NCBI GenBank assembly: GCA_024635455.1
Contig: JAGXIU010000003.1
Span: 226,446-290,445 of the forward strand
DNA: 64,000 nt
Direction of reading: 5' to 3'
Source: Candidatus Saccharimonadota bacterium
GTDB lineage: Bacteria > Patescibacteriota > Saccharimonadia > Saccharimonadales > SLHW01
Shown here: piece after piece, positions 1-64,000 of the stretch
How the letters are laid out: each line of letters opens with the position of its first letter
Position numbering within the stretch: the first letter of the stretch is position 1
Program-made: the position numbers and the translations under genes
Notes under the pieces: generated by a model
The model's input: the letters and a program-made list of their open reading frames with translations, nothing else
What the model was told of the DNA's origin: nothing
The model's database searches: none

Positions 1-82
1 TGCAGGGAGAGGGATTCGAACCCCCGAAGGCTGAGCCAGCTGATTTACAGTCAGCCGTGTTTGACCGCTTCACTATCCCTGC
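1..82 (-). tRNA. tRNA-Tyr (anticodon GUA) with long variable arm; any encoded CCA lies outside the window
   Basis: The reverse complement folds as a cloverleaf. Acceptor is GCAGGGA/UCCCUGC, the anticodon stem GCUGA/UCAGC carries loop CUGUAAA, and the T-loop is GGUUCGAAUCC. Confidence 0.9.
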
Positions 83-123
83 TTATTTGAAATGTACGAA
101 CTACCTGCTTTATCTAGTAGTTA

Positions 124-199
124 TGGAGCCTAGAACGGGATTTGAACCCGTGACCTCATCCTTACCATGGATGCGCTCTACCAACTGAGCTATCTAGGC
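124..199 (-). tRNA. tRNA-Thr (anticodon GGU), CCA encoded
   Basis: Reverse complement reads GCCUAGAUAGCUCAGUUGGUAGAGC...CAUCC-AUGGUAA-GGAUG...GGGUUCAAAUCCCGU-UCUAGGC-U-CCA, 76 nt. Confidence 0.92.
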
Positions 200-336
200 G
201 CATACATAAGGCTTAAACCCGAAGCCAGTATAACGTATATGGCGCTCGTTGGTATATTACGAAATACACTATTTATCATTTAGTTCGCCGTTGAGCGGTA
301 ATTGATACCACAGAAGTGTATCAAAATATGGCTATA

Positions 337-993
337 CTACACAACCCTTCTTGGCCGTTTAACTTTTTGCCGAGACGGCTGTTTTTTTGATTGCCGCATT
401 TTGTGTAGTCTATCGTCAATTTGATCCGCCTCTGCCTGCTTACCTATGCTAATGTAGGCCTTCATAAGCAGTTGTAAGCTCTCTCGGCTGGTCTCTATCT
501 CCACAGCTGTCTCGAGCTCTTTCACGGTTAGCTTCATATTGCCTAGTTTTTCTTGTACTTTTGCGTAAGCGATATGCCGGGCTGCAAGCGTATCTTCAAG
601 ACGAAGAGCTTGCTCGAATGCAACTGCCGCACGCTCATAATTTTCTGTTTCATAATAGATAAGGCCAAGATTATGTAAACTAGAGGCGGTAGGCTCGATA
701 CTACTGGCAATTTCAAAACAATCAATCGCATCTTTATACTCTTTTTGTTTTGCATATAGTATACCGAGTCGGTTATAGGCGGCAGCGTTGCGTTTATCTA
801 TTTTTAATATCGTTAATAACGCCTTTTCGGCGCGTGCAAGACGGTTTTCACGCATACCTTGATGAGCAATATCCCAAAGCTTACCTAAACGATCACCAAT
901 TATCTTAGGGATAATGATATTGTCGCTATCTTTTGGTTTTGCGTTCTGTAACGTCAATAAACCAAATCCAAATACTAGTGCTAACTCTAACAT
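337..993 (-). CDS. membrane-anchored TPR-repeat protein
   Basis: 218-aa ORF with an N-terminal hydrophobic helix (LALVFGFGLLTL), TPR-like repeats (AAAYNRLGILYAKQKEYKDAIDCFEIA, LHNLGLIYYETENYERAAVAFEQAL) and a basic tail. Confidence 0.75.
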   Translation of the reverse strand: MLELALVFGFGLLTLQNAKPKDSDNIIIPKIIGDRLGKLWDIAHQGMRENRLARAEKALLTILKIDKRNAAAYNRLGILYAKQKEYKDAIDCFEIASSIEPTASSLHNLGLIYYETENYERAAVAFEQALRLEDTLAARHIAYAKVQEKLGNMKLTVKELETAVEIETSRESLQLLMKAYISIGKQAEADQIDDRLHKMRQSKKQPSRQKVKRPRRVV

Positions 994-1008
994 CCACGTA
1001 ACATTCTA

Positions 1009-1848
1009 CTATACATTCAGGAATAAATCAGTAAGTATCAAACGAGGCTGGATATTGCGGTACAGATCTGACTCAGCACTTACTACTTGTTTGAGACGCT
1101 GGACGTTTTTTTCTGAAATTTCTTGCCTTAGCATGAAGTCTAAAATACGTTTCATGCAATATAGTATACGACCGACTTCTAGCGAATCGTTCTTTAAGCT
1201 ATCGATCATGCAAAGTCTCATATAAATACTACTCGACAGAATCTTTTTCGCCGTATCCATATGTGCAAGTAGTGGATGATCGACGCCTGATATTAATGCA
1301 GTAAACAGGCCAATGTTCCCGCCACTTAAATGATATGAACGAGTAATTTCTTGGTCTGAGACATCCACGAAGGCCTCACGAGCTGCTTGTAGTGTTACCG
1401 GCCGTACCGGGATTGACGTAAGCCGTGATGTAACCGTGTCAGCCAGGCTCGCCTTTGATAGAGCCGTAAGTATAAGCATAGTATCGGCTGGTGGCTCTTC
1501 TAGCGTCTTGAGTAGTGCGTTTTGCGCTTCTTCACGCATCATATGAGCATCTTGAATAATAATGATTCGTCTAATCTGTTGATTGCCCGGAACTTTCAGC
1601 TTTACGAGTTCCTTAATGCGACGGACCTGGTCAATGCTGATTGATTGGTTTTCTGGCTGAATAGTATGCGTATTAGCAGAACTAGCGCCTGCCCCAGTAT
1701 GACCGATAGCCTCTGATGCAATGTGTTTTGCTAGATGAAATTTGCCAGCGCCTTCATCCCCGTACAACAATAACGCGTGCGGTGGATGGTCAAGCAAAGA
1801 TTTCATTGCTTGCTCAGTATAGGGATTGTACAGCGTTAAGACGGCCAT
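1009..1848 (-). CDS. holB: DNA polymerase III delta-prime subunit (clamp-loader AAA+)
   Basis: Motifs LLLYGDEGAGKFHLAKHIA and NALLKTLEEPP. The start is trimmed to the ATG at 1848, which abuts the rluD-family stop at 1850. The longer ORF to 1923 overlaps the upstream gene. Confidence 0.8.
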   Translation of the reverse strand: MAVLTLYNPYTEQAMKSLLDHPPHALLLYGDEGAGKFHLAKHIASEAIGHTGAGASSANTHTIQPENQSISIDQVRRIKELVKLKVPGNQQIRRIIIIQDAHMMREEAQNALLKTLEEPPADTMLILTALSKASLADTVTSRLTSIPVRPVTLQAAREAFVDVSDQEITRSYHLSGGNIGLFTALISGVDHPLLAHMDTAKKILSSSIYMRLCMIDSLKNDSLEVGRILYCMKRILDFMLRQEISEKNVQRLKQVVSAESDLYRNIQPRLILTDLFLNV

Positions 1849-1849
1849 C

Positions 1850-2719
1850 TTACTGTGCGACCTTTTGTTCAAAAATATCTGGCACAGGCGCTGTAAAGGT
1901 CTCACGCTGGTTTGGGCGAACATATAGCGTTAGTTGATGCGCATGAAGATACAGTCTCTCCGCCTCTTCACCACCGTAGAGAAAATCACCAACAATCGGA
2001 CACTGAATGTAGGCCATGTGTACGCGAAGTTGGTGAGTTCGGCCAGTCTTTGGCTGCAGGGCAATGAGACTGTACGAAGAATTAGCTTGTTGCACTAAAT
2101 ATGTGGTATGCGCTTCTTTGCCACGCCTGCCAGCACGGAACGTAGCTGGTTTTTTTGGGTTTCGTTCTATAGGAACGTCTATATTTGCTTCTGTATGCTT
2201 CGGCACACCAGCCACAACAGCAATGTATTCTTTACGAACGATACGATCTGCAAACTGTTTTTGTAGGTGTACTGTTGCCTCTGGTGTTTTCGCGCAAATC
2301 ATGAGGCCGCTTGTAGCTCGATCCAGCCGATGAACAATGCCATATCGTATATTATCGTTTCCAGCCATTGCTTGTGCGTGTTGCCGCAAAAAGCTAGCAA
2401 CACTAGGTTCTTGTTTAAACTTACTTAAGGCATGACTCAACACACCAGCAGGCTTATTCACGACTAGTATATCTTCGTCCTCATAAACAATCGGGATATT
2501 GATTTCTGGTATTTCTCCGATTGACTCCATGTCATATAGGATTTCAACCGTATCTCCGCGGCTCAACTTATAGCCCGATTTTTGTGGATTTTTGTTAACT
2601 AGTACTTGGTTGTCCTTACATAAACTTTGTAAAAAACTACGACTAATCTGAGGGAAATGAGCAGCCAGAACATGGTCAACTCGTTTTTTATCCTCACGTG
2701 GCTCAACGGTAAATAACAT
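1850..2719 (-). CDS. RluA/RluD-family 23S rRNA pseudouridine synthase
   Basis: S4-like N-terminus, catalytic HRLDRATSGL motif, PKTGRTHQLRVH. Confidence 0.85.
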   Translation of the reverse strand: MLFTVEPREDKKRVDHVLAAHFPQISRSFLQSLCKDNQVLVNKNPQKSGYKLSRGDTVEILYDMESIGEIPEINIPIVYEDEDILVVNKPAGVLSHALSKFKQEPSVASFLRQHAQAMAGNDNIRYGIVHRLDRATSGLMICAKTPEATVHLQKQFADRIVRKEYIAVVAGVPKHTEANIDVPIERNPKKPATFRAGRRGKEAHTTYLVQQANSSYSLIALQPKTGRTHQLRVHMAYIQCPIVGDFLYGGEEAERLYLHAHQLTLYVRPNQRETFTAPVPDIFEQKVAQ

Positions 2720-2727
2720 ATGCGTTC

Positions 2728-3831
2728 CTACCGCCGTAAGCCAATGGCTCGCTGAACATCGTACAAGTGTCTATTTGCTATCTGATTCATGAGTTGTTCT
2801 GAGTGTTGCAAGTGGGATTCCACGGTTGCTTGTTTGACCGTCGAGCGCATCTGCTGGTGCTCACCCAGAAAGGCTGCAATCTTATCAGCCACCGCTGATT
2901 TGAGTGGCCCGTATTGTACCTGACCAAGAAATTCATGCTGGCTCCCGCCAAATAATGTATATAAATCAAGCAAGTTGCTCACACCTGGGCGTTTGTCGAA
3001 ATCATATTGAACGTCCTCATAACTATCAGTCGTTGCAGACATGATTTTTTTGCGAGCAACCTCCGGGTTATCGCTCAGGAATATGACACCCTTACCGGTG
3101 TCGTCACTCTTACTCATCTTTTTGGTTGGGTCGGCAAGATCCCGAACCCGCAGACCCTGATCTTTTCCAAAAAACTCATGTTGGTGTTTGACTGATTCTG
3201 GTAAGACAAATAGTTCTTGTTCAAACTTATTATTAATGCGCTCTGCAATGTCTCGAGTGAACTCCAGATGTTGAGTTTGATCGTCGCCAACTGGTACATA
3301 GCGAGCGTTGTACAATAAAATATCAGCGGCCATTAATATTGGATAATTAAACAAACCAACACTCCCATTCTCTTCAGTTTTTCGGATAGTAGTATCGCTC
3401 TGATCTTCGACTTCATGCGTATCCGATGGTTCAATGTTTGTGTTTTGGTGCTGAGCTACTATCGAGCGCCCTTTTTCTTTGAACTGTGTCATACGAAACA
3501 TCTCACCGAATCCGGTAAAGTTACTCAAGATTAATGCGAGTTCGCTGTGAGCTGGTATAAAGCTCTGACGGTACACGTGGACATTCTCATGATCAATCGG
3601 TAACCCGAGAGCAATGTAGTTCGATACAGTATCAAAAATAGCGTCTTGTAACCTGCTATGGTCTATCGGGGTAGTAAAACTATGTAAGTCAGGTACGAAC
3701 AAATTAATCTGATAATCATCAGCGTGTTCTTTTGCTAGATCTATCATCGGCAACAGAGCACCTAGATAATTGCCGATATGTAGGTCGTTATTGACGCGGA
3801 GGCCGGTAAGAATTGTTGTTTTGCTACTCAT
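2728..3831 (-). CDS. trpS: tryptophan--tRNA ligase
   Basis: Class I motifs HIGNYLG and KMSKS, plus PILMAADILLY. The ATG overlaps the stop of the upstream small ORF (ATGA). Confidence 0.93.
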   Translation of the reverse strand: MSSKTTILTGLRVNNDLHIGNYLGALLPMIDLAKEHADDYQINLFVPDLHSFTTPIDHSRLQDAIFDTVSNYIALGLPIDHENVHVYRQSFIPAHSELALILSNFTGFGEMFRMTQFKEKGRSIVAQHQNTNIEPSDTHEVEDQSDTTIRKTEENGSVGLFNYPILMAADILLYNARYVPVGDDQTQHLEFTRDIAERINNKFEQELFVLPESVKHQHEFFGKDQGLRVRDLADPTKKMSKSDDTGKGVIFLSDNPEVARKKIMSATTDSYEDVQYDFDKRPGVSNLLDLYTLFGGSQHEFLGQVQYGPLKSAVADKIAAFLGEHQQMRSTVKQATVESHLQHSEQLMNQIANRHLYDVQRAIGLRR

Positions 3832-4097
3832 AACGTATTGCCTTCATTATAACGTACTTGCCCTGTAGCTGAGACTGTATTTGTGTATTCTTCCCCTAAT
3901 TCATGTCGCGCGCGCTCAAAACACTCAGGCAACACATCACCTATTCTGCTACATTCCCCCTGTTCTAAGGATACCTCGGCATACTGGAGAGCAAGTGATT
4001 GAATTGTGTGCATTGGACTATCCGTAGAATACACGCGCTGTATAGGTGAGTTCGCTTCGGGTGAATGATTATCTGATTCTATATTATTAATTCTCAT
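3828..4097 (-). CDS. hypothetical small acidic protein (89 aa from ATG 4097; an alternative ATG at 4115 sits inside the terminator U-tract)
   Basis: The ORF fills the gap between the leader terminator and trpS. GGAGA (4109-4105) lies 7 nt before ATG 4097. Its stop TGA overlaps the trpS ATG. I recognise no family. Confidence 0.5.
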   Translation of the reverse strand: MRINNIESDNHSPEANSPIQRVYSTDSPMHTIQSLALQYAEVSLEQGECSRIGDVLPECFERARHELGEEYTNTVSATGQVRYNEGNTL

Positions 4098-4115
4098 TGA
4101 TAGATCTCCATGCAT

Positions 4116-4143
4116 AAAAAAACCGCCTCTCTGCAGAGACGGT
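4116..4143 (-). terminator. intrinsic terminator (segment 3:4 of the candidate attenuator)
   Basis: Minus-strand RNA ACCGUCUCU-GCAG-AGAGGCGGU forms a 9-bp stem with one G.U, followed by a U-run (7 U including the closing U). Confidence 0.65.
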
Positions 4144-4175
4144 CTACGAATTATTTTTAATATTTTGTTAGAAAA

Positions 4176-4247
4176 CTACGTAGTTAGACCGCCTCGAGCT
4201 GAGTCGGTAAACCAAATATTGAAATTTGTACGTATATATCTTTTCAC
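4176..4247 (-). CDS. candidate leaderless leader peptide (GTG start, 23 codons, single Trp codon): (M)KRYIRTNFNIWFTDSARGGLTT
   Basis: GTG lies 8 nt downstream of the TACTAT -10. UGG is at 4214-4212, 3 nt before helix segment 1. The TAG stop is at 4178-4176, 6 nt after segment 2. Confidence 0.25.
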   Translation of the reverse strand: MKRYIRTNFNIWFTDSARGGLTT

Positions 4248-4255
4248 TGCTTCAG

Positions 4256-4284
4256 ATAGTACAAAACGCATAATGTTTTGTCAA
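4256..4284 (-). promoter_or_regulatory. sigma70-type promoter TTGACA-17-TACTAT downstream of rpsI
   Basis: -35 at 4284-4279 and -10 at 4261-4256, read on the minus strand. Confidence 0.6.
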
Positions 4285-4302
4285 AAAAGTACGGAACAGC
4301 AA

Positions 4303-4704
4303 TTAACGCTTGGTGAATTGTCGTTGCTTACGAGCACTGCGTAGACCAGGCTTCTTGCGTTCTTTCTCGCGTGGATCGCGACCGAGTAAGTCAGCACGTT
4401 TCAACGTGCTCTTTAAATCAGGATTCATGACGATAAGTGATTTTGCAATCGCTAAGCGTATCGCCTCAACTTGTCCAGTCAAACCGCCGCCCTTTACTAC
4501 AACACTGAGGTCGTACTTCATAGGGTCTAAATCAACAACTACGAATGGTTGACCGAGCTTATGTAGAAGTGGCTTGCTGTTATTGAAAAAGTCTTTTACG
4601 TCTTTGCCGTTAATGACAAATCCGCCTTTTCCATTCTGGAGACGTACACGTGCAGTCGAACTCTTACGTCTTCCAAGAGCGTAGTGGTAGTGTGGTTCAG
4701 CCAT
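4303..4704 (-). CDS. rpsI: 30S ribosomal protein S9
   Basis: 133-aa ORF with a typical S9 C-terminus (RKKPGLRSARKQRQFTKR). It follows rplM with a TAATG overlap. Confidence 0.96.
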   Translation of the reverse strand: MAEPHYHYALGRRKSSTARVRLQNGKGGFVINGKDVKDFFNNSKPLLHKLGQPFVVVDLDPMKYDLSVVVKGGGLTGQVEAIRLAIAKSLIVMNPDLKSTLKRADLLGRDPREKERKKPGLRSARKQRQFTKR

Positions 4705-5147
4705 TATTTCTTGCCTTTCTTCAATGATACCGTTACCGGTTTTTGTGCTTCGTGTGTGTGCTCAGTACCGTTAAATACCTTGAGCCGTTTTAAACGCTCA
4801 TCACGCAGTTTATTAGCCGGCAGCATGCCGCGAACAGCTTGTGTAATTGCCTGAGAAGCATCTTTTTCTATAACTTGTTCAAGAGATTTACTGTATATAC
4901 CACCCGGGTGACCGCTGTGTCGATAATATGTTTTATCTAATCTTTTATTACCTGTCACCTGAAGTTGATCAGCGTTTGTGATAACCACAAAATCCCCACA
5001 ATCAATGTGAGCAGTGTATTGAGGCTTGCCCTTACCCATCAGGAGCCCTGCTACGACTGTGGCTAAACGTCCTAAAGTTACTTCAGAAGCATCAAAATGG
5101 TGCCACTGTCGAGTTACTTCTGTTGGTTTTGCACTATATGTCTTCAT
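4704..5147 (-). CDS. rplM: 50S ribosomal protein L13
   Basis: MKTYSAKPTEVTRQWHHFDA... is a typical L13 N-terminus. Confidence 0.96.
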   Translation of the reverse strand: MKTYSAKPTEVTRQWHHFDASEVTLGRLATVVAGLLMGKGKPQYTAHIDCGDFVVITNADQLQVTGNKRLDKTYYRHSGHPGGIYSKSLEQVIEKDASQAITQAVRGMLPANKLRDERLKRLKVFNGTEHTHEAQKPVTVSLKKGKK

Positions 5148-5149
5148 GA

Positions 5150-5587
5150 TTACGCCTTCGCTTTCTTGACAGCCTGCTTTGGAGCCGCTTCTTCAACAAC
5201 TGCCTCTGCGCTGTCGTTTACACCCGAAATATCATCAACGAATGATATACGAGCCAGTTGAGCATTGTCTCCGCGCCGCACACGTGTTCGTTCGATACGT
5301 AAGTAACCACTCGTTCGATCTTTCAAGAGTGGAGCTATCTCGTCAACGAGCTTATGAGCACTCGTAAGTGTATGTAGCCGCGCGATAATAAGACGACGAT
5401 TATGTACATCTGCCTTCTTAGCTTTCGTAATGAGCTTCTCCATGTATGGTCGTAGTTCCTTCGCCTTCGGAAGTGTTGTCTCTACTGCGCCATGTTCTAC
5501 AAGAGAATCAGCCAGGCTCTTCATCATCGAGCGACGCTGATCAGCTTCTCTGTGGAATTTTCGTCCTTTATACCCGTGTCGATGCAT
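5150..5587 (-). CDS. rplQ: 50S ribosomal protein L17
   Basis: MHRHGYKGRKFHREADQRRSMMKSL. It follows rpoA as in the alpha operon. Confidence 0.95.
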   Translation of the reverse strand: MHRHGYKGRKFHREADQRRSMMKSLADSLVEHGAVETTLPKAKELRPYMEKLITKAKKADVHNRRLIIARLHTLTSAHKLVDEIAPLLKDRTSGYLRIERTRVRRGDNAQLARISFVDDISGVNDSAEAVVEEAAPKQAVKKAKA

Positions 5588-5589
5588 AA

Positions 5590-6528
5590 TTACAGCTCCA
5601 ACTCAGCCATTTTATCTTTAACTTCATCAAGAGCCTTGTTGCCAAAGCCTTTCAACTCACGAAGCTCAATATCACTTAGAGAAAACAAATCTTTCAAGGT
5701 ATGCACTTCGTTATTGATTAGCGCATTTGTGGTACGAGCTGATAGATTCAGGTCTTCAATAGATGTTAGTAGTTCAGCTGGCTCATCGGATTCTGGCTCT
5801 ACTTCGATTGTCTGAGCCGTTAATGGAGCGCCGGCTTCTACTTCAGTTTGACCAGCTAGTGCAGTGTATTGATTAACTAATATTGCTGCAGCTTCTTCAA
5901 AGGCGTCACGAGGTGTAATTGTGCCATCAGTGTCAACAGTGATAAGAACCTTATCAAGGTCAGTTATCTGCCCGACACGAGTGTCTTCAACTTTGTAACG
6001 TACACGCAGGATTGGACTAAAAGCGGCGTCTAGAGCAATGAGATCTGATCGTTTTCGCTCAGAAACTTCCTCGATAGTGCGGTAACCGCGACCTGTTTCA
6101 ACTACAATATCCATGCTGAAAGATGCTTTCGCATCATCAATCGTAGCGATAACTTGATCCGGGTTCACAACCTCAACATCTGCATTTAGTTCAATATCTT
6201 TCGCAGTTACGTCGCCTTTACCTTTTTTGGTTATACGCAGCGTCTGAACTTCATCACCATATAACTTAAAGCGAATGGACTTCAGGTTTAGCATGATATC
6301 AACAATATCTTCTTTTACTCCAGGCAGCGTCGTAAACTCGTGAGTTGCGCCTTCTACCTTAAAGCCAGTGATAGCGGCTCCGGCAATACTAGAGAGTAGT
6401 ACTCTACGGATAGAGTTACCAAGAGTCATGCCATAACCTGTGTGTAATGGTTCGATAGTGAACGTTGCGCTGTTGGTGTCGTGTTCGTTAACACTAACTA
6501 GCCCCGGTGTGTGAATAAGATTTGACAT
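5590..6528 (-). CDS. rpoA: DNA-directed RNA polymerase alpha subunit
   Basis: 312 aa, with the N-terminal domain motif LGNSIRRVLLSSI and a C-terminal domain (LSARTTNAL...LKGFGNKALDEV). Confidence 0.96.
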   Translation of the reverse strand: MSNLIHTPGLVSVNEHDTNSATFTIEPLHTGYGMTLGNSIRRVLLSSIAGAAITGFKVEGATHEFTTLPGVKEDIVDIMLNLKSIRFKLYGDEVQTLRITKKGKGDVTAKDIELNADVEVVNPDQVIATIDDAKASFSMDIVVETGRGYRTIEEVSERKRSDLIALDAAFSPILRVRYKVEDTRVGQITDLDKVLITVDTDGTITPRDAFEEAAAILVNQYTALAGQTEVEAGAPLTAQTIEVEPESDEPAELLTSIEDLNLSARTTNALINNEVHTLKDLFSLSDIELRELKGFGNKALDEVKDKMAELEL

Positions 6529-6546
6529 AATATGTGTTCGGCCTCC

Positions 6547-7161
6547 CTACCGTGAATAATACTCTACAATTAATTGCTCATTAATGTCTGGCTCAGCGTC
6601 ATCGCGCGACGGTGATCCAGATACAACAATTTCAAACTTTTTACGATTGACTTTGAGCCACGCTGGTGACTCTGATGGTGCTGGACTGGTGTCGTCAATC
6701 TTCTTAAAATATTCGTTCTGCTGGCTTTTCTTGCGCAAAACAATCTTGTCATCTGCCTTCAGGCGAATCGATGGGATATCTACACGACGTCCATTTAGTT
6801 CGAAATGACCATGCGTTACAAGCTGTCGAGCAGCTCGGCGTGATGGAGCAAATCCAGCTCGGTATACAGCGTTATCCATACGACTCTCTAGGAACTCAAG
6901 TAGTGTTGCTCCTGATTTGCCTTTAGCTTTCGATGCTTCTTTCATCAAATTACTAAATTGTCGTTCGAGAAGACCATACAGTCGTTTTACTTTCTGCTTC
7001 TCTCGTAACTGAATAGCGTATTGGCTCGGCTTGCCGCGTTGGTTACGACCCTGTTCACCAGGAACGGTAGATCGCTTAACAAGAGCCTTGTGTGCTTTCG
7101 GGTGAAGTGCATAGCCTTCACGACGACTCATTTTTACAATTGACTGTCTATCTCGTGCCAT
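6547..7161 (-). CDS. rpsD: 30S ribosomal protein S4
   Basis: The start is trimmed to MARDRQSIVKMSRREG at 7161. The longer ORF overlaps rpsK. Confidence 0.93.
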   Translation of the reverse strand: MARDRQSIVKMSRREGYALHPKAHKALVKRSTVPGEQGRNQRGKPSQYAIQLREKQKVKRLYGLLERQFSNLMKEASKAKGKSGATLLEFLESRMDNAVYRAGFAPSRRAARQLVTHGHFELNGRRVDIPSIRLKADDKIVLRKKSQQNEYFKKIDDTSPAPSESPAWLKVNRKKFEIVVSGSPSRDDAEPDINEQLIVEYYSR

Positions 7162-7165
7162 TATG

Positions 7166-7585
7166 CTATACCCTTCGTGCCTTTCTTGGACGGCATCCAC
7201 CATGCGCAACTCCAGTTACATCAATAATAGATTCCACTACAATATCGTGATTCTGCATCGCACGGACAACTGCTTCACGTCCGAGCCCAACGCCTCTAAT
7301 GTAGGCGTCCACCTTGGAGGTGCCATGTAGTTGCTTTAATGATTCAGCTGCTTTATCTGCGGCAACTTGAGCAGCATAAGCAGTAGATTTTTTGCTCCCA
7401 CGGAAACCGCATGCGCCAGCGCTAGAGCTAACTAGTGCGCCACCGCTTTGATCTGTAAAGGTTACGATGGTGTTATTAAATGTAGCCAGTACATGCAGTT
7501 GTGCATACGGAACCGAACGCTTGGCTTTTTTTCGTCGAGCCTTCGCTGGGGCATCAGTTGTTGGTTTAGTAGTTTGTTCACTCAT
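7166..7585 (-). CDS. rpsK: 30S ribosomal protein S11
   Basis: S11 core (HVLATFNNTIVTFTD...GSKKSTAYAAQ). Confidence 0.96.
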   Translation of the reverse strand: MSEQTTKPTTDAPAKARRKKAKRSVPYAQLHVLATFNNTIVTFTDQSGGALVSSSAGACGFRGSKKSTAYAAQVAADKAAESLKQLHGTSKVDAYIRGVGLGREAVVRAMQNHDIVVESIIDVTGVAHGGCRPRKARRV

Positions 7586-7608
7586 AATTATATATACTCA
7601 GTTCCTTC

Positions 7609-7995
7609 CTACGTCTTGGTAGCAGCTTTCTTTTGTGTACCACCAACTGCAACACGTTTACCACGTCTTGTACGAGCATTTGTCTTGGTGCGCTGGCCTC
7701 TGCTAGGCAGATTTGATTTATGTCGTGTACCACGATAAGCATTGATATCTTTTAGACGTTTGATGTTTGTTGATACTGAACGCTGTAACTCACCCTCAAC
7801 GGTATAATCTTCGTTGATACATTCTTGGATTTTTGACAGTTCAGCGTCAGTAAGATCTTTAACACGAACAATCGGATCGATCTTCGTCTTTTCTAAAATC
7901 TGTGCACTATACGCTCGTCCAATACCATGAACATAGGTGAGAGATATTTGTACTTGCTTGTTATCTGGAATGACAACTCCTGATATACGTGCCAT
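7609..7995 (-). CDS. rpsM: 30S ribosomal protein S13
   Basis: MARISGVVIPDNKQVQISLTYVHGIG. Confidence 0.96.
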   Translation of the reverse strand: MARISGVVIPDNKQVQISLTYVHGIGRAYSAQILEKTKIDPIVRVKDLTDAELSKIQECINEDYTVEGELQRSVSTNIKRLKDINAYRGTRHKSNLPSRGQRTKTNARTRRGKRVAVGGTQKKAATKT

Positions 7996-7998
7996 ACG

Positions 7999-8115
7999 TT
8001 ACCCCTGCCTCTGTTTGTGCTTCGGTTTATACTTATTGATAACATAGAGCCTACCTTTGCGGCGGACGATCTTGTCATCTGGACTAATTTTCTTAACACT
8101 TGCACGCACTTTCAT
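7999..8115 (-). CDS. rpmJ: 50S ribosomal protein L36, Cys-less (C-minus) form
   Basis: This ORF is absent from the ORF track (under 60 aa), so I translated it by hand: [44 protein letters not shown] lies 9 nt upstream. It sits in the canonical infA-rpmJ-rpsM position. Confidence 0.9.
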
Positions 8116-8167
8116 GCGGATCATCTCCTTTTAACTCAGCGATGACACACTGCTTAATTTAATAAAG

Positions 8168-8389
8168 TTACTTGTTACGGTAGGTTATCCGACCCTTCGT
8201 AAGATCGTAAGGCGTCAACTCAACCTTGACCGTGTCTCCGGGTACAAGACGGATGTAGTACTTCCGCATCTTACCGGCAACATGAGCTATGATTTCATGG
8301 CCATTCTCAAGCTCAACCCGAAACTGTGTTCCAGGTAATGCCTCGGTGATTACACCGTCCAACTCGATTACTTCCTTATTTTTGGCCAT
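8168..8389 (-). CDS. infA: translation initiation factor IF-1
   Basis: 73 aa, S1-like fold sequence ([36 protein letters not shown]). Confidence 0.96.
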
Positions 8390-8408
8390 AAAAATATAAC
8401 AAGTCTTG

Positions 8409-8437
8409 ATTATACCAGTAAGTAACAGATAATGTAA
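8409..8437 (-). promoter_or_regulatory. putative internal promoter TTACAT-17-TATAAT upstream of infA
   Basis: -35 at 8437-8432 and -10 at 8414-8409. There are 19 nt to the ATG with no SD. Confidence 0.45.
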
Positions 8438-8472
8438 AGTGTTTTTTTATTATTTGCATATCTATAAAACCT

Positions 8473-9987
8473 TTACTCTTTATCTTTATCTGATTTTTTT
8501 GAAAACTTAGAGAGGAAACGACGCTTTGCCTTTGGCCCATCAGTACTTTTTTCGTCCCCAATTTCGCCAAAGAAATCAGGTTGTTCATATTGATCGTATG
8601 TAATCATGAGTGCACGAGACTCTATCTTTCTTAGGGACTCAAGTGCGACGGCTACAAGAATCAAAATACTAGTACCAGAAATAGCTAGGTTATTACCAAT
8701 AAATACTTCGCCAATTATTGGTATGGTAGCAATAAGACCAAGTGCAGTCGCACCAAATAAGGTCAATCGATTCACGACAAGACTAAGATACTTTTCAGTC
8801 TCTTTCCCGGGCCGAATATCTGCTATGAAGCCACCTTGTTTCTGAAGGTTTTCAGCAATCTCTTTGGCGTTAAACGTAATATTTGTATAGAAGAATGTGA
8901 AAGCAAATACTAATATGAAATACACGACAGGATAGATATAGAAAGTCAGGCCTCCTTCAATAAATCCTTGCGCAGTTGGCGGTGCAAACCACTCTGATAG
9001 ATTGGTACCGAGTCGCTGCCAATCTGCGTTTGCAGAACTCGTTAGCAGCTGACCGGCAAAACTAGGAATGCTCAAGAAAGCCACAGCAAATATAATCGGT
9101 ATAACTCCGGCTGTAATCATTTTGACCGGTAGCGTCGTTGTGACACCGCCATATGCACGGTTACCTTGCACCCGCTTGGCATAATTAATTGTAAGCTGAC
9201 GTGAAGCTTCGTTTAGCTTCACAACAAGTACAGTTAATAGAATGACCGAGAAGAGTAGTATAGAAGCCACAATAAGTTGTGTTTGATTAATCGGCAAAGA
9301 AAAACCAAATAGATTTAGCGAGCTTGTGTCATCAATAATTGAACCACCTAGAGAACTAATAGTAGTTGGAAGCTCACTCACAATACTAGCTGTGATGAGT
9401 AGTGAAATACCGTTACCAACCCCTTGTTCTGTAATCAGCTCACCGAGCCACATCAGGATCATGGCGCCAGCCGTCAAAGCACTTACCATAAGCACCCACT
9501 GCCAAATACTCACGCCAGCTGATATTTCGGTTACTGAGCCACCTTCAATTGAAGCAACGGCTTGACGTACTAGGAAAATCGCACCGATTGACTGAATGAT
9601 AGCAAGTGGAAATGTCAGAATACGAGTGTATTGATTTATCTTTTTTCTACCGAACTCGCCCTCTTTGTTAAGCGCTTCAAGCTTCGGAATTGCACGCGTT
9701 AATAACTGCATAATAATGGACGCGTTAATATATGGGATAAGTCCGACAATCATTATTGAGAAGTTTGCTAAGGCTCCGCCAGAAGCTAAGTTAAGTAGGC
9801 CAAGAAATTGTGATCCGCCTCCAGCAGTCAGAACCGTGTCAAGAATCTCACGTAACGACTGTGGGTCACTGACCGGAATTGGTATAACCGCCATAAGACG
9901 AAATACGAGTATAATACCTAGCACTGCCAAAAGTCGACTACTCATATCCGAGTTTCGAAGTGATTTCCAAATTATCTTCCAGTTCAT
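8473..9987 (-). CDS. secY: preprotein translocase subunit SecY, with a charged C-terminal tail of about 45 aa
   Basis: 504 aa, multi-pass membrane protein, in the conserved position after rplO. Confidence 0.95.
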   Translation of the reverse strand: MNWKIIWKSLRNSDMSSRLLAVLGIILVFRLMAVIPIPVSDPQSLREILDTVLTAGGGSQFLGLLNLASGGALANFSIMIVGLIPYINASIIMQLLTRAIPKLEALNKEGEFGRKKINQYTRILTFPLAIIQSIGAIFLVRQAVASIEGGSVTEISAGVSIWQWVLMVSALTAGAMILMWLGELITEQGVGNGISLLITASIVSELPTTISSLGGSIIDDTSSLNLFGFSLPINQTQLIVASILLFSVILLTVLVVKLNEASRQLTINYAKRVQGNRAYGGVTTTLPVKMITAGVIPIIFAVAFLSIPSFAGQLLTSSANADWQRLGTNLSEWFAPPTAQGFIEGGLTFYIYPVVYFILVFAFTFFYTNITFNAKEIAENLQKQGGFIADIRPGKETEKYLSLVVNRLTLFGATALGLIATIPIIGEVFIGNNLAISGTSILILVAVALESLRKIESRALMITYDQYEQPDFFGEIGDEKSTDGPKAKRRFLSKFSKKSDKDKE

Positions 9988-10085
9988 ATACGTATAATCC
10001 TCACATTGTTAACGCTGACATATCTCAGCAGATAGTATAACGCACACTCGCCAAATCTGCGTTTTTGGCGAGCAAGCAGATACAC

Positions 10086-10559
10086 CTATTTTGTTTTCTT
10101 CTCACTAGTCTTTTCTCGTTGTAAAACGTTGACAATCGTGAATGATCCTCCAGCTTTTTGAATAGCATCAATCGCGGACTGGCTGGCCGCCTGTAGTTTA
10201 ACATCATAAGCTGCCGCTGCCTCACCGCGTGAGAGTAGCTTCACTCGAGCGTATTGGCTGGAGATAAGCTTTGCTTCAGCTAGCACAACATTGTCAATCG
10301 TCTTTGAACCAACAGACTCTAGCTGGTCAATGTGGACATTTTCTGCTTTTGCACGATGTGAACGAAAGCCAGGTATTTTTGGAATACGTTGAATAAGTGG
10401 GTTTTGACCACCTTCGAAACCAGGACGCTTACCATTACCAGCTCGCGCACGTTGACCTTTGGTTCCACGACCAGCAGTTTTACCACGACCAGCACTAATA
10501 CCTCGACCTGATCGAGAGGCGTTTTTGTGTGATTGTAGCTTTAGTTCGTTGAATTTCAT
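10086..10559 (-). CDS. rplO: 50S ribosomal protein L15
   Basis: Gly/Arg-rich N-terminus GRGISAGRGKTAGRGTKGQ. Its ATG overlaps the rpsE TGA. Confidence 0.95.
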   Translation of the reverse strand: MKFNELKLQSHKNASRSGRGISAGRGKTAGRGTKGQRARAGNGKRPGFEGGQNPLIQRIPKIPGFRSHRAKAENVHIDQLESVGSKTIDNVVLAEAKLISSQYARVKLLSRGEAAAAYDVKLQAASQSAIDAIQKAGGSFTIVNVLQREKTSEKKTK

Positions 10560-11107
10560 GATTTACTCTCTTTGCTAACCTTGGCTTTTTTATCTTTTGT
10601 AGAAGACGTAGTCGTAATCCATTCACTCTTTGGCTTTAAGCTTTCGAGCGCTTTTAATACTGCGTACGAAATATTCAACTTATTCGATGAGCCGATAGAC
10701 TTTGACAGTACATCCTGTACACCAGCTACCTCAAGTATGGTACGTATAGCGCCACCGGCAATAATTCCTGTTCCTGGTGAAGCCGGCTTGATGAGTATCT
10801 GCGCACCCGATACTTTGGTTTCAGCTTCATGCGGTATAGTCGTCTTATATAAGCTTATTTGTTTGATGTTTTTCTTTGCAACATCGACAGCTTTCGATAT
10901 CGCTGTTGTTACATCAGCACCTTTTGCAGAGCCGACACCAACTTTTCCTTTGTGGTCTCCTACAACTACAAGGGCACGAAATCGGAAGCGACGTCCACCC
11001 TTTACGACACGAGCAACACGATCAATGTTGACAACGCGTTCATCGTACTGCTTTTCTTCCCTTAATGCTGCATTGTGTTGTGGTGAATTACCTCTTTGTG
11101 TAGCCAT
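10556..11107 (-). CDS. rpsE: 30S ribosomal protein S5
   Basis: VVNIDRVARVVKGGRRFRFRALVVVGD. Confidence 0.96.
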   Translation of the reverse strand: MATQRGNSPQHNAALREEKQYDERVVNIDRVARVVKGGRRFRFRALVVVGDHKGKVGVGSAKGADVTTAISKAVDVAKKNIKQISLYKTTIPHEAETKVSGAQILIKPASPGTGIIAGGAIRTILEVAGVQDVLSKSIGSSNKLNISYAVLKALESLKPKSEWITTTSSTKDKKAKVSKESKS

Positions 11108-11109
11108 AA

Positions 11110-11469
11110 TTAAAACTCCAATCCGTTTTTACGCGCGGCATCTGCAAGCGCTTGTATTCGACCATGATACAGCCGCCCGTTTCTATCAAACACAACCTGC
11201 TTTACCTTTTTCTTGGTAGCTTGTTTTGCAATTTCTTCACCAATAGCAGCTGACTTATCGGTCATGGTTCCGGTTAGTTTCTTGTCACGTCCGACCGTGC
11301 TGATACTTAAAATCGTGTGTTGCTTATCGTCATCAATAATTTGAGCACTGATATGTTTATTGCTGACATATACGCACAATCGAGGCCGCTCTGCGGTACC
11401 ACGAATACTACGTCGAATTTTTCGCTTTCGTTGCAACAGATTTTGTTGTTTTTTAAATAATCTATTCAT
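11110..11469 (-). CDS. rplR: 50S ribosomal protein L18
   Basis: RPRLCVYVSNKHISAQIIDD...FDRNGRLYHGRIQALADAARKNGLEF. Confidence 0.96.
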   Translation of the reverse strand: MNRLFKKQQNLLQRKRKIRRSIRGTAERPRLCVYVSNKHISAQIIDDDKQHTILSISTVGRDKKLTGTMTDKSAAIGEEIAKQATKKKVKQVVFDRNGRLYHGRIQALADAARKNGLEF

Positions 11470-11480
11470 AGTGTTATCCT

Positions 11481-12023
11481 TTATTCCTTCCCTGTCCCAG
11501 ATTTACCGCTTTTACGTATAATTCTTTCGCCTACATAGGCAATGCCCTTACCCTTATACGGCTCTGGTTTGCGAAGAGCGCGAATTTCGGCAGCGGCTTG
11601 ACCAACTTGCTGTTTATCATATCCGCTTACTGTGATTGTGTTCTTCTCTACAGAGGCTGTGATTCCTTCAGGCAGACGGTAGGTCACTTCGTGCGAGTAG
11701 CCGATACTGAATTTTAGTTCGGGCCCGGCAAGCGATACACGGAATCCAACTCCAGTTAGCTCGAGTTTTTTCTCGAAGCCCTCAGTTAGACCAGTTACCA
11801 TATTAAATATAAGTGTTCGCATCAAGCCATGCTTTGAACGATACTCTGCTTCATCATTCTTCCTCTCAACGACACACGTTGCGCCGTCAACAGATACGGT
11901 TATACCCTCGAATGTTGCCTGTTGAAGTGTGCCTTTGGGCCCCTTCACTGTGATAACATCTGGGTCGACAGTGATTGTCACACCGTTTGGTATTTCGATC
12001 GGTAGTTTTCCTATTCGACTCAT
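11481..12023 (-). CDS. rplF: 50S ribosomal protein L6
   Basis: MSRIGKLPIEIPNGVTITV. Confidence 0.96.
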   Translation of the reverse strand: MSRIGKLPIEIPNGVTITVDPDVITVKGPKGTLQQATFEGITVSVDGATCVVERKNDEAEYRSKHGLMRTLIFNMVTGLTEGFEKKLELTGVGFRVSLAGPELKFSIGYSHEVTYRLPEGITASVEKNTITVSGYDKQQVGQAAAEIRALRKPEPYKGKGIAYVGERIIRKSGKSGTGKE

Positions 12024-12038
12024 AATATAGTTCCTTAC

Positions 12039-12446
12039 TTAGTAGACCTTACAAATTAATTCACCGCCAACGCCAAGCTTTTTCGCTTCAGTTCCGGTAA
12101 TGACACCCTTACTGGTAGAGACGATCACAATGCCTCGTCCGCGTTTTACAGTTGGGATAGCGTCAGAACTTGAGTAGTAACGACGACCGGGTTTACTCAT
12201 GCGACGTATCTCGGTGATTCGTGCATTAGATTCTGGTGCATTAATAATAATATTCATTGTTTTACCAACGGTTGCCTTTTCGATAGTAACCGAATCAATA
12301 AATTTATTTTTTGCCAATTGCTTAGCTATGGCTTCTTTAACGTTGGAATGAGGAACTGAGACTTGATGCTTGCGCACAAGTATAGCGTTCCTGATTCTTG
12401 TCAGCATGTCTGATATTGGGTCATTGAGTACTGTTGGGTTTGACAT
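12039..12446 (-). CDS. rpsH: 30S ribosomal protein S8
   Basis: DPISDMLTRIRNA...GGELICKVY. Confidence 0.96.
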   Translation of the reverse strand: MSNPTVLNDPISDMLTRIRNAILVRKHQVSVPHSNVKEAIAKQLAKNKFIDSVTIEKATVGKTMNIIINAPESNARITEIRRMSKPGRRYYSSSDAIPTVKRGRGIVIVSTSKGVITGTEAKKLGVGGELICKVY

Positions 12447-12458
12447 ATAATATTCTCC

Positions 12459-12728
12459 TTACCAGCTCGACTTTGTTACGCCAGGTATCTCACCTTTGCT
12501 GGCATGTTCTCGAAATGCAATTCTTGATAATCCGAACTGTCTCATATAACTTCGTGCTCGGCCGGTTTGGCTACAACGATTGGTTCGACGAGTCGGCGAT
12601 GAATTACGTGGTAACTGATGCAATGCATCAAAGTCACCAAGTTCTTTCAGCTCAGCACGTTTCTTTTCGTACTTTGCTATCATCTTCATGCGCTTTTCGT
12701 CTTTTACTATCAATGATTTCTTCGCCAT
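12459..12728 (-). CDS. rpsN: 30S ribosomal protein S14, long non-zinc (C-minus) form
   Basis: 89 aa, C-terminus [39 protein letters not shown], with no CxxC pairs. Confidence 0.95.
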
Positions 12729-12733
12729 AGTGG

Positions 12734-13330
12734 TTACTCCTTACTCTTTTCAAATGGCATACCAAATTTCTCTAGTAGTAGTTTAGAATGGCTTGCTTGT
12801 TGTGCCTTAATAACAAACACAGCCTGCAGCCCGTGGACTGTCGTTGTTTCCTCATAAGATAATTCAGGAAAAACTGATTGATCGGTAAGCCCAATACTGT
12901 AGTTGCCAGACTTATCAAATGACTTATTGCTAACTCCGCGGAAGTCACGTAGACGAGGAAGGATTAGCGATATCAGTCTATCTGCAAATTCATACATACG
13001 ATCGCCACGTAAAGTTACTTTCATGCCAATCTTGTTTCCCTCACGAAGCTTAAACCCAGCGACAGATTGCTTGGCAGCAAGCTCGATTGGCTGCTGACCA
13101 GTAATTTTCCGGACTGTATTCGCTGCAACTTCGAGAAGCTTCTTGTCGTCTTTGGCTCGGCCGAGTCCGACATTAATAACGATCTTCTCCAAACGTGGAG
13201 CTTCGTGTATATTTGCCAAGCCAAGTTCTTCCTGTAATTGCTTTCTGATGGTTTGATTGTAATCTTGCTTCAGGCGAGGTATGTATGCCTGCTTAGAAGC
13301 AGCTTTTGTAGTAGTTTTTGCTGTAGCCAT
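12734..13330 (-). CDS. rplE: 50S ribosomal protein L5
   Basis: L5 core ([13 protein letters not shown]...RGDRMYEF). Confidence 0.96.
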
Positions 13331-13674
13331 TATGCTATCTCCTTTCCTGATGGACGAAGAACGCGAACTTTTTCGCCTTTATCGTTAAGCTTATAGCCAA
13401 TACGAGCAGATCGCTTCGCAGTAGCGTCATAGTAGCCAACCTTGCTTACTGCTATAGGTTTTGTGAACTCTATGATGCCACCTTGTGGGTGCTCGCGATT
13501 AGGCTTCAAGTGTTTCTTGATGATGTTAATACCTTCTACAGTCACCGTGTTGTCTTTCGGGTGCGTTTGTTGCACAGTACCAGTCTGACCTTTGTACTTG
13601 CCGGATCGAACGATGACCTTATCACCTTTTTTCAGGCGAATTTTATAAATTGGCGTATTCTGTTGCTGTTTCAT
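13330..13674 (-). CDS. rplX: 50S ribosomal protein L24
   Basis: KOW motif KKGDKVIVRSGKYKGQTGTV. Confidence 0.95.
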   Translation of the reverse strand: MKQQQNTPIYKIRLKKGDKVIVRSGKYKGQTGTVQQTHPKDNTVTVEGINIIKKHLKPNREHPQGGIIEFTKPIAVSKVGYYDATAKRSARIGYKLNDKGEKVRVLRPSGKEIA

Positions 13675-14042
13675 TAGAGAACCTCCGGCGCTAAGCTAAT
13701 TATCTTGGTGTAGCCCATATCACGAAGTTCACGAGGCACTGGACCAAAAATACGTGTACCCTTTGGTAGCTTATCTTCACCAATTATAACTGCTGAATTA
13801 TCATCAAATGCAATGGTTGAGCCGTCCTTACGCTGTATAGCCTGCCTTGATCGAACAATGACTGCCCGGACAACCGTCTTTTTCTTTACACCGCCAGTTG
13901 GACTTGCTGATTTTACTGAAGCAACAATTTGGTCACCAACTCGAGCATAACGCTTACCTGACCCACCAAGTACACGAATGCAGAGCAACTCTCTTGCTCC
14001 CGAGTTGTCACAAACTGCTACTCTAGATTCTTGTTGTATCAT
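13674..14042 (-). CDS. rplN: 50S ribosomal protein L14
   Basis: [27 protein letters not shown]. Confidence 0.97.
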
Positions 14043-14320
14043 GATGCGTCCTCTTGGTTTGTCGCCTCTTTGTGTTCGATTGGCGCACGAGTGATGATTT
14101 GCTTGAGTGTGAAGTGCTTGTGTCGACTTATTGGCGTTGTCTCTGTAACTTCAACGGTATCGCCAACCGCGGCTTCGTTCTTCTCGTCATGCGCTTTAAA
14201 GCGACGTGTAATTGAATATTGCTTTCTATATATTGGGTGTGTCTTGCGTCTTTCAACAGAAACAACAATGGTTTTATCTGCTTTATCAGACGAGACGACA
14301 CCGATTAGTGATTTACCCAT
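14039..14320 (-). CDS. rpsQ: 30S ribosomal protein S17
   Basis: [27 protein letters not shown]. Confidence 0.95.
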
Positions 14321-14519
14321 TGAGGTTCTCCTTTGCTAATTGTTCGCCTAGGACAGTCAACATCCGTGCAAGATCTTTTCGCTTGGTGCGGATTGCGCGA
14401 ACATTTTGTACTTCACCAGTCCGTACTCGTTGCTTTAACTCAGCAATCTCATCACGGAGCTTAGTGCTTTCAACTGTCAGGTCTTTGGTTGGTAGTTTAC
14501 GGATTTCAGCAATTTTCAT
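14313..14519 (-). CDS. rpmC: 50S ribosomal protein L29
   Basis: 68 aa, a helical protein in the conserved slot between rplP and rpsQ. Confidence 0.93.
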   Translation of the reverse strand: MKIAEIRKLPTKDLTVESTKLRDEIAELKQRVRTGEVQNVRAIRTKRKDLARMLTVLGEQLAKENLNG

Positions 14520-14520
14520 A

Positions 14521-14934
14521 CTAGAGATCCTCCTTTATCAGAAAGCGTGTCTTAACGGGCAACTTGTGAGAAGCCAATCGCATCGCTTCGCGTGCTACCT
14601 CTTCGGTGACACCTTGCATCTCGAACAAAATTGTTCCTGGCTTAACCTTTGCAACGTAGTATTCAGGATTTCCCTTACCACTGCCCATCTTCGTTCCGAG
14701 AGCTTTAGTGGATACAGAAATATGTGGAAATATACGAATCCAGATTTTACCACCGCGTTTAATATAGCGAGTCATCGCTTGACGAGCTGACTCAATTTGA
14801 CGACTGGTAATACGATCATGACTTTGGGCCTGTAATGCATAGTCGCCGAAAGCTATGAAGTGACCAGCTGTGGCAGGACCACGTACACGGCCCTTGAATG
14901 TTTTTCGGTATTTACTTCGTTTGGGCATTAACAT
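14521..14934 (-). CDS. rplP: 50S ribosomal protein L16
   Basis: [16 protein letters not shown]. Confidence 0.97.
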
Positions 14935-15566
14935 TATCGTGTCTCCCCTTTGTAGATCCAGACCTTAACACCAATGATGCCAGAACCTGGGTATTTTGCT
15001 CGAGCTGCATGGTATTCAACATCCGCACGCATAGTGTGTAGAGGAACACTACCTTCAACTGTACGTTCCATCCGGCTCATCTCGGCACCGCCAAGTCGGC
15101 CTGCCACCTCGATACGAATACCCTTTGCGCCAGCACGCATTGTGGCGGCTGCTGCTGATTTTGTCGCACGACGAAAAGCTATACGCTTCTCAAGTTGATA
15201 GGCAATATTTTCTGCTACAAGTTTTGCATAGAGTTCTGGCTTTTTGATTTCTTCGATGTTTACGCGTGTTGGTACATCATAAATTTTTTCAATTGCATCT
15301 TTTAGTTCCTGTACACCGGCTCCACCGCGCCCAATAACGACACCAGCTTTTGCTGTCTGGATAGTCACAGATACGAGGTTTGGTGAACGTTCGATATCTA
15401 CCTTATTAATAGACGCTCGTGAACCAAGCTTAGTACCGATGAGTTTACGAACCTTTAAATCTTGCGTTAAGAAATTTGAATAGTCACGCTTATCAGCGAA
15501 CCATTTGCTGCGCCAGTTCTTATTGAGCTGGAGGCGCATGCTGATTGGATTTACTTTTTGTCCCAT
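14934..15566 (-). CDS. rpsC: 30S ribosomal protein S3
   Basis: [26 protein letters not shown] domain. Confidence 0.97.
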
Positions 15567-15961
15567 TACTTTGCCTCCTTCTTTGTGGCTGGTTGTTTAC
15601 TGGCGGATTTCTTCGCTTTTGGCTGTCGCTGTGCTCCATCAACGATAACTCGGATGTGTGAAGTCTTTAGCTCGTAGGGAAGAGCCATACCTCGAGCTGC
15701 TGGACGAAAGCGTTTATAACGAGGACCAGGAGTCACGGTTATTTCTTTGATGTACAGTGTGTCGGGCTTGAAATTATGGTTGTAGTCGGCGTTAGCAGCT
15801 GCACTTTGAATAGCTTTCTTGACTGCAATCGCTGAGCGACGCGGGGTATGGTCAAGAATTGTCAAAGCATCTGCCACGCTGCGACCACGAACTAAGCTCA
15901 CGACTTCACCGACCTTCCGCGGTGCAATGCGTACATTCTTTGCCAAAGCTTTAACAGACAT
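15566..15961 (-). CDS. rplV: 50S ribosomal protein L22
   Basis: NVRIAPRKVGEVVSLVRGRSVADALTIL. Confidence 0.96.
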   Translation of the reverse strand: MSVKALAKNVRIAPRKVGEVVSLVRGRSVADALTILDHTPRRSAIAVKKAIQSAAANADYNHNFKPDTLYIKEITVTPGPRYKRFRPAARGMALPYELKTSHIRVIVDGAQRQPKAKKSASKQPATKKEAK

Positions 15962-16236
15962 TACTTAGCCCCTTTCGCGAGTTTGCCACCGTGCGAACGG
16001 AACTTACGAGTTGGCGCAAATTCACCGAGTTTGTGCCCAACCATATTCTCTGTGATGAAAACAGGTACGTGCACTTTGCCGTTGTGAACAGCAATTGTCT
16101 TACCGACAAATTCTGGTGGAATAGTACTAGAACGTGCCCATGTCTTAATGATGGTACGATCTTCTGATCCGAGTGCTGCCACTTTCTTAGCAAGCTTCGG
16201 GTCGACGAATGGTCCTTTTTTTAGTGAACGACTCAT
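15961..16236 (-). CDS. rpsS: 30S ribosomal protein S19
   Basis: [12 protein letters not shown]...[13 protein letters not shown]. Confidence 0.97.
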
Positions 16237-16245
16237 ATATACTCC

Positions 16246-17082
16246 CTACTTTCTCTTTCTTTCATGACGGCTACGAATAATTTGTTTACTGGTACGCTTG
16301 CGACGACGTGTGCGATAACCGAGTGTCTTTTGCCCCCAAGGTGTAACTGGGTCTCGACCAACGCCATGTGAGCCACCGTCACCACCACCATGCGGGTGAT
16401 CCGCTGCATTCATTGCGATACCACGAACGGATGGACGGATACCTTTCTTGCGGTTACGACCAGCTTTACCAATCTTGATATTCTGATGTTGTTCATTGCC
16501 AACTGCACCAAGTGAAGCCTGACAGCTGTTATGTACGGTGCGGACTTCCCCACTCGGGAGTTTAATTTGAACTAGCTCGCCTTCTTTTGCTACTAGTTGT
16601 GCACGAGCACCGGCAGAACGGACAATTTGAGCGCCTCTTCCAGCTTGTAGTTCAATTGCGTGTATAACGCTACCGACTGGTATATTCGCCAATGGCAAAC
16701 GATTGCCATGCTCGATATCGGCGTCTTCGCCACTGCGTATCTCCATGCCAACTTTCATGCGAATGCCTGCAAGTACGTAATGGTATGCGCCTTCTTGGTC
16801 TTTGATACGAGCGATACGAGCACTTCTGTTTGGGTCATATTCGATTGCCTCAACAGTAGCTATCGTACCTGCAGGTAATGCAAAGTTAACGTTTCGATAA
16901 AATTGACGAACACCTCCACCTTTGTGTCGGGTTGTGATACGTCCCTGATTATTGCGCCCGCTTGTTTTTCGCTTTTTTGAGAGCAAAGATTTAATTGGCT
17001 TTTTAGCCGTAATTGCTGACATATCTTGTGATGTCATTCCTCGGGCGCCAGGTGTGGTTGCTTTGTACTGTTTTATAGCCAT
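16246..17082 (-). CDS. rplB: 50S ribosomal protein L2
   Basis: 278 aa, MNAADHPHGGGDGGS motif. Confidence 0.97.
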   Translation of the reverse strand: MAIKQYKATTPGARGMTSQDMSAITAKKPIKSLLSKKRKTSGRNNQGRITTRHKGGGVRQFYRNVNFALPAGTIATVEAIEYDPNRSARIARIKDQEGAYHYVLAGIRMKVGMEIRSGEDADIEHGNRLPLANIPVGSVIHAIELQAGRGAQIVRSAGARAQLVAKEGELVQIKLPSGEVRTVHNSCQASLGAVGNEQHQNIKIGKAGRNRKKGIRPSVRGIAMNAADHPHGGGDGGSHGVGRDPVTPWGQKTLGYRTRRRKRTSKQIIRSRHERKRK

Positions 17083-17417
17083 TACTTCTTCTCCTTGCGC
17101 TTGTTGGCTTTTTCGCTTGCCTCATCGATTGCCGCAAATACAGGAATATTGTCACCAGCCTTGATAGTTACGTACGCTCGCTTGACATCACGTCGTTTAC
17201 CGATAGTTGCACGGCCTCGCTTCTGGATCATTCGTTTGCGCTTACCTTTCGAGACACTAACATTTACTGCAATGACATTTACATCGAAACGGTCTTCTAC
17301 TGCTGCCGCAATTTGCTGCTTGTTGACGTCTGTAGGAACATCAAATACATAGACGTTCTTTGCATTACTTAGGTCATAAGCTTTTTCGCTAACTCTTGGT
17401 TGTAAAATCATACTCAT
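17082..17417 (-). CDS. rplW: 50S ribosomal protein L23
   Basis: ILQPRVSEKAY. The start is set at ATG 17417, with GGAGAG 5 nt upstream, directly abutting the rplD stop. Alternative starts are 17435 and 17411. Confidence 0.9.
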   Translation of the reverse strand: MSMILQPRVSEKAYDLSNAKNVYVFDVPTDVNKQQIAAAVEDRFDVNVIAVNVSVSKGKRKRMIQKRGRATIGKRRDVKRAYVTIKAGDNIPVFAAIDEASEKANKRKEKK

Positions 17418-18055
17418 CGCTTCTCTCCTAGCCAAGTGTCAATCGTTTCAAGTGCCTCTTTTTCAAGCAATATTGCATCAGCGTTTAAGACATCGTATAC
17501 GTTTAGGTACTGTGCCTGTACATAAATAACATTTGATATGTTTTTAGTCGCTCGGATTAAATCATCGTTCTTATCTTTCACAACAACGAGAGTTGATCCA
17601 GCTAAATTCATTTTATCCAACAATTGCTGGAATAGCTTGGTCTTAGCTTCTTTAAGCTTGATCTCTTCAATAACATGAACGATGCCACTGTCGAGTGCAA
17701 GACTAAGAGATTGCCGTAAAGCGGCCCGTTTTGCACCGGCGTGCATACGCTTGCTATGATTTTCGGCACCAGTTGGTCCAAATGTGATACCACCACCGCG
17801 CCAAATTGGGCTACGGATAGAACCTGCGCGAGCACGTCCAGTTCCTTTTTGCTTCCAAGGCTTTCGGCCTCCACCTCGTACATCGCCACGGAGCTTAGTT
17901 TTTGCTAAAGCTGAACGCCCGTTTGCCAAGTATGTCGTGTATGCTTGCTGCATAAGATCGTGCTTTTCAGGGATATTATCAAAAACTGTCTTATTGAGCT
18001 TTACCTGAGTGGTCGCTTTTGCGCCAGATTTTGTATATGTAGTTGGAGTTTTCAT
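17414..18055 (-). CDS. rplD: 50S ribosomal protein L4
   Basis: RGGGRKPWKQKGTGRARAGSIRSPIWRGGG. Confidence 0.96.
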   Translation of the reverse strand: MKTPTTYTKSGAKATTQVKLNKTVFDNIPEKHDLMQQAYTTYLANGRSALAKTKLRGDVRGGGRKPWKQKGTGRARAGSIRSPIWRGGGITFGPTGAENHSKRMHAGAKRAALRQSLSLALDSGIVHVIEEIKLKEAKTKLFQQLLDKMNLAGSTLVVVKDKNDDLIRATKNISNVIYVQAQYLNVYDVLNADAILLEKEALETIDTWLGEKR

Positions 18056-18056
18056 G

Positions 18057-18671
18057 CTAAGCCTCCCCCTTTATCATAACAATGCCTTTTTTTGGCCCAG
18101 GTACGGCACCAACGAGGCCAATGATGCCAAGTTCTTTATCGACAATAGCGACAGTAAGATTTTTCACCGTTACTTGCTCACCGCCCATTTGACCGGCCAT
18201 TTTTTTACCCTTGAAGATTTTCTGTGGGTACATAGATCCGATTGAACCGACTCGACGTGTAGCACCTTTAGCACCGTGTGTCTTGCGTTGTCTACTAAAA
18301 TTATGTCGCTTGATAGTGCCTGCCCAACCCTTACCTTTACTGGTAGCAGTTACAGAAACAGTATCGCCAACTGAAAAGACCTCTGAGGTTATCTGTGAAC
18401 CAACCTTGAGGTCTTCTGGAATTTGATCAACGCGAACTTCACGCATAATTTTTGCGTTAGCGTTTGATGGCTTTAGGTGACCAGCCTGAGGCTTCGTTTG
18501 TTGCTTTGATTCTTCCGCGCCAATCTGCAGAGCGGTATAACCGTCTGTTTCATTAGTTTTTATTTGCGTAATAACGCTCGGACTAGCGGAAAGCAACGTC
18601 ACAGCAGAAACTGTACCATCGTCTGTGATGATACTTGTCATGCCGACCTTTCTTGTAATAAGTGCTTTCAT
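18057..18671 (-). CDS. rplC: 50S ribosomal protein L3
   Basis: MKALITRKVGMTSI...KGKGWAGTIKRHNF. Confidence 0.96.
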   Translation of the reverse strand: MKALITRKVGMTSIITDDGTVSAVTLLSASPSVITQIKTNETDGYTALQIGAEESKQQTKPQAGHLKPSNANAKIMREVRVDQIPEDLKVGSQITSEVFSVGDTVSVTATSKGKGWAGTIKRHNFSRQRKTHGAKGATRRVGSIGSMYPQKIFKGKKMAGQMGGEQVTVKNLTVAIVDKELGIIGLVGAVPGPKKGIVMIKGEA

Positions 18672-18819
18672 AGTTAACTCTATATTCCCTGTTTATTCCC
18701 TGGTTTAATACTCAACTCCCTGAGCATAAAAATGCTTGGTTGCTCACTGGTTTCCATCAGTAGTTACCGATTAGACCTGTTGAACATACCAAGTACCAAA
18801 GTTATTGCTATACCAAGAC

Positions 18820-18849
18820 ACATTAGCAGACAAACACTACTTCTGTCAA
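18820..18849 (-). promoter_or_regulatory. putative promoter TTGACA-18-TAATGT for rplC and the downstream r-protein genes
   Basis: -35 at 18849-18844 and -10 at 18825-18820. It predicts a 5' UTR of about 140 nt before rplC. Confidence 0.5.
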
Positions 18850-18884
18850 GATGTTGCAAATTCTACATGTATATCAGGCTCAGT

Positions 18885-18918
18885 ATAAACCCGACACACA
18901 ATAGTCTGTCGGGTTTAT
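18885..18918. terminator. symmetric 12-bp hairpin, a possible bidirectional terminator or insulator
   Basis: ATAAACCCGACA (18885-18896) pairs with TGTCGGGTTTAT (18907-18918) around a 10-nt loop. Only short T/A runs flank it. Confidence 0.35.
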
Positions 18919-19163
18919 GAATGATTAATGTACACTTTATCAGAGAAGTTATTTCTGCCTATAAACATAAAGATACTGATAAATTACGCATTACATGCGT
19001 TTTATATTTATCATGCCTTGTCTATATATATTCTTACACTGATAGAGAGCTGCGTGCGCATTCATGCATAACAGCATTTTGCACTTGTTCACTACGCACC
19101 ATCACTGGAGCACAAAGCCACTCGTGCTTAATCCTAAAGGTTGCTATAAAATACATCTTGATT

Positions 19164-19655
19164 ATGCCAGAACAAGACCCATCTTTACGTTATATGCTGT
19201 CCGAGCTTTCAGGTGCTGGACGAAAAGCTTTTATAAATGTCCAACGACTGCGTTTGCTCGAAGCGCTAACAACGCTTGACAACTTACAAAAGCTTCATCA
19301 ATTCGATGGTCGAATTATTCCTGTCAGAAAACAAGAATTTATAACCAGTTTTTCTGTAGAAAAGAAATCAGATACGATGACACATTGGCACTATAATGTA
19401 AGGCATCTAGATAATCTGGACGTACCACTACGGCAGTCGAGTCTATACTATTCTTTTACGAAGGAAGCTGGTCGTGCGACATTATTCCAAAATGACCTAT
19501 CAGTAGACGATGCAGTTTATAACGCCACTATCTACCCCTTAGAGCAAGCTGAGCCAGATGAGCTAGGTGAAAACTTCCGAAAGATACGAAGATTTTCTGT
19601 CGGCCTTACAACACTAGCCCGAGAGGCAATCCGATCTAGCGCCCATGGCAGCTAA
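19164..19655 (+). CDS. hypothetical protein (163 aa), encoded antisense inside the S10 operon
   Basis: Plus-strand ORF. I place the start at ATG 19164 because the upstream 81 codons of the 244-aa track ORF are AT-rich and look non-coding. I see no TM segment or recognisable motif. Confidence 0.45.
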   Translation: MPEQDPSLRYMLSELSGAGRKAFINVQRLRLLEALTTLDNLQKLHQFDGRIIPVRKQEFITSFSVEKKSDTMTHWHYNVRHLDNLDVPLRQSSLYYSFTKEAGRATLFQNDLSVDDAVYNATIYPLEQAEPDELGENFRKIRRFSVGLTTLAREAIRSSAHGS

Positions 19656-19680
19656 GTAAAACTTAGCCAGAACCAGGTGG

Positions 19681-20040
19681 TTACATCTTTATTTCGGCGT
19701 CACAGCCAGCAGGAAGTGACAAATTCATCAAACTATCAATCGTCTTAGCGGAGGGGTCGAGCACATCGATTAATCGTTTGTGGATGCGCATCTCGAACTG
19801 TTCGCGGCTTTTTTTGTAGACAAAGGGACTCTTAACCACAGTGTAGGTTGTTTTTCGGGTTGGAAGCGGTATTGGTCCGGCTATCTTTGCACCGGTTCTG
19901 ATTGCAGTATCGACAATTTGCTTCGTAGATTGGTCGATAACTTTGTGATCGTACGCTTTAAGGCGAATACGGATTCGCTGCTTACCACTCGGGTTGATAG
20001 ATTCTTCTTTTTTCGTTGCTGCTTTTTTGGCGTCTGCCAT
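19681..20040 (-). CDS. rpsJ: 30S ribosomal protein S10 with a 17-aa basic N-terminal extension
   Basis: [18 protein letters not shown] core. GAGGAG SD upstream. Confidence 0.96.
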
Positions 20041-20159
20041 TATAGAAACTCCTCAATTTAGGTGTGGTGTAACATCCCTGCACGTGAATCTCAGCTTGCA
20101 AACTGAGTAATAGTCGAACGTGCACTGACTTTTAGTCACCACGATGATATTCAGGAACT

Positions 20160-20188
20160 ATTATATACTACAGTTATAAGTAAATCAA
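20160..20188 (-). promoter_or_regulatory. putative promoter TTGATT-17-TATAAT for rpsJ
   Basis: -35 at 20188-20183 and -10 at 20165-20160, immediately downstream of the tuf terminator. Confidence 0.5.
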
Positions 20189-20193
20189 AATAT

Positions 20194-20224
20194 AAAAAAT
20201 ACCCCTGCCAAGTCGACAGAGGTA
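20194..20224 (-). terminator. intrinsic terminator after tuf
   Basis: Minus-strand RNA UACCUCUG-UCGACUUGG-CAGGGGUA (8 bp, one G.U) followed by UUUUUU. Confidence 0.65.
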
Positions 20225-20250
20225 TTAATTAGCTACTGGTTGAATGATTA

Positions 20251-21432
20251 CTATTTGGTAATCTTAGTCACAACACCAGCACCGACTGTTCGGCCACCTT
20301 CGCGGATAGCAAAGCGAAGACCTTGGTCCATAGCAATAGGAGCAAGTAGCTTCACCTTGAACGTAATGGTGTCGCCAGGCATCACCATTTCTTTATCTGC
20401 AGGTAACTCCACTTCACCAGTTACGTCAGTTGTACGGAAGTAGAACTGAGGCTTGTAACCTTTGAAGAATGGCGTGTGTCGTCCACCTTCTTCTTTTTTA
20501 AGGATATAAACTTCAGCATCGAATTCTGTGTGAGGCGTAATCGAACCAGGCTTACATAGCACTTGTCCGCGTTCAATGTCATCACGCTCGATGCCACGGA
20601 GCAAGATACCAACGTTGTCGCCAGCTTGTCCCTGGTCTAAGTTCTTCTTGAACATTTCTACACCAGTTACGACTGTCTTCTTAGTGTCACGGATTCCAAC
20701 GATTTCAACTTCTTCGTTTACCTTGACGACACCAGATTCAACACGTCCTGTTGCAACTGTTCCACGACCCTTAATTGAGAATACGTCCTCAATTGGCATC
20801 AAGAAATCTTTATCTAGATCACGCTTTGGCTCTGGGATGTAGTCATCCATTGCCTTAACCAGTTCCATAATTGAATCTTGGTTAGCGCTATCACCTTCAA
20901 TTGCTTTTAGGGCGGAGCCCTTTACGATTGGGCAATCTTCATCATACTCATACTTAGCAAGAAGCTCACGAATGTCCATCTCGACTAACTCTACGAGTTC
21001 TGGGTCAGCCAAATCCATCTTATTCATGTAAACAAGAATCTTTGGTACGCCGACCTGTCGTGCGAGTAGCACGTGCTCACGAGTTTGTGGCATTGGGCCA
21101 TCAGCAGCGGATACAACTAATACTGCACCGTCAATCTGAGCAGCACCAGTAATCATGTTCTTTACGTAGTCAGCGTGACCAGGCATATCGACGTGCGCAT
21201 AGTGACGATTCTCTGACTCATATTCTTGGTGGGATGTAGCGATGGTGATACCACGAGCTATTTCCTCTGGGGCTTTGTCAATCTTTGCGTAATCTACTGC
21301 TTGGTTGACATCGCTTGGTAGTTTTTCTGCGAGCACAGTTGTGATTGCAGCGGTTAGTGTTGTCTTACCGTGGTCAACGTGACCCATAGTACCGACGTTA
21401 ATGTGCGGCTTACTTCTATCAAAATCTGCCAT
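20251..21432 (-). CDS. tuf: elongation factor Tu
   Basis: 393 aa, with [18 protein letters not shown] and NKMD. Confidence 0.98.
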
Positions 21433-21504
21433 AGTGTTATTGAACTCCTCTTGTTACCTATTACTATGCATGAGCAATTATTCGCTCACACGAGTTACCA
21501 AGAA

Positions 21505-21533
21505 ATCATACCGAATATATTGACTATTGTAAA
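21505..21533 (-). promoter_or_regulatory. putative promoter TTTACA-17-TATGAT for tuf
   Basis: -35 at 21533-21528 and -10 at 21510-21505. An AGGAG SD lies 12 nt before the ATG. Confidence 0.5.
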
Positions 21534-21570
21534 GATTTTTTTGTATTTTTGTGGAATATTAGAAAGCTGT

Positions 21571-23658
21571 CTATTTGTCTATTTGAGCAACAATAGCTTC
21601 AGCTACGTTACGAGGTACGTCTGCGTAGTGATGCAACTCCATGCTTGAGCTGGCACGACCTTGCGTCATACTACGCAAATTTGTTGTGTAACCGAACATT
21701 TCACCAAGTGGTACAAATCCAGTAATTTCTTTGATGCCAGCTTGCAGGTCTTCCATCGATTCGATGCTGCCCCTTTTACTATTCAAGTCACCGATGACAT
21801 CGCCCATGAACTCTTCTGGCACAACAATCACTGTCTTCATGACTGGCTCTAGCAAAGTTGGTGAAGCTTTCTTCATGCCTTCCTTAAAGCCGATTGAACC
21901 AGCTGCTTTAAAGGCCATTTCTGAGGAGTCAACATCGTGGTAGCTACCGTCATATAGCTCAACTTTAATATCGACGACTGGGTAACCAGCTACGATACCA
22001 TTATTCATAGCCTCTTTAATACCTTCTTCGACTGGTTTTATGTACTCGTTTGGCACAGATGCACCCTTAATGGAGTTAACGAACTCGAAACCAGCACCAG
22101 CTTCGTTTTGTGAGAGCCGCAACCATACATCTCCATATTGACCACGACCACCGGACTGTCGGATGAATTTACCCTGAGCTTCAACACCATCTTTACGGAT
22201 GGTCTCTCGGTACGCGACTTGTGGTGCGCCAATATTTGCCTCAACATTAAACTCGCGCTTCATGCGATCAACCAAGATCTCTAGGTGCAACTCACCCATA
22301 CCGCTAATGATAGTCTGTCCCGTTTCATCATCAACGCTTACGCGGAATGTTGGATCTTCTTCTGCTAATCGCTGTAAGGCGATTGACATTTTCTCTTGGT
22401 CAGATTTGGTTTTTGGTTCAATTGCAATAGAAACTGGTGGCTCAGGGAAACTGATGTTCTCTAGCTCAATTGGATTTGCTTGATCACATAGTGTGTCGCC
22501 AGTTGTGGTGCCCTTCAGCCCAACGATTGCAGCGATGTCACCTGCAAATACCTCGTCGACGTCTTCTCGCTTATCAGCTTGCATACGCACGATACGTCCA
22601 ACTCGCTCTTTGGTATTTGTCGACGAGTTGAAGGTGTAAGAGCCCGATTTTATCGAACCAGAGTAAACACGGAAGTAAGCAAGCTTACCAACGAACGGAT
22701 CAGTCGCAATCTTGAAAGCAAGACCAGAAAAAGATTCTTCTTCTGTTGGCTTCCGCTCTAGCTCATCACCAGTCTTTGGGTGAACACCCCAAGCAGAACC
22801 GCGCTCGGTTGGACTTGGTAAGAAGTTATTCACCATATCGAGAAGCATTTCTACGATGACACCACGTGCATCACCACCTGACACGATAAAGAAATTACCA
22901 GATAACGTAGCGGCACGTATTGCGTGCTTTATATCATCTTCGCTCAAACCATCTTCACCAACTTCGAAGTATTTTTCGAGTAGCTTTTCGTCTTCTGCGA
23001 CAGCGTTCTCTATGAGTAAACTACGGTATTTCTTGGCATCCTCAAGCATATCTTCAGGAATCTCTTCCTCGTTTAGCTCTTTATCAGTGAAATCCTTGTA
23101 GGTATAGGCTTTCATACGAAGAAGATCAACCACGCCACGAACGCCTTGCTCAAAACCGATAGGTAGGTGGATCGGGAAAGCACGCCTGTTCAAACGTTTA
23201 TGGATTGAGTCCAATGACATGTAGAAGTCTCCACCTGTTTGGTTAATCTTATTGATCAAACAGATACGAGGAACGTTGTACTTGTCAGCCTGTCGCCAAA
23301 CAGTCTCAGACTGTGACTCAACGCCCATCTTGCCATCAAACACAACAACAGCACCATCCAATACACGCAAGGACCGCTCAACTTCAACCGTGAAGTCGAT
23401 ATGGCCAGGAGTATCAATAATGTTTATTTGATGATCCTTCCAATAGCAAGTGACTGCTGCTGAGACAATAGTTATGCCACGTTCACGCTCTTGCGCCATC
23501 CAGTCAGTTGTGGTCTCACCATCGTGGACCGCACCTATTTTGTGTTTGATACCAGTACGGTACAGAATACCTTCTGTCGTGGTAGTTTTTCCAGCATCAA
23601 TGTGTGCAATAATGCCAATATTTCTAATCTTGCCTTGCTCGAATTTTTTCTTTGCCAT
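21571..23658 (-). CDS. fusA: elongation factor G
   Basis: 695 aa, with AHIDAGKTTTTE, DTPGHIDF and NKINQ. Confidence 0.98.
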   Translation of the reverse strand: MAKKKFEQGKIRNIGIIAHIDAGKTTTTEGILYRTGIKHKIGAVHDGETTTDWMAQERERGITIVSAAVTCYWKDHQINIIDTPGHIDFTVEVERSLRVLDGAVVVFDGKMGVESQSETVWRQADKYNVPRICLINKINQTGGDFYMSLDSIHKRLNRRAFPIHLPIGFEQGVRGVVDLLRMKAYTYKDFTDKELNEEEIPEDMLEDAKKYRSLLIENAVAEDEKLLEKYFEVGEDGLSEDDIKHAIRAATLSGNFFIVSGGDARGVIVEMLLDMVNNFLPSPTERGSAWGVHPKTGDELERKPTEEESFSGLAFKIATDPFVGKLAYFRVYSGSIKSGSYTFNSSTNTKERVGRIVRMQADKREDVDEVFAGDIAAIVGLKGTTTGDTLCDQANPIELENISFPEPPVSIAIEPKTKSDQEKMSIALQRLAEEDPTFRVSVDDETGQTIISGMGELHLEILVDRMKREFNVEANIGAPQVAYRETIRKDGVEAQGKFIRQSGGRGQYGDVWLRLSQNEAGAGFEFVNSIKGASVPNEYIKPVEEGIKEAMNNGIVAGYPVVDIKVELYDGSYHDVDSSEMAFKAAGSIGFKEGMKKASPTLLEPVMKTVIVVPEEFMGDVIGDLNSKRGSIESMEDLQAGIKEITGFVPLGEMFGYTTNLRSMTQGRASSSMELHHYADVPRNVAEAIVAQIDK

Positions 23659-23683
23659 AGCTTATACTTTCCTTACTTCTACC

Positions 23684-23962
23684 TTATATTTTATCAATTA
23701 CGTTATCGTGCTTCGCTAATGGTTCCGTGGCTAAGAGGATGTCATCCTCAGCGGTTCTGATATCAGTAGTATTTGGACAATCTGTATCTTCTGGCTCACG
23801 CGAACAATCTGCGGTGAATGCCCCAATGACTGCAAGCCGTAGGTCTAATCTTTGCATCGCAGTGCATCGTTCGCTGTTTGTTAAAAATAGCCCGTGATTG
23901 TCATCGACAACCTTTCGTTCTATCGTTGTCAGCTTTTCAAATGGGCACTCACGACACACCAT
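23684..23962 (-). CDS. hypothetical 92-aa protein with five Cys, inserted between rpsG and fusA
   Basis: The ORF fills the whole 309-bp rpsG-fusA gap, starting 5 nt after the rpsG stop and ending 25 nt before the fusA ATG. It begins MVCRECPFEKL. I recognise no family. Confidence 0.5.
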   Translation of the reverse strand: MVCRECPFEKLTTIERKVVDDNHGLFLTNSERCTAMQRLDLRLAVIGAFTADCSREPEDTDCPNTTDIRTAEDDILLATEPLAKHDNVIDKI

Positions 23963-23967
23963 AGTTG

Positions 23968-24447
23968 CTAGTACCGAGCGAAGTGGGCAAAAGCGCGGTT
24001 GGCTTCGGCCATTTTGTGTGTATCTTCTTTTTTCTTGACCGCTGTACCTGCATTATTGTAAGCATCAACTAACTCCAGTGCGATCCGATCTGCCATACTC
24101 ATTCCTTTTCGTGAACGAGCAGCAGCGACGAACCACATAAGTGTTAGATGGTTTTGGCGTTGTCCGGAAACCTCAAATGGTATCTGGTAGTTAGCGCCTC
24201 CGACACGTCGAGATCGGGTTTCAACTTTTGGTCGAATATTAGCAAAGGCTTGTTCAAACACCTCGAGAGGGTTTTTGACCTTCAATTTGTCGGCAGATTT
24301 TTGCATACCGTCATAGACTAGCCGTTCGGCGATTTGCTTCTTACCATTGAGCATGACTCGGTTGATAAGCTTTTGCACCATAACATCGTTATAGGTGCGG
24401 TCTGGCTGAATAGGACGAATCAGAGATTTTGTTACTCTACGTGGCAT
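23968..24447 (-). CDS. rpsG: 30S ribosomal protein S7
   Basis: The start is trimmed to MPRRVTKSLIRPIQPD (ATG 24447), directly after the rpsL stop. Confidence 0.95.
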   Translation of the reverse strand: MPRRVTKSLIRPIQPDRTYNDVMVQKLINRVMLNGKKQIAERLVYDGMQKSADKLKVKNPLEVFEQAFANIRPKVETRSRRVGGANYQIPFEVSGQRQNHLTLMWFVAAARSRKGMSMADRIALELVDAYNNAGTAVKKKEDTHKMAEANRAFAHFARY

Positions 24448-24448
24448 A

Positions 24449-24862
24449 TTAGCTATCTCCCTTCTTCGTACCGTACTTTGATCGACCTTGTTTGCGATCT
24501 TGGACACCCTGAAGGTCAAGTGATCCTCGTACGATGTGGTAACGAACACCTGGAAGGTCCTTTACACGTCCGCCACGAATAAGAACGACTGCGTGTTCCT
24601 GCAAATTGTGACCTTCGCCGCCAATGTATGCCCATACTTCGTAACCATTACCGAGTCGTACTCGAGCAACTTTACGCAAAGCTGAGTTTGGTTTCTTTGG
24701 GGTTTTGGTCGTTACCTTAACACAAACACCACGTTTAAAGGGTGCTGGTTTTTCATAATTAGTCGTGTCCAATGAATTGACGACACGGTGCAGCGCTGGC
24801 GACTTGCTTTTCGGCGTCGACTTACTGCGCGGCTTTCTAATAAGTTGATTAATTGTTGGCAT
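24449..24862 (-). CDS. rpsL: 30S ribosomal protein S12
   Basis: The start is trimmed to [12 protein letters not shown] (ATG 24862). AAGGAG lies upstream. Confidence 0.95.
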
Positions 24863-25002
24863 GAAAGGGTATATCTCCTTGTTATTACACAATATCTACT
24901 GCGGTAGAGGCATGATACATAGATGCCGACTATGCATCATACTTCCTCCAGCTCGGATACTGCAATTTCTCTTATGACTGGATGATAGTATCAGTTTTTT
25001 GC

Positions 25003-28000
25003 TTAACTATCAAGTGCGAGCGCATCAGCTTCAGCCTTTGCCTCAGCTTGCCTTTCACGGTAACGGTAGCCAGTACCGACAGGAATCTTCCGCCCAAGTA
25101 TGACGTTTTCTTTGAGACCGTAAAGATTATCGACTTTTCCGCTGGTTGCAGCTGCTATCAGTACACGTGTTGTGTCCTGGAAGCTCGCTGCACTCAAGAA
25201 CGAATCTGTTGCCAAACTTGCTTTGGTTATACCAAGCAATAGCTGGTTGTACTGAATCAGTTCTTTCTTTGCTGCAGCAAGTTTATCGTTTGCCTCAACA
25301 ACAGCTTGTTTACTGACAACATCACCCGTTACAAACTCACTTCCGCCTGGGTCTTCGATTTGTACTCGAGAGAACATTTGTCGGACAATCACCTCAAGGT
25401 GTTTATCAGATATGTTTTGTCCTTGTGCTGCGAAGATGCGAAGGATTTCCTTCATGATGTAGCGTTGCGTAGATTCAACTCCTTGCAATTTCATCAGCTG
25501 TTGTAGCTGAATCGATCCATTGGTGAACCGTTGGCCAGCAATCACTTCATCTCCGTCCTGAACAGTAAGTTGTTTGAAGCCAGGGATTTCGTAGCGTGCT
25601 GAGCCCTTTCCAGCAGGAGTGATTAACACCTGTTTTTTGGTAAAGTTTACGATACCAGCAGCGGATGCAGTCAAAGGATTCTTGCCACCCTTTGCGCTCG
25701 CTACGACATCGCCCTTCACGACTTCTGTACCAGAGGCGACAGTCGGTTTGCGTGAACCGAGTTCGAGCTCAACCACTTCATCATCACCAGCTGTCACTTG
25801 GACGATATATTGGTTACCCTCTTCCCACGTTCGAACAACACCACTGATTTCACTGAGAAACGCTTGTCCCTTTGGCGTGCGGGCTTCGAAAAGCTCCTCG
25901 ACACGTGGTAGACCAGTCGTTATGTCCTCACCGGCAACACCACCTGAGTGGAAAGTCTTCAGTGTTAGCTGCGTACCAGGTTCACCGATACTCTGGGCAG
26001 CGATGACTCCAACCGGGTGAGCTATCTTAACCAGCTGTCCTGTCGCTGGGTCAATGCCGTAAGATTTTTGTGATATACCCTTAACAGATGTACAACTTAA
26101 TGCACTCATTATCTTGACGGCATCAAGTGTATTGTCATCTTGGATTGCTTCAGCAATTTCTTTGGTGATACGTTCACCTTTTTTCACATGCTTGCCAATG
26201 TTTTCTGCTGCATAGCGGCCTTCAAGACGATAAGCATACGCTACGCCGATTTCTTCTGCATCTGATCGGTAAATCGGGAAACCTGGATCTTCTGTTTCTT
26301 CATCTATGATGAATGCATCTTGACTTACGTCAACCAGTCGGCGCGTAAGATAACCTGAGTCGGCTGTCTTCAGCGCAGTGTCAATCATACCTTTACGTGC
26401 ACCACGAGTAGCGGTAAATGATTCAAGCGGTGTGAAACCTTTTTTGTAATTGGACTTGATAGGCAGCTCAATTGTACGACCGGAAGCATCTGGTACGAGG
26501 CCGAACATTCCAACAGCCGTATTCACCTGGCCAATATTACCTCGAGCACCTGACACAACTGACACAGCCATAGAGCTATCCTCATCAAGGAATTGTTCTG
26601 AGAGCTTCGCTAATACTTCCTTGTCAACCTTCTTCCATGTATCCAAGATTAAACGGTATCGCTCATCGTTAGTGATGAAACCCTCTTCAAATTGATCACT
26701 GATCTTTGCGACTTTTTCTTCACCTCCATCGATAAGCTTGTCGATACCCTTGATATCTCGGAAATCGTCGATACCAATTGATAGGCCAGATTTAGTTGCG
26801 TACTTAAAGCCAACGTCTTTGAGTGAGTCAGCAACCTCAGCTGTCTTCTCTTGACCATACATTTCATAGCAAAGTGCCATAACTGAAGAAAGCTTCTTCT
26901 TTGTCATAGCTTCATCTTGAAACGGAAAGTCTTCAGGAAATATTTCGTTGAACAACACACGACCGATGGTTGTCTTCAATGACTGACCTCGATAACGTAT
27001 CCTAATGTTTGTCTGTAGCTTAATCGAGCCGGCATCAAGTGCCATCAAGGCTTCGCCTAAGCTACTATATGCTGCGTTTTTCTTTTCTGCTATTCCAGGA
27101 CGATCGTAGGTTAAGAAGTAACAGCCCAGCACGATGTCTTGTTCAATATGCAAAATAGGTGAACCATCAGCAGGTTTTAGAAGGTTCTTGTTGCTAGCCA
27201 TTATGTCTCGCGCTTCAGCTTGTGCACCTTTTGATAGTGGTAGGTGAACAGCCATCTGGTCACCGTCAAAGTCTGCGTTAAATCCTTTACATACTAGTGG
27301 GTGAAGCTGAATTGCCTTACCTTCTATAAGCCGAGGACGAAATGCCTGGATAGATAGTCGGTGTAGACTTGGAGCTCGGTTCAAAAGTACAAACTTGTCT
27401 TTAATAACCTCATCAAGTGCATCCCAGACTTCGATCTCACCAGCATCGATCATCCGTGTTGCAGAACGAATATTATGAGCGAGTTCTTTATGAATTAGTT
27501 GTCCGATGACAAATGGCTTAAATAGCTCGAGTGCCATCATCTTCGGCAGACCACACTCGTCAATTGTTAATTCTGGACCAGCTACGATTACTGAACGACC
27601 AGAATAGTCAACTCGTTTACCGAGCAAGTTCTGTCGGAAACGACCCTGCTTTCCCTTCAATTGGTCAGAAAGACTTTTCAGGCGACGTCGTTGACCAGTA
27701 GCAGCTACTGCGCGACCGGAACGAGCACTATTGTTGTCAATCAAAGCATCAACGGCTTCTTGTAACATACGTTGTTCATTACGACATATAACTTCTGGCG
27801 CATTCAAATCAATCAGTTTCTTGAGTCGGTTATTTCGGTTAATAACTCGGCGGTAAAGATCGTTCAAGTCACTAGTTGCAAAGCGGCCACCAGTTAGTTG
27901 TACCATCGGTCGAAGGTCTGGTGGGATGACAGGGAGTACAGTCAACATAGTACTGCTAGGTTTAATACCAGCCTTATTCATGCTCTCCAGTAAACGTAGA

Positions 28001-28827
28001 CGCTTCATTATCTTCTTTTTACGTTGACCTTTTGCTTCTTCAGACTCAGCAGTCAAAGACTCTATGAGTTCATCAAGATCAACTTCCTCAAGAAGCTTTC
28101 TAATAGCACCACCACCCATGCCGACCTTGGCAAGCTCTCTGAGTGCATCAGGGAGTGCACGGTAATCGGTCTCGGATATAAGGTTTCGCTTCTCAAGTGA
28201 TTTCGCCTGTGTCTTGAACTCATCATACGACTCGCTCAGCTCATCAAGCTCTTTAGACTGCATAGCAGCAAGAACCTTGACGTCTGCATCTTCGGATTCT
28301 GCTTGCTTTTCATAGCGTTGCTTAACTGCTTCTTTCGCTGCATTAAATTCTGCTTCTTTATCGGCAAGAATCTGGTCTCGTTTTTCAGTATCTACTTCAG
28401 TAATCACATAGCTAGCGAAGTAAACGACACGTTCGAGATTCTTAACGGTGAGACCGAGCAATAGTCCAATAGCGCTCGGTGTACCTCGCAAGAACCAAAT
28501 ATGAGCAACTGGTGCAGCCAACGTAATGTGCCCCATACGCTCTCGTCGCACAATTGACTTGGTGACGATATCACCTTTTTTGTCAACGGCGGCTTCACGA
28601 GAACGAACACCTTTGTATTTAGCATCGTGTGGATTTATATCTTTAACAGGTCCGAAAATTCGCTCACAGAACAAACCATCACGTTCAGGTTTCTGGGTGC
28701 GGTAGTTAATCGTTTCTGGCTTGAGTACTTCTCCATGGCTCCAGTCTTGAATGTCCTGTGGACTAGCGACCGCGAGACGAACTGCATCAAATTCTGCTAT
28801 ATCGTTATCTGGTGTGTAGCGTTTCAT
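25003..28827 (-). CDS. rpoC: DNA-directed RNA polymerase beta-prime subunit
   Basis: 1274 aa, with the catalytic NADFDGDQM motif and the trigger-loop and bridge regions ([18 protein letters not shown]). Confidence 0.98.
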
Positions 28828-28829
28828 AG

Positions 28830-31800
28830 TTATGCTACCTCCTTTTCTTCACCTGTCGCAGAGGTGTCGGAAGAATCATCCTCACCCGACTCGCCTGCAG
28901 CCTTATCATTATCTTCATTCTTTACTGTTGTAGGGGTAGCATTACCATCAAGTTCTAATACATCGAACTCGTCATTGGCTGCGTCATCAGTTACATCTAC
29001 ATCAGAAGCAGATGGTTGCGGAACCTCCACTTCAGCTGGGTCATCGCCTTCATTTTTCACGTTTTCAGTTAAGACGGTTTCAGCGTCGATGACAGATTCT
29101 GATGTTACGAGGTCAACTTTTAGACCGAGGCCCTGTAGCTCTTTGACAAGCACGTTGAAGCTCTCTGGAACCTTTGGCCCAACAATTTCGGTCTGCTTGA
29201 TTATAGACTCGTAAGCCTTTGAACGACCGTAGACATCGTCAGATTTGATCGTCAGCATTTCTTGGAGTGTATCAGCTGCACCGTATGCTTCTAGCGCCCA
29301 CACCTCCATTTCTCCAAAGCGCTGTCCACCATTTTGCGCTTTTCCACCCAGTGGCTGCTGCGTCACCATAGTATATGGTCCGGTAGCACGTGCGTGTATC
29401 TTGTCAGCTATCATGTGGTTTAGCTTAATGGTGTACATGATGCCTACCGCAGTTGTCTCGTCGAATGGTTCACCAGTTCTACCGTCATACAGCTGTTGTT
29501 TTCCGTCTTCTGGTAGGCCAGCTTGTTTTAATAGCTCTTTAATCTTTGGTATCGGAACACCGTCAAATGATGGTGTGGCTACTTTCATGCCGAGTTTTTG
29601 TACAGCGGCACCAAGTGCAGTTTCATATAGTTGTCCGATATTCATACGACTCGGAACGCCAAGTGGACTCAAAATCATGTCGATAGGAGTACCGTCTTCA
29701 GTGTGAGGCATATCTTCCTCTGGAAGTATTCGAGCAATAACACCTTTGTTACCGTGGCGTCCACCGAGCTTATCTCCAACAGCAATTTTTCGCATTTGAG
29801 CAACATACACTTGTATCTGCATAATGACACCGGCTTTTAGCTCGTGTTCGTCTCGATTAAAGACCTTCACACCAACAACCTTGCCATGCTTACCATTGCC
29901 CATACGTTGTGATGTGTCGCGCACTTCTTTGGCCTTTTCGCCAAATATTGCTCGCAGAAGGCGTTCTTCGCTTGATAGTTCTTGCTCGCCCTTTGGCGTA
30001 ATTTTACCAACCAGGATATCACCTGGGTGCACTTCTGCACCGATGCGGACAATACCGTCCTCATCAAGGTGGCGGAGTGCTTCCTCGGACACATTTGGAA
30101 TATCGCGAGTGACCACCTCTGGTCCTAGTTTCGTCTCACGAACTTCTACCATGTAGTCGCTAATCTGAACCGAAGTTAAATCGTCGTTTTCAACCAATCG
30201 ACGGGAAATAATAACTGAGTCTTCAAAGTTATATCCATCCCATGACATAAATGCGGTTAAGATATCACGACCAAGAGCTAGTTCCCCATCCTCAATTGAC
30301 ATACCCTCAATAAGTGCATCGCCTTTTTTAACTTTGTCGCCAGAGTTTACGACTACTTTCTGATTAATGGCAGTGCTGTCATTGCTCCGCTCGAAATGAC
30401 GAGGCGTATAGACGACCTTGCCATCTTTGTAGGCAACAACAACTTTGTCAGCTGTCGCTTGAATAACCTCACCATCGTCGTGGGCTGTTATTAGTTGACC
30501 GGAATTTTGGGCAACAACTTCTTCGACACCTGTACCAACAATTGGAGCTTTTGGTGCTATCAATGGGACTGATTGTCGCTGCTGGTTACTGCCCATCAGA
30601 CTTCGATATACGTAGTTTTTCTCAATAAATGGAATTAACCCAGCGCTAGAACCAATAATCTGTTTTGGTGAAGCATCCATGTGTGTAACTTCATCAGCAT
30701 CAACCTCACCTGATATCAGTCTGTTCCGAGCTGGAATTCTTTCGTCTACGAAGTGTCCTTGGTCATCAATTTCTTGACCAGTACTGGCAATTACAGCTGC
30801 CGTCTCCTCGAATGCATCAAGAAATACTACTTCATCTGTAATCTTTGCCTTGACTGGCCAGGTTTTCTGAGCAGTGATTTTTGCAAGTTTTTTAGCATCG
30901 TCTTTGCTGATTTCTTTGCCAGCTTTTACGATTACTTTGCCTTCGGCGTCTTCGAGGTTAACAGAAGCAATATGACCAGGAGCATCTTTTGCAGTAACGC
31001 TGCTTATGACTTTGCGGTAAGGAGTCTCTATAAGACCGTACTCATTAATACGTGCGTAAGTCGCAAGGTTAAGAACGAGTCCAATGTTCGCGCCTTCTGG
31101 CGTTTCGACGGTACAGATTCGGCCGTAGTGAGTCGCATGCGCATCTCGAACCTCAAAACCTGCTCGTTCGCGCGACAGTCCACCAGGACCCATTGAGCTC
31201 AAACGCCTTTTGTGCGCGAGCTCTGACAATGGGTTCACCTGATCCATAAACTGTGAAAGCTGCGAGCTCGCGAAAAACTCACGTACCGCAGCAACAATTG
31301 GTCGTGCGTTAATCAGCTGCGCTGGAGTAACTGTCTCGATCTCCGACATACTCATGCGGTCCTTGGTGTTTCGTTCCATTCGCAATAAACCGATTCGGAA
31401 CTGTCTTTGAACAAGTTCGCCAACGAGCTTAATGCGTCGGTTTGCAAGTGAGTCAATATCGTCAGCCGGATCTTGTGTAATGTTTAGGCGAATTATTTCT
31501 GAAATTATTGCCGTAAGATCCTCGAGGCGCATAATTCTATTTTCTGATGTGTTCGGTACGTCAAGGTCTAAGCGCTTATTGAGCTTGTAACGTCCAACTC
31601 GACTGAAATCAAATCGCTTGAAGTTATAAAACATATTTTCAATAAGGCTTCGTGCGTTATCTACCGTAGCTAAGTCACCAGGGCGTAATCGACGATACAC
31701 TTCAATTAATGCCTCATTTGTTGTCTTCGTAGGGTCTTTTTCGAGGGTCGCTTCGAGGTAAGAAGACTTCCCTTGATCAACGTGCTTAAACGTACTCTTC

Positions 31801-32411
31801 ATGAGTGCATCATTCATGCCCAACGCACGAAGGAGTGTAGTGACAGGGATTTTACGCTTTCGGTCAATCTTTACGTAGAGAGCGCCGTTGCTGGCAGTCT
31901 CAAACTCTAACCAAGCACCACGACCTGGAATTACCTTGGCACCATATAGTCCGGTACCGCTTGAGTTATCAGCTGTAAAGAATACACCAGCAGAACGAAT
32001 AAGCTGAGATACAACAACACGCTCGGCACCATTTATTACAAAAGTGCCTCTGTCGGTCATCCATGGATAATCACCGAGGTAGATTTCTTGATCTTTGATC
32101 TCACCAGTTACCTTGTTGGTGAGCTCAACGGTTGCCTTAAGTGGCGCTTCGAAGCTGACGTTATTTTCGCGAGCTTCTGCTTCAGTGATTTTTGGATCCT
32201 CGAAGTGATAGTCTTTGAACTTAATTGATAATTTTGTGCCTGTGTAGTCTTCAATTGAGCCCACTTCGGCGAATAGCTCACCGAGGCCTTCTTCTATGAG
32301 CCACTGAAAAGATCGATTCTGGTGATCGATCAAATTTGGCATATCGACGATGTTTTCGGATTTAGTAAAGTATGTTCGTTTTGCTGCTGTAGACTTGGTA
32401 ACTTTGGACAT
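28830..32411 (-). CDS. rpoB: DNA-directed RNA polymerase beta subunit, with an acidic C-terminal tail of about 90 aa
   Basis: 1193 aa, with conserved beta motifs (GRHGNKGV, GGQRFGEMEVWALEAYGA). Confidence 0.98.
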   Translation of the reverse strand: MSKVTKSTAAKRTYFTKSENIVDMPNLIDHQNRSFQWLIEEGLGELFAEVGSIEDYTGTKLSIKFKDYHFEDPKITEAEARENNVSFEAPLKATVELTNKVTGEIKDQEIYLGDYPWMTDRGTFVINGAERVVVSQLIRSAGVFFTADNSSGTGLYGAKVIPGRGAWLEFETASNGALYVKIDRKRKIPVTTLLRALGMNDALMKSTFKHVDQGKSSYLEATLEKDPTKTTNEALIEVYRRLRPGDLATVDNARSLIENMFYNFKRFDFSRVGRYKLNKRLDLDVPNTSENRIMRLEDLTAIISEIIRLNITQDPADDIDSLANRRIKLVGELVQRQFRIGLLRMERNTKDRMSMSEIETVTPAQLINARPIVAAVREFFASSQLSQFMDQVNPLSELAHKRRLSSMGPGGLSRERAGFEVRDAHATHYGRICTVETPEGANIGLVLNLATYARINEYGLIETPYRKVISSVTAKDAPGHIASVNLEDAEGKVIVKAGKEISKDDAKKLAKITAQKTWPVKAKITDEVVFLDAFEETAAVIASTGQEIDDQGHFVDERIPARNRLISGEVDADEVTHMDASPKQIIGSSAGLIPFIEKNYVYRSLMGSNQQRQSVPLIAPKAPIVGTGVEEVVAQNSGQLITAHDDGEVIQATADKVVVAYKDGKVVYTPRHFERSNDSTAINQKVVVNSGDKVKKGDALIEGMSIEDGELALGRDILTAFMSWDGYNFEDSVIISRRLVENDDLTSVQISDYMVEVRETKLGPEVVTRDIPNVSEEALRHLDEDGIVRIGAEVHPGDILVGKITPKGEQELSSEERLLRAIFGEKAKEVRDTSQRMGNGKHGKVVGVKVFNRDEHELKAGVIMQIQVYVAQMRKIAVGDKLGGRHGNKGVIARILPEEDMPHTEDGTPIDMILSPLGVPSRMNIGQLYETALGAAVQKLGMKVATPSFDGVPIPKIKELLKQAGLPEDGKQQLYDGRTGEPFDETTAVGIMYTIKLNHMIADKIHARATGPYTMVTQQPLGGKAQNGGQRFGEMEVWALEAYGAADTLQEMLTIKSDDVYGRSKAYESIIKQTEIVGPKVPESFNVLVKELQGLGLKVDLVTSESVIDAETVLTENVKNEGDDPAEVEVPQPSASDVDVTDDAANDEFDVLELDGNATPTTVKNEDNDKAAGESGEDDSSDTSATGEEKEVA

Positions 32412-32589
32412 GTATATGTAACGCTCCCTTGTTAGACACTATTAAGGTTATTCTTTCATTTTTGTGCGTTTTCGTATGTTGGTTCCGAAGTCACCACTGA
32501 TAGCGTACACATATTTACGTCTTTGTTGACGGCCATTAACTCGTTTAATAATTCTACAGGCGTGCGCTATCCACTACTTCAATAGTACT

Positions 32590-32618
32590 ATTGTGGCGGA
32601 GCTGGTTCTTAATGTCAA
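32590..32618 (-). promoter_or_regulatory. possible promoter TTGACA-17-CACAAT upstream of the 180-nt rpoB leader
   Basis: -35 at 32618-32613, 3 nt after the clpP stop. -10 at 32595-32590. The -10 is weak. Confidence 0.3.
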
Positions 32619-32620
32619 GT

Positions 32621-33220
32621 CTACTTAGGTGGTTTGTTTATGACATCGTCCACTAGGCCGTACTTTTTTGCTTCGTTTGCTGTCATCCAAAAATCTCTGT
32701 CTAAGTCCTTTTGAATCTTGGAAACCTTTTGACCAGTGTTTTTTGCCATAATTTCTTCGAGCAGTCGCTTAACCCGTAAGCTTTCTTTCAGGTCAATCTC
32801 CTGATCTGACACCCGCCCACGAGTACCACTAGATGGTTGGTGCACCATCACAGCAGAATTTGGCAACAAGTATCGCTTACCCTTTGTACCGCTACTAAGT
32901 AAAAACGCGGCAGCACTTGCCTGGATGCCAATTCCTACGGTCTTAATATCTGATTTTAGATATTGCATTGTGTCATAAATTGCCAGTGCATCGTAAACAC
33001 TCCCACCAGGACTATTTATATAAAAGTTTATATCTTTAACGCCTTCATTTTCAAGAAACAGCAACTGTGCAACTATCAAGTTCGCAGTTTGCTCATTTAC
33101 TTCAGTGCCTAGGAAGATAATCCTATCTTTCAAAAGGCGAGAATAGATGTCATAAGCTCGCTCCATACGACCATCTTTTTCAATTACCGTTGGGACTAGA
33201 ACTGATTGTGGATTACTCAT
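32621..33220 (-). CDS. clpP: ATP-dependent Clp protease proteolytic subunit
   Basis: [30 protein letters not shown], with catalytic Ser and His contexts. ATG 33220 is chosen, but a GTG at 33244 sits 7 nt after a -10-like TAGTGT and is an alternative leaderless start. Confidence 0.93.
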
Positions 33221-33262
33221 TACCGTACTCGCTTTCTTTATCACTGCCTCTACACTAGCGAA

Positions 33263-33289
33263 TTAGCACTCTATAGTCAAGAGTGCTAG
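33263..33289. promoter_or_regulatory. CIRCE-type inverted repeat (HrcA operator) upstream of clpP
   Basis: TTAGCACTC-TATAGTCAA-GAGTGCTAG versus the consensus TTAGCACTC-N9-GAGTGCTAA (17 of 18 positions). Confidence 0.75.
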
Positions 33290-33305
33290 TTCACGACAAA
33301 TACAA

Positions 33306-33869
33306 TTAGTAAATACCGAGTTCTGCCATGACGTCTACGCTTGAATCGTCTACAGCAGACGTAAGTAACGAATCGCTGGAGTCATCGGCTGGCTCAGCAG
33401 TATCCTGTTTCTGTCGAACGGAACGAGCATGCATCGCCAGGCTCATCGCGTCAAGTGCAGTAGGCAGCTCGTAGGATTCGACATGTTCTCTAGTTGATTC
33501 ATCACCTTCAGTAAAGTTTTGCGCAGTTTCGAGGGCTTCTGCTGCTTCATCACGGACAGTCTTCATGGCAATCAATCGCCCGGAAAAAAATTGATAAATT
33601 CGCTGCCGAAGCGTTGTTTCTTGCTGTGATTCTTCGCTGACGATTTGGCTAGCTTGTTCTTGAAAAAATTCTGTAGCTTCGATTGATAACATAACTGTTG
33701 GCTGATCGACATCTCGAGCTGCTTCGCCACGAGCTGCTGCAATCTCAAGCAGGTGTGGCGTCTTTTTATCAGCTACGTTTTGGCAGACCTCTTCAGCGAC
33801 AATATCAAGTGCTTCGATAGAGTCACCGGATACTTCTATGCAATTATGTCTTGCATCTACCTCGAACAT
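33306..33869 (-). CDS. hypothetical highly acidic protein (187 aa)
   Basis: The ORF is tightly packed, 2 nt after the upstream 97-aa ORF. By my count it has about 39 Asp/Glu against 14 Lys/Arg. No motif recognised. Confidence 0.55.
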   Translation of the reverse strand: MFEVDARHNCIEVSGDSIEALDIVAEEVCQNVADKKTPHLLEIAAARGEAARDVDQPTVMLSIEATEFFQEQASQIVSEESQQETTLRQRIYQFFSGRLIAMKTVRDEAAEALETAQNFTEGDESTREHVESYELPTALDAMSLAMHARSVRQKQDTAEPADDSSDSLLTSAVDDSSVDVMAELGIY

Positions 33870-33871
33870 AT

Positions 33872-34165
33872 TTAGTCTATCGCCCCATCCTCTGGTGATT
33901 GTTCCACTATCGGCGCTTCTGTTCCACCATCGCCTTTAATCAACGTGTTTCTTAAGTCCAAGCTGCCTTTCGCGCTGCTGTGGCTGCTACTCATGATATC
34001 CGTATCCGAAAAGACGGCGCTCTCAAGCGCATTCTTACGATCCTCTACCATTTGCTCGGCGAACGGTCTTGTAGTGGCGTCAAGAGTAGCAATCAGCCTA
34101 CGTGCGGCTTGACGCGCGGCTCGGCTTAAAAGCCTTGGGCTGTCTCTAAATTCTTTGTGTTCCAT
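33872..34165 (-). CDS. hypothetical protein (97 aa) with a basic N-terminal helix and an acidic C-terminus
   Basis: The ORF is preceded by TTGTGC-17-TACTGT-9-ATG. No motif recognised. Confidence 0.5.
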   Translation of the reverse strand: MEHKEFRDSPRLLSRAARQAARRLIATLDATTRPFAEQMVEDRKNALESAVFSDTDIMSSSHSSAKGSLDLRNTLIKGDGGTEAPIVEQSPEDGAID

Positions 34166-34174
34166 TTAATAAGT

Positions 34175-34203
34175 ACAGTACCATATTTAAAAGACTTGCA
34201 CAA
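34175..34203 (-). promoter_or_regulatory. possible promoter TTGTGC-17-TACTGT placed 9 nt before the 97-aa ORF start
   Basis: -35 at 34203-34198 and -10 at 34180-34175. Confidence 0.35.
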
Positions 34204-34223
34204 GTTGTTTTGCTCTGTATGGG

Positions 34224-35510
34224 CTATTTTTTGGTTGCGTAGGACGCTAGTTGTGCAACAGTTTTTTCGCTTAACATGCGTGAGGCTATCTCGCGCCGAC
34301 CCTCAGGCTTATCAAGTTGTTCTTGCATTTGTGGGTCTTTGTATTGGCCTTTAAGTACCTGCATACGAATTTCGAGCTCTTCAGGTGTTACTTCAATCTT
34401 TTCTAGGTCTGCGACCTCCGATAATACTACGCTCGCCTTGACACGCTTTTCTGCCTCTGGAGCTACTTCTTTATCCTTATACTCGGCCTCAGTAAGTCCT
34501 TGCATCTCTAGGAATTCTTGTAGTGTCTGGCCACGATAGCTCAAGTTTTGTTTAAATTCTTGCATCATACGCTCGATTTGTTCATCAATCAGCGCCTGTG
34601 GGACCTCTAATTTTGATTTTTCTGTAATCTCACCGACAAGCTCAGACTCAAACGACAAGTCTGCTTGACGTTGCTTTTCAGTAGTAAGCTCTTTTTTAAT
34701 GTCCTTTTTTAAATCAGCTAGAGACTCAACCGGACCAACTGTTTTTGCAAAAGCATCATCGGCTTTTGGCTTTTTAACAGCTTCGACTTTTTTAATCGTG
34801 ACACTGAAGGTTACTTCTTGATTTGCGAGCGCTTTCACGCCGTAATCTTTTGGAAATGTTAAGGTGAATTCTCGAGTATCGCCTGGCTTCGCGCCGACGA
34901 GCTCTTCTTCAAAACCTGGGATAAATGTCTTGCTACCAAGTGCGAGCGGATAATCAGTGCCGTCAGCACCAGCTATCTTTTCGCCTTTCTTATCGGTACC
35001 AGTAAAATCTATCAGTATTTGATCGCCGTCTTTAGCGGCTCGCGTAACTTCTTCTTTCTCAGCTGAACGAGTTCGTAGGTTTTCAATCACATCAGTTACT
35101 TCCTTATCGGTAACTTTTACTTGCTCACGTGACTTCTTAATCTTTTTATAATCTGTAAGCTTAACTTCACCGAGAATAGAAACTTCTGCGCTAAATTCGA
35201 GCGTCTCGTATGGGACAAATTTTTCAATACTAATTTGTGGTTGCTCTACTGGACGAATCTGAGCTTCTTTTGCCGCTTGGGGGTATAGATCACTCACGGC
35301 AGTCTCAAGGAATTGTCGCTGCAGAAGGTCTTGGTCGACGTTCTTCTCGACCACGTCAAGTGGTGCCTTACCTTTTCTGAACCCAGCGATTGAAGCATCC
35401 TTGGCGAACTCTTGTAGTACAGCTTTTTTACTTTGCTTCAAGTCTTCACTATCGCCGGTAATGGTAAGTGTTATTTTGGTTGGTGATTGGTTCTTAGTAG
35501 TTACGTGCAT
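34224..35510 (-). CDS. tig: trigger factor
   Basis: 428 aa, with an N-terminal ribosome-binding motif (GFRKGKAP) and an FKBP-like middle domain. Confidence 0.93.
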   Translation of the reverse strand: MHVTTKNQSPTKITLTITGDSEDLKQSKKAVLQEFAKDASIAGFRKGKAPLDVVEKNVDQDLLQRQFLETAVSDLYPQAAKEAQIRPVEQPQISIEKFVPYETLEFSAEVSILGEVKLTDYKKIKKSREQVKVTDKEVTDVIENLRTRSAEKEEVTRAAKDGDQILIDFTGTDKKGEKIAGADGTDYPLALGSKTFIPGFEEELVGAKPGDTREFTLTFPKDYGVKALANQEVTFSVTIKKVEAVKKPKADDAFAKTVGPVESLADLKKDIKKELTTEKQRQADLSFESELVGEITEKSKLEVPQALIDEQIERMMQEFKQNLSYRGQTLQEFLEMQGLTEAEYKDKEVAPEAEKRVKASVVLSEVADLEKIEVTPEELEIRMQVLKGQYKDPQMQEQLDKPEGRREIASRMLSEKTVAQLASYATKK

Positions 35511-35547
35511 AAGTATCTATCCTACCAGATATATTTGGTATTACAAA

Positions 35548-36843
35548 TTAGCTAAGTAGCGCAGTAACGAGTTCTTCTTTTGAATACTGAACTTCCTCAC
35601 CGTCTTCTAATCGCTTTAGGGTGAATCGAGCTTCAGTAATTTCTCGCTCACCAATAACTAAGATGTATGGTATTTGTTTTTTATCTGCAGCTTTTATCAT
35701 CTTGTCCATTTTACGGCCTGTTGCATCCACGGCTACATTAACTCCACTCGTGCGCAAATCCTCAGCCACGGCAATAGCCTGCGAATAGACATCGCCATAC
35801 ACGACCAGATATACCAACGTTTCTGGCTGTATATTAGGTAGAAGATTGTGTATTTCAAGGAAGTTAATAAGCGTCATATCACCCATGCCAAACCCTATGG
35901 TTGGTATCGGATCAGCGCCAAATGACTCGAGTAGGTTATCGTAACGACCACCGCCGAACATTGAACGATTATTGTCCTGGTCTGTGTCGAAAACTTCAAA
36001 AACGATATCATTATAATAATCAAAGCCACGGGTAATAGTTGGGTCAAATACAAGATTTTGTATATTGCTCGATGTGGCTAAATTTATCAGTTCGCGTAAG
36101 GCATGAAGCGAATCATGTTCTCGCAGCAGTTCTGGAATTGAATCGAGGCTGTCAGTCTGCAATAGTTCCGTTATTGTTGAGACGGCTGCCTGAGGATTAT
36201 TGGCTTCCTGCAGCAATTCAGACAATTGTTCATCGAATTTTTTCGTATCTAACTTATGTTTCCTGTCAATCAGTCGGAACAAATCCGCTTGTACCTGTTT
36301 CTGTAACTCGAAGTGCTCAGTGAACACCCAATCCATAAAAGCCCTGCTATTAATACGGATTGTATACATATCATCTGTTGCACCATAAGCTCCGAGCAAA
36401 TCGCGAATCAGCGTGAGCATCTCGTGTTCAGCAGATATCCCAGCTTCTCCGAACAAATCAACGTTGAGTTGATAAAACTCTCGGCCTCTTCCGCGCTGAG
36501 TTCGCTCATAGCGCCAACATTGCGGAATAGAATACCAACGAAGTGGATAGGCAAGCTCTTGCCTTCTCCCGGCAACCATACGAGCAATACTTGGTGTCAT
36601 CTCTGTTCGTAAGGTCACACTTCGCTCGCCCCTATCCGTAAATGTATAGGTTTGTTGCTCTATTATTTCTTGATTACCTTTTTCTAGATAGAGATCGGTC
36701 GGTTCAAGAATTGGCGCATCGTATTCTTCATAGCCAAACCGCTCAACAACCTTGCGCATCGTGGTGAATATATACTTTTGCAGACCCTTATCCTCGGGAT
36801 AAAAGTCTCGGGCTCCTTTGTAGGGTTGGGTTGATATGCTCAT
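35548..36843 (-). CDS. hisS: histidine--tRNA ligase
   Basis: 431 aa, class II motifs (RYERTQRGRGREFYQ, GGGRYD). Confidence 0.93.
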   Translation of the reverse strand: MSISTQPYKGARDFYPEDKGLQKYIFTTMRKVVERFGYEEYDAPILEPTDLYLEKGNQEIIEQQTYTFTDRGERSVTLRTEMTPSIARMVAGRRQELAYPLRWYSIPQCWRYERTQRGRGREFYQLNVDLFGEAGISAEHEMLTLIRDLLGAYGATDDMYTIRINSRAFMDWVFTEHFELQKQVQADLFRLIDRKHKLDTKKFDEQLSELLQEANNPQAAVSTITELLQTDSLDSIPELLREHDSLHALRELINLATSSNIQNLVFDPTITRGFDYYNDIVFEVFDTDQDNNRSMFGGGRYDNLLESFGADPIPTIGFGMGDMTLINFLEIHNLLPNIQPETLVYLVVYGDVYSQAIAVAEDLRTSGVNVAVDATGRKMDKMIKAADKKQIPYILVIGEREITEARFTLKRLEDGEEVQYSKEELVTALLS

Positions 36844-36973
36844 ATTGGATTCTATTGTAGCAGGAGGGTAGCATTACGTATATCTTACGACTCGTAACTT
36901 GCCAAGATGAAAAGATACGATATCTTGAATAAAACTATCCGCTACAGTTCATGCGGAGATGAACAGTAAGGGA

Positions 36974-37058
36974 TGGTGCCGCGGGAGAGACTCGAACTCT
37001 CACACCTCTCGATACTAGTTCCTAAAACTAGCGCGTCTACCAATTCCGCCACCGCGGC
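36974..37058 (-). tRNA. tRNA-Leu (anticodon UAG), CCA encoded
   Basis: Reverse complement reads GCCGCGGUGGCGGAAUUGGUAGACGC...CUAGU-UUUAGGA-ACUAG, with a long variable arm, GGUUCGAGUC and CCGCGGC-A-CCA. Confidence 0.92.
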
Positions 37059-37119
37059 GCACCTAATTGTTTTACAGTTAGCTATTGTAGCTCTCAGCAA
37101 CTGATTGAGCAAATGAAAA

Positions 37120-37644
37120 TCAGCGTTTATAAAATAGTAGCCTAGCGTCACCATAGCGCTTCTCGCGTACCAGTGACCAGCTACCAAGTCGCGGCAGCTC
37201 CTGATTTGTCGGCCAAGACACAACTAATACACCGGTTGCTGCAACGTGTCGAGCAAACTGTTCAACAGTGGCAACTTGTGTATCGTTGTATGGTGGATCG
37301 CAAACGACGACATCATATAGCTGGTTTGTATGCGCCGATGACCAAGTTTTTGCAGGAATGTGAATCACTTTCATAGTATCAATGCCGAGCGTCGCTATAT
37401 TTTCTACAATACAGCGATATGCAGTCACGTCTCTTTCTAGCGCTAATACTTGCTGAGCATTTCGGCTAATCGCCTCTATTGCAACAGCGCCCGTCCCTGA
37501 GAATACATCAAGCACACTCATACCTGATATATCGCCCAAAGCGTTGAACAATGCTCCCCTTATCTTATCGCTCATTGGGTGCGTTCGATTACCGGATGGA
37601 GCCTTAAACTGACGTCCGCCTAAAAATCCAGCTATGACCCTCAT
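37120..37644 (-). CDS. rsmD: 16S rRNA (guanine966-N2)-methyltransferase RsmD
   Basis: VLDVFSGTGAVAIEAISR and DPPY motifs. Its ATG overlaps the upstream stop (ATGA). Confidence 0.85.
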   Translation of the reverse strand: MRVIAGFLGGRQFKAPSGNRTHPMSDKIRGALFNALGDISGMSVLDVFSGTGAVAIEAISRNAQQVLALERDVTAYRCIVENIATLGIDTMKVIHIPAKTWSSAHTNQLYDVVVCDPPYNDTQVATVEQFARHVAATGVLVVSWPTNQELPRLGSWSLVREKRYGDARLLFYKR

Positions 37645-38471
37645 TTGATGTTGTCGGATGTTTCAATCCCCGCCTCCAAACATGCGCTGTACCAGGTTAG
37701 CGAAACAGTTTTTATAATAGTTGGACCGAGTACGTGTCGCACCTGATAGGCAAGCTTTGGTGACCAGCCAGTTTTGTAGTAACGGTCATACATCTCTAGG
37801 GCAGCAATTTCACGTGCAGCCCTACGAAACCACTCGATGTATCCAATCTCCTGTAGTGCTTCAACGTCTTCGTGCTTAGGTACTGCCTCCCCAAAACCAA
37901 GCGGTGCGATAATTGTAGCGATACCTAACTCAAACAAACCATGAGTTGTCATCAAGCCTTTTGGGCCCCACATCTTCCAATTGTTTTTGACTTTTTCTCT
38001 CGTCGTATCACCTGGCATGACGAGCTTTTCTTTGATCGTAGTCCTATCAAGTATTGCTTTACCACCCCGTAACTTAATCAGTTCTTTTTCATAAGGATAA
38101 TGATGAGCTGGTGTAAGTCCATCAACCAATGCGTGGGCTAACCAAGCTGCTTCGAACGAGGCACGTTCATTGTTTTTTGCCTTCAGTTGTTTCAGTAAGT
38201 TATTATAGTGCTCTTCTATGAGGTCAATTAATGCTGAGTCACCGTTATCGAACGGACTGTAGTAATGCCACGGTTCATCTTGGGCAGGGCTTTTTCGCTT
38301 AATACCATCAGGGCCGTTCTTACCTTCAAATCGTAAAATATCCTTAATAGAAGGAAAGGTGTCATCGACTGGCGATAGCTTTACTAAGTGCTTCCGGGCA
38401 ACCCGATCTATCTTCTGATGGGCGCCGGCAACTCTACCTGAGTATTTCGTAATCGTAGAACCTGAGTACAT
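37641..38471 (-). CDS. zinc phospholipase C / P1 nuclease-superfamily-like protein (function uncertain)
   Basis: WHYYSPFD and AWLAHALVDGLTPAHH resemble the H..D...P.H metal-ligand motifs of Zn-PLC-fold proteins. The start is set at ATG 38471. The TTG at 38504 is less likely. Confidence 0.6.
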   Translation of the reverse strand: MYSGSTITKYSGRVAGAHQKIDRVARKHLVKLSPVDDTFPSIKDILRFEGKNGPDGIKRKSPAQDEPWHYYSPFDNGDSALIDLIEEHYNNLLKQLKAKNNERASFEAAWLAHALVDGLTPAHHYPYEKELIKLRGGKAILDRTTIKEKLVMPGDTTREKVKNNWKMWGPKGLMTTHGLFELGIATIIAPLGFGEAVPKHEDVEALQEIGYIEWFRRAAREIAALEMYDRYYKTGWSPKLAYQVRHVLGPTIIKTVSLTWYSACLEAGIETSDNIK

Positions 38472-38549
38472 TATCGTATTATGTGCGTGCGAACAGTCGC
38501 ACAACCCTTTACTTACTTATGTGTTGCCTGGAGTGCTCCGGGTAACTTC

Positions 38550-40586
38550 TTATTGTAGATTCGTGACTGATCGTAGCGATTGAACACGTGAGTACAGATG
38601 CTCGTATTGTAGCAAATCTTGGCCAGAATCGATAAAATCCTGAGCAGCATTGCGGGCTGACGCGATTAGTTCTGTATCTGTTAAAGAGGCGACGCGTAAA
38701 TCAAGTGCACCGTGTTGGTATGTCCCGTAAATTGCACCTGGGCCACGGAGCTCTAGGTCAAGTTCTGCGAGACGAAAACCATCGCTCATATCAGCTACCG
38801 CCCTTATGCGTCGACTCGGGCGTTTGCTATCGCTTAGCACGAGATAACAATAGCTTTGCTGCTCGGAGCGCCCAACCCGGCCGCGAAGTTGATGAATCTG
38901 CGCCAGTCCAAATCGATCTGCGCTTTCTATAATCATCATAGTAGCGTTTGGCACATCAACACCGACCTCTATGACCGTAGTACTCACCAGTACATCCAGT
39001 TTATGCTCAAGAAATTCTTGCATGACTGCAGTTTTCTGCTCTTGAGATAGCTTTCCGTGCAAGAGTCCGATTCGCCACGATTTGAGATCTTTTTGCTTGA
39101 GTCGTTTATAAACCTCAGTAGCTGATTGCGCTTTGAGCATTTCACTGTCCTCAATAAGTGGACAGACAACAAACAGCTGACGTCCTTCACGCAGCCCTTG
39201 TTCTACTTCGGTGTAAAGTTGCGCTCTAGAATTTGGTGAATGAATAGTGGTCTCAACTGGCTTTCTGCCAGCAGGCTTCTGCGCTAAGACCGATATATCC
39301 AGCTCACCGTACAGTGTTAGAGCGAGACTCCGCGGTATTGGCGTTGCGGTCATGTGAAGAACGTGTGGCATATAACCAACCGTTTTTTGTAGCTTGTGGC
39401 GTTGTTCTACACCAAATCGATGCTGTTCGTCAACAATGACCAGCCCCAAATTATGCATCGTTACTGCGTCACTTATCAATGCGTGCGTCCCAATAATACA
39501 GTGCAGTTGGTTGTCCGTAATTTGCTGGTGTAATTGTTTTTTCTGCTTGGTGCTCAAGCTACCCGTTAGCAGTCCGATCTGTTTGTCCATACCTAGCGGA
39601 GCAAGCAAGGAGCGCATTGTTACTTCATGTTGCCGAGCCAATATTTCAGTTGGCGCCATTAATGCCACTTGAAAACCATGCTTTATTGCCATGGCCGTAG
39701 CCATGGCCGCGACTACTGTTTTACCAGAACCAACGTCACCTTCTAATAATCGGTTCATTGGCTGAGTTTTCTGCATATCTTGATATATACGCCAAGCGGA
39801 CTTCCGCTGATCTTCAGTGAGATCAAATGGTAAATTTTGCACAATCGATTGCGCGACTGAACTCTCAAATGGCACAGAAACTGCAGTGTCTTGCATAAGC
39901 TCATATTTATTCAGAAGCGACGCTAACGTAAGCTGAAAGACTTCCTCAAATCCAAATCTATGACGTGCTTCCTGGAGTTGTTTTGATGAGTCAGGAAAAT
40001 GAATCTGCTGCAGAGCTTCTGCGCGAGGTGATAATGCCGTAGCTTGTAGTACTGATTGAGGCAATGTTTCTAGACTAGTTTTTATTAATGACTGGCATTG
40101 GTCAATTAACTTTCTGATTTGTACCGATGTTATACCACGTGACTCTCTGTAGACTGGAACGATTCGAGCAGTGTGCACGGTGGTATCACTGACCTGCTCG
40201 ATGATTGGATTTTGCAAGGAGAATCGTTGCCGACGTAACTGAAAGTCGCCCGATAAATAGTATGCCTGGCCAGGCTGAATCGACTTCGCCCGATAAGGCT
40301 GGTTAAACCAGACAACACGCAGAGAACCGGTCTTATCATGCGCCGAGGCTTCAGTAATATGTAAGCCTCGCCGTACGTAGCGTCCCTTTACATCAGAAAT
40401 CGTAGCCTCTATTGTCACCATACCAGGCTCAACTGAATCGATTGGATCTATCTGAGAGTAGTCATTGTATTCTCTTGGGAAATAATCCAGTAGATCGCTT
40501 AGCGTATCTATACCCATAGCACGAAGTTTGTCAGCGAAAACATCGCCTACCCCACGTAATACCTGGACTTTATCACTTACCTTCAT
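38550..40586 (-). CDS. recG: ATP-dependent DNA helicase RecG
   Basis: 678 aa, with helicase motifs GDVGSGKT, DEQHRFG and QLRGRVGR. Confidence 0.95.
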   Translation of the reverse strand: MKVSDKVQVLRGVGDVFADKLRAMGIDTLSDLLDYFPREYNDYSQIDPIDSVEPGMVTIEATISDVKGRYVRRGLHITEASAHDKTGSLRVVWFNQPYRAKSIQPGQAYYLSGDFQLRRQRFSLQNPIIEQVSDTTVHTARIVPVYRESRGITSVQIRKLIDQCQSLIKTSLETLPQSVLQATALSPRAEALQQIHFPDSSKQLQEARHRFGFEEVFQLTLASLLNKYELMQDTAVSVPFESSVAQSIVQNLPFDLTEDQRKSAWRIYQDMQKTQPMNRLLEGDVGSGKTVVAAMATAMAIKHGFQVALMAPTEILARQHEVTMRSLLAPLGMDKQIGLLTGSLSTKQKKQLHQQITDNQLHCIIGTHALISDAVTMHNLGLVIVDEQHRFGVEQRHKLQKTVGYMPHVLHMTATPIPRSLALTLYGELDISVLAQKPAGRKPVETTIHSPNSRAQLYTEVEQGLREGRQLFVVCPLIEDSEMLKAQSATEVYKRLKQKDLKSWRIGLLHGKLSQEQKTAVMQEFLEHKLDVLVSTTVIEVGVDVPNATMMIIESADRFGLAQIHQLRGRVGRSEQQSYCYLVLSDSKRPSRRIRAVADMSDGFRLAELDLELRGPGAIYGTYQHGALDLRVASLTDTELIASARNAAQDFIDSGQDLLQYEHLYSRVQSLRSVTNLQ

Positions 40587-40603
40587 ACTGTGATGTAGTA
40601 TAC

Positions 40604-41401
40604 CTACTTCACGCGACGAACGAGGAAAAACGTACTTGGACCAAAGTACATTTTTGCCAGCAATGGTTGCAAAATATACTCAATCTTCAACATAAACCAT
40701 CTTGGCAGTATAGCCTTAAGTCTTGGGCTGCGCAGATTTGAAACTGACAACGTTTTCTCTACTTTTAAGCCAGCGTGAGCCAACTGTTTTATGACTGTCT
40801 TAGGGTTATGGTTTACAAATGCAACTTCATCATCCCGCTGATTTTCTTTCGAACGGATATCAACTGGTTTCAATGGTAGTGGTTTTCGCTTGAGTAAATA
40901 CTTGAATCGGTTACGAGCGTGCGCATAGTTTGCGACTTCAAGTACTAAATAACCATCTTTTCGAAGCGCCCGCGCTATCTCGGAGAATTCTTTTGAAGGA
41001 TCTGGCAAGTGGTGCATCACGCGAATCATTGTTATGAGATCAACTGTATTGGTCTCGAACTGCAGATCATCGGCTTGCATCTTTTTCTGGGAAATATCTG
41101 GGTATTTTTTGAGGTATTTTTTCGCAATATCAAGTTGTGTTTGTGACGGCTCAGCTAGCGTTACGTTGCGAGCATATCGCTGCAATAGAATACAAAGTCT
41201 ACCATACCCGCCACCAATATCGACAGCTGTGTCAAACTCTCTGCCTCGAAGTAGTCGCTTTATGGCTTGTTGCTCGGCAGCATGTTCATAATCTCGGCCG
41301 TCCCAGTACTTTAGGTAGTTATAGTTACCACTGTCGTATTGATCAGCTTTCTTCTTTTTGCTACGTGGCTTCGTGCTAGATGTTTTCTGTTTGCGTGGCA
41401 T
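40604..41401 (-). CDS. class I SAM-dependent methyltransferase with a basic N-terminal tail
   Basis: VDIGGGYGRL motif I, followed by a Rossmann-like pattern. Confidence 0.8.
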   Translation of the reverse strand: MPRKQKTSSTKPRSKKKKADQYDSGNYNYLKYWDGRDYEHAAEQQAIKRLLRGREFDTAVDIGGGYGRLCILLQRYARNVTLAEPSQTQLDIAKKYLKKYPDISQKKMQADDLQFETNTVDLITMIRVMHHLPDPSKEFSEIARALRKDGYLVLEVANYAHARNRFKYLLKRKPLPLKPVDIRSKENQRDDEVAFVNHNPKTVIKQLAHAGLKVEKTLSVSNLRSPRLKAILPRWFMLKIEYILQPLLAKMYFGPSTFFLVRRVK

Positions 41402-41421
41402 AACTGGAGTAGTATAGCAGG

Positions 41422-42678
41422 TTACTTATTTGATGCGAGCTCGATTAGAGCAGTATTTTTTAAGGTTTTACCCTTCCGAAGCAGTAATCGGTTGTTTCGG
41501 AAATTTTCTTGATTGAATTCTTCTGTTTGTATGCTCGTACCATTTACGTACACCGAACCACCGCTAACGAGCCGACGTGCCTCCGTTTTTGAGCTGGCGA
41601 GCCCGCTTTCAGACAAAGCATCTACAACCGAAGCATTCGCAGGAATTACTGCTGAGGCCAGCTCTTCACGCAACAGTGCCAGTTGCGTCTCGGTAGCTTC
41701 TTGAATATCGATTTTTCCAGTGATGAAATTAGTTACGTCCTCAGCTCCATCACGAATATCGGCGCCGTGCACGATTTGGGTAACTTCATGAGCAAGCCGT
41801 TGCTGCGCATAGCGCTGCTTTGGGTCTGCTTGATGTTGTTCAATAATGGCTTCTAGCTCAGCTTTATCAAGTTCAGTATAAATTTTGAGGTATTCCTCGA
41901 CACCTGCATCGTCCACATTCAACCAAAACTGATAAAATTGCGTCGGGCTGGTTAATTCAGAGTCAAGCCAAACTGCTCCAGCTTCAGTCTTGCCGAATTT
42001 TTTTCCAGTAGTTTTATTAATAATTAGGGGTGCAGACCATACCTGTGCTTCGTTTCCAGATATCCGACGCACGAGCTCCACTCCTGCCAGACTATTACCC
42101 CATTGGTCAGAGCCACACAATTGCAGCGTTACGCCGTAGTTTTTATTCAGATAATAAAAATCATAGCCTTGGATGAGGGCATAGCTAAACTCAGCATAAC
42201 TTATCCCGGCTCCGTCTTCACGAAGGCGTGCTTGTACAAAATCTCTACCAAGCATCTGCCGCATTGGAACGTGTTTGCCGACATCGCGCAAAAACTCTAG
42301 GTAGCCGATATCTTTGAACCAGTCATAATTGTCAACGAGTTGAAAAGATTGGCCACTAAAGATTTGTTCGTACTGTTTAACTATCGCTTGTTTGTTTTTT
42401 TGTATCTCTTCATGAGTTTTGAGGCTACGTTCTTCGGCCTTGCCGTCGGGGTCACCGATAAGCCCGGTTGCACCACCGACTAATAGTACTGCCTTATGTC
42501 CTGCCGCGATAAAATGCCGAATCATCATTGCGATGGCAAGATGACCAATCGTCATAGATGTAGCGCTCGGGTCAACACCCCAATAAAAGGTTATAGGCTG
42601 CTCGTCTAATACAGTACTGTCCGAATAGGTTGTCTGATTAACGAAGCCGCGCCACGTAAGTTCTTCTGATAACTTCAT
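41422..42678 (-). CDS. tyrS: tyrosine--tRNA ligase
   Basis: Class I motifs (GHLAIAMMIRHF region, KFGKT) and a C-terminal S4 domain. The start is set at ATG 42678 (MKLSEELTWRGF). Confidence 0.93.
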   Translation of the reverse strand: MKLSEELTWRGFVNQTTYSDSTVLDEQPITFYWGVDPSATSMTIGHLAIAMMIRHFIAAGHKAVLLVGGATGLIGDPDGKAEERSLKTHEEIQKNKQAIVKQYEQIFSGQSFQLVDNYDWFKDIGYLEFLRDVGKHVPMRQMLGRDFVQARLREDGAGISYAEFSYALIQGYDFYYLNKNYGVTLQLCGSDQWGNSLAGVELVRRISGNEAQVWSAPLIINKTTGKKFGKTEAGAVWLDSELTSPTQFYQFWLNVDDAGVEEYLKIYTELDKAELEAIIEQHQADPKQRYAQQRLAHEVTQIVHGADIRDGAEDVTNFITGKIDIQEATETQLALLREELASAVIPANASVVDALSESGLASSKTEARRLVSGGSVYVNGTSIQTEEFNQENFRNNRLLLRKGKTLKNTALIELASNK

Positions 42679-42800
42679 ACGCGTCCCAGTATACAATAAA
42701 CAAGCACAGAGGTTGGAATTTTGTAATTGAAAGTGCTCATTATTTGCTATACTGAAGGCTGAGCTTTTATGCTTATTATGAGGGAGAAAACTACTTACAC

Positions 42801-45800
42801 ATGAGTAAATCGACTAAGAAGCGTAAGAAACCGTCAGAGGGAGCGCGTACTAATAAAGGACGGCGTAAAAAGACGTCCAAAAACACCTACACCACGAAAA
42901 ATGGCCAGAATATACGTGTGAATCGTACCATTCTAGATAAATTACGAGCACGAAAAGCTAATAATGCAAAGAAGCGTGCCCGACGTTTAGCAGGAATGCC
43001 AAAAAGTCGATTTAAACGGTTCTTTTATCGGCTCCACCCGAAACGACTTTATAAGTATTGGTTTAGTCGTGAAGGAGCTATTATGTTCCTCCGAGTTACT
43101 GGCATTGCTATCATTACTGGCTTCCTGGTGCTGGTGGGGCTATTTGCCTACTTCCGCAAAGACTTACCTGACCTGAGAGACATATCTGGCAACAATATAG
43201 GTGGCAGCATCCGCTACTACGACCGCACTGGGGAGACGCTCCTATGGGAAGATTTCGACGCCGTGAAGCGCGTACCTGTTCCTGGCGATCAAATATCAGA
43301 GCACATGAAAAATGCGACCATTGCTGTTGAGGACAGGGACTTCTTTGAGCATAGTGGTTTTGATGTGCGCGGTATATCGCGTGCGGCTTTTCGTAATATC
43401 ACTGGTCAAGGCGAGGTACGTCAAGGTGGTTCTACTATCACACAGCAATTAGTTCGACTCACGCAATCTGAGGTAGGTGCTGAGCAGACATACACTCGCA
43501 AAGTTAAAGAGCTCATATTATCAATCGAGCTAGAGAGAAGCTTCACAAAAGATGAGATTCTCGTCGGATACCTAAATACTGCTCCTTACGGTAATGTCCA
43601 ATACGGTGTAGAATCAGCATCTCGTGATTACTTTAGTAAGTCAGCAAAAGATCTTGATCCAATCGAATCAGCATACTTAGCTGCTATGCCACAATCGCCG
43701 TCATATTATTCACCCTATGGACCAAACTTTAATCCTGAGGCACTCATAGGCCGAACGACATTCATATTAGGCCAGATGCGGAGCATGGATATGATTACAG
43801 ACGAGGAGTATGAAGCAGCGCTTGAGGTTGATATCTTAGATCGCGTAAAAGAACCTCAACCAAAGTATGGCAGTATCCGTGCACCGTGGTTTGTACTGAC
43901 AGCAAAAGACCAACTCGAAGCTACCTATACCGAAGGCGCTGTACAGCGTGGTGGCTGGAAAATAATTACAACTCTTGATCTAGACGTTCAAGAGATTGCC
44001 GAGAAAAACGTATCCGGTGGCATGCCGCAAATTGTTTCTCAAGGTGGTGACTCAGCTGGTTTCGTAGCGGAAGATGTAGAGACAGGTCAAGTGGTTGCAC
44101 TCGTCGGTGGCTCTGATTTTACTAACGATGAATATGGCCAGAATAACTACGCTCGCCTCCGACTTCCACCTGGATCTAGCTTTAAACCATATGACTATTT
44201 ATCGCTGATCGATAATACTGAAGACTTTGGTGCCGGCTCAGTACTCTATGATAGTCGCGGACCAGTTCCGGGTTATCCTTGTACAACTGGGTCCGGCAGA
44301 ACCGGAAACTGTCTGCGTAACTATGACTTCCGCTATCCGGGTCCAGTAACGCTCCGCTACGCGTTGGGTGGATCTAGGAACGTACCAGCTGTAAAAGCTA
44401 TGTTGATTGCTGGCATTGATAACACAATTGCCACCGCCGAGAAAGTTATGGCAAACCCCGATGACCCAGAAGAGATTGTTGATGACACTTACAACTGTTA
44501 TGCTGATGACCTGTTAACCATCAAGGCAGATTGTTTCGCTTCTTCTGCTATTGGTGATGGTGCATATTTACGACTCGACGATCATGTTCATGGCATGGCG
44601 ACAATATCGCGCCATGGACTGAACATTCCCCAGACATATATATTAAAAATTGAGGATTCAACAGGTCGAGTTATCGACGAATGGGAGCCCTCAGCTGGCG
44701 ACCAAGTCGTTCGTGAAGAATCAGCCTATATCGTGGCGGATATGATGGCGGATCCAAATGCCAGCTACATGAGCAGAAAGCCACACCGTTTTAATGGTTG
44801 GGACTTCAGCCTCAAGACTGGTACTACCAATGATTCAAAAGACGGCTGGCTACTTGGGTTCTCGACAAAATATTCAGCTGGTGTATGGGTCGGATCGCAT
44901 AACCGTCGCGTTGAGATGTCAGGCTTTATGGAAACTATGACACAACCAATCTGGCAAGGATTTATGGAAGACGTTCATCGTGAGCTTGAGCCAATTGAGC
45001 GCGTACGGCCGAGCGGAATACAAGAACTTCCAGCTTTTGTTATACGAAGTAATGTTGGATTAGCTTCAGTTGAACCAAGCCGTGCGACCGATTTGTATCC
45101 AAGTTGGTATGGTAGGCAAACTGCTAGCAATGAAAAACAAGAAATTGACGTCGTTTCAAATAAACTCGCGACCGAGTGTACCCCAGGACGAGCACGTCGT
45201 GAAGTTACTGGTGGTGATCCATCACTATTCTCGGGCGATACGTTCGTTAATGAAGCCGCTGATACCACCCAAGAAGATGATGTTCATAACTGTAACGACA
45301 CTAAGCCAAAGATCAGTATATCAATCGATCAGAACAACGAAATATACACCATTCGAGCCAGCGTCACGCAAGGAACGCATCCGATATCGAGCGATGACTT
45401 CCAAGGTGTCGTAAACTTCTCAGTTGGTGGTAACGTCATACAGTCTTACGAGGTTAATGGTCCAGGCCCAACCCAGCGCTTTACATATTCTGGTAGTTTT
45501 TCTGGTACACGTACCTTGACAGCAGAAATCATTGACAGTGTTCTCTACGATGGTCAAGACCAGGTAACGCTCAGTGGACTTACGGTAGAGGAAGAAGAGC
45601 CTAGTGATCTAGTCATTACTGCAGCTACTTACAATACAGACGATGAGAAAGCAACGTTTAGCTGGAGTGAAAACTCTGGTCCAGTAACTATATATACTGC
45701 CTCAAACCAAGAATTGTGCACTGGAAATAACGGTAGTGCTAATTCGTGTACCTATGAGGGTGATGCTGTAGGTGTTGGTGACCAGGTTTATGCAGCGGAC

Positions 45801-45842
45801 AACAGTTCAACCTCAGAAACTTTCACAATCACGGAAGACTAG
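42801..45842 (+). CDS. bifunctional class A penicillin-binding protein (GT51 glycosyltransferase plus transpeptidase) with a polybasic N-tail and a beta-rich C-terminal extension
   Basis: EDRDFFEHSGFD and GGSTITQQL (GT51). SSFK, SRN and KTGT (transpeptidase). 1013 aa. Confidence 0.93.
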   Translation: MSKSTKKRKKPSEGARTNKGRRKKTSKNTYTTKNGQNIRVNRTILDKLRARKANNAKKRARRLAGMPKSRFKRFFYRLHPKRLYKYWFSREGAIMFLRVTGIAIITGFLVLVGLFAYFRKDLPDLRDISGNNIGGSIRYYDRTGETLLWEDFDAVKRVPVPGDQISEHMKNATIAVEDRDFFEHSGFDVRGISRAAFRNITGQGEVRQGGSTITQQLVRLTQSEVGAEQTYTRKVKELILSIELERSFTKDEILVGYLNTAPYGNVQYGVESASRDYFSKSAKDLDPIESAYLAAMPQSPSYYSPYGPNFNPEALIGRTTFILGQMRSMDMITDEEYEAALEVDILDRVKEPQPKYGSIRAPWFVLTAKDQLEATYTEGAVQRGGWKIITTLDLDVQEIAEKNVSGGMPQIVSQGGDSAGFVAEDVETGQVVALVGGSDFTNDEYGQNNYARLRLPPGSSFKPYDYLSLIDNTEDFGAGSVLYDSRGPVPGYPCTTGSGRTGNCLRNYDFRYPGPVTLRYALGGSRNVPAVKAMLIAGIDNTIATAEKVMANPDDPEEIVDDTYNCYADDLLTIKADCFASSAIGDGAYLRLDDHVHGMATISRHGLNIPQTYILKIEDSTGRVIDEWEPSAGDQVVREESAYIVADMMADPNASYMSRKPHRFNGWDFSLKTGTTNDSKDGWLLGFSTKYSAGVWVGSHNRRVEMSGFMETMTQPIWQGFMEDVHRELEPIERVRPSGIQELPAFVIRSNVGLASVEPSRATDLYPSWYGRQTASNEKQEIDVVSNKLATECTPGRARREVTGGDPSLFSGDTFVNEAADTTQEDDVHNCNDTKPKISISIDQNNEIYTIRASVTQGTHPISSDDFQGVVNFSVGGNVIQSYEVNGPGPTQRFTYSGSFSGTRTLTAEIIDSVLYDGQDQVTLSGLTVEEEEPSDLVITAATYNTDDEKATFSWSENSGPVTIYTASNQELCTGNNGSANSCTYEGDAVGVGDQVYAADNSSTSETFTITED

Positions 45843-45883
45843 TCCTAGCAATTTAGTTCGCTGGAACACGACCAAGTATTTAC

Positions 45884-47236
45884 CTACGATTTCAAGTAAG
45901 TGTTGAGTGCTGTACGTACGCTTGAAACACCCTTGTACTGCTTAGGCTGTGCTTTGCCTTGCAATACCGGGCCGACTGCCTCGTCGAACCCAAGTTTACG
46001 TGCTTCCTGAATTCGCTTATCAATATGGGGTACGTGTCGCACTTCACCCGATAAGCCAAGCTCGCCAAACACAACTGCATTCTTGCTTAGCTGCATTGAC
46101 TTTGCTGCAGAGGCAATTGCCATAGCTACAGCTAAATCACCGGCAGGTTCTTGTAGGCGTATGCCGCCGACAATATTCACGTATACATCCATATCAGCCA
46201 GCTTGAGCTTTGTGCGCCGCTCTAACATGGCAATGAGTAGCTGGAGCCGGTTCAAGTCCATACCGCTAGCGGCTCGTTTTGGATATCCATAATTGGTTTG
46301 GTTAACTAACGCTTGCACCTCAACCAGCAACGGTCGTGTTCCTTCCATGGTTGCCAATACCACCGATCCATCTGTTTGCTGCCGTTCGGCCAATAGCGCG
46401 GCTGATGGATTTTTAACGACTTCAAGTCCACTGCCTTTCATTTCAAAAAGAGCAGAATCTTCAGTCGAACCATACCGATTCTTGATTGCTCGCAGTATCT
46501 TAAAGCCACCGTATCTATCACCCTCAAGCTGTAATACGACATCAACGATATGCTCGAGTAGCTTCGGCCCTGCGATAGAGCCCTCTTTTGTAACATGCCC
46601 AACTAATATTAGCGCCGTGTTTGATTGCTTGGCTGCATAACTAAGCATCTTTGTGCTATTGGTAATTTGCGACATAGAGCCTGCAGCTGAGCTAATGTCG
46701 TTACAAGCGACTGTCTGAATAGAGTCTACGACCACTATGTCATAGTCACCCTGACTGATGGTGGCGGAGATATCGTCCGTTACATTAGTAGCGACGATAT
46801 GTAATAGATTAGAAGAAATACCGAGTCGTTTCGCGCGCAAACCCACCTGGTGAGTTGATTCCTCACCACTTATATAAAGCACCTGCTTGTTTTTGGCTAT
46901 AGCATGAGCAATTTGTAAGAGTATTGTGCTCTTGCCGATTCCGGGCTGACCAGCCAATAAGTTCACGCTACCTGCGACAAAACCACCTCCAAGTAGCACA
47001 TCAACATCAGCGATGGCTGTCTGCAGCCTTGGTTCATCGTGAGCGACAGCATCAGAAACTGAATCAGGTTTTAGAATACTTCCCGCTGAACTGTTCTTTG
47101 AGGTACCTGGCTTCGCGCCAACAATAACTGATTCCTCGAGAGTGTTCCATTCACCGCAGGTAAAACACTTCCCGCTCCAGCGTTGCGACTCACCGCCACA
47201 ACTGCTACATATATAGACTGTCTTATCCTTTGCCAT
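45884..47236 (-). CDS. radA: DNA repair protein RadA/Sms
   Basis: CSSCGGESQRWSGKCFTCGEWN zinc finger, GQPGIGKST Walker A, KNRYG, and a Lon-like C-terminal domain. Confidence 0.95.
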   Translation of the reverse strand: MAKDKTVYICSSCGGESQRWSGKCFTCGEWNTLEESVIVGAKPGTSKNSSAGSILKPDSVSDAVAHDEPRLQTAIADVDVLLGGGFVAGSVNLLAGQPGIGKSTILLQIAHAIAKNKQVLYISGEESTHQVGLRAKRLGISSNLLHIVATNVTDDISATISQGDYDIVVVDSIQTVACNDISSAAGSMSQITNSTKMLSYAAKQSNTALILVGHVTKEGSIAGPKLLEHIVDVVLQLEGDRYGGFKILRAIKNRYGSTEDSALFEMKGSGLEVVKNPSAALLAERQQTDGSVVLATMEGTRPLLVEVQALVNQTNYGYPKRAASGMDLNRLQLLIAMLERRTKLKLADMDVYVNIVGGIRLQEPAGDLAVAMAIASAAKSMQLSKNAVVFGELGLSGEVRHVPHIDKRIQEARKLGFDEAVGPVLQGKAQPKQYKGVSSVRTALNTYLKS

Positions 47237-47239
47237 CAG

Positions 47240-48223
47240 TTAGAGCTCCTCATTTGCGTCAAAGCGACGCGGCCTACTATCGATTGAGTCAATCAGTGAC
47301 TCATGTGCGAGCGCGGCTGCGTTTCTTTCGGACACTAGTTCATTGTATGCGTCTATCATATCACCCAATCGAGCCACCTCTTGGTTGTAGGTAACGACCC
47401 CCTGGTTGAAGCTAGCGATACCGTTGTTATAGGCGGAAATATTTTCTTGCTCGAGCAGTCGATTCAGCTGCTCCCTCTCTTGCTCCAGCTGACCTGCCCT
47501 GGCCTCCATTTCAACCTGAAGTGACTCAATACTCGCCTGCTCCTGCTTAAGACGAGCGTCAAGCTGATCTACACGTTGCCTGGCCTTCTCAAACACACTG
47601 GCATACTGGTCACTGAGATCGACGATTTGTAATCTATCGTCAAAATACTGTGCATAATAATCTTCTAGCTCAGGGGTTAGTTGCCGTACTTCCGTAGCCA
47701 GAATCGAATGTAATTCGTTCAAGACTACAGCTGAATCTCGTTGACGATAAGCTTCAATTGTTTCTTGTATCCGCTCGTCATCTAGCTGATTGAAGAACGC
47801 AAGATTCAATTGGTCAATACGCTCACGTTCTGAGCTTGACAATCTCTCATAGGCAACATGAAGCATTTCATGGGCAGCGGTTACTTGACGAACACCCGAG
47901 AGCTGCTCATCATCAACGTCGAATATATATATTCCAGCTCGGCTAATGTAGCACCCGAGTACAATCGACTTCTCAGCTATCGTACAACGCTGACGGAACG
48001 TATCTGTATTCAGTAGCTGTGGGTCATATACATAAAAATAACGCCGCGCAAGCTCAGTCATAGTAGTATCGTTTGCGAGTTGCTCAATACTACTCGTTGG
48101 CTCATAGTCACGCAATAACCACCAGTCTATGACTTGATCTTGGCGGAACACAATAAACAGACTCAGCCCAATAACAACGACTGATACTATCCCAGCAGAA
48201 AACTTTCCTAGGCTGCGCAACAT
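47240..48223 (-). CDS. membrane-anchored HExxH (putative metallopeptidase-like) protein with a long coiled-coil C-terminus
   Basis: N-terminal TM segment (AGIVSVVVIGLSLFIVF), HEMLH motif, and a heptad-like Q/E/L/R-rich C-terminal half. Confidence 0.65.
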   Translation of the reverse strand: MLRSLGKFSAGIVSVVVIGLSLFIVFRQDQVIDWWLLRDYEPTSSIEQLANDTTMTELARRYFYVYDPQLLNTDTFRQRCTIAEKSIVLGCYISRAGIYIFDVDDEQLSGVRQVTAAHEMLHVAYERLSSSERERIDQLNLAFFNQLDDERIQETIEAYRQRDSAVVLNELHSILATEVRQLTPELEDYYAQYFDDRLQIVDLSDQYASVFEKARQRVDQLDARLKQEQASIESLQVEMEARAGQLEQEREQLNRLLEQENISAYNNGIASFNQGVVTYNQEVARLGDMIDAYNELVSERNAAALAHESLIDSIDSRPRRFDANEEL

Positions 48224-48247
48224 GGCTCTATCATACGATATATTCGC

Positions 48248-50767
48248 CTAAGATACAGGTTGAACTTTATCGTGACGAGCATTACCTGTCTCGGTTTTAA
48301 CCTTAAATACCGGTTCGTGCTTGCGGGCGCTCATCTGAATGATGTCTCCGCGCTCTGCATTTCCCTCCAGTAAAGCAACTGCAACGTAATCCTCAACTGT
48401 ATCAGCTAGCAATCGGCGCATTGGGCGTACGCCATTATGTGGATCATAGCCCTTCTCGAGTAAGTACCGCTTACCAGTTGTAGTGACCTCTAGGCCAAGG
48501 CCGTGCTTCAGCAGACGTTCTCGCAAATCTTTTAGCTGCAGTTCGAGTATCTTCTGAACGTTCTTTTTCGTCAGTGCACGAAATACAATCGTTTTATCAA
48601 TACGGTTGAGCAGCTCTGGCCGAAGCATATTCTTGAGTTCGTCCAAGGCTTTTTCTTTATTCGATTCATGTAGTACATCGAGGTTTTCAACATCTTTTGG
48701 TGATTCTGCACTGAATCCAAGCGATGCTTCCTTTTGCAACTTCTCTGCCCCGACGTTACTCGTCATTATGATGATGGTATTGGTAAAGTCGATTTTTCTC
48801 CCCTTCGCATCAGTCAACACGCCGTCCTCAAGTATCTGCAGGAGCATGTGGAAGAAATCAGGGTGAGCTTTCTCTATCTCATCAAACAAGACAAGGCTAT
48901 AGGGCTGTCGGCGAACCTTATCAGTTAGTTGTCCACCGTCATCATACCCAACAAAACCTGCAGGAGCACCCACCAACCGTGAGGTTGTATGACGCTCAGC
49001 AAACTCACTCATATCAATCTTGACTAGTGCCTCGCTGCCACCAAAAAATTCGTTGGCCAGTGTACGGGCCAATTCTGTCTTTCCCACACCAGTTGGGCCA
49101 AGAAAGATGAATGAACCAATTGGACGCTGCTCAGCGCTAATCCCGGTACGGTTCCGTCGGATCGCCTTGGATACAGCAGTAACTGCCTCAGATTGGCCAA
49201 TAATATTTGAGGAAAGGTTTTTCTCAAGGTTTATCAAATACTTCGCTTCGGATTTGATGACCTTTTGTACTGGCACACCGGTAATACGAGATACAACCTC
49301 CGCAACATGCTCGCTATTTAGCTTGAGACTTTTTGCTGCGCTCGTTTTCTTTTCGAGTACACGAAGCTCCTCCTGAATACGACTTGATTTGGTTTTATAG
49401 ACAGCTGCCTTTTCGTAATTCTCCGCATCAGCTGCTTCTTCTCTCCTCAGATTAATGAGTTGAAGTTCTTTTCGTAAATCACGCACCTTTGATGGTGTCT
49501 TACCCTTATCTACGCGAACGTGAGCTGCTGTCTCGTCCAGCAAGTCAATGGCCTTGTCTGGCATGAATCTGTCGTTGATGTAGCGCTTCGCCAGCGCAAC
49601 AGTGTTCTCGATCAACTCATCGCTAATCTCGACGTTATGATACTGCTCATAGTGCTTTCGTAGGCCTTTGAGTATTGCTACCGTTTCTGCCTCATTTGTT
49701 TCTGGAACTTGAATTGGCTGAAAGCGGCGTTCAAGCGCAACGTCTTTTTCTATATGCTTCGTGTATTCCTGAGTTGTAGTAGCACCAATCACCTGAATCT
49801 TACCGCGCGATAAGGCTGGCTTGAGTATATTACCGGCATCCATTGATCCCTCTGCCGATCCAGCGCCAACGATAAGATGAAGCTCATCAATAAAGAGAAT
49901 TACATGCTCATCGTCTTCCACCTCTTTCATGACTTTTTTCAGTCTATCCTCGAACTCACCACGATATTTTGTACCGGCGACCATAGCCGCAAGATCAAGC
50001 GTAATAATTCGTTTATCTAAGAGAGAATCAGGGACATCTTCGGACACAACGCGCTGAGCTAACCCCTCGACGATTGCCGTTTTACCAACGCCAGGTTCTC
50101 CTATTAATACCGGGTTGTTCTTGGTGCGACGGTTAAGAATAGTTATGACGCGTCGAATTTGATTTTCTCGCCCAACAACTGGATCAAGTGTACTATTCCG
50201 AGCTTCCTCAGTTAAGTCGGTACCAAAGTAATCGAGCAAAGTTTTCTTACGCTTCTTACTTCGCTTACTATTGAGCTTCTGTGCTATGTCATCGCCATCA
50301 TACTGTTGTTTGTTAAGAAACTGTTCGAGGTCCTGCACTAAGCCATCAACGTCTATGCTCATATCTTGCAGTAAGGTTGTCGCCCGAGCGTTTTTTTGCG
50401 TCAAAATACTGTAGAGAATGTGCTCGGTGCCACAGTAATCTTGGTTATAATCTTGAGCAATTTCATATGCCATCTTGAGCGTTAGCTTTGCTGTCTCACT
50501 CAAACCCTTTGAACCCATGTTCAAAACAAGGGTTTTTGGCGTAAGGTTCAACGCCATACGGGCACGGTCAAGCGTAATGCCAGCTCCTTCGAGCAACTTT
50601 GAGCCCATGCTCGATTGCTGGGCTAGCACACCAAGCAAAAGGTGTTCTGTACCAATATAAGCACTGCCGAAACTACGCGCAATTGTAGTAGCATGGTGCA
50701 AACTCGCCTGCGCATTGTCAGTTAGGTTGTGTAAAAAATCTTGAAAATCTGGTGAATTAGGCATCAT
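48248..50767 (-). CDS. clpC: Clp ATPase, ClpC-type (two AAA+ modules, Clp-N repeats, short UVR-like middle domain)
   Basis: GEPGVGKTA and GPTGVGKTE Walker A motifs. [10 protein letters not shown] is a UVR-like motif. An LGF loop is compatible with ClpP docking. Confidence 0.9.
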
Positions 50768-50835
50768 TGTTTTTGTCGCCCTCGCTTATTACGTTGTCAT
50801 GCACCGTGCTATTGGGCATACTTACATAATAGCAC

Positions 50836-50862
50836 TTAGCACTCTCAGGTCAAGAGTGCTAA
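50836..50862. promoter_or_regulatory. perfect CIRCE inverted repeat (HrcA operator) upstream of clpC
   Basis: TTAGCACTC-TCAGGTCAA-GAGTGCTAA. Confidence 0.8.
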
Positions 50863-50925
50863 GTTACTGAAAAGATACAATCGTGCTATTTATAGCATAC
50901 TACATTATTGTAGTAAAGTCAATGC

Positions 50926-52182
50926 CTATTGCCCATGCTCTTCGATTGCGTCCAGTAGTGAGCTTTCGAGTTCTGACTTTTTCTTAAGCTTCTGTACAAC
51001 TTGGCGAGACTCAGGTGTTGATTTTTCACTGTTATTCTCAGCTTTTTTTGGTTGCTTGTCTTGTTCGCTCTTCTGTTGGTCATTATTTTCTTGCGTATTC
51101 TTCTGCTTATCTTCTGGTTGCATATCTGCCTCCTCTTTCTCTTCATTTTCAGTTTCTGATGCGATATCTAGCTCATAGCCAGTAAGCTTCGACGCAAGCC
51201 GGACATTCTGTCCGCTTCGTCCGATTGCAATGCTTAGCTGATCTTCAGGCACAATAACCTTTGCTTTACTATCTTTAATTTCTACTTCAGTAACCTTTGT
51301 TGGACTGAGTGCGTTAATGATGTAAGTCTTTGGATCTTCGGACCATACGACGATATCAATCTTTTCTTGTTCCCCGATCTCACTCATGACTGCATTGACA
51401 CGAGTGCCATGTCCGCCAACAAAAGTACCTACTGGGTCAACACCCTGGACGCTACTAGCGACTGCTAACTTGGTTCGGACACCAGCTTCACGGGCGATTT
51501 CTTTTATCTCAACCGCACCACCTTCCATCTCTGGTACTTCATTACGGAATAACCACTCCACGAATGCAGTGTTGCCACGGCTCACCACGAGCTGCGGACC
51601 GCGAAAACCACGCTCCACGTCCTTCAGAAACACTTTTAGACGCTGACCTGGATGGTAGCGTTCGCCTTGAATCTGCTCGCTGCGCGGCATAATACCTTGC
51701 GCTTTGCCAAGATCAACCCGCACAATATTACCTTCGACTCGAGAGACAATAGCATTAATAAGTGTGCCGATCTTGTCTTCATACTCATTGAGAATAATCT
51801 CACGCTCCGCTTCACGTAAACGTTGAAGCACCACTTGCTTAGCAGTTTGAGCTGCCACCCGACCGAAATCTTTCAAGTCTTGATGGACTTCAATTAAGTC
51901 ACCTTCTTTAGCATCTTTTTTCATAACTTTGGCGTCTGACAAGCTAATTTCAGAACGTTCATGCTCAACCTGCTTGACGACTTCTTTGCTTGCATAAATA
52001 TCGACATCACCGTTGTTTAGGTTGATGGTTACTCGAACTTCTTGCTCTCGATCACCATGATCGCGCCGATAAGCTGCTGCTAAAGCTTGTTCGACAACTT
52101 CTTTTACGGCATCTTCTTCGAGGCTTTTCTCCTCAGCAATTGCTCGTACCGCAGTAGCAATTTGTTTAAAGTCAAAATCCAT
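50926..52182 (-). CDS. nusA: transcription termination/antitermination factor NusA with a low-complexity charged C-terminal tail
   Basis: NTD, S1 and two KH regions (IGRSGQNVRLASKLTG). 418 aa. Confidence 0.94.
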   Translation of the reverse strand: MDFDFKQIATAVRAIAEEKSLEEDAVKEVVEQALAAAYRRDHGDREQEVRVTINLNNGDVDIYASKEVVKQVEHERSEISLSDAKVMKKDAKEGDLIEVHQDLKDFGRVAAQTAKQVVLQRLREAEREIILNEYEDKIGTLINAIVSRVEGNIVRVDLGKAQGIMPRSEQIQGERYHPGQRLKVFLKDVERGFRGPQLVVSRGNTAFVEWLFRNEVPEMEGGAVEIKEIAREAGVRTKLAVASSVQGVDPVGTFVGGHGTRVNAVMSEIGEQEKIDIVVWSEDPKTYIINALSPTKVTEVEIKDSKAKVIVPEDQLSIAIGRSGQNVRLASKLTGYELDIASETENEEKEEADMQPEDKQKNTQENNDQQKSEQDKQPKKAENNSEKSTPESRQVVQKLKKKSELESSLLDAIEEHGQ

Positions 52183-52213
52183 ATTATCTCTCTTTCTTTA
52201 TGGTTCATCCTAT

Positions 52214-52242
52214 GAAAAAATCCGACCATAATATGGCCGGAT
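52214..52242 (-). terminator. hairpin plus U6 in the nusA 5' leader (candidate attenuator)
   Basis: Minus-strand RNA AUCCGGCC-AUAUUAU-GGUCGGAU (8 bp, one G.U) followed by UUUUUU, 31 nt before the nusA ATG. Confidence 0.5.
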
Positions 52243-52253
52243 CAGTCGCTAAC

Positions 52254-52282
52254 ATATTATCCTACAAATGCATGAAAGTCAA
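52254..52282 (-). promoter_or_regulatory. putative promoter TTGACT-17-TAATAT for nusA
   Basis: -35 at 52282-52277 and -10 at 52259-52254. Confidence 0.55.
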
Positions 52283-52322
52283 TGTGTTTTTATATTATTT
52301 CATCTGTTAGAATGAACATAAT

Positions 52323-54941
52323 ATGGGAAAACAAGTAAAACACCTACTAGCATATTTTCAGCCCAAGCATTACAACTTGCAGCTTGATCTAGATAAATCG
52401 GAAATGACATTTCGTGGCGAGCTCCAGTTGACTGGGAAAAAAGTCGGTAGACCGACAAAGCGTATTACACTACACCAAAACGGACTCACGGTGAGTAAGG
52501 CGTTTATTCTTAAAACCGATAAAGGCTCAACTCATGAGGTACCGGTAACTCGCATTGTGAAGCAAGACTCATTCGATGAGGTCCGCTTACACACCGATGA
52601 ACAGCTTTACCCGGGAAACTACACTATAAAGCTCGAGTTTTCAGGAGATATTACCCAACAAATGAATGGCGTATACCCATGTAACTTCATGCACGACGGG
52701 CAAAAGAAACAACTACTCGCGACTCAGTTCGAGAGCCACCATGCAAGAGAAGTGTTCCCTTGCATCGACGAGCCTGCCGCCAAGGCAACCTTCAGCCTTA
52801 AGCTTTCGACTGATACTGACGAAACCGTTCTATCCAATACGCCGATTGAAGATCAAAAAACCAAAGGAAATCGACTCATTACCCAGTTTGAAAAAACACC
52901 GATTATGAGCACCTACTTGTTAGCGTTTGTCGTAGGAGAGATGGATTACAAAGAGACAAAAACGAATGCTGGTGTCGTCATCCGTGGCTACACCACTCCT
53001 GATAATGTTGACTATGTTGATTTTGCACTAGACGTTGCTAGGCAGTGCATAGAGTTCTATGATGAATACTTTGCAATATCATATCCATTAGAAAAATGTG
53101 ATTTGATCGCCTTGCCTGATTTCTCATCTGGTGCGATGGAGAATTGGGGTTGTATAACCTTCCGTGAGCAAACCTTACTGGTGGATCCAGCGCACACTGC
53201 TCTTTCGACCAAGCAATATGTTGCCATGGTTGTAGCGCATGAGTTAGCCCACCAATGGTTTGGTAACCTCGTCACCATGCGATGGTGGACTGACCTATGG
53301 CTCAACGAGGGATTCGCTAGTTGGATTGAGTTCTTGGCGATCGACACGCTATTTCCCGACTGGGATATGTGGACGCAGTTTACCTCGAGCGAGCAGCAGC
53401 AAGCTATGCGGCTCGACACCCTAGAGCACACACACCCTGTAGAAGTACCAGTCAACAGTCCGGATGAAATCCGTACAATCTTTGATGCAATCAGCTACAG
53501 CAAGGGCGCCAGCGTAATCCATATGCTCCATGAATATCTCGGACCGAAAGATTTTCGTATTGGGCTACAGCATTATCTTAAATCCCATGCCTATAGCAAT
53601 ACTGATACAGTTGATCTATGGCAGGCTCTCGAGGATAGTAGTCACAAGCCGGTTCGTGCATTTATGCATGACTGGACATCGCAGACTGGCTATCCAGTTG
53701 TACGTGCGGATGTGGATCTGCCAAACGTAACGCTACGACAACACCGTTTTATGACCAACCCAGAAAAAGGTGAAACCAGTAAAACACTTTGGCCAATCCC
53801 GCTTCTGCTTCCAGAGCTTCCCGATGAAGATACCCTTGAAGACAAAAAAACCAAACTTACCTATACTTCCGATGAAATCTTTAAACTAAACCACGGTCAG
53901 AGTGGTTTTTATCGAACCGTATACAATAACAGCCACTTGCATACTCTCGGTAGTTACGTAAAGAAAGGGCGACTGAAGCCATTGGATAGAATCGGTATCC
54001 TGTCTGATGCGTTTGAGGCAGCACGGTACGGGTATTCAGATACGACTGAAGTAATCGCATTGCTAGAAAACTTCTTCGAGGAAGACAGTTACGCTGTTTG
54101 GGAAATTATCACAAGCTGGATTGGCTCGTTACGACTTGTCATGGACGACGAGGAATTACGCGAAGCCATTAAACCGTTTGTTCGAGCATTGATTGCGTCA
54201 CAGCTAAAGCGTTTAGGCTGGGAACAGAAAGATGCTGATAGTCACTTTGATAGATTGTTGCGTCCAATTATTATTGGCATGGCGGCTTCAGCTGACGAAG
54301 CTTGGGTAGTAGAAAAGTGCCAGGAGTTATTTGATAGCGTCGATACAGCCAATGATCTGCGAGCAGACTTAGGTACTGTACCGAGTAGTAAAAAGATAAA
54401 GCGTGGGCTCATTCACCCAGACTTACGCGGCGCGGTCTTTGGGACCGTCGCAAAAAGAGGTGACAAAGCAACCTTTGACAAGTTAGTCCGCATGCATAAC
54501 AAAGCTCACTTAAGCGAAGAAAAAACTACACTTGCCGCAGCCATCACCTCGTTTCAGCAACCAGAACTAATATCCGAATCGCTGAAAATGATTCGATCTT
54601 CAGATGTGCGCCTACAAGACGTTTCCTATTGGATAATCTATAGTTTCATGAACCGTCACGCCAAACAGCAGACTTGGCAATGGCTTAAAGATAACTGGTC
54701 GTGGCTTGAAGAGAACTTTTCGAACGATCTGAGCTTCTATCGAATGCCCCTATACGTTGCAAGAGCCTTCAGCGATGTGTCATTTCGGCCTGAGTTCGAA
54801 GCTTTCTTCACGAGCAAAATGAGTGGCGGATTAGAGCGCTCTTACAAGCAATCCCTGGAAATGCTCGACTGGCAGGCAGCCTGGAAGAAACGCAGTTTGA
54901 AAACTACCAAGCACTACTTTACGTCCAAATATCGTCAATAA
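52323..54941 (+). CDS. pepN: M1-family aminopeptidase N
   Basis: GAMENWG exopeptidase motif and HELAHQWFGNLVT...WLNEGFA zinc site. 872 aa. Confidence 0.93.
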   Translation: MGKQVKHLLAYFQPKHYNLQLDLDKSEMTFRGELQLTGKKVGRPTKRITLHQNGLTVSKAFILKTDKGSTHEVPVTRIVKQDSFDEVRLHTDEQLYPGNYTIKLEFSGDITQQMNGVYPCNFMHDGQKKQLLATQFESHHAREVFPCIDEPAAKATFSLKLSTDTDETVLSNTPIEDQKTKGNRLITQFEKTPIMSTYLLAFVVGEMDYKETKTNAGVVIRGYTTPDNVDYVDFALDVARQCIEFYDEYFAISYPLEKCDLIALPDFSSGAMENWGCITFREQTLLVDPAHTALSTKQYVAMVVAHELAHQWFGNLVTMRWWTDLWLNEGFASWIEFLAIDTLFPDWDMWTQFTSSEQQQAMRLDTLEHTHPVEVPVNSPDEIRTIFDAISYSKGASVIHMLHEYLGPKDFRIGLQHYLKSHAYSNTDTVDLWQALEDSSHKPVRAFMHDWTSQTGYPVVRADVDLPNVTLRQHRFMTNPEKGETSKTLWPIPLLLPELPDEDTLEDKKTKLTYTSDEIFKLNHGQSGFYRTVYNNSHLHTLGSYVKKGRLKPLDRIGILSDAFEAARYGYSDTTEVIALLENFFEEDSYAVWEIITSWIGSLRLVMDDEELREAIKPFVRALIASQLKRLGWEQKDADSHFDRLLRPIIIGMAASADEAWVVEKCQELFDSVDTANDLRADLGTVPSSKKIKRGLIHPDLRGAVFGTVAKRGDKATFDKLVRMHNKAHLSEEKTTLAAAITSFQQPELISESLKMIRSSDVRLQDVSYWIIYSFMNRHAKQQTWQWLKDNWSWLEENFSNDLSFYRMPLYVARAFSDVSFRPEFEAFFTSKMSGGLERSYKQSLEMLDWQAAWKKRSLKTTKHYFTSKYRQ

Positions 54942-55257
54942 AATCTACATCTGAACCGTCGACTGATATAACCGCCAACTGGTACTGTCCACGGTAGCTA
55001 TGCTCCTGTACCCAAGACTGTGCGGCATATACCATCTGCTTGAGTTTTGTATCTGTAACGTACTGGGCACCACTGCCCTGACTCATACTTGAGCGCCGCT
55101 TAACCTCAACGAAATACAGACGGCGCTTTCGTTTGGCGATGATATCAATCTCATAACGAGCAGTACGGTAGTTCCTATGTAGTATCTTGAATTTATTCCC
55201 TCGTAAATACTGCTCGGCAATATCTTCGCCGTAAATTCCAGAATCAGTAGACTTCAT
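54919..55257 (-). CDS. YraN-family (UPF0102) endonuclease-like protein
   Basis: GEDIAEQYLRGNKFKILHRNYRTARYEIDIIA...YFVEVKRR. It follows rnhB with an ATGA overlap. Confidence 0.85.
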   Translation of the reverse strand: MKSTDSGIYGEDIAEQYLRGNKFKILHRNYRTARYEIDIIAKRKRRLYFVEVKRRSSMSQGSGAQYVTDTKLKQMVYAAQSWVQEHSYRGQYQLAVISVDGSDVDFIDDIWT

Positions 55258-55823
55258 GATAATCCTTTAAGGAGTTGCTTGATTGGTTTAAACGACACAC
55301 GGTGTATGTCAGAAACACCGTGATCGAGCAAAGCCTGCCTATGTTGAGCTGTCCCATAACCGACGTGTGAGGCAAAACCGTAGCAGTCGTACTTTGTATC
55401 CAGCTCTTGCATGTACGTATCGCGGGCTACTTTTGCAACGATACTACTCGCGCTTACTGCTGGAATGGAGCCGTCAGCTCGTACAATTGCCTTCGTCTTC
55501 TTTGGCGTCAGTCCATCAAGAAAGTTATAAGATCCATCAATGATGATTTCGTCATACAGATGTTTGTCTATTTGATTCAATGCTCGCTGCATGGCCAAAC
55601 GAACCGATTGCGTCAGGCCGAGATTATCGACTTCTCGTGATGAGACCCAGCCCAAGCCAACACTTGCTGAATCGTTAATCAAATCAGCCATAAACTGTCG
55701 TGACTTAGCAGAAAGCTTTTTAGAATCTTGTAAGCCCGGAACCTCAGCATGCAATACTACTGCACCCGCTACGAGCGGTCCAGCCCAACATCCGCGACCT
55801 ACTTCATCAATGCCAACAATCAT
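55254..55823 (-). CDS. rnhB: ribonuclease HII
   Basis: IVGIDEVGRGCWAGPLVAGAV and DSKKLS motifs. Confidence 0.92.
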   Translation of the reverse strand: MIVGIDEVGRGCWAGPLVAGAVVLHAEVPGLQDSKKLSAKSRQFMADLINDSASVGLGWVSSREVDNLGLTQSVRLAMQRALNQIDKHLYDEIIIDGSYNFLDGLTPKKTKAIVRADGSIPAVSASSIVAKVARDTYMQELDTKYDCYGFASHVGYGTAQHRQALLDHGVSDIHRVSFKPIKQLLKGLS

Positions 55824-55841
55824 ATATCTAGTATAGTATCA

Positions 55842-55876
55842 AAAAAGTGTCCGCTTTTATCAGCAGGACACTTTTT
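55842..55876 (-). terminator. intrinsic terminator after rplS (symmetric A/T-flanked hairpin)
   Basis: AAAAAGTGTCC (55842-55852) pairs with GGACACTTTTT (55866-55876). On the minus strand it is followed by a T-run. Confidence 0.65.
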
Positions 55877-55910
55877 AAACGTACGTAAGCTTCTCAACTA
55901 AATGATTATG

Positions 55911-56381
55911 CTATTTGTCGTTGACTTCTGTTGTCTCTTTTTCTGCTTCAGCTGGCTTTTCATCAGCTGTTGAAGTTGTCTTTTCTTCGACCTCTTCCAC
56001 TTCTGGTGGCTCTGCATTAATAGCTTCTCTGTCGAAAGCAACACCGCTTAGCCGGGCTGATTTACCTGTTCGATCGCGCATATAGCTTAAATAGTTGCGT
56101 CGAACTTTGCTCCGTTTGACAACTTCAATTTTAGCAACTAAGGGGCTGTGTAATAGAAAGCTCTTTTCGACACCAACACCTCCACTGACACGACGTACAG
56201 TTACTCGACTGGTGTGGCTTTGTTTCCGGGTGATACGAATTACCAAACCTTGAAATATCTGGATACGCTCTTTGTTCCCTTCACGAATTTTCTGATGCAC
56301 CTTAACAGTGTCACCGGGTCGAATGTCCGTGATGTGCGCTTTTTTGTACTTACCTTGGATTTTCTCAATAACTGATTGCAT
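55911..56381 (-). CDS. rplS: 50S ribosomal protein L19 with an acidic C-terminal extension
   Basis: DIRPGDTVKVHQKIREGNKERIQIFQGLVI. Confidence 0.95.
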   Translation of the reverse strand: MQSVIEKIQGKYKKAHITDIRPGDTVKVHQKIREGNKERIQIFQGLVIRITRKQSHTSRVTVRRVSGGVGVEKSFLLHSPLVAKIEVVKRSKVRRNYLSYMRDRTGKSARLSGVAFDREAINAEPPEVEEVEEKTTSTADEKPAEAEKETTEVNDK

Positions 56382-56390
56382 AACGTGGTT

Positions 56391-56419
56391 ATACTATACG
56401 AGAATTGAACGAGGGTCAA
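56391..56419 (-). promoter_or_regulatory. putative promoter TTGACC-17-TAGTAT, with the -10 only 9 nt from the rplS ATG
   Basis: -35 at 56419-56414 and -10 at 56396-56391. Confidence 0.5.
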
Positions 56420-56482
56420 GTATGGATTTAGAGGTTTTATTAAAAAGTACGATAATTAGCAGAATTTGTGTACTATAGATGC

Positions 56483-57628
56483 ATGACGAATAAAAAAGAC
56501 ATTGGGGCACAAGCACTAGATAAACATGCTGAGTTCCGCGGTAAGATTCAAATATCATTGAAAGACAAGATAGACGACATCAGCAAGTTGAGTTTATACT
56601 ACACACCCGGTGTCGGAACAGTGTCTGGATATACGGCAAAACATCCAGATGAAACCCGTAACTATACCTGGCTACACAACAATGTTGCAGTCATCAGCGA
56701 TGGTTCAGCCGTACTTGGCCTCGGAAACATTGGTCCATACGGTGCCCTTCCTGTGATGGAGGGGAAGGCTATGCTCTTTAAGCATTTTGCCGACATTGAT
56801 GCTGTGCCGATTGTACTAAATGTCCATAGCGCTGACGAGATAGTTGCTGCAGTAGAGGCTATCGCACCAAGTTTTGGCGGTATTAACCTTGAAGATATCG
56901 CGGCACCACTTTGTTTTGAGATTGAAGAACGGTTGAAAAAAAGCTTGCCGATTCCCGTATTTCACGATGACCAACATGGTACAGCAATCGTTGTATTGGC
57001 TGGCCTCATTAACGCTATGAAGATTACTGGCCGAAAGCTAGAAGATGCAAAGATTGTTATAGCTGGCGCAGGTGCTGCTGGTACTGCGATTATTAAATTA
57101 CTGCACCAGTATGCTAAGCCGAGTATGTTTGTGGTCGACAGCAAGGGTGTCGTAAGCCCCAACCGGAAGGATTTAAACGAAGGAAAGAAACAGCTCTTAG
57201 AATATACGAATCCGTCAGGCGTTGATGGCTCACTTGAAGACATCATAAAGGGTTCAGATATATTCATCGGCGTATCTCAAGCTGGGCTGCTCACACAAGA
57301 TATGGTCAGGTCTATGCATAAAGATCCGATTATATTCGCAATGGCGAACCCTACACCAGAAATCATGCCAGATGAAGCTAAAAAAGCCGGCGTACGTATA
57401 ATGGCTACGGGACGATCTGACTTCCCAAATCAAATCAATAATGCAGTTTGTTTTCCTGGTGTGTTCCGCGGCGCGCTTGACAACCAAGTCTCAAATATTA
57501 CCGATGCGCACAAGCGTGCAGCTGCAGAAGTAATCGCAAATCTTGTCAAAAATCCTACGCCTGAGTTCATTATCCCAAGTATTATGGACGAACGCCTCGT
57601 ACCTGCTATTGCAGATATTATTCGATAA
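56483..57628 (+). CDS. NAD(P)-dependent malic enzyme (short form, no PTA domain)
   Basis: YTPGVG, GSAVLGLGNIG, IAGAGAAGTA and FAMANPTPE motifs. ATG 56483 is preferred over GTG 56468. Confidence 0.9.
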   Translation: MTNKKDIGAQALDKHAEFRGKIQISLKDKIDDISKLSLYYTPGVGTVSGYTAKHPDETRNYTWLHNNVAVISDGSAVLGLGNIGPYGALPVMEGKAMLFKHFADIDAVPIVLNVHSADEIVAAVEAIAPSFGGINLEDIAAPLCFEIEERLKKSLPIPVFHDDQHGTAIVVLAGLINAMKITGRKLEDAKIVIAGAGAAGTAIIKLLHQYAKPSMFVVDSKGVVSPNRKDLNEGKKQLLEYTNPSGVDGSLEDIIKGSDIFIGVSQAGLLTQDMVRSMHKDPIIFAMANPTPEIMPDEAKKAGVRIMATGRSDFPNQINNAVCFPGVFRGALDNQVSNITDAHKRAAAEVIANLVKNPTPEFIIPSIMDERLVPAIADIIR

Positions 57629-57640
57629 TAGTTAAGCAAT

Positions 57641-59242
57641 CTAACCAATGACTCGATAGACTTCTTCGATAGTTGTTTCGCCAGATAGAACCTTTAGGAC
57701 ACCGTCCTGAAGCATTGTACGCATACCGCTAGCTATGGCTGCTGCTTCAAGCTTTTCGGTTGTAATGCCCTGGGGATGTTGCTCAAGCACCTGGCGCAGT
57801 TGATCAGATATCGTAAACTGCTCTCGTAATGGAATCTGGCCTCGGTAGCCATATGGGTTTTCTTCAGATGAGCCGGCACGATATAGTGTGATGTTTTGCA
57901 TGTCTGGTCGCTGAATATTCGTAGGTAACGAATCGATGACACGCTGTAAACTTGCTCGTGTTGTCTCATCTGGCTGGTACGCGACTTTGGTTGCGTCGTC
58001 GAGCCGGCGAACAAGTCGCTGTGCCATGACTAAGCGAATTGATGTCACAAATAGAGGATTCTTCCCGATGACATCTGCCATTCGTGTAAGGGCGGCTGCA
58101 GCGCTGGAAGCGTGAAAGGTTGATAAGACTAAGTGGCCAGTCAATGCAGCTTGGAGGGCGGTTTGTGCCGTATCGAGGTCGCGTATTTCTCCTACCATGA
58201 TAATGTCAGGGTCAAGCCGTAGCGTTGCACGGAGACTTTCTGCGAAGTCAACATCTTTTGATGACTTTGTTTTTATCGGTATTTGCGTAATACCATCTAA
58301 TTGGTACTCAACTGGGTCCTCAAGGGTGATTATTTTCCGCTGTGGCGTGTTCAACGAGTTAAGCATAGAGTAGAGCGTTGTAGTCTTACCCGATCCGGTC
58401 GGCCCAACAACCAGTACTAACCCGCTCGGACGACTTATAATGCCATCTACTACTTGCCGCTCCTGAGTAGACAAGCTTAGACTGTCGAGATTATACATAT
58501 CTGGACGCATATTAAATAATCGCATGACCACGTCCATACCGTGGATAGTCTGGACCGTCTCCAGTCGAACGTTAACTTTGACTTGTGAGTTATCTGCCAA
58601 ACGCACATCTTGGGTTATGTGACCCTGCTGGGCGTAATCTGCCGCGGTAGATACATTACCGGCACTCGCTATAGTTGATAAGAGTGGACGATATTTTTCT
58701 CGCGTTATATGAGCGATTGGCTGAAGGACCCCATCAATTCTAAAGCGAATATCGGCCTTCTCTCGTTTAGTTTCGAGATGTATGTCTGACGCACCTAGTT
58801 TGTGCGCCTGTTGGACTAAGTAGCCCAACATATCGTCAGAACGAATCGTATCCAATGTTGCTGAGACGTTACGTATCAGATCTTCGCTACCAGCGTTATT
58901 CAATGTAATATCTTGATACTCGACTTTCTTTGGAGGGTCGTAGAGTTTCATATATTCTCTATAGCCAGCGTCTGAAATCAATGCAAAAGAAATACGTTGA
59001 TCGAGAAACTCGTGCTTCAAGGCTTCCATAGTCTGCTTGGAGGTCGTATTGGTAACACCAAAAGTTATTGCATGCTGGTCAGCGTATAGTGGAATTACCC
59101 GAGCTTTATAAAGAACGTCATTCGGCAACAATTCAGGATAAAGGTGCTTGTTTTGGTCAGTAGTGTTGGCATACTGAAGTCCAAGAATTGATGCTCGCCG
59201 TTGCGTTGCCTGCTCTTCATCATAGCGTTGATCTTTGCTCAT
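57641..59242 (-). CDS. pilB: GspE/PilB-family type IV pilus (or type II secretion) assembly ATPase
   Basis: GPTGSGKTTT Walker A, an Asp box, and Walker B DPDIIMVGEIRD. 533 aa. Confidence 0.9.
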   Translation of the reverse strand: MSKDQRYDEEQATQRRASILGLQYANTTDQNKHLYPELLPNDVLYKARVIPLYADQHAITFGVTNTTSKQTMEALKHEFLDQRISFALISDAGYREYMKLYDPPKKVEYQDITLNNAGSEDLIRNVSATLDTIRSDDMLGYLVQQAHKLGASDIHLETKREKADIRFRIDGVLQPIAHITREKYRPLLSTIASAGNVSTAADYAQQGHITQDVRLADNSQVKVNVRLETVQTIHGMDVVMRLFNMRPDMYNLDSLSLSTQERQVVDGIISRPSGLVLVVGPTGSGKTTTLYSMLNSLNTPQRKIITLEDPVEYQLDGITQIPIKTKSSKDVDFAESLRATLRLDPDIIMVGEIRDLDTAQTALQAALTGHLVLSTFHASSAAAALTRMADVIGKNPLFVTSIRLVMAQRLVRRLDDATKVAYQPDETTRASLQRVIDSLPTNIQRPDMQNITLYRAGSSEENPYGYRGQIPLREQFTISDQLRQVLEQHPQGITTEKLEAAAIASGMRTMLQDGVLKVLSGETTIEEVYRVIG

Positions 59243-59302
59243 ATTGCTTCAGTATAACTGCTTATGCTACGTGATGCTATGATTTTCGCTATACTTAAAC
59301 AT

Positions 59303-59818
59303 ATGACGTCTGCAAAAAAACTACCAATTTATGTAATAATGCATGATATTCGAAGTACCCATAACGTCGGCTCTGTCCTTAGAACAGCAGAAGGTTTGGG
59401 TATTGAGCATGTTTACATGAGTGGCTATACGCCGTATCCAAAAGGGCACTCTGGTGATATACGGCTTCCTCATATAGCACATAAGAATCATGAAGCCATC
59501 CGCAAGACCGCGCTAGGGGCGGAAAATACGGTGCGCTGGAGCTACGAACCATCAATCAAAACTTGTATTGATTACCTAAAGCGGGAAGGCGTTACTATAG
59601 TTGGCCTGGAACAGGCCACGCAAGCCAAGCAACTACATACATATACGCCAGATAAACCGATTGCTCTCATCATTGGCAACGAAGTCTCTGGGCTTGATCA
59701 GAAAATCATGGATCAGTGTGACACGATAGTAGAAATCCCAATGCTTGGGCAAAAAGAATCATACAATGTCAGTGTTGCTACGGCTATGGCCCTTCACTGG
59801 TTTCGCTACGGCAATTAG
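59303..59818 (+). CDS. SpoU/TrmH-family RNA 2'-O-methyltransferase
   Basis: IRSTHNVGSVLRTAEG, GNEVSGL and ESYNVSVATAMAL motifs. The start could also be ATG 59264. Confidence 0.85.
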   Translation: MTSAKKLPIYVIMHDIRSTHNVGSVLRTAEGLGIEHVYMSGYTPYPKGHSGDIRLPHIAHKNHEAIRKTALGAENTVRWSYEPSIKTCIDYLKREGVTIVGLEQATQAKQLHTYTPDKPIALIIGNEVSGLDQKIMDQCDTIVEIPMLGQKESYNVSVATAMALHWFRYGN

Positions 59819-59854
59819 CATGGTATAGTAAGTATTACTGATAACATTATAAAT

Positions 59855-60769
59855 ATGACAAAACAAAAAACATCAGCCCATAAAAAAAGACAGGGCCAAC
59901 ACCACAAAAAAACAAAGCGATACAACTCGTCCTACTGGCCATACATTCCAGTGATATTACTTATTTTTAGTATGTTCGCATTTGCGTTTGTGCGGAGCCC
60001 ATCACAGGCAAATGTTCTTGCCTTTGCGACCGAAATGAGTCCGAATAATTTACTAACTATCACGAATCAACACCGGGCAAGTAACGATGGTCAACCGCTA
60101 CAGATAAATTCAAAACTTACTGAAGCCGCTCAGCGCAAAGCGCAAGACATGGCTCAACGAAACTATTGGTCGCATACAACGCCAGACGGAGAGCAACCTT
60201 GGGTATTCGTCGATCAAGTAGAGTACCGTTACATTAAAGCTGGTGAAAACCTCGCTTACGGCTTCCTGACAAGTGAGCAGACCATTAATGGCTGGATGAA
60301 TAGCCCATCCCACCGAGAAAATATGCTAGATAATAGCTTCAGTGAAGTCGGGTTTGGCTTCGTAAACGCTGTTGACTATCAAAATTCTGAGGCTGAAACA
60401 ATCGTAGTGGCAATGTACGCACAGCCGCTAGATAATACAAATCTAGCTCAGGCTGATGACCCCGTGGAGAATGAACCAATAGCAGCTCCGAGTATATCTA
60501 TGGAGGTTCCGGCAAATACTTCCGATGTGCAGGCTGTGACTCGACTAGAGTCCATCATTGGCGAGCGTTTTGCCTGGGCAACATTCGGGCTCGGCATACT
60601 CAGTGGCGGCGCTGCATCTGGAATGTTAATCTCACACGGTATTCGTTTACGTAAATTCTTGCAAAAAGGCGGTGACTTCATTATGCATCACCCGATGCTC
60701 GATGTTTGCCTAGCTTCACTTCTACTGCTGACTGCTTTCATGGCCGATAAAGTCGGCTATATCATCTAG
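59855..60769 (+). CDS. membrane-anchored CAP/SCP (PR-1-like, YkwD-type) domain protein
   Basis: N-terminal TM segment, then a CAP domain (YWSHTTPDG...GENLAYGF...INGWMNSPSHRENML), then C-terminal hydrophobic segments. Confidence 0.75.
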   Translation: MTKQKTSAHKKRQGQHHKKTKRYNSSYWPYIPVILLIFSMFAFAFVRSPSQANVLAFATEMSPNNLLTITNQHRASNDGQPLQINSKLTEAAQRKAQDMAQRNYWSHTTPDGEQPWVFVDQVEYRYIKAGENLAYGFLTSEQTINGWMNSPSHRENMLDNSFSEVGFGFVNAVDYQNSEAETIVVAMYAQPLDNTNLAQADDPVENEPIAAPSISMEVPANTSDVQAVTRLESIIGERFAWATFGLGILSGGAASGMLISHGIRLRKFLQKGGDFIMHHPMLDVCLASLLLLTAFMADKVGYII

Positions 60770-60774
60770 AACGA

Positions 60775-63700
60775 TTATTGCAGCTTAACGTTTTCGCTTC
60801 CGGCAATTTCTGCAAGTTGCTCTATGACTGATTCATCTGGCTGTATATCCATCGGTAGCTTGACGATTTGTTTATTCGAAGATTCGCCGAGCACAAACAC
60901 TGTTTCTGTGCTGCCTGGATGAGTGTCGATAACTTTTTTTAGATTAAGCAATAGGTCTTGATCAGTTGTGTCGAATATACGCACGTACAATCGCGGTGGC
61001 TTATCAGACTTTTCTTGTGTAGCCTTGTCCGTCTTTGTTTGATTCGCTTTGCTAACTTTAGGGGTTTTTTTACGTTTACCGGTTGACTGGTATTCTTGAG
61101 CCTGGTCATAGGTTACCTCACGAGCCTCATCAACAATACATTTGACTGTAGGCATTTCATTACCTTCACGATCATAACCGTCAACCTTACCCGTGATAAT
61201 AACAACTCGGTCACGTTCCCATATTCCAATAGTCTGTTGGTATGCGCCAGGAAATATTACTGCTTCAATCTCGCCAGTACCATCATCTATTTTTGCAAAA
61301 GCCATCTTTTGACCTTTTTTGGTTGTAATCTCTCGAAACTCCTGGATTGCGCCACCAACTTTAACTGATTTTTTATGATGCCCCGTTTCAAGCTCGGCAA
61401 TTGGAATTGTTTGCTCGGAGAGAATGTCCTTGAACGATTCTAATGGATTCTGAGATATGTAAATACCAAGCAGCTCACGCTCCCAAAGTAATTGCTCTCT
61501 CACTGAGATGTCTATAAAATCGGCATTTAGGGACAGTGTGCCTTTGGCCGAAGACTCACCTGCTTGACTAGCTCCAAATAAATCTGTTTGACCACTAAGC
61601 TTTTGCTTCTGAATCCGTGCAGTATAGGCGAGCAAAATATCGATGTTGTCTAGTAATTGCGCCCTATTGCCGAACCGATCAAACGCTCCTGCCTTTATTA
61701 AACTTTCAATCGTTTTACGATTTGCAACTTTAGTGCTTACGTTTGAGAAGAAATCCTCTATCGTGTTGAATGGATTTTCTTTTCGTACAGCGATAATTTC
61801 TTCGACTGCAGCAGTACCGACGTTCTTTATCGCATTCATGCCAAAACGAATTTGTTTACTATTTGGTACGACTGAGAATTCGACAAACGACTCGACAACA
61901 TCAGGCGGCAAAACCTCCATATCCATATGCTGGCATTCTGCTATCTCGATAGCTAAGCGATCCGTATCGTCATAGTCACTCGTCATCAAGGCAGCCATGA
62001 ATGCTGATGGGTAGTTTGCTTTAAGATATGCTGTCCAATAAGCGATCAATGCGTAACAGGCTGCGTGTGATTTATTAAAACAGTAAGCGGCAAAGTCTTC
62101 TAGTTGCTTCCAGAACAGTTCCATTTCTTTTTTATCAGCTCCGGAGACCGAGACAGCTCCCTCGATAAACTCTACCTTCATCTTATTTAGTACTTCAGGA
62201 ATTTTCTTAGCAATACCTTTGCGTAATGTGTCGGCCTGGCCACCAGTAAATCCGCACAAGTCCTTGCTGATCTGCATAACTTGCTCTTGATAAACAAGGA
62301 CACCGTAAGTGTTTTTTAGAGCTTCTTTCATCTTCGGGTGTGGATATTCGATTTTTTTCTCGCCATGTTTACGAGCAATAAAGTCATCAATAAACTGCAT
62401 CGGCCCTGGTCGATAGAGTGCAACCATAGCAACGATATCTTCGAATACTGATGGTTTTAATTCTTTGAGATAGCGCTTCATGCCAGCTGACTCAAGCTGA
62501 AATACACCCGTCGTATCCCCGCTACCGAGTAACTGAAAAGTTTTTTTATCCTTCAGCGGGATTTCATCAACCTGAATATCCTTACCGTGGACCTTCTTAA
62601 TGATACGTAGTGCGTTCTTAACGATTGTCAGGTTGGATAGCCCGAGAAAGTCCATCTTAAGTAAACCGAGTTCTTCGACGTGATCCATTGGATACTGCGT
62701 TGAAACGACGCCTTTTTGGGCCATCTCCAATGGTGTAAAGTTTGTTATTTCATCAGGTGCAATTACCACACCTGCTGCGTGCACGCCGTGGTTTCGAACA
62801 GTGCCCTCAAGCTGCATCGCAAGATCAAATACTCTTTTTGATTGCTGGTTATTTTCATACTCACGTGCCATATCATCGTCATCAGCAATACTTTGCTTGA
62901 GTGGTATGTGTCGACCCTGAACTGGAGCCGGTATCATCTTAGCTAGGCGATCAGCTTCTGCATATGGAATCTCGAGTACACGTGAAACGTCTCGAACCGC
63001 GTTACGTGCAAACATTCTGCCAAACGTAACAATATTTGCGACTTTATCTTTACCGTATTTATCTACACAATATTGTATTACTTCATTGCGCCTGGTATCT
63101 TGAATATCAATATCAATATCAGGCATGCTGATTCGATCTGGGTTCAAAAACCGTTCAAACAGCAAATCGTGCTTGAGGGGGTCTAGCTCGGTTATACCAA
63201 GTGCATAGGCGATTATTGAGCCGGCAGCCGACCCTCTTCCGGGACCAAATACGATACCGCGATTTTTTCCCCAGGCAATAAAGTCCCAAATGATAAGAAA
63301 GTAGGCGTTGAAACCCATATGATCGATGATCCCAAGCTCATATTCTGCTCGCTCTTGGACATCGTTTGACAGTAGCTTTTTTTGCTCAGTTAGTGTTTTC
63401 CCGCCAGTTCCATATCGCTCCGCTAATCCCGCGTAGACAAGTTCATCAAGATATGACTTTTCATCGTAGCCCTTCGGAACTTCAAAGTGAGGAATCAAAA
63501 TACTGCCTAGATCAAGCTCTAGGTTACACCTATCAGCAATCACCCGAGTGTTTCGCACTACTTCCGGGTGCTCTGTGCCCCACCGCTCTATTATCTCCTG
63601 AGGAGATGTCACATGCAGCGGGAATTCTTTTAGGCTCATGCGTTTTGTTTCAGACAAATAAGAACCCGTGCCGACGCACAACAGCACCTCGTGAGCCTCC

Positions 63701-64000
63701 TGATCTTCGTGCTTCAGATAGTGTGCGTCTGAAGTAACAACTGCTGGTATTTCTAATTCTTCAGAGAGTTTCAGCACCTGCTCATTAATATCTTGTTGCT
63801 CCTGGTTATGCATTGGGTTTTTTGGATGACCGTGGTCTTGCACCTCGAGGTAATACCTATCACCGAATACTTTCTTGTACCATTTTGCAGTCTTCTTGGC
63901 TCCAGCGTAGTCATTATTCTTTAGTGCAAAGCCTATTTCACTACCCATGCAGGCGCTCAACACAATAATGCCTTCGCTGTATTTCTCTAAGAGCTCTCGG
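60775..64000 (-). CDS. dnaE: DNA polymerase III alpha subunit, 5'-partial (N-terminus beyond the window end)
   Basis: The reading frame stays open to the window edge (…RELLEKYSEGIIVLSACMGSEIG). PHP, palm, fingers and OB regions are recognisable. Confidence 0.95.
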   Translation of the reverse strand, partial: RELLEKYSEGIIVLSACMGSEIGFALKNNDYAGAKKTAKWYKKVFGDRYYLEVQDHGHPKNPMHNQEQQDINEQVLKLSEELEIPAVVTSDAHYLKHEDQEAHEVLLCVGTGSYLSETKRMSLKEFPLHVTSPQEIIERWGTEHPEVVRNTRVIADRCNLELDLGSILIPHFEVPKGYDEKSYLDELVYAGLAERYGTGGKTLTEQKKLLSNDVQERAEYELGIIDHMGFNAYFLIIWDFIAWGKNRGIVFGPGRGSAAGSIIAYALGITELDPLKHDLLFERFLNPDRISMPDIDIDIQDTRRNEVIQYCVDKYGKDKVANIVTFGRMFARNAVRDVSRVLEIPYAEADRLAKMIPAPVQGRHIPLKQSIADDDDMAREYENNQQSKRVFDLAMQLEGTVRNHGVHAAGVVIAPDEITNFTPLEMAQKGVVSTQYPMDHVEELGLLKMDFLGLSNLTIVKNALRIIKKVHGKDIQVDEIPLKDKKTFQLLGSGDTTGVFQLESAGMKRYLKELKPSVFEDIVAMVALYRPGPMQFIDDFIARKHGEKKIEYPHPKMKEALKNTYGVLVYQEQVMQISKDLCGFTGGQADTLRKGIAKKIPEVLNKMKVEFIEGAVSVSGADKKEMELFWKQLEDFAAYCFNKSHAACYALIAYWTAYLKANYPSAFMAALMTSDYDDTDRLAIEIAECQHMDMEVLPPDVVESFVEFSVVPNSKQIRFGMNAIKNVGTAAVEEIIAVRKENPFNTIEDFFSNVSTKVANRKTIESLIKAGAFDRFGNRAQLLDNIDILLAYTARIQKQKLSGQTDLFGASQAGESSAKGTLSLNADFIDISVREQLLWERELLGIYISQNPLESFKDILSEQTIPIAELETGHHKKSVKVGGAIQEFREITTKKGQKMAFAKIDDGTGEIEAVIFPGAYQQTIGIWERDRVVIITGKVDGYDREGNEMPTVKCIVDEAREVTYDQAQEYQSTGKRKKTPKVSKANQTKTDKATQEKSDKPPRLYVRIFDTTDQDLLLNLKKVIDTHPGSTETVFVLGESSNKQIVKLPMDIQPDESVIEQLAEIAGSENVKLQ

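Follow-up and report, generated by a model that had tools for sequence, protein, structure and literature searches.

The leader upstream of orf89-trpS in the window (the whole 64-kb stretch of DNA that we analysed) is very probably a ribosome-mediated, leader-peptide transcription attenuator, in which the speed at which a Trp codon is decoded sets read-through into orf89-trpS(-rluD); the adjacent Phe codon is probably sensed as well. A preliminary description of the locus had proposed a leaderless, Trp-tRNA-sensing attenuator at this position, and the in silico tests listed there all came out in favour of that proposal, which is thus supported at the level of sequence. Because the mechanism itself is textbook—it is known from trpL, pheM, Streptomyces trpS, and Corynebacterium aroR—the gain lies in scope and biology rather than in principle. 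Genomes of CPR/Patescibacteria are tiny and, to our knowledge, little gene regulation has been described in them; our literature search yielded no report of an attenuator or a leader peptide from CPR/Patescibacteria and no study of transcription-translation coupling in CPR bacteria. The element family itself appears to be undescribed.

Promoter, leader ORF, and helices upstream of trpS

The features of the element and of the genes that follow it are collected in Table 1. A promoter scan placed the TTGACA/TACTAT pair as the top site across positions 2500-6000, with 10/12 matches. Transcription would begin about 7-8 nt past the -10 box, which would put the 5' end of the mRNA at or beside the GTG codon, and with the mRNA starting there the leader ORF would be translated without a 5' UTR. 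Both a transcription start near the GTG and actual translation of the leader ORF are predictions from this geometry. Checking the minus strand by hand, we found the promoter and GTG coordinates of the preliminary description to be right, and its positions for the 23-codon ORF, the stop codon, the only UGG, the three mutually exclusive helices, and the U-tailed terminator likewise stood. Its statement that more than a dozen genes of the window share this leaderless spacing holds roughly: we counted a strong -10 hexamer 6-10 nt before the start codon in 10 of the 61 window ORFs of at least 120 aa, the base rate being 1.2% per start-like triplet, and only three of these ten have a good -35 in addition.

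Table 1. Features of the putative attenuator and its downstream genes (window positions)
Feature	Position	Strand	Basis or remark
rpsI stop codon TAA	4305-4303	minus	sequence read by hand
-35 hexamer TTGACA	4279-4284	minus	first base is the 19th nt past the rpsI stop; promoter scan
-10 hexamer TACTAT	4256-4261	minus	17-nt spacer to -35; GTG 8 nt further on; leaderless geometry
GTG start codon	4247-4245	minus	sequence read by hand
Leader ORF (M)KRYIRTNFNIWFTDSARGGLTT, GTG start, 23 codons plus TAG (4178-4176)	4176-4247	minus	homologous to ATG-started leader ORFs of relatives (alignment A2)
Putative regulatory codons UGG (Trp, codon 12; 4214-4212) and UUU (Phe; 4211-4209)	4209-4214	minus	sequence
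Segment 1 ACCGACUC, 5' arm of the 1:2 hairpin	4201-4208	minus	folding energy; covariation at CNC/GN'G pairs
Segment 2 GAGGCGGUCUA, partner of segment 1 or of segment 3 (antiterminator)	4185-4195	minus	energies, covariation, permutation
A/U-rich spacer with leader stop (TAG 4178-4176), antiterminator loop	4147-4184	minus	length and sequence vary among relatives
Segment 3 UAGACCGUCUC, arm common to antiterminator (with segment 2) and terminator (with segment 4)	4136-4146	minus	terminator scan, covariation, energies
Segment 4 AGAGGCGGU (4130-4122) and U-tract (4122-4116), completing the intrinsic terminator	4116-4130	minus	terminator scan, energies, conservation
First downstream ORF; start at ATG 4115 (95 aa) or, with higher likelihood, at ATG 4097 (89 aa), which is preceded by GGAG 4109-4106	3828-4115	minus	no family match
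trpS (tryptophan--tRNA ligase), main regulated gene as proposed	2728-3831	minus	Pfam tRNA-synt_1b, E 7.7e-53; homologues named tryptophan--tRNA ligase
RluD-type pseudouridine synthase gene	1850-2719	minus	starts 8 nt past the trpS stop; trpS-rluD order kept in 80/80 loci

A terminator scan recovered a stem of 11 pairs at 4145-4120 with a T-run behind it (seven U in the RNA, to 4116). Segment 1 begins 3 nt past the UGG, and the stop codon of the leader lies 6 nt beyond segment 2. Folding energies for the window were -16.3 kcal/mol for the terminator helix 3:4 (z -6.03) and -16.0 kcal/mol for the 11-bp antiterminator helix 2:3 (z -4.15), with 0/200 shuffles as good in either case, so that 2:3 is as stable as 3:4, in keeping with the exclusive structures first proposed. 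Helix 1:2 reached -7.2 kcal/mol (z -1.25), and the entire 140-nt leader -33.3 kcal/mol (z -3.05).

As had been noted for this locus, orf89 is ATGA-coupled to trpS, its TGA overlapping the trpS ATG. The 89- or 95-aa product had no match in Pfam or NCBIfam and no tblastn match in 80 trpS loci; it shows weak similarity (E 0.015) to an ORF of one relative (L002), and a small, fast-evolving ORF occupies the same position in about 30 relatives. The rluD-type gene is probably on the same transcript as trpS.

Distribution and covariation among Saccharimonadales

We built a covariance model, R1, from relatives and scanned 80 Saccharimonadales trpS loci, the window, and metagenome contigs with it. R1 yielded 46 matches at E<1e-4 in 40 of the 80 loci, every one upstream of trpS on the same strand and none downstream, an association that is partly by construction because only trpS neighbourhoods were sampled. 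It matched the window exactly once, at 4117-4247 on the minus strand (72 bits); the nearest trpS locus among GTDB representatives is 62% identical to that of the window. A metagenome scan with the pattern TGGTTTACCN{8,16}GGCGGT returned 80 loci, three of which match the model at E<=0.01, and the rest look like chance. The R1 set therefore comprises 50 sequences—46 locus matches, the window, and three metagenome contigs.

All three helices showed compensatory changes, as would be expected of the structures in the preliminary description. In the terminated state, 86.9% of cells were paired over the 50 sequences and double changes occurred at 11/15 pairs, a level reached by 0/500 shuffles; the terminator itself is conserved in all 50 members, with 89.5% of cells paired and compensatory changes. 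The antiterminator 2:3, which the model did not fit, was 92% paired over the same 50 sequences, and its covariation score of 0.201 (vs 0.103 in shuffles, 0/500 as high) collapsed when the segments were slid by 1-3 columns. Cognate 2:3 duplexes were also more stable than non-cognate ones, with means of -21.4 and -18.9 kcal/mol, respectively (0/10000 permutations). Helix 1:2 is present and covaries at its CNC/GN'G pairs, and one column of segment 2 covaries with its partners in both segment 1 and segment 3. Helices 1:2 and 2:3 were specified by hand in these analyses because RNAalifold on the MAFFT alignment recovered the terminator alone.

The leader ORF and its sensing codons

To assess coding conservation independently of any ORF call, we used 31 elements defined by RNA features alone and sought an ATG 16-45 nt 5' of the UGG. 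An ATG in frame with the UGG was found in 30/31 elements, compared to 0/31 in frame +1 and 3/31 in frame +2. The window has GTG as its start codon, as against ATG in all 30 other aligned leaders (alignment A2). A TAnnnT hexamer lies 4-9 nt 5' of the leader start in 25/31 members (mode 7 nt), and TTGACA-like -35 boxes stand at the equivalent place in most relatives; two copies (L020 and L044b) have no promoter and carry instead a Shine-Dalgarno sequence, GGAGG or AGGAG, 8 nt 5' of the ATG. The ORF, its frame, the position of its UGG, and the -10-to-start spacing first described in the window are thus kept at homologous loci. In 28/31 members, segment 2 has its GGCGG core beginning 20-22 nt past the UGG. 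Relatives read segment 2 in two different frames (as RGG or LAV), and its conservation is therefore at the RNA level.

These observations bear on whether the element is translated at all. Were the ORF incidental, the 5' domain could be a riboswitch, a protein-binding leader, a T-box-like tRNA-binding leader (with UGGU contacting the tRNA NCCA end), or part of a small RNA gene ending at the terminator. The stretch UGGUUUACC is invariant at the nucleotide level within the core clade and loosely resembles the UGGNACC bulge of T-boxes, and termination would leave a stable small RNA of about 130 nt; attenuator-derived RNAs such as rnTrpL can reportedly act in trans (PMC6614838). However, the frame-0 ATG in 30/31 elements and the Shine-Dalgarno sequences of promoter-less copies would be unexplained absent translation, and a search of the element against Rfam at E<=10 gave no T-box, riboswitch, or Trp_leader (RF00513) match. 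Its sole matches, both sub-threshold, were Phe_leader (RF01859; 29.5 bits vs a threshold of 55) and L10_leader (18 bits); at threshold, Rfam found nothing in the whole 64-kb window apart from tRNAs. We rejected a T-box (RF00230) in particular: beyond the lack of a match at E<=10, the distance from start to UGG is only about 35 nt, too short for Stem I; conserved structure is missing from the 5' region (mean z -0.3 over the 31 members); and the topology is wrong, since segment 2 repeats segment 4 and the antiterminator leaves out the UGG. We consider an untranslated element very unlikely, while the terminated transcript may, in an additional role, serve as a free-standing sRNA. A 5' hairpin that would sequester the UGG (AACCA-N4-UGGUU) was also considered and set aside; it occurs in one sub-clade only and, given the same mean z, is not a feature of the family.

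Within a translated leader, Trp is the sole universal coding feature: only one of the 50 model matches lacks an in-frame Trp codon, which otherwise stands at codon 9-14, and the adjoining residues, peptide length, and C-terminus are variable. Most members have Tyr-Trp-Phe at the sensing position and the window has Ile-Trp-Phe; one copy upstream of trpS (L076) reads Tyr-Tyr-Phe, without a Trp codon. Because the UGG adjoins a Phe codon in the window, and Tyr and Phe codons in most relatives, the sensor may read beyond Trp. With one Trp codon only, its sensitivity should be below that of tandem codons.

The lone Trp codon and its absence from L076 would also fit an element for which Trp is not special—a non-specific translation-rate sensor or an unregulated partial terminator, which insulates trpS from the ribosomal-protein operon or answers any slowdown of the ribosome (antibiotics, general starvation). 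Any stall 5' of segment 2 would favour 2:3, and translation inhibitors are sensed by some known leader-peptide attenuators, reportedly by that of bmrCD, for example (PMC4191407). The codons adjoining the UGG are, however, enriched for Tyr and Phe, and the genes behind the element are specific: in relatives, the same element precedes genes for DAHP synthase (class I or II) and prephenate dehydratase, with trpS next. Moreover, Trp is normally a rare residue, yet nearly every member has an in-frame UGG at a constant spacing from segment 2. Taken with the cargo, this makes a non-specific sensor decidedly unlikely in our view.

The residues around the Trp codon invite comparison with TnaC, which carries W12-F13. 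An arrest peptide of that type would respond to free L-Trp: bound in the exit tunnel by a nascent Y/I-W-F-T chain whose Trp lies near position 12, the amino acid would stall the ribosome, and read-through would follow from high free Trp rather than from low charged tRNA. The Trp of the window is at codon 12, as in TnaC, within the range of the family, and is followed directly by Phe, and one sub-clade preserves a QNNQYWFT motif through synonymous changes. TnaC requires Trp12, Asp16, Ile19, and Pro24, stalls at a stop codon 12 residues past Trp, and acts through Rho (PMC8429421). In the family, on the contrary, the stop codon falls 5-19 codons past the Trp codon, no core-set leader ends in Pro, no Asp is conserved, and the terminator is intrinsic. 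The residue at W+3/W+4 is variable and those at W+1 and W+2 vary widely in divergent members. Conservation of the W+2 codon as NCC fits pairing with segment 2. Raising TrpRS at high Trp would, in addition, make little sense for the physiology of the cell. With Trp position alone matching, we rejected a TnaC-like sensor of free Trp as the main model and regard it as extremely unlikely.

Proposed switch, wider reading, and known systems

The attenuator that we favour would operate as follows. When Trp-tRNA(Trp) is scarce, the ribosome would stall with the UGG (4214-4212) in its A site; stalled there, or with the UUU in the A site, it would cover segment 1 and leave segment 2 free. Segment 3, on leaving the polymerase, would then pair with segment 2 (11 bp, -16 kcal/mol) and so be taken from the terminator, and RNA polymerase would continue into orf89-trpS. 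When charged tRNA is plentiful, the ribosome would pass segment 2 to reach the TAG six nt beyond, occluding segment 2; pairing of segments 3 and 4 would complete the terminator with its U-tail, and the RNA would be released at a length of about 130 nt. On release of the ribosome, the local 1:2 hairpin could reform. From this arrangement of the sequence we infer that ribosome and polymerase are coupled and that read-through responds to Trp.

Folding places constraints on such a scheme. When the full-length window RNA is folded at equilibrium, the terminator prevails even if segment 1 is masked, and the switch therefore has to be kinetic; across the family, full-transcript equilibrium folding with ribosome masks gave the terminator as the minimum free energy (MFE) structure in most members. 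Because such folding is uninformative for a kinetic switch, we used transcripts truncated before segment 4 instead. With a ribosome on the UGG and segment 4 not yet made, 2:3 was the MFE structure in 31/31 members, and a ribosome at the stop codon of the window masked segment 2. In truncated transcripts with no ribosome, 2:3 was already the MFE structure in 22/31 members. Given this result and the weakness of 1:2, a role for 1:2 as a classical anti-antiterminator is doubtful and termination must rest on ribosome occlusion or kinetics, probably relying mainly on the translating ribosome covering segment 2.

If true, a conserved leader-peptide attenuator would mean that transcription and translation are coupled in Saccharimonadales, that leaderless translation serves regulation, and that these bacteria monitor Trp-tRNA charging and tune TrpRS to it. 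The element of relatives precedes shikimate-pathway and amino-acid salvage genes, which are not usually credited to such genomes, and it gives a way into the question of how an episymbiont manages with an amino-acid supply that is presumably host-derived. Natural inhibitors of TrpRS, such as indolmycin, may be relevant here as well (compare the auxiliary TrpRS of Streptomyces). R1 can be used directly for annotation, and the element might find use as a small part that responds to Trp. A bolder reading, which we think rather unlikely, would make the element the founding member of an aromatic/Trp starvation regulon that spans the Saccharimonadales, governed by one leaderless attenuator family that was duplicated, sometimes in tandem, before trpS, DAHP synthase, prephenate dehydratase, amino-acid racemase, and deacylase genes and those of an unannotated family of ~300-aa proteins. 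Its logic would be unusual, with three aromatic aminoacyl-tRNAs sensed at one Tyr-Trp-Phe site, or with a peptide-assisted stall making one Trp codon enough, and the ~130-nt RNA or the peptide might act in trans.

Among known systems, E. coli trpL shares with the element a short leader ORF with Trp codons, four segments in exclusive 1:2, 2:3, and 3:4 helices, an intrinsic terminator, and a stalled ribosome masking segment 1 (as proposed here for the element). It differs in having two Trp codons rather than one, a Shine-Dalgarno rather than a leaderless start, and a biosynthetic operon rather than a synthetase as cargo; 1:2 is far weaker than 2:3 in the element, and there is no similarity of sequence or model (no Trp_leader match at E<=10). 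Closer in cargo, E. coli pheM attenuates an aminoacyl-tRNA synthetase operon via cognate codons, although it has several Phe codons instead of a single Trp codon, belongs to another phylum, and shows no homology. The sub-threshold Phe_leader match noted above concerns the model of the pheA leader, and it aligns best over the terminator and the A/U-rich region.

In Streptomyces, too, an attenuator with Trp codons precedes a tryptophanyl-tRNA synthetase gene, and ribosome-mediated attenuation of trpRS1 was reportedly shown experimentally by Vecchione and Sello (J Bacteriol 2010). There the gene is an auxiliary, antibiotic-resistant second TrpRS, whereas the element precedes the only trpS seen in its locus, with a small ORF between, and the sequences are unrelated. 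In C. glutamicum, the aroR and trpL leader transcripts are said to be leaderless (Neshat et al. 2014), as proposed for the element. The Streptomyces attenuator, directly upstream of trpS (trpS2/trpRS1), was predicted as a classical one by comparative genomics (PMC1262725), and leader-peptide attenuation is described both for pheST, by pheM codons for the operon's own amino acid, and for C. glutamicum, with leader peptides trpL and aroR, AroR (Phe-Tyr-Phe) lying upstream of the DAHPS gene aroF (PMC11802643). Like relatives of the window element, aroR-aroF combines consecutive aromatic codons with a downstream DAHP synthase gene; it differs in reading Phe-Tyr-Phe rather than Tyr-Trp-Phe (Ile-Trp-Phe in the window), in its phylum, and in that the unit of the element includes a synthetase gene. 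Finally, the leaderless polycysteine uORFs of mycobacteria are likewise short ORFs whose regulatory codons tune the genes of a downstream operon (bioRxiv 10.1101/834739); they carry a run of Cys codons, whereas the element has one Trp codon, a clear intrinsic terminator, and a covarying antiterminator.

The element at the window locus and among related trpS loci

In the window, a minus-strand ribosomal-protein cluster (secY, infA, rpmJ, rpsM, rpsK, rpsD, rpoA, rplQ, rplM, and rpsI) is followed 3' of rpsI by the putative attenuator element, a small ORF (orf89), trpS, and a gene for an RluD-type pseudouridine synthase. All coordinates in the preliminary description proved correct for the element when read on the minus strand. 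Within positions 2500-6000, TTGACA-17-TACTAT was the top sigma-70-like site in a promoter scan, and the 4145-4120 stem with seven U was the strongest site in a terminator scan. The orf89 product had no family match, and its position is kept among relatives while its sequence diverges fast. Three tRNA genes were the sole above-threshold Rfam matches in the window.

Nearly all labels, both on homologues of TrpS and on the 80 related loci, are Candidatus Saccharibacteria or Saccharimonadales, which places the window genome in the CPR/Patescibacteria; it lies outside the GTDB species representatives, and its closest locus (L002) encodes an S9 that is 86% identical and a TrpS that is 61% identical. 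In the two nearest loci, the stretch between the genes is organized as in the window: promoter, start codon, an ORF whose codon 12 is Trp, invariant UUUGGUUUACC, GGCGG segment, A/U-rich spacer, CCGCC...GGCGGUUUUUU terminator, small ORF, and then trpS. The octamer TGGTTTAC lies 5' of trpS in 27 of the 80 loci, where we estimate a chance expectation of about 2. A covariance model (R1), built from an alignment of 31 instances (A2), gave 46 matches at E<1e-4 spread over 40 of 80 loci, all 46 upstream of trpS and on its strand, with none in the equally sampled half downstream; it also matched three metagenome contigs. In the window, R1 scores a single copy in 64 kb, at 4117-4247 on the minus strand (72 bits). 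In loci where the element is missing, trpS often follows rpsI directly, 21-79 nt on. Six of the 80 loci carry two copies each, arranged as attenuators in series, each ahead of a different gene in the cluster 5' of trpS.

Coordinates of the element, window features, two-copy loci, and genes behind the element
Feature	Positions	Strand	Comment
Segments 1, 2, 3, 4	window 4208-4201, 4195-4185, 4146-4136, 4130-4122	-	1:2 hairpin, 2:3 antiterminator, 3:4 terminator
Small acidic ORF, 89/95 aa	window 3828-4115	-	between attenuator and trpS; overlaps trpS start (ATGA)
Leaderless-type starts	window 59303, 52323	+	examples among the ten
Leaderless-type starts	window 59242, 48223, 42678, 41401, 40586, 36843, 55823, 993	-	examples among the ten
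tRNA-Tyr(GTA)	window 1-82	-	Rfam, above threshold
tRNA-Thr(GGT)	window 124-199	-	Rfam, above threshold
tRNA-Leu(TAG)	window 36974-37058	-	Rfam, above threshold
Two-copy locus L006	695-828, 1053-1197		
Two-copy locus L010	678-798, 2567-2681		
Two-copy locus L019	1552-1673, 1967-2087		
Two-copy locus L020	2234-2380, 2615-2740		
Two-copy locus L028	1628-1750, 2066-2183		
Two-copy locus L044	2170-2324, 2562-2695		
DAHP synthase class I	L003:2052-2966		first gene between attenuator and trpS
DAHP synthase class I	L024:1903-2982		first gene between attenuator and trpS
DAHP synthase class I	L059:2025-2966		first gene between attenuator and trpS
DAHP synthase class I	L074:1923-2987		first gene between attenuator and trpS
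DAHP synthase class I	L060:1633-2985		first gene between attenuator and trpS
DAHP synthase class II	L058:745-1947		first gene between attenuator and trpS
Prephenate dehydratase	L055:2263-2967		first gene between attenuator and trpS
Asp/Glu-type racemase	L041:2286-3005		first gene behind attenuator
AstE/aspartoacylase-like deacylase	L028:2212-2952		first gene behind attenuator
Grouped with racemase/deacylase cargo	L027:2307-2663		
~290-320-aa family	L010:819-1736, L019:2117-2986, L046:1216-2175, L061:1414-2334		directly behind own Trp-codon attenuator
~290-320-aa family, apparent member	L058:2102-2986		behind second, weak R1 match; by-eye similarity, not clustering

Predicted translation and coding of the leader

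Elements were defined blind to any ORF, by UGGUUU followed at 17-33 nt by a GGCGG-like core, and by a CCGCC...GGCGG-U terminator (n = 31). An ATG lay 16-45 nt 5' of UGG and in its frame in 30 of 31, compared with none in frame +1 and three in frame +2; the sole exception, the window copy, has GTG at the homologous position. A TAnnnT hexamer, usually extended as TGnTATATT and accompanied by a TTGACA -35 box, precedes the leader start by 4-9 nt in 25/31 elements (mode 7 nt). With a -10 box so close ahead of the start codon, leader transcripts should begin at or adjoining that codon. Two copies that lack such a promoter (L020 and L044b) carry GGAGG or AGGAG at 8 nt 5' of the ATG, and one (L051) comes directly after the rpsI stop. 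No conserved structure was detected 5' of UGG (mean z -0.3). Of the 61 window ORFs that reach 120 aa, ten carry a strong -10 hexamer, often TATACT, at 6-10 nt ahead of the start codon (base rate 1.2%), and leaderless mRNAs thus look common in this genome.

Trp is the only conserved feature of the leader peptides, at codon 9-14 in 49 of 50 matches; the remaining one, upstream of trpS in L076 (2665-2782), has Tyr-Tyr-Phe at the site. Core-clade leaders read Tyr-Trp-Phe-Thr (UAU UGG UUU ACC), with the three aromatic amino acids one after another, and the window copy Ile-Trp-Phe-Thr; among divergent members the site varies (W-Y-T, W-Q-T, W-R-T, W-H-I, W-K-N, and further variants), and some of them have two or three Trp codons. 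Since helix 1:2 has its base in the codon that follows Phe, this codon is conserved as NCC. Both the segment-2 GGCGG core (Arg-Gly-Gly in some members, Leu-Ala-Val in others) and the conserved GUUCUGUGYGUUUGC 3' of it are translated in two frames, which indicates that they are constrained as RNA, not as peptide. From Trp codon to stop codon, leaders span 5-19 codons.

Competing helices and the ribosome

The preliminary description made its reading depend on helix 2:3 being able to compete with 3:4, and the computed window energies are nearly equal, at -16.0 (z -4.15) and -16.3 kcal/mol (z -6.03), so competition is feasible; helix 1:2 reaches -7.2 and the entire leader -33.3 kcal/mol (z -3.05). 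Across the 50 sequences of the model alignment, 86.9% of cells were paired in the terminated state (1:2 plus 3:4) and 11/15 pairs showed double changes, with all shuffles and slid controls far below. The antiterminator, a helix not fitted by R1, was 92% paired (33-67% with arms slid), and its covariation score of 0.201, compared with 0.103 in shuffles, was reached by 0 of 500. In segment 2, one column (at the centre of GNG) covaries with its partners in both segment 1 and segment 3. An alignment-free test gave cognate segment-2/segment-3 duplexes -21.4 versus -18.9 kcal/mol for non-cognate ones (0 of 10,000 permutations). Many members extend 2:3 to -25 to -31 kcal/mol, far past the -10 to -16 of their terminators.

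With a ribosome on UGG and the RNA truncated before segment 4, helix 2:3 was the MFE structure in all 31 members; in the window, a simulated ribosome at the stop codon masked segment 2. Without a ribosome, 2:3 beat the weak helix 1:2 at equilibrium in 22/31 members, and in the complete RNA the terminator was the equilibrium state even with segment 1 masked. Given this favoured terminator and weak 1:2, the decision must, under these models, be kinetic and not an equilibrium. Termination would most likely follow when a translating ribosome covers segment 2 and its 3' extension during synthesis of segments 3 and 4; helix 1:2 may help after ribosome release, or serve as a pause hairpin.

Separately, a further pairing can form around the 1:2 hairpin of the window, between UACGUAC near the leader's 5' end (4228-4234, -) and CUACGUAG at its stop codon (4176-4184, -); the fold of 4176-4247 then has -14.2 kcal/mol (z -1.46), and this pairing is probably lineage-specific.

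Genes behind the element and known attenuators

In about 30 loci, a single small ORF that diverges rapidly stands behind the element, with trpS 12-56 nt further on; the window's orf89 falls in this class. Elsewhere the first gene encodes a DAHP synthase or prephenate dehydratase, unexpected because, to our knowledge, CPR genomes are generally held to lack amino-acid biosynthesis. These genes tie the element independently to aromatic amino-acid metabolism, in support of an aromatic/Trp signal. The racemase and deacylase cargo suggests that the same regulon also takes in genes for amino-acid salvage, and a protein family of ~290-320 aa that matched nothing in Pfam or NCBIfam is a candidate for a Trp-related function.

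Family conservation, ORF frame, covariation, energies, and cargo together support the attenuator interpretation put forward earlier, and we consider it likely that the element is a ribosome-mediated attenuator before orf89-trpS. We found no report of attenuators in Saccharibacteria or Patescibacteria in the literature searched. The element matched no Rfam family at threshold, scoring 29.5 bits against a threshold of 55 for Phe_leader, with no Trp_leader or T-box match at E<=10. TnaC differs, in that its defining residues and stop-codon stall are not present in these leaders. The proposed mechanism matches that of trpL and pheM. In function, the closest precedents are the predicted attenuator of Streptomyces trpS (PMC1262725) and two attenuators of C. 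glutamicum, trpL and aroR, aroR having a Phe-Tyr-Phe leader ahead of a DAHP synthase gene (PMC11802643). Judged from sequence, the element appears to represent a new, well-conserved family of a kind of regulator already known.

Follow-up and report, generated by a model that had tools for sequence, protein, structure and literature searches.

A remodelled, cysteine-less zinc-binding domain in the RNA polymerase β′ subunit of Saccharibacteria suggests a naturally zinc-free enzyme

The window, that is, the whole 64,000-nucleotide stretch of DNA that was analysed, contains the genes for both large subunits of RNA polymerase (RNAP) together with two further features that bear on transcript termination.

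25003–28827, (−) strand: rpoC, RNA polymerase β′ subunit, 1274 aa, full length, from the ORF translation
28830–32411, (−) strand: rpoB, β subunit, 1193 aa, only one Cys; adjoins rpoC upstream in a shared operon
50926–52182, (−) strand: nusA, elongation/termination factor acting at the RNA exit channel beside the zinc-binding domain (ZBD); context only
20198–20226, (−) strand: intrinsic-terminator-like hairpin with a 13-bp stem and a T-tract, directly 3′ of tuf

The rpoC gene lies directly downstream of rpoB and is followed by rpsL, rpsG, fusA and tuf, which is the canonical operon context, and the gene order around rpoC is identical in a deep relative (L001). Its product matches PF04997, PF00623, PF04983, PF05000 and PF04998 (Rpb1 domains 1–5) above the cut-offs over its full length, and the catalytic NADFDGD Mg-binding motif of β′ is intact at residues 517–523. 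The hairpin behind tuf hints that hairpin termination is still in use; it was the one convincing terminator in a scan that gave no significant overall enrichment (23 observed versus 16.9 ± 4.4 expected).

Bacterial RNAPs are taken to share the N-terminal Cys4 site of β′ as a fixed feature, and the largest subunits of archaea and eukaryotes have counterparts of it; promoter-spacer DNA, nascent RNA hairpins, putRNA, Q/Nun-type factors and Rho all converge on the canonical ZBD. The β′ encoded here displays a homologue of this domain in which all four ligand positions are occupied by other residues.

28543–28650, (−) strand: remodelled Cys-less ZBD homologue, residues 60–95
28630–28632, (−) strand: P66 codon, aligned with ligand C70 of E. 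coli
28624–28626, (−) strand: D68 codon, aligned with ligand C72 of E. coli; Asp in 114/115 species
28585–28587, (−) strand: V81 codon, aligned with ligand C85 of E. coli; Val or Ile clade-wide
28576–28578, (−) strand: K84 codon, aligned with ligand C88 of E. coli; Asn, Glu, Lys or Ser across the clade

P66, D68, V81 and K84 are assigned to the ligand positions because phmmer alignments to the β′ chains of the PDB place them under the CxC...CxxC ligands, as printed for the Clostridial and actinobacterial chains in the segment running from kdwechc to cdrcgvev. The alignment is ungapped across the ZBD, with query residues 10–144 pairing with residues 14–148 of the E. coli chain at an offset of +4, and the conserved-Cys columns of this first site, when located objectively by alignment, are the same residues 66, 68, 81 and 84. 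The spacing from FGP to RRERMG amounts to 33 residues both here and in nearly all canonical β′ subunits. The original prediction had set these four residues at the zinc ligands of a domain of preserved length, and on both counts it agrees with the ungapped HMMER alignments to solved chains and with the constant spacing; its codon coordinates are right and the sequence that it quoted is matched exactly by residues 46–100.

The second zinc site of β′, which the original prediction had also listed as lost, is indeed incomplete.

26062–26295, (−) strand: former second zinc site, comprising the T845 region, C912, S919 and S922, from the ligand-column alignment

The conserved-Cys columns of this site, located by the same objective procedure, are residues 845, 912, 919 and 922. 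The only one of the E. coli ligands C814, C888, C895 and C898 to be left is the equivalent of C888 (C912), while S919 and S922 occupy the positions of C895 and C898, and the stretch equivalent to C814 has no Cys in residues 838–850. Cys was found at 919 or 922 in 0/120 of the closest homologues, and a lone Cys at residue 922 occurs in 2/111 more distant Cys-less relatives, none of which comes near a complete second site. Position 912 drifts among Cys, Ala, Ser and Thr in the clade and the near-universal Arg that precedes the site is replaced by Met or Leu; the surrounding frame, SxLS...G[IV]xxKSYG, is kept. The second site has been lost, with the ZBD Cys4 kept, in a few unrelated lineages (P0164, P0173, P0180 and P0209). 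This site (Zn2) has reportedly been implicated in β′ folding and assembly (Markov et al. 1999, Genes Dev).

The cysteine-less ZBD had been ascribed to this polymerase; it is present here, but it belongs to the whole Saccharibacteria clade as sampled and is missing from the other CPR lineages sampled. Cys is absent from all four ZBD positions in ~230 further distinct relatives (~46–100% identity) and in 114 GTDB species genomes, and nearly all Cys-less relatives are labelled Saccharibacteria, Saccharimonadales, Saccharimonas or Nanosynbacter. The first site is Cys-less in 120/120 of the closest homologues (74–100% identity) and in 111/111 additional proteins related to the most divergent Cys-less branch, among them a lineage whose β′ has ~1390 aa, and no intermediates with partial site-1 Cys were seen among these 111. 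The ZBD motif itself occurs in at least 120 GTDB species genomes. Neither Cys nor His is found at any ZBD ligand column in 115 species and ~235 proteins of the clade, and none of the Saccharibacteria sampled retains Cys4.

Outside the clade the picture is reversed. An exhaustive search confined the Cys-less state to the four nearest 50%-identity clusters, and among the 150 nearest cluster representatives, a survey that leaves room for independent zinc-free ZBDs elsewhere, all other N-terminally complete proteins retain Cys4; the β′ subunits of Peribacteria, Parcubacteria and the 'Patescibacteria group' retain both Cys4 sites. By pairwise alignment the four ZBD columns are Cys in 92–99% of 137–138 non-Saccharibacteria representatives, the exceptions being indel misalignments or N-terminal fragments. 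By multiple alignment CCCC is found in 105/111 non-Saccharibacteria sequences, and the remaining six comprise five proteins without an N-terminus and one indel case (P0267). The two alignments were used in place of a regular-expression extraction of the ZBD, which missed ~40% of the representatives. Because the ligand columns of the outsiders are near-uniformly Cys and the exceptions are explained, the Cys-less ZBD lies far beyond chance or ordinary variation. The Cys-less sequences form one clade in 50/50 bootstraps on 1029 columns from which both zinc regions had been excluded, and this phylogeny, as reconstructed from the sampled proteins, shows that the cysteines were replaced a single time, in the clade's ancestor.

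The replacement of the thiolates is part of a broader remodelling of the domain, in which ~13 of 33 normally conserved positions have changed together. In E. coli numbering the changes are aromatic68 to Ile, Cys70 to Pro, Cys72 to Asp, Gly73 to Ala, aromatic80 to Ser, Gly82 to Glu, Ile/Val83-84 to Ala-Ala, Cys85 to Val, Cys88 to Asn/Lys, Val90-Glu91 to Glu-Leu and Lys96 to Ile. The nucleic-acid-contacting residues K70, Y/F71, K72, R75, R77 and K83, which correspond to E. coli K74, Y75, K76, K79, R81 and K87, are kept, with K70, K72, R75, R77 and K83 conserved at 97–100% in the clade, and the net charge of the domain is +5.1 in the clade versus +5.4 in canonical proteins. The joint alteration of so many positions, which include the surface changes E. 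coli E69 to Asn, R77 to Gly, aromatic80 to Ser and K96 to Ile, and the subsequent freezing of the new sequence clade-wide could also be read as a change of ZBD function, in which the domain acquired a lineage-specific partner or escaped phage or host factors and the loss of zinc was a by-product; the E. coli ZBD is, after all, a known docking site of regulatory RNAs and proteins. Such a change is unlikely to be the explanation, as the generic DNA/RNA backbone contacts are all in place, the charge is unaltered and no candidate partner was identified. In addition, the unrelated and buried second zinc site was lost too, and this simultaneous loss implicates the metal rather than an interaction specific to the ZBD.

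A second possibility is that the ZBD has lost its thiolates but not its metal, with Zn, Fe or Mn coordinated by newly recruited His/Asp/Glu ligands from among H67, D68, E78, D82 or E86. In its favour, D68 occupies precisely one of the former ligand positions and is, like E78 (114/115 species for both) and D82 (115/115), almost invariant; H67 is conserved at 93% in the main clade. However, several lineages carry Phe, Tyr or Asn in place of H67, the ~1390-aa lineage has Asn, His or Ser in place of E78, and D82 is merely inherited, because canonical ZBDs carry Asp or Glu at this position. The other three former ligand positions display Pro, Val/Ile and a variable Asn/Glu/Lys/Ser, and no constant trio or quartet of ligands is left, which makes a substitute metal site quite unlikely.

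The residues D68, K70, K72, G73, R75, R77, E78, A80, D82, K83, G85, V88 and T89 are 97–100% invariant in 114 species, and in the same species the synonymous codon entropy of the ZBD is near maximal. Since near-invariant amino acids are here combined with saturated synonymous sites, codon comparison shows the remodelled ZBD to be evidently under strong purifying selection, functional and not decaying. Even in sequences with as little as ~50% overall identity, few stretches of β′ are as conserved as the ZBD, and its length is never altered within the clade. A decaying, functionless or disordered remnant, left in a reduced genome after loss of the zinc sites by drift, might be suspected from the small size of Saccharibacteria genomes, from the free variation of former ligand position 84 and of site-2 positions 845, 912 and 919, and from the low AlphaFold confidence in the ZBD; it is contradicted by this conservation and was rejected as very improbable. 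AlphaFold2 returned a pLDDT of <50 over residues 1–115 when residues 1–350 were modelled from a 64-sequence alignment, and a pTM of 0.41 with a pLDDT of ~57 over residues 61–90 when residues 1–1200 were modelled from 78 more diverse sequences. The catalytic core of the latter model (residues 481–532) likewise has a pLDDT of <50, and the low ZBD score therefore reflects a poor model and not disorder; a weak hint of a hairpin between residues 79–81 and 87–89 is visible in a low-confidence AlphaFold2 model. An error of sequencing or assembly, or a pseudogene, has practically no chance of being the cause and is refuted: an independent contig of 418 kb encodes an identical protein, six contigs from three sources encode one with 97% identity, the motif recurs in 250 distinct protein records and at least 114 species genomes, and the ORF is intact, with all catalytic motifs present, in a canonical rpoB-rpoC-rpsL operon.

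The loss of cysteine is concentrated on the zinc ligands. The ligand-column Cys of β′ fall from 7.0 of 7 in canonical proteins to 0.5 of 7 in the clade, whereas the universally conserved non-ligand C54, C425 and C513 are kept at 95–100% and the other Cys of β′ are only ~30% rarer (6.5 to 4.6 per 1000 aa). A general purge of cysteine was rejected on these grounds, and the retention of the conserved non-ligand cysteines therefore indicates that the zinc centres were removed specifically. Comparison with orthologues from other CPR rpoC neighbourhoods, of which few were shared, reveals a mild trend to fewer Cys (rpoB 1 versus 4, HisRS 1 versus 4, ClpP 0 versus 2, S7 0 versus 2). Three further genes of the window are relevant to the fate of other zinc sites.

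45884–47236, (−) strand: radA, with a complete CxxC-x10-CxxC zinc ribbon; a counter-example to general zinc-site loss
7999–8124, (−) strand: rpmJ, L36 of the non-zinc 'type B', no Cys
12459–12728, (−) strand: rpsN, S14 of the long non-zinc form, 89 aa

The S4 protein of the window is without Cys and there is no Cys cluster in δ′ or in the GspE/PilB-type ATPase. The original prediction had seen the ZBD as one case in a wider loss of structural zinc sites, together with the second β′ site, L36, S14, δ′ and PilB. This wider loss finds support only in part: the zinc ribbon of RadA is retained, and C-minus forms of L36, S14 and S4 are common in ordinary bacteria. As judged from the cysteine counts, the loss is aimed at particular zinc centres, with no general abandonment of zinc or cysteine.

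Thus it is probable that the β′ of this clade combines a zinc-independent derivative of the ZBD with a dismantled second site, the core RNAP being most likely without structural zinc. At the level of sequence the earlier proposal of a zinc-free ZBD is upheld, and it gains strength from the clade-wide conservation, from purifying selection and from the fact that the second site was lost in parallel. With more reserve, the balance tips slightly towards a fuller reading, in which Saccharibacteria RNAP would be the first recognised naturally zinc-free cellular multisubunit RNAP, both β′ Zn centres having been lost once in the ancestor of the clade and the ZBD having been re-engineered to a metal-independent fold with its nucleic-acid contacts kept, as an adaptation by which ultra-small epibionts cope with a shortage of zinc or with thiol-oxidising stress on the surface of the host. 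No earlier description of a Cys-less β′ ZBD was found in open-access PMC and bioRxiv full text, where publications on spirochete RNAP, on the erosion of RNAP in endosymbionts, on metallostasis and on defence between Saccharibacteria and their hosts had no bearing on the matter. The metal centre of the ZBD would have been replaced by side-chain packing, in keeping with the joint change of ~13 positions, through a small hydrophobic/polar core formed by I64, P66, V81, L/I87 and I92 with D68 as a cap. Such a mini-core would follow the route taken by the 'C-minus' zinc-ribbon ribosomal proteins, and the remodelled domain would keep its job at the RNA-exit channel as well as at the upstream DNA fork. 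The Val-Glu to Glu-Leu swap and the two lost glycines could instead reflect an altered local fold in place of a simple core replacement. A plausible selective driver is that an ultra-small epibiotic cell would depend less on zinc, or would be rid of Zn-thiolate centres that are labile to oxidants.

If the RNAP of Saccharibacteria is indeed zinc-free, zinc is dispensable for RNAP given about a dozen compensating substitutions, and this may affect termination, antitermination and the range of phage or host factors able to target the polymerase. It would provide a natural, co-adapted template with which to ask what the metal contributes to fold stability, redox sensitivity and regulation, in a clade that is medically and ecologically widespread (oral, gut, soil and groundwater), and would offer a testable link between metal/thiol economy and the epibiotic lifestyle. 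As a molecular synapomorphy, the Cys-less ZBD also sets Saccharibacteria cleanly apart from other CPR lineages, and it can flag mislabelled bins. Cultivable and genetically tractable Saccharibacteria exist, and the predictions of a zinc-free RNAP are therefore directly testable.

The ZBD of the clade resembles the canonical ZBD (E. coli C70/C72/C85/C88, Zn1) in its homologous place, identical length, contact residues, similar charge and near-identical flanks. In contrast, its four thiolates have given way to Pro, Asp, Val and Asn/Lys, ~9 other conserved positions have changed, and the domain is presumably zinc-free. Similarly, the second site (Zn2) is alike in its surrounding frame and differs in that three of its four ligands are gone in this genome. 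In E. coli, ZBD residues K74 and K87 contact spacer DNA, a ZBD deletion was not obtainable, and the '4CS' RNAP, in which the four ZBD Cys are changed to Ser, still forms and transcribes from lacUV5, yet performs poorly on promoters with a weak −35 element (bioRxiv 10.1101/2020.01.02.893370); the ZBD is also the putRNA docking site at the RNA exit (PMC9378689). Like the Saccharibacteria enzyme, 4CS is a bacterial RNAP without ZBD thiolate ligands, and one able to assemble and to transcribe from a strong promoter. In contrast, only its four Cys are changed, whereas the Saccharibacteria variant carries ~13 co-adapted substitutions and serves viable organisms as their only polymerase.

The C-plus and C-minus (zinc and non-zinc) forms of the ribosomal proteins L36, S14, L31, L33 and S18 were reportedly distinguished by Makarova, Ponomarev and Koonin in 2001. 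In these proteins a Cys4 ribbon or knuckle is replaced by a metal-free version of the same length with its function kept, as would be the case for the ZBD, which displays clear homology and equal length to its zinc-binding counterpart with the ligands substituted; the window itself has C-minus forms of L36, S14 and S4, the last of which is also among the C-plus/C-minus zinc-ribbon ribosomal proteins (PMC3087516). In contrast, the C-minus ribosomal proteins usually form paralogue pairs or are horizontally exchanged, are scattered across bacteria and are often Zur-regulated, whereas rpoC is here a single essential orthologue, converted once and fixed clade-wide in a subunit where Cys4 is otherwise near-universal. 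A parallel within the transcription machinery is provided by DksA2 and low-Cys DksA, variants of an RNAP-binding zinc-finger factor that do without zinc (PMC4850274; PMC11672702). DksA2 is likewise a component in which a Cys4 zinc finger has given way to a zinc-independent fold; unlike β′, it is an accessory-factor paralogue expressed under zinc limitation, and neither a catalytic subunit nor a clade-wide replacement.

All four cysteines of site 1, the ligand set of the zinc-binding domain (ZBD) at the N-terminus of beta-prime, are missing from the rpoC product of the window.

25003..28827, minus strand: rpoC, beta-prime, 1274 aa, with five Pfam Rpb1 domains and an intact NADFDGD catalytic motif
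28830..32411, minus strand: rpoB, immediately upstream of rpoC

The downstream neighbours of rpoC are rpsL, rpsG, fusA and tuf. Residues 46-100 as quoted in the original prediction are identical in the translated ORF, and the codons it assigned to P66, D68, V81 and K84 are correct when checked against that ORF. In a phmmer search of all PDB chains, residues 9-150 align to 76 distinct PDB beta-prime sequences, gap-free in the printed alignments, where the query segment sits under '...kdweChCgkykrirykgivCdrCgvev...'. The E. coli chain is matched with an offset of +4 (query 10-144 to chain 14-148), which places P66, D68, V81 and K84 at C70, C72, C85 and C88, the numbering of the E. coli ZBD ligands (bioRxiv 10.1101/2020.09.07.285775). 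A column counted as conserved Cys when 50% or more of 146 diverse non-Saccharibacteria cluster representatives aligned to the query had Cys there. At site 1 these columns are residues 66, 68, 81 and 84, with 92-99% Cys in the representatives and Pro, Asp, Val and Lys in the query, which retains Cys at all three non-ligand columns (residues 54, 425 and 513). Both the PDB alignments and the conserved-Cys columns thus bear out the predicted loss of all four ligands.

Lack of Cys at site 1 runs through the clade. The 120 best homologues (74-100% identity), nearly all named by their sources as Candidatus Saccharibacteria or Saccharimonadales (two are otherwise labelled), are all Cys-less at site 1 (PDVN in 88, PDVK in 17, PDIN in 12, with others rarer), and residues 919 and 922 are never Cys in them. 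An identical beta-prime lies on an independent 418-kb contig and a 97%-identical protein on six contigs from three sources; since the motif recurs in independent contigs and clade-wide, a sequencing artefact is excluded. A search from the cluster representative P0124, the most divergent Cys-less protein, yielded 111 further relatives (~46-53% identical to P0124), all Cys-less at site 1, two with a lone Cys at residue 922 and none with a two- or three-Cys intermediate at site 1. No relative keeping the canonical Cys4 set is therefore found among these 120 and 111 proteins. Among the P0124 relatives is a separate lineage of ~1390-aa proteins whose ZBD has diverged further (...NPFDTRFKGARGRNIAVDKKGAIV...). 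One genome per species in GTDB was also scanned with a degenerate DNA pattern of ~53 bits for F-C-E-[RK]-I-F-G-P-x-x-D-I-N-P. The motif is present at 120 loci at least. The matches listed come from gut, oral, soil, groundwater and reactor samples, and almost every one bears the name Saccharibacteria, Saccharimonadales, Saccharimonas or Nanosynbacter. The Saccharibacteria-type Cys-less motif occurs at the loci L042, L067 and L078, whose genomes bear the labels Dongiaceae, Candidatus Dormiibacterota and Candidatus Nomurabacteria and are probably mislabelled or contaminated bins; the motif could act as a diagnostic marker for mislabelled bins.

The gene order around P0124 matches that of the window (recG-rsmD-hisS-tig-clpP-rpoB-rpoC-rpsL-rpsG-fusA-tuf). 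Further features of the window are as follows.

18672-19680: unusual gap of ~1 kb between rpsJ and rplC
18921-19655, plus strand: 244-aa ORF inside this gap, with 6 Cys and no Pfam match
33306-34165 and 3828-4115, minus strand: ORFs of 187, 97 and 95 aa with no Pfam match

The 187- and 97-aa ORFs separate clpP from tig, where gene order is conserved apart from them. L001, a contig of a deep relative, likewise carries additional genes in its tuf-rplC interval; its rpoB and tuf (6525-9981 and 17311-18332) each appear as a pair of neighbouring ORF calls, probably through indel errors of that assembly and not as real split genes.

Beta-prime residues 1-1000 were searched exhaustively with phmmer against the representatives of 1.84 billion clusters at 50% identity, which gave 30,021 homologues. 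Among the best 150 of these, the Cys-less ones are the top four alone (P0121-P0124, 54-59% identity); P0121 represents 495 sequences clustered at 90% identity, on contigs that reach 809 kb. Site 1 is conserved as CxC...CxxC in every other N-terminally complete representative of the 150, the few apparent exceptions being indel misalignments or N-terminal truncations. The named retainers include Dehalococcoidia, Candidatus Peribacteria, Candidatus Parcubacteria/Paceibacterota and two 'Patescibacteria group' bacteria, the last three of which place canonical sites in other CPR lineages. In a neighbour-joining tree of 1029 well-occupied columns, with the ZBD and both site-2 stretches removed, the 21 sampled Cys-less sequences form one clade in 50/50 bootstraps, for which one loss in the Saccharibacteria ancestor would be the simplest history.

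These 21 sequences were compared column by column with 105 canonical beta-primes.

Changes in the ZBD, by query residue (E. coli residue in brackets), from canonical beta-primes to the Saccharibacteria clade
64 (68): Tyr/Trp/Phe to Ile
65 (69): Glu to Asn
66 (70): Cys to Pro
68 (72): Cys to Asp
69 (73): Gly (100/105) to Ala/Thr/Ser
76 (80): Tyr/Phe/His to Ser
78 (82): Gly (91/105) to Glu
79-80 (83-84): Ile/Val, Val/Ile to Ala, Ala
81 (85): Cys to Val
84 (88): Cys to Asn/Lys
86-87 (90-91): Val-Glu (102/105, 86/105) to Glu-Leu
92 (96): Lys/Arg to Ile

The residues kept (E. coli in brackets) are K62, D63, K70 (K74), Y/F71 (Y75), K72 (K76), R75 (K79), R77 (R81), D82, K83 (K87), G85, V88, T89 and V93-R94-R95, and the net side-chain charge of residues 60-95 is +5.1 in Cys-less against +5.4 in canonical proteins. 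In E. coli, the lysines K74 and K87 touch the promoter spacer on its non-template strand (bioRxiv 10.1101/2020.01.02.893370), and putRNA docks at the RNA exit on the ZBD surface around L78/K79 (PMC9378689). With its basic surface untouched, the domain is therefore expected to keep its grip on upstream DNA within open complexes and to form part of the wall of the RNA exit channel. The window encodes NusA and the following element.

20198-20226, minus strand: strong intrinsic-terminator-like hairpin, 13-bp stem and T-rich tail, immediately downstream of tuf

The NusA gene and this hairpin are consistent with ordinary exit-channel function; a terminator scan of the window as a whole gave no significant result.

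Across 114 species-level genomes and the window, D68, K70, K72, G73, R75, R77, E78, A80, D82, K83, G85, V88 and T89 are 97-100% invariant with synonymous-codon entropy near its maximum, a set in which residues 53-60 and 63-66, being fixed by the DNA search pattern, are not independent evidence of conservation. The protein searches, free of that constraint, gave the same result. This combination of near-invariant amino acids and near-maximal synonymous entropy rules out a decaying remnant and points clearly to a functional domain. Residue 84 varies across the clade (Asn, Glu, Lys, Ser) and is thus probably an exposed position instead of a structural replacement.

The coordinated substitutions suggest that side-chain packing replaces the Zn(Cys)4 centre. 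Pro66 would make the first knuckle stiffer, Asp68 could serve as a cap or accept a hydrogen bond, and Ile64, Val81, Leu/Ile87 and Ile92 may form a small hydrophobic core, while the two glycines of the tight zinc knuckles would no longer be needed. Two AlphaFold2 runs on the Cys-less beta-prime gave poor models. Metal binding through a carboxylate/His site is unlikely, as H67 and E78, its possible donors, are inconstant across the Cys-less clade and three ex-ligand positions hold Pro, Val and a variable residue. An engineered E. coli RNAP with the four ZBD Cys changed to Ser (4CS) assembles and is active on a strong promoter, but is weak where the -35 element is poor (bioRxiv 10.1101/2020.01.02.893370). 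Zinc is therefore unnecessary for catalysis, yet its uncompensated loss is costly, a cost that would fit a co-adapted substitution set in the Saccharibacteria protein. Zinc scarcity may be the selective cause, or thiolates that are labile to oxidants, evasion of factors that target the ZBD, or drift accompanied by compensation.

The second zinc site, also predicted to be lost, is dismantled as well. Its conserved-Cys columns (residues 845, 912, 919 and 922) are Thr, Cys, Ser and Ser in the query, and the ex-ligands drift within the clade (Cys/Ala/Ser/Thr at 912; Pro, Ser and others at 919). The site is remodelled beyond its ligands, as a further residue that changed throughout the clade shows.

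26107-26109, minus strand: residue 907, preceding the first retained site-2 ligand, near-universal Arg (97/105), Met/Leu throughout the Cys-less clade

Four non-Saccharibacteria lineages (P0164, P0173, P0180, P0209) lack the equivalents of E. coli C888/C895/C898 and keep the ZBD Cys4. Beta-prime houses both of the zinc ions known in bacterial core RNAP; with both sites dismantled, the Saccharibacteria RNAP is, on sequence grounds, probably a zinc-free enzyme.

Cysteines in the seven alignable ligand columns fall from a mean of 7.0 in canonical beta-primes to 0.5 in the Cys-less clade, C54, C425 and C513 are kept in 95-100% of the clade, and other beta-prime Cys fall from 6.5 to 4.6 per 1000 residues. 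Many delta-prime homologues carry a tetracysteine zinc module. The window genes for delta-prime, a GspE/PilB-type ATPase and RadA are as follows.

57641-59242, minus strand: GspE/PilB-type ATPase, no cysteine at all
1009-1923, minus strand: delta-prime, no Cys cluster
45884-47236, minus strand: RadA, complete CxxC-x10-CxxC zinc ribbon kept

Among ribosomal proteins, L36 is the non-zinc 'type B', S14 the long non-zinc form and S4 without Cys; such C-minus (non-zinc) variants are commonplace in many bacteria and carry little weight for a zinc-loss pattern. The wider loss of zinc sites proposed for the window is partly supported: the second beta-prime site is lost, L36 and S14 are of non-zinc type, and delta-prime and PilB have no Cys cluster, but the ribbon of RadA is intact, unlike many canonical structural zinc sites that are absent from the window. 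Compared with other CPR, the window orthologues of rpoB and HisRS have 1 Cys against 4 in each case (few orthologues compared); rpoB (28830-32411, minus strand) has a single cysteine in 1193 residues, and that of L123, a Cys4-retaining Patescibacteria locus, has four. The tendency is to dispense with structural zinc sites, with a modest cysteine economy, and zinc is not abandoned.

A Cys-less beta-prime ZBD was not found described in open-access PMC and bioRxiv full text; as Saccharibacteria are cultivable, the reading is directly testable. Conversion of a Cys4 zinc ribbon to a metal-free version is a familiar evolutionary theme, as in C-plus (zinc) and C-minus ribosomal proteins. Examples include the zinc and non-zinc forms of S4 (PMC3087516) and the zinc-independent DksA2 (PMC4850274, PMC11672702). 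In contrast to these, the Saccharibacteria case concerns a single essential catalytic subunit, converted once and fixed clade-wide, together with its second zinc site.
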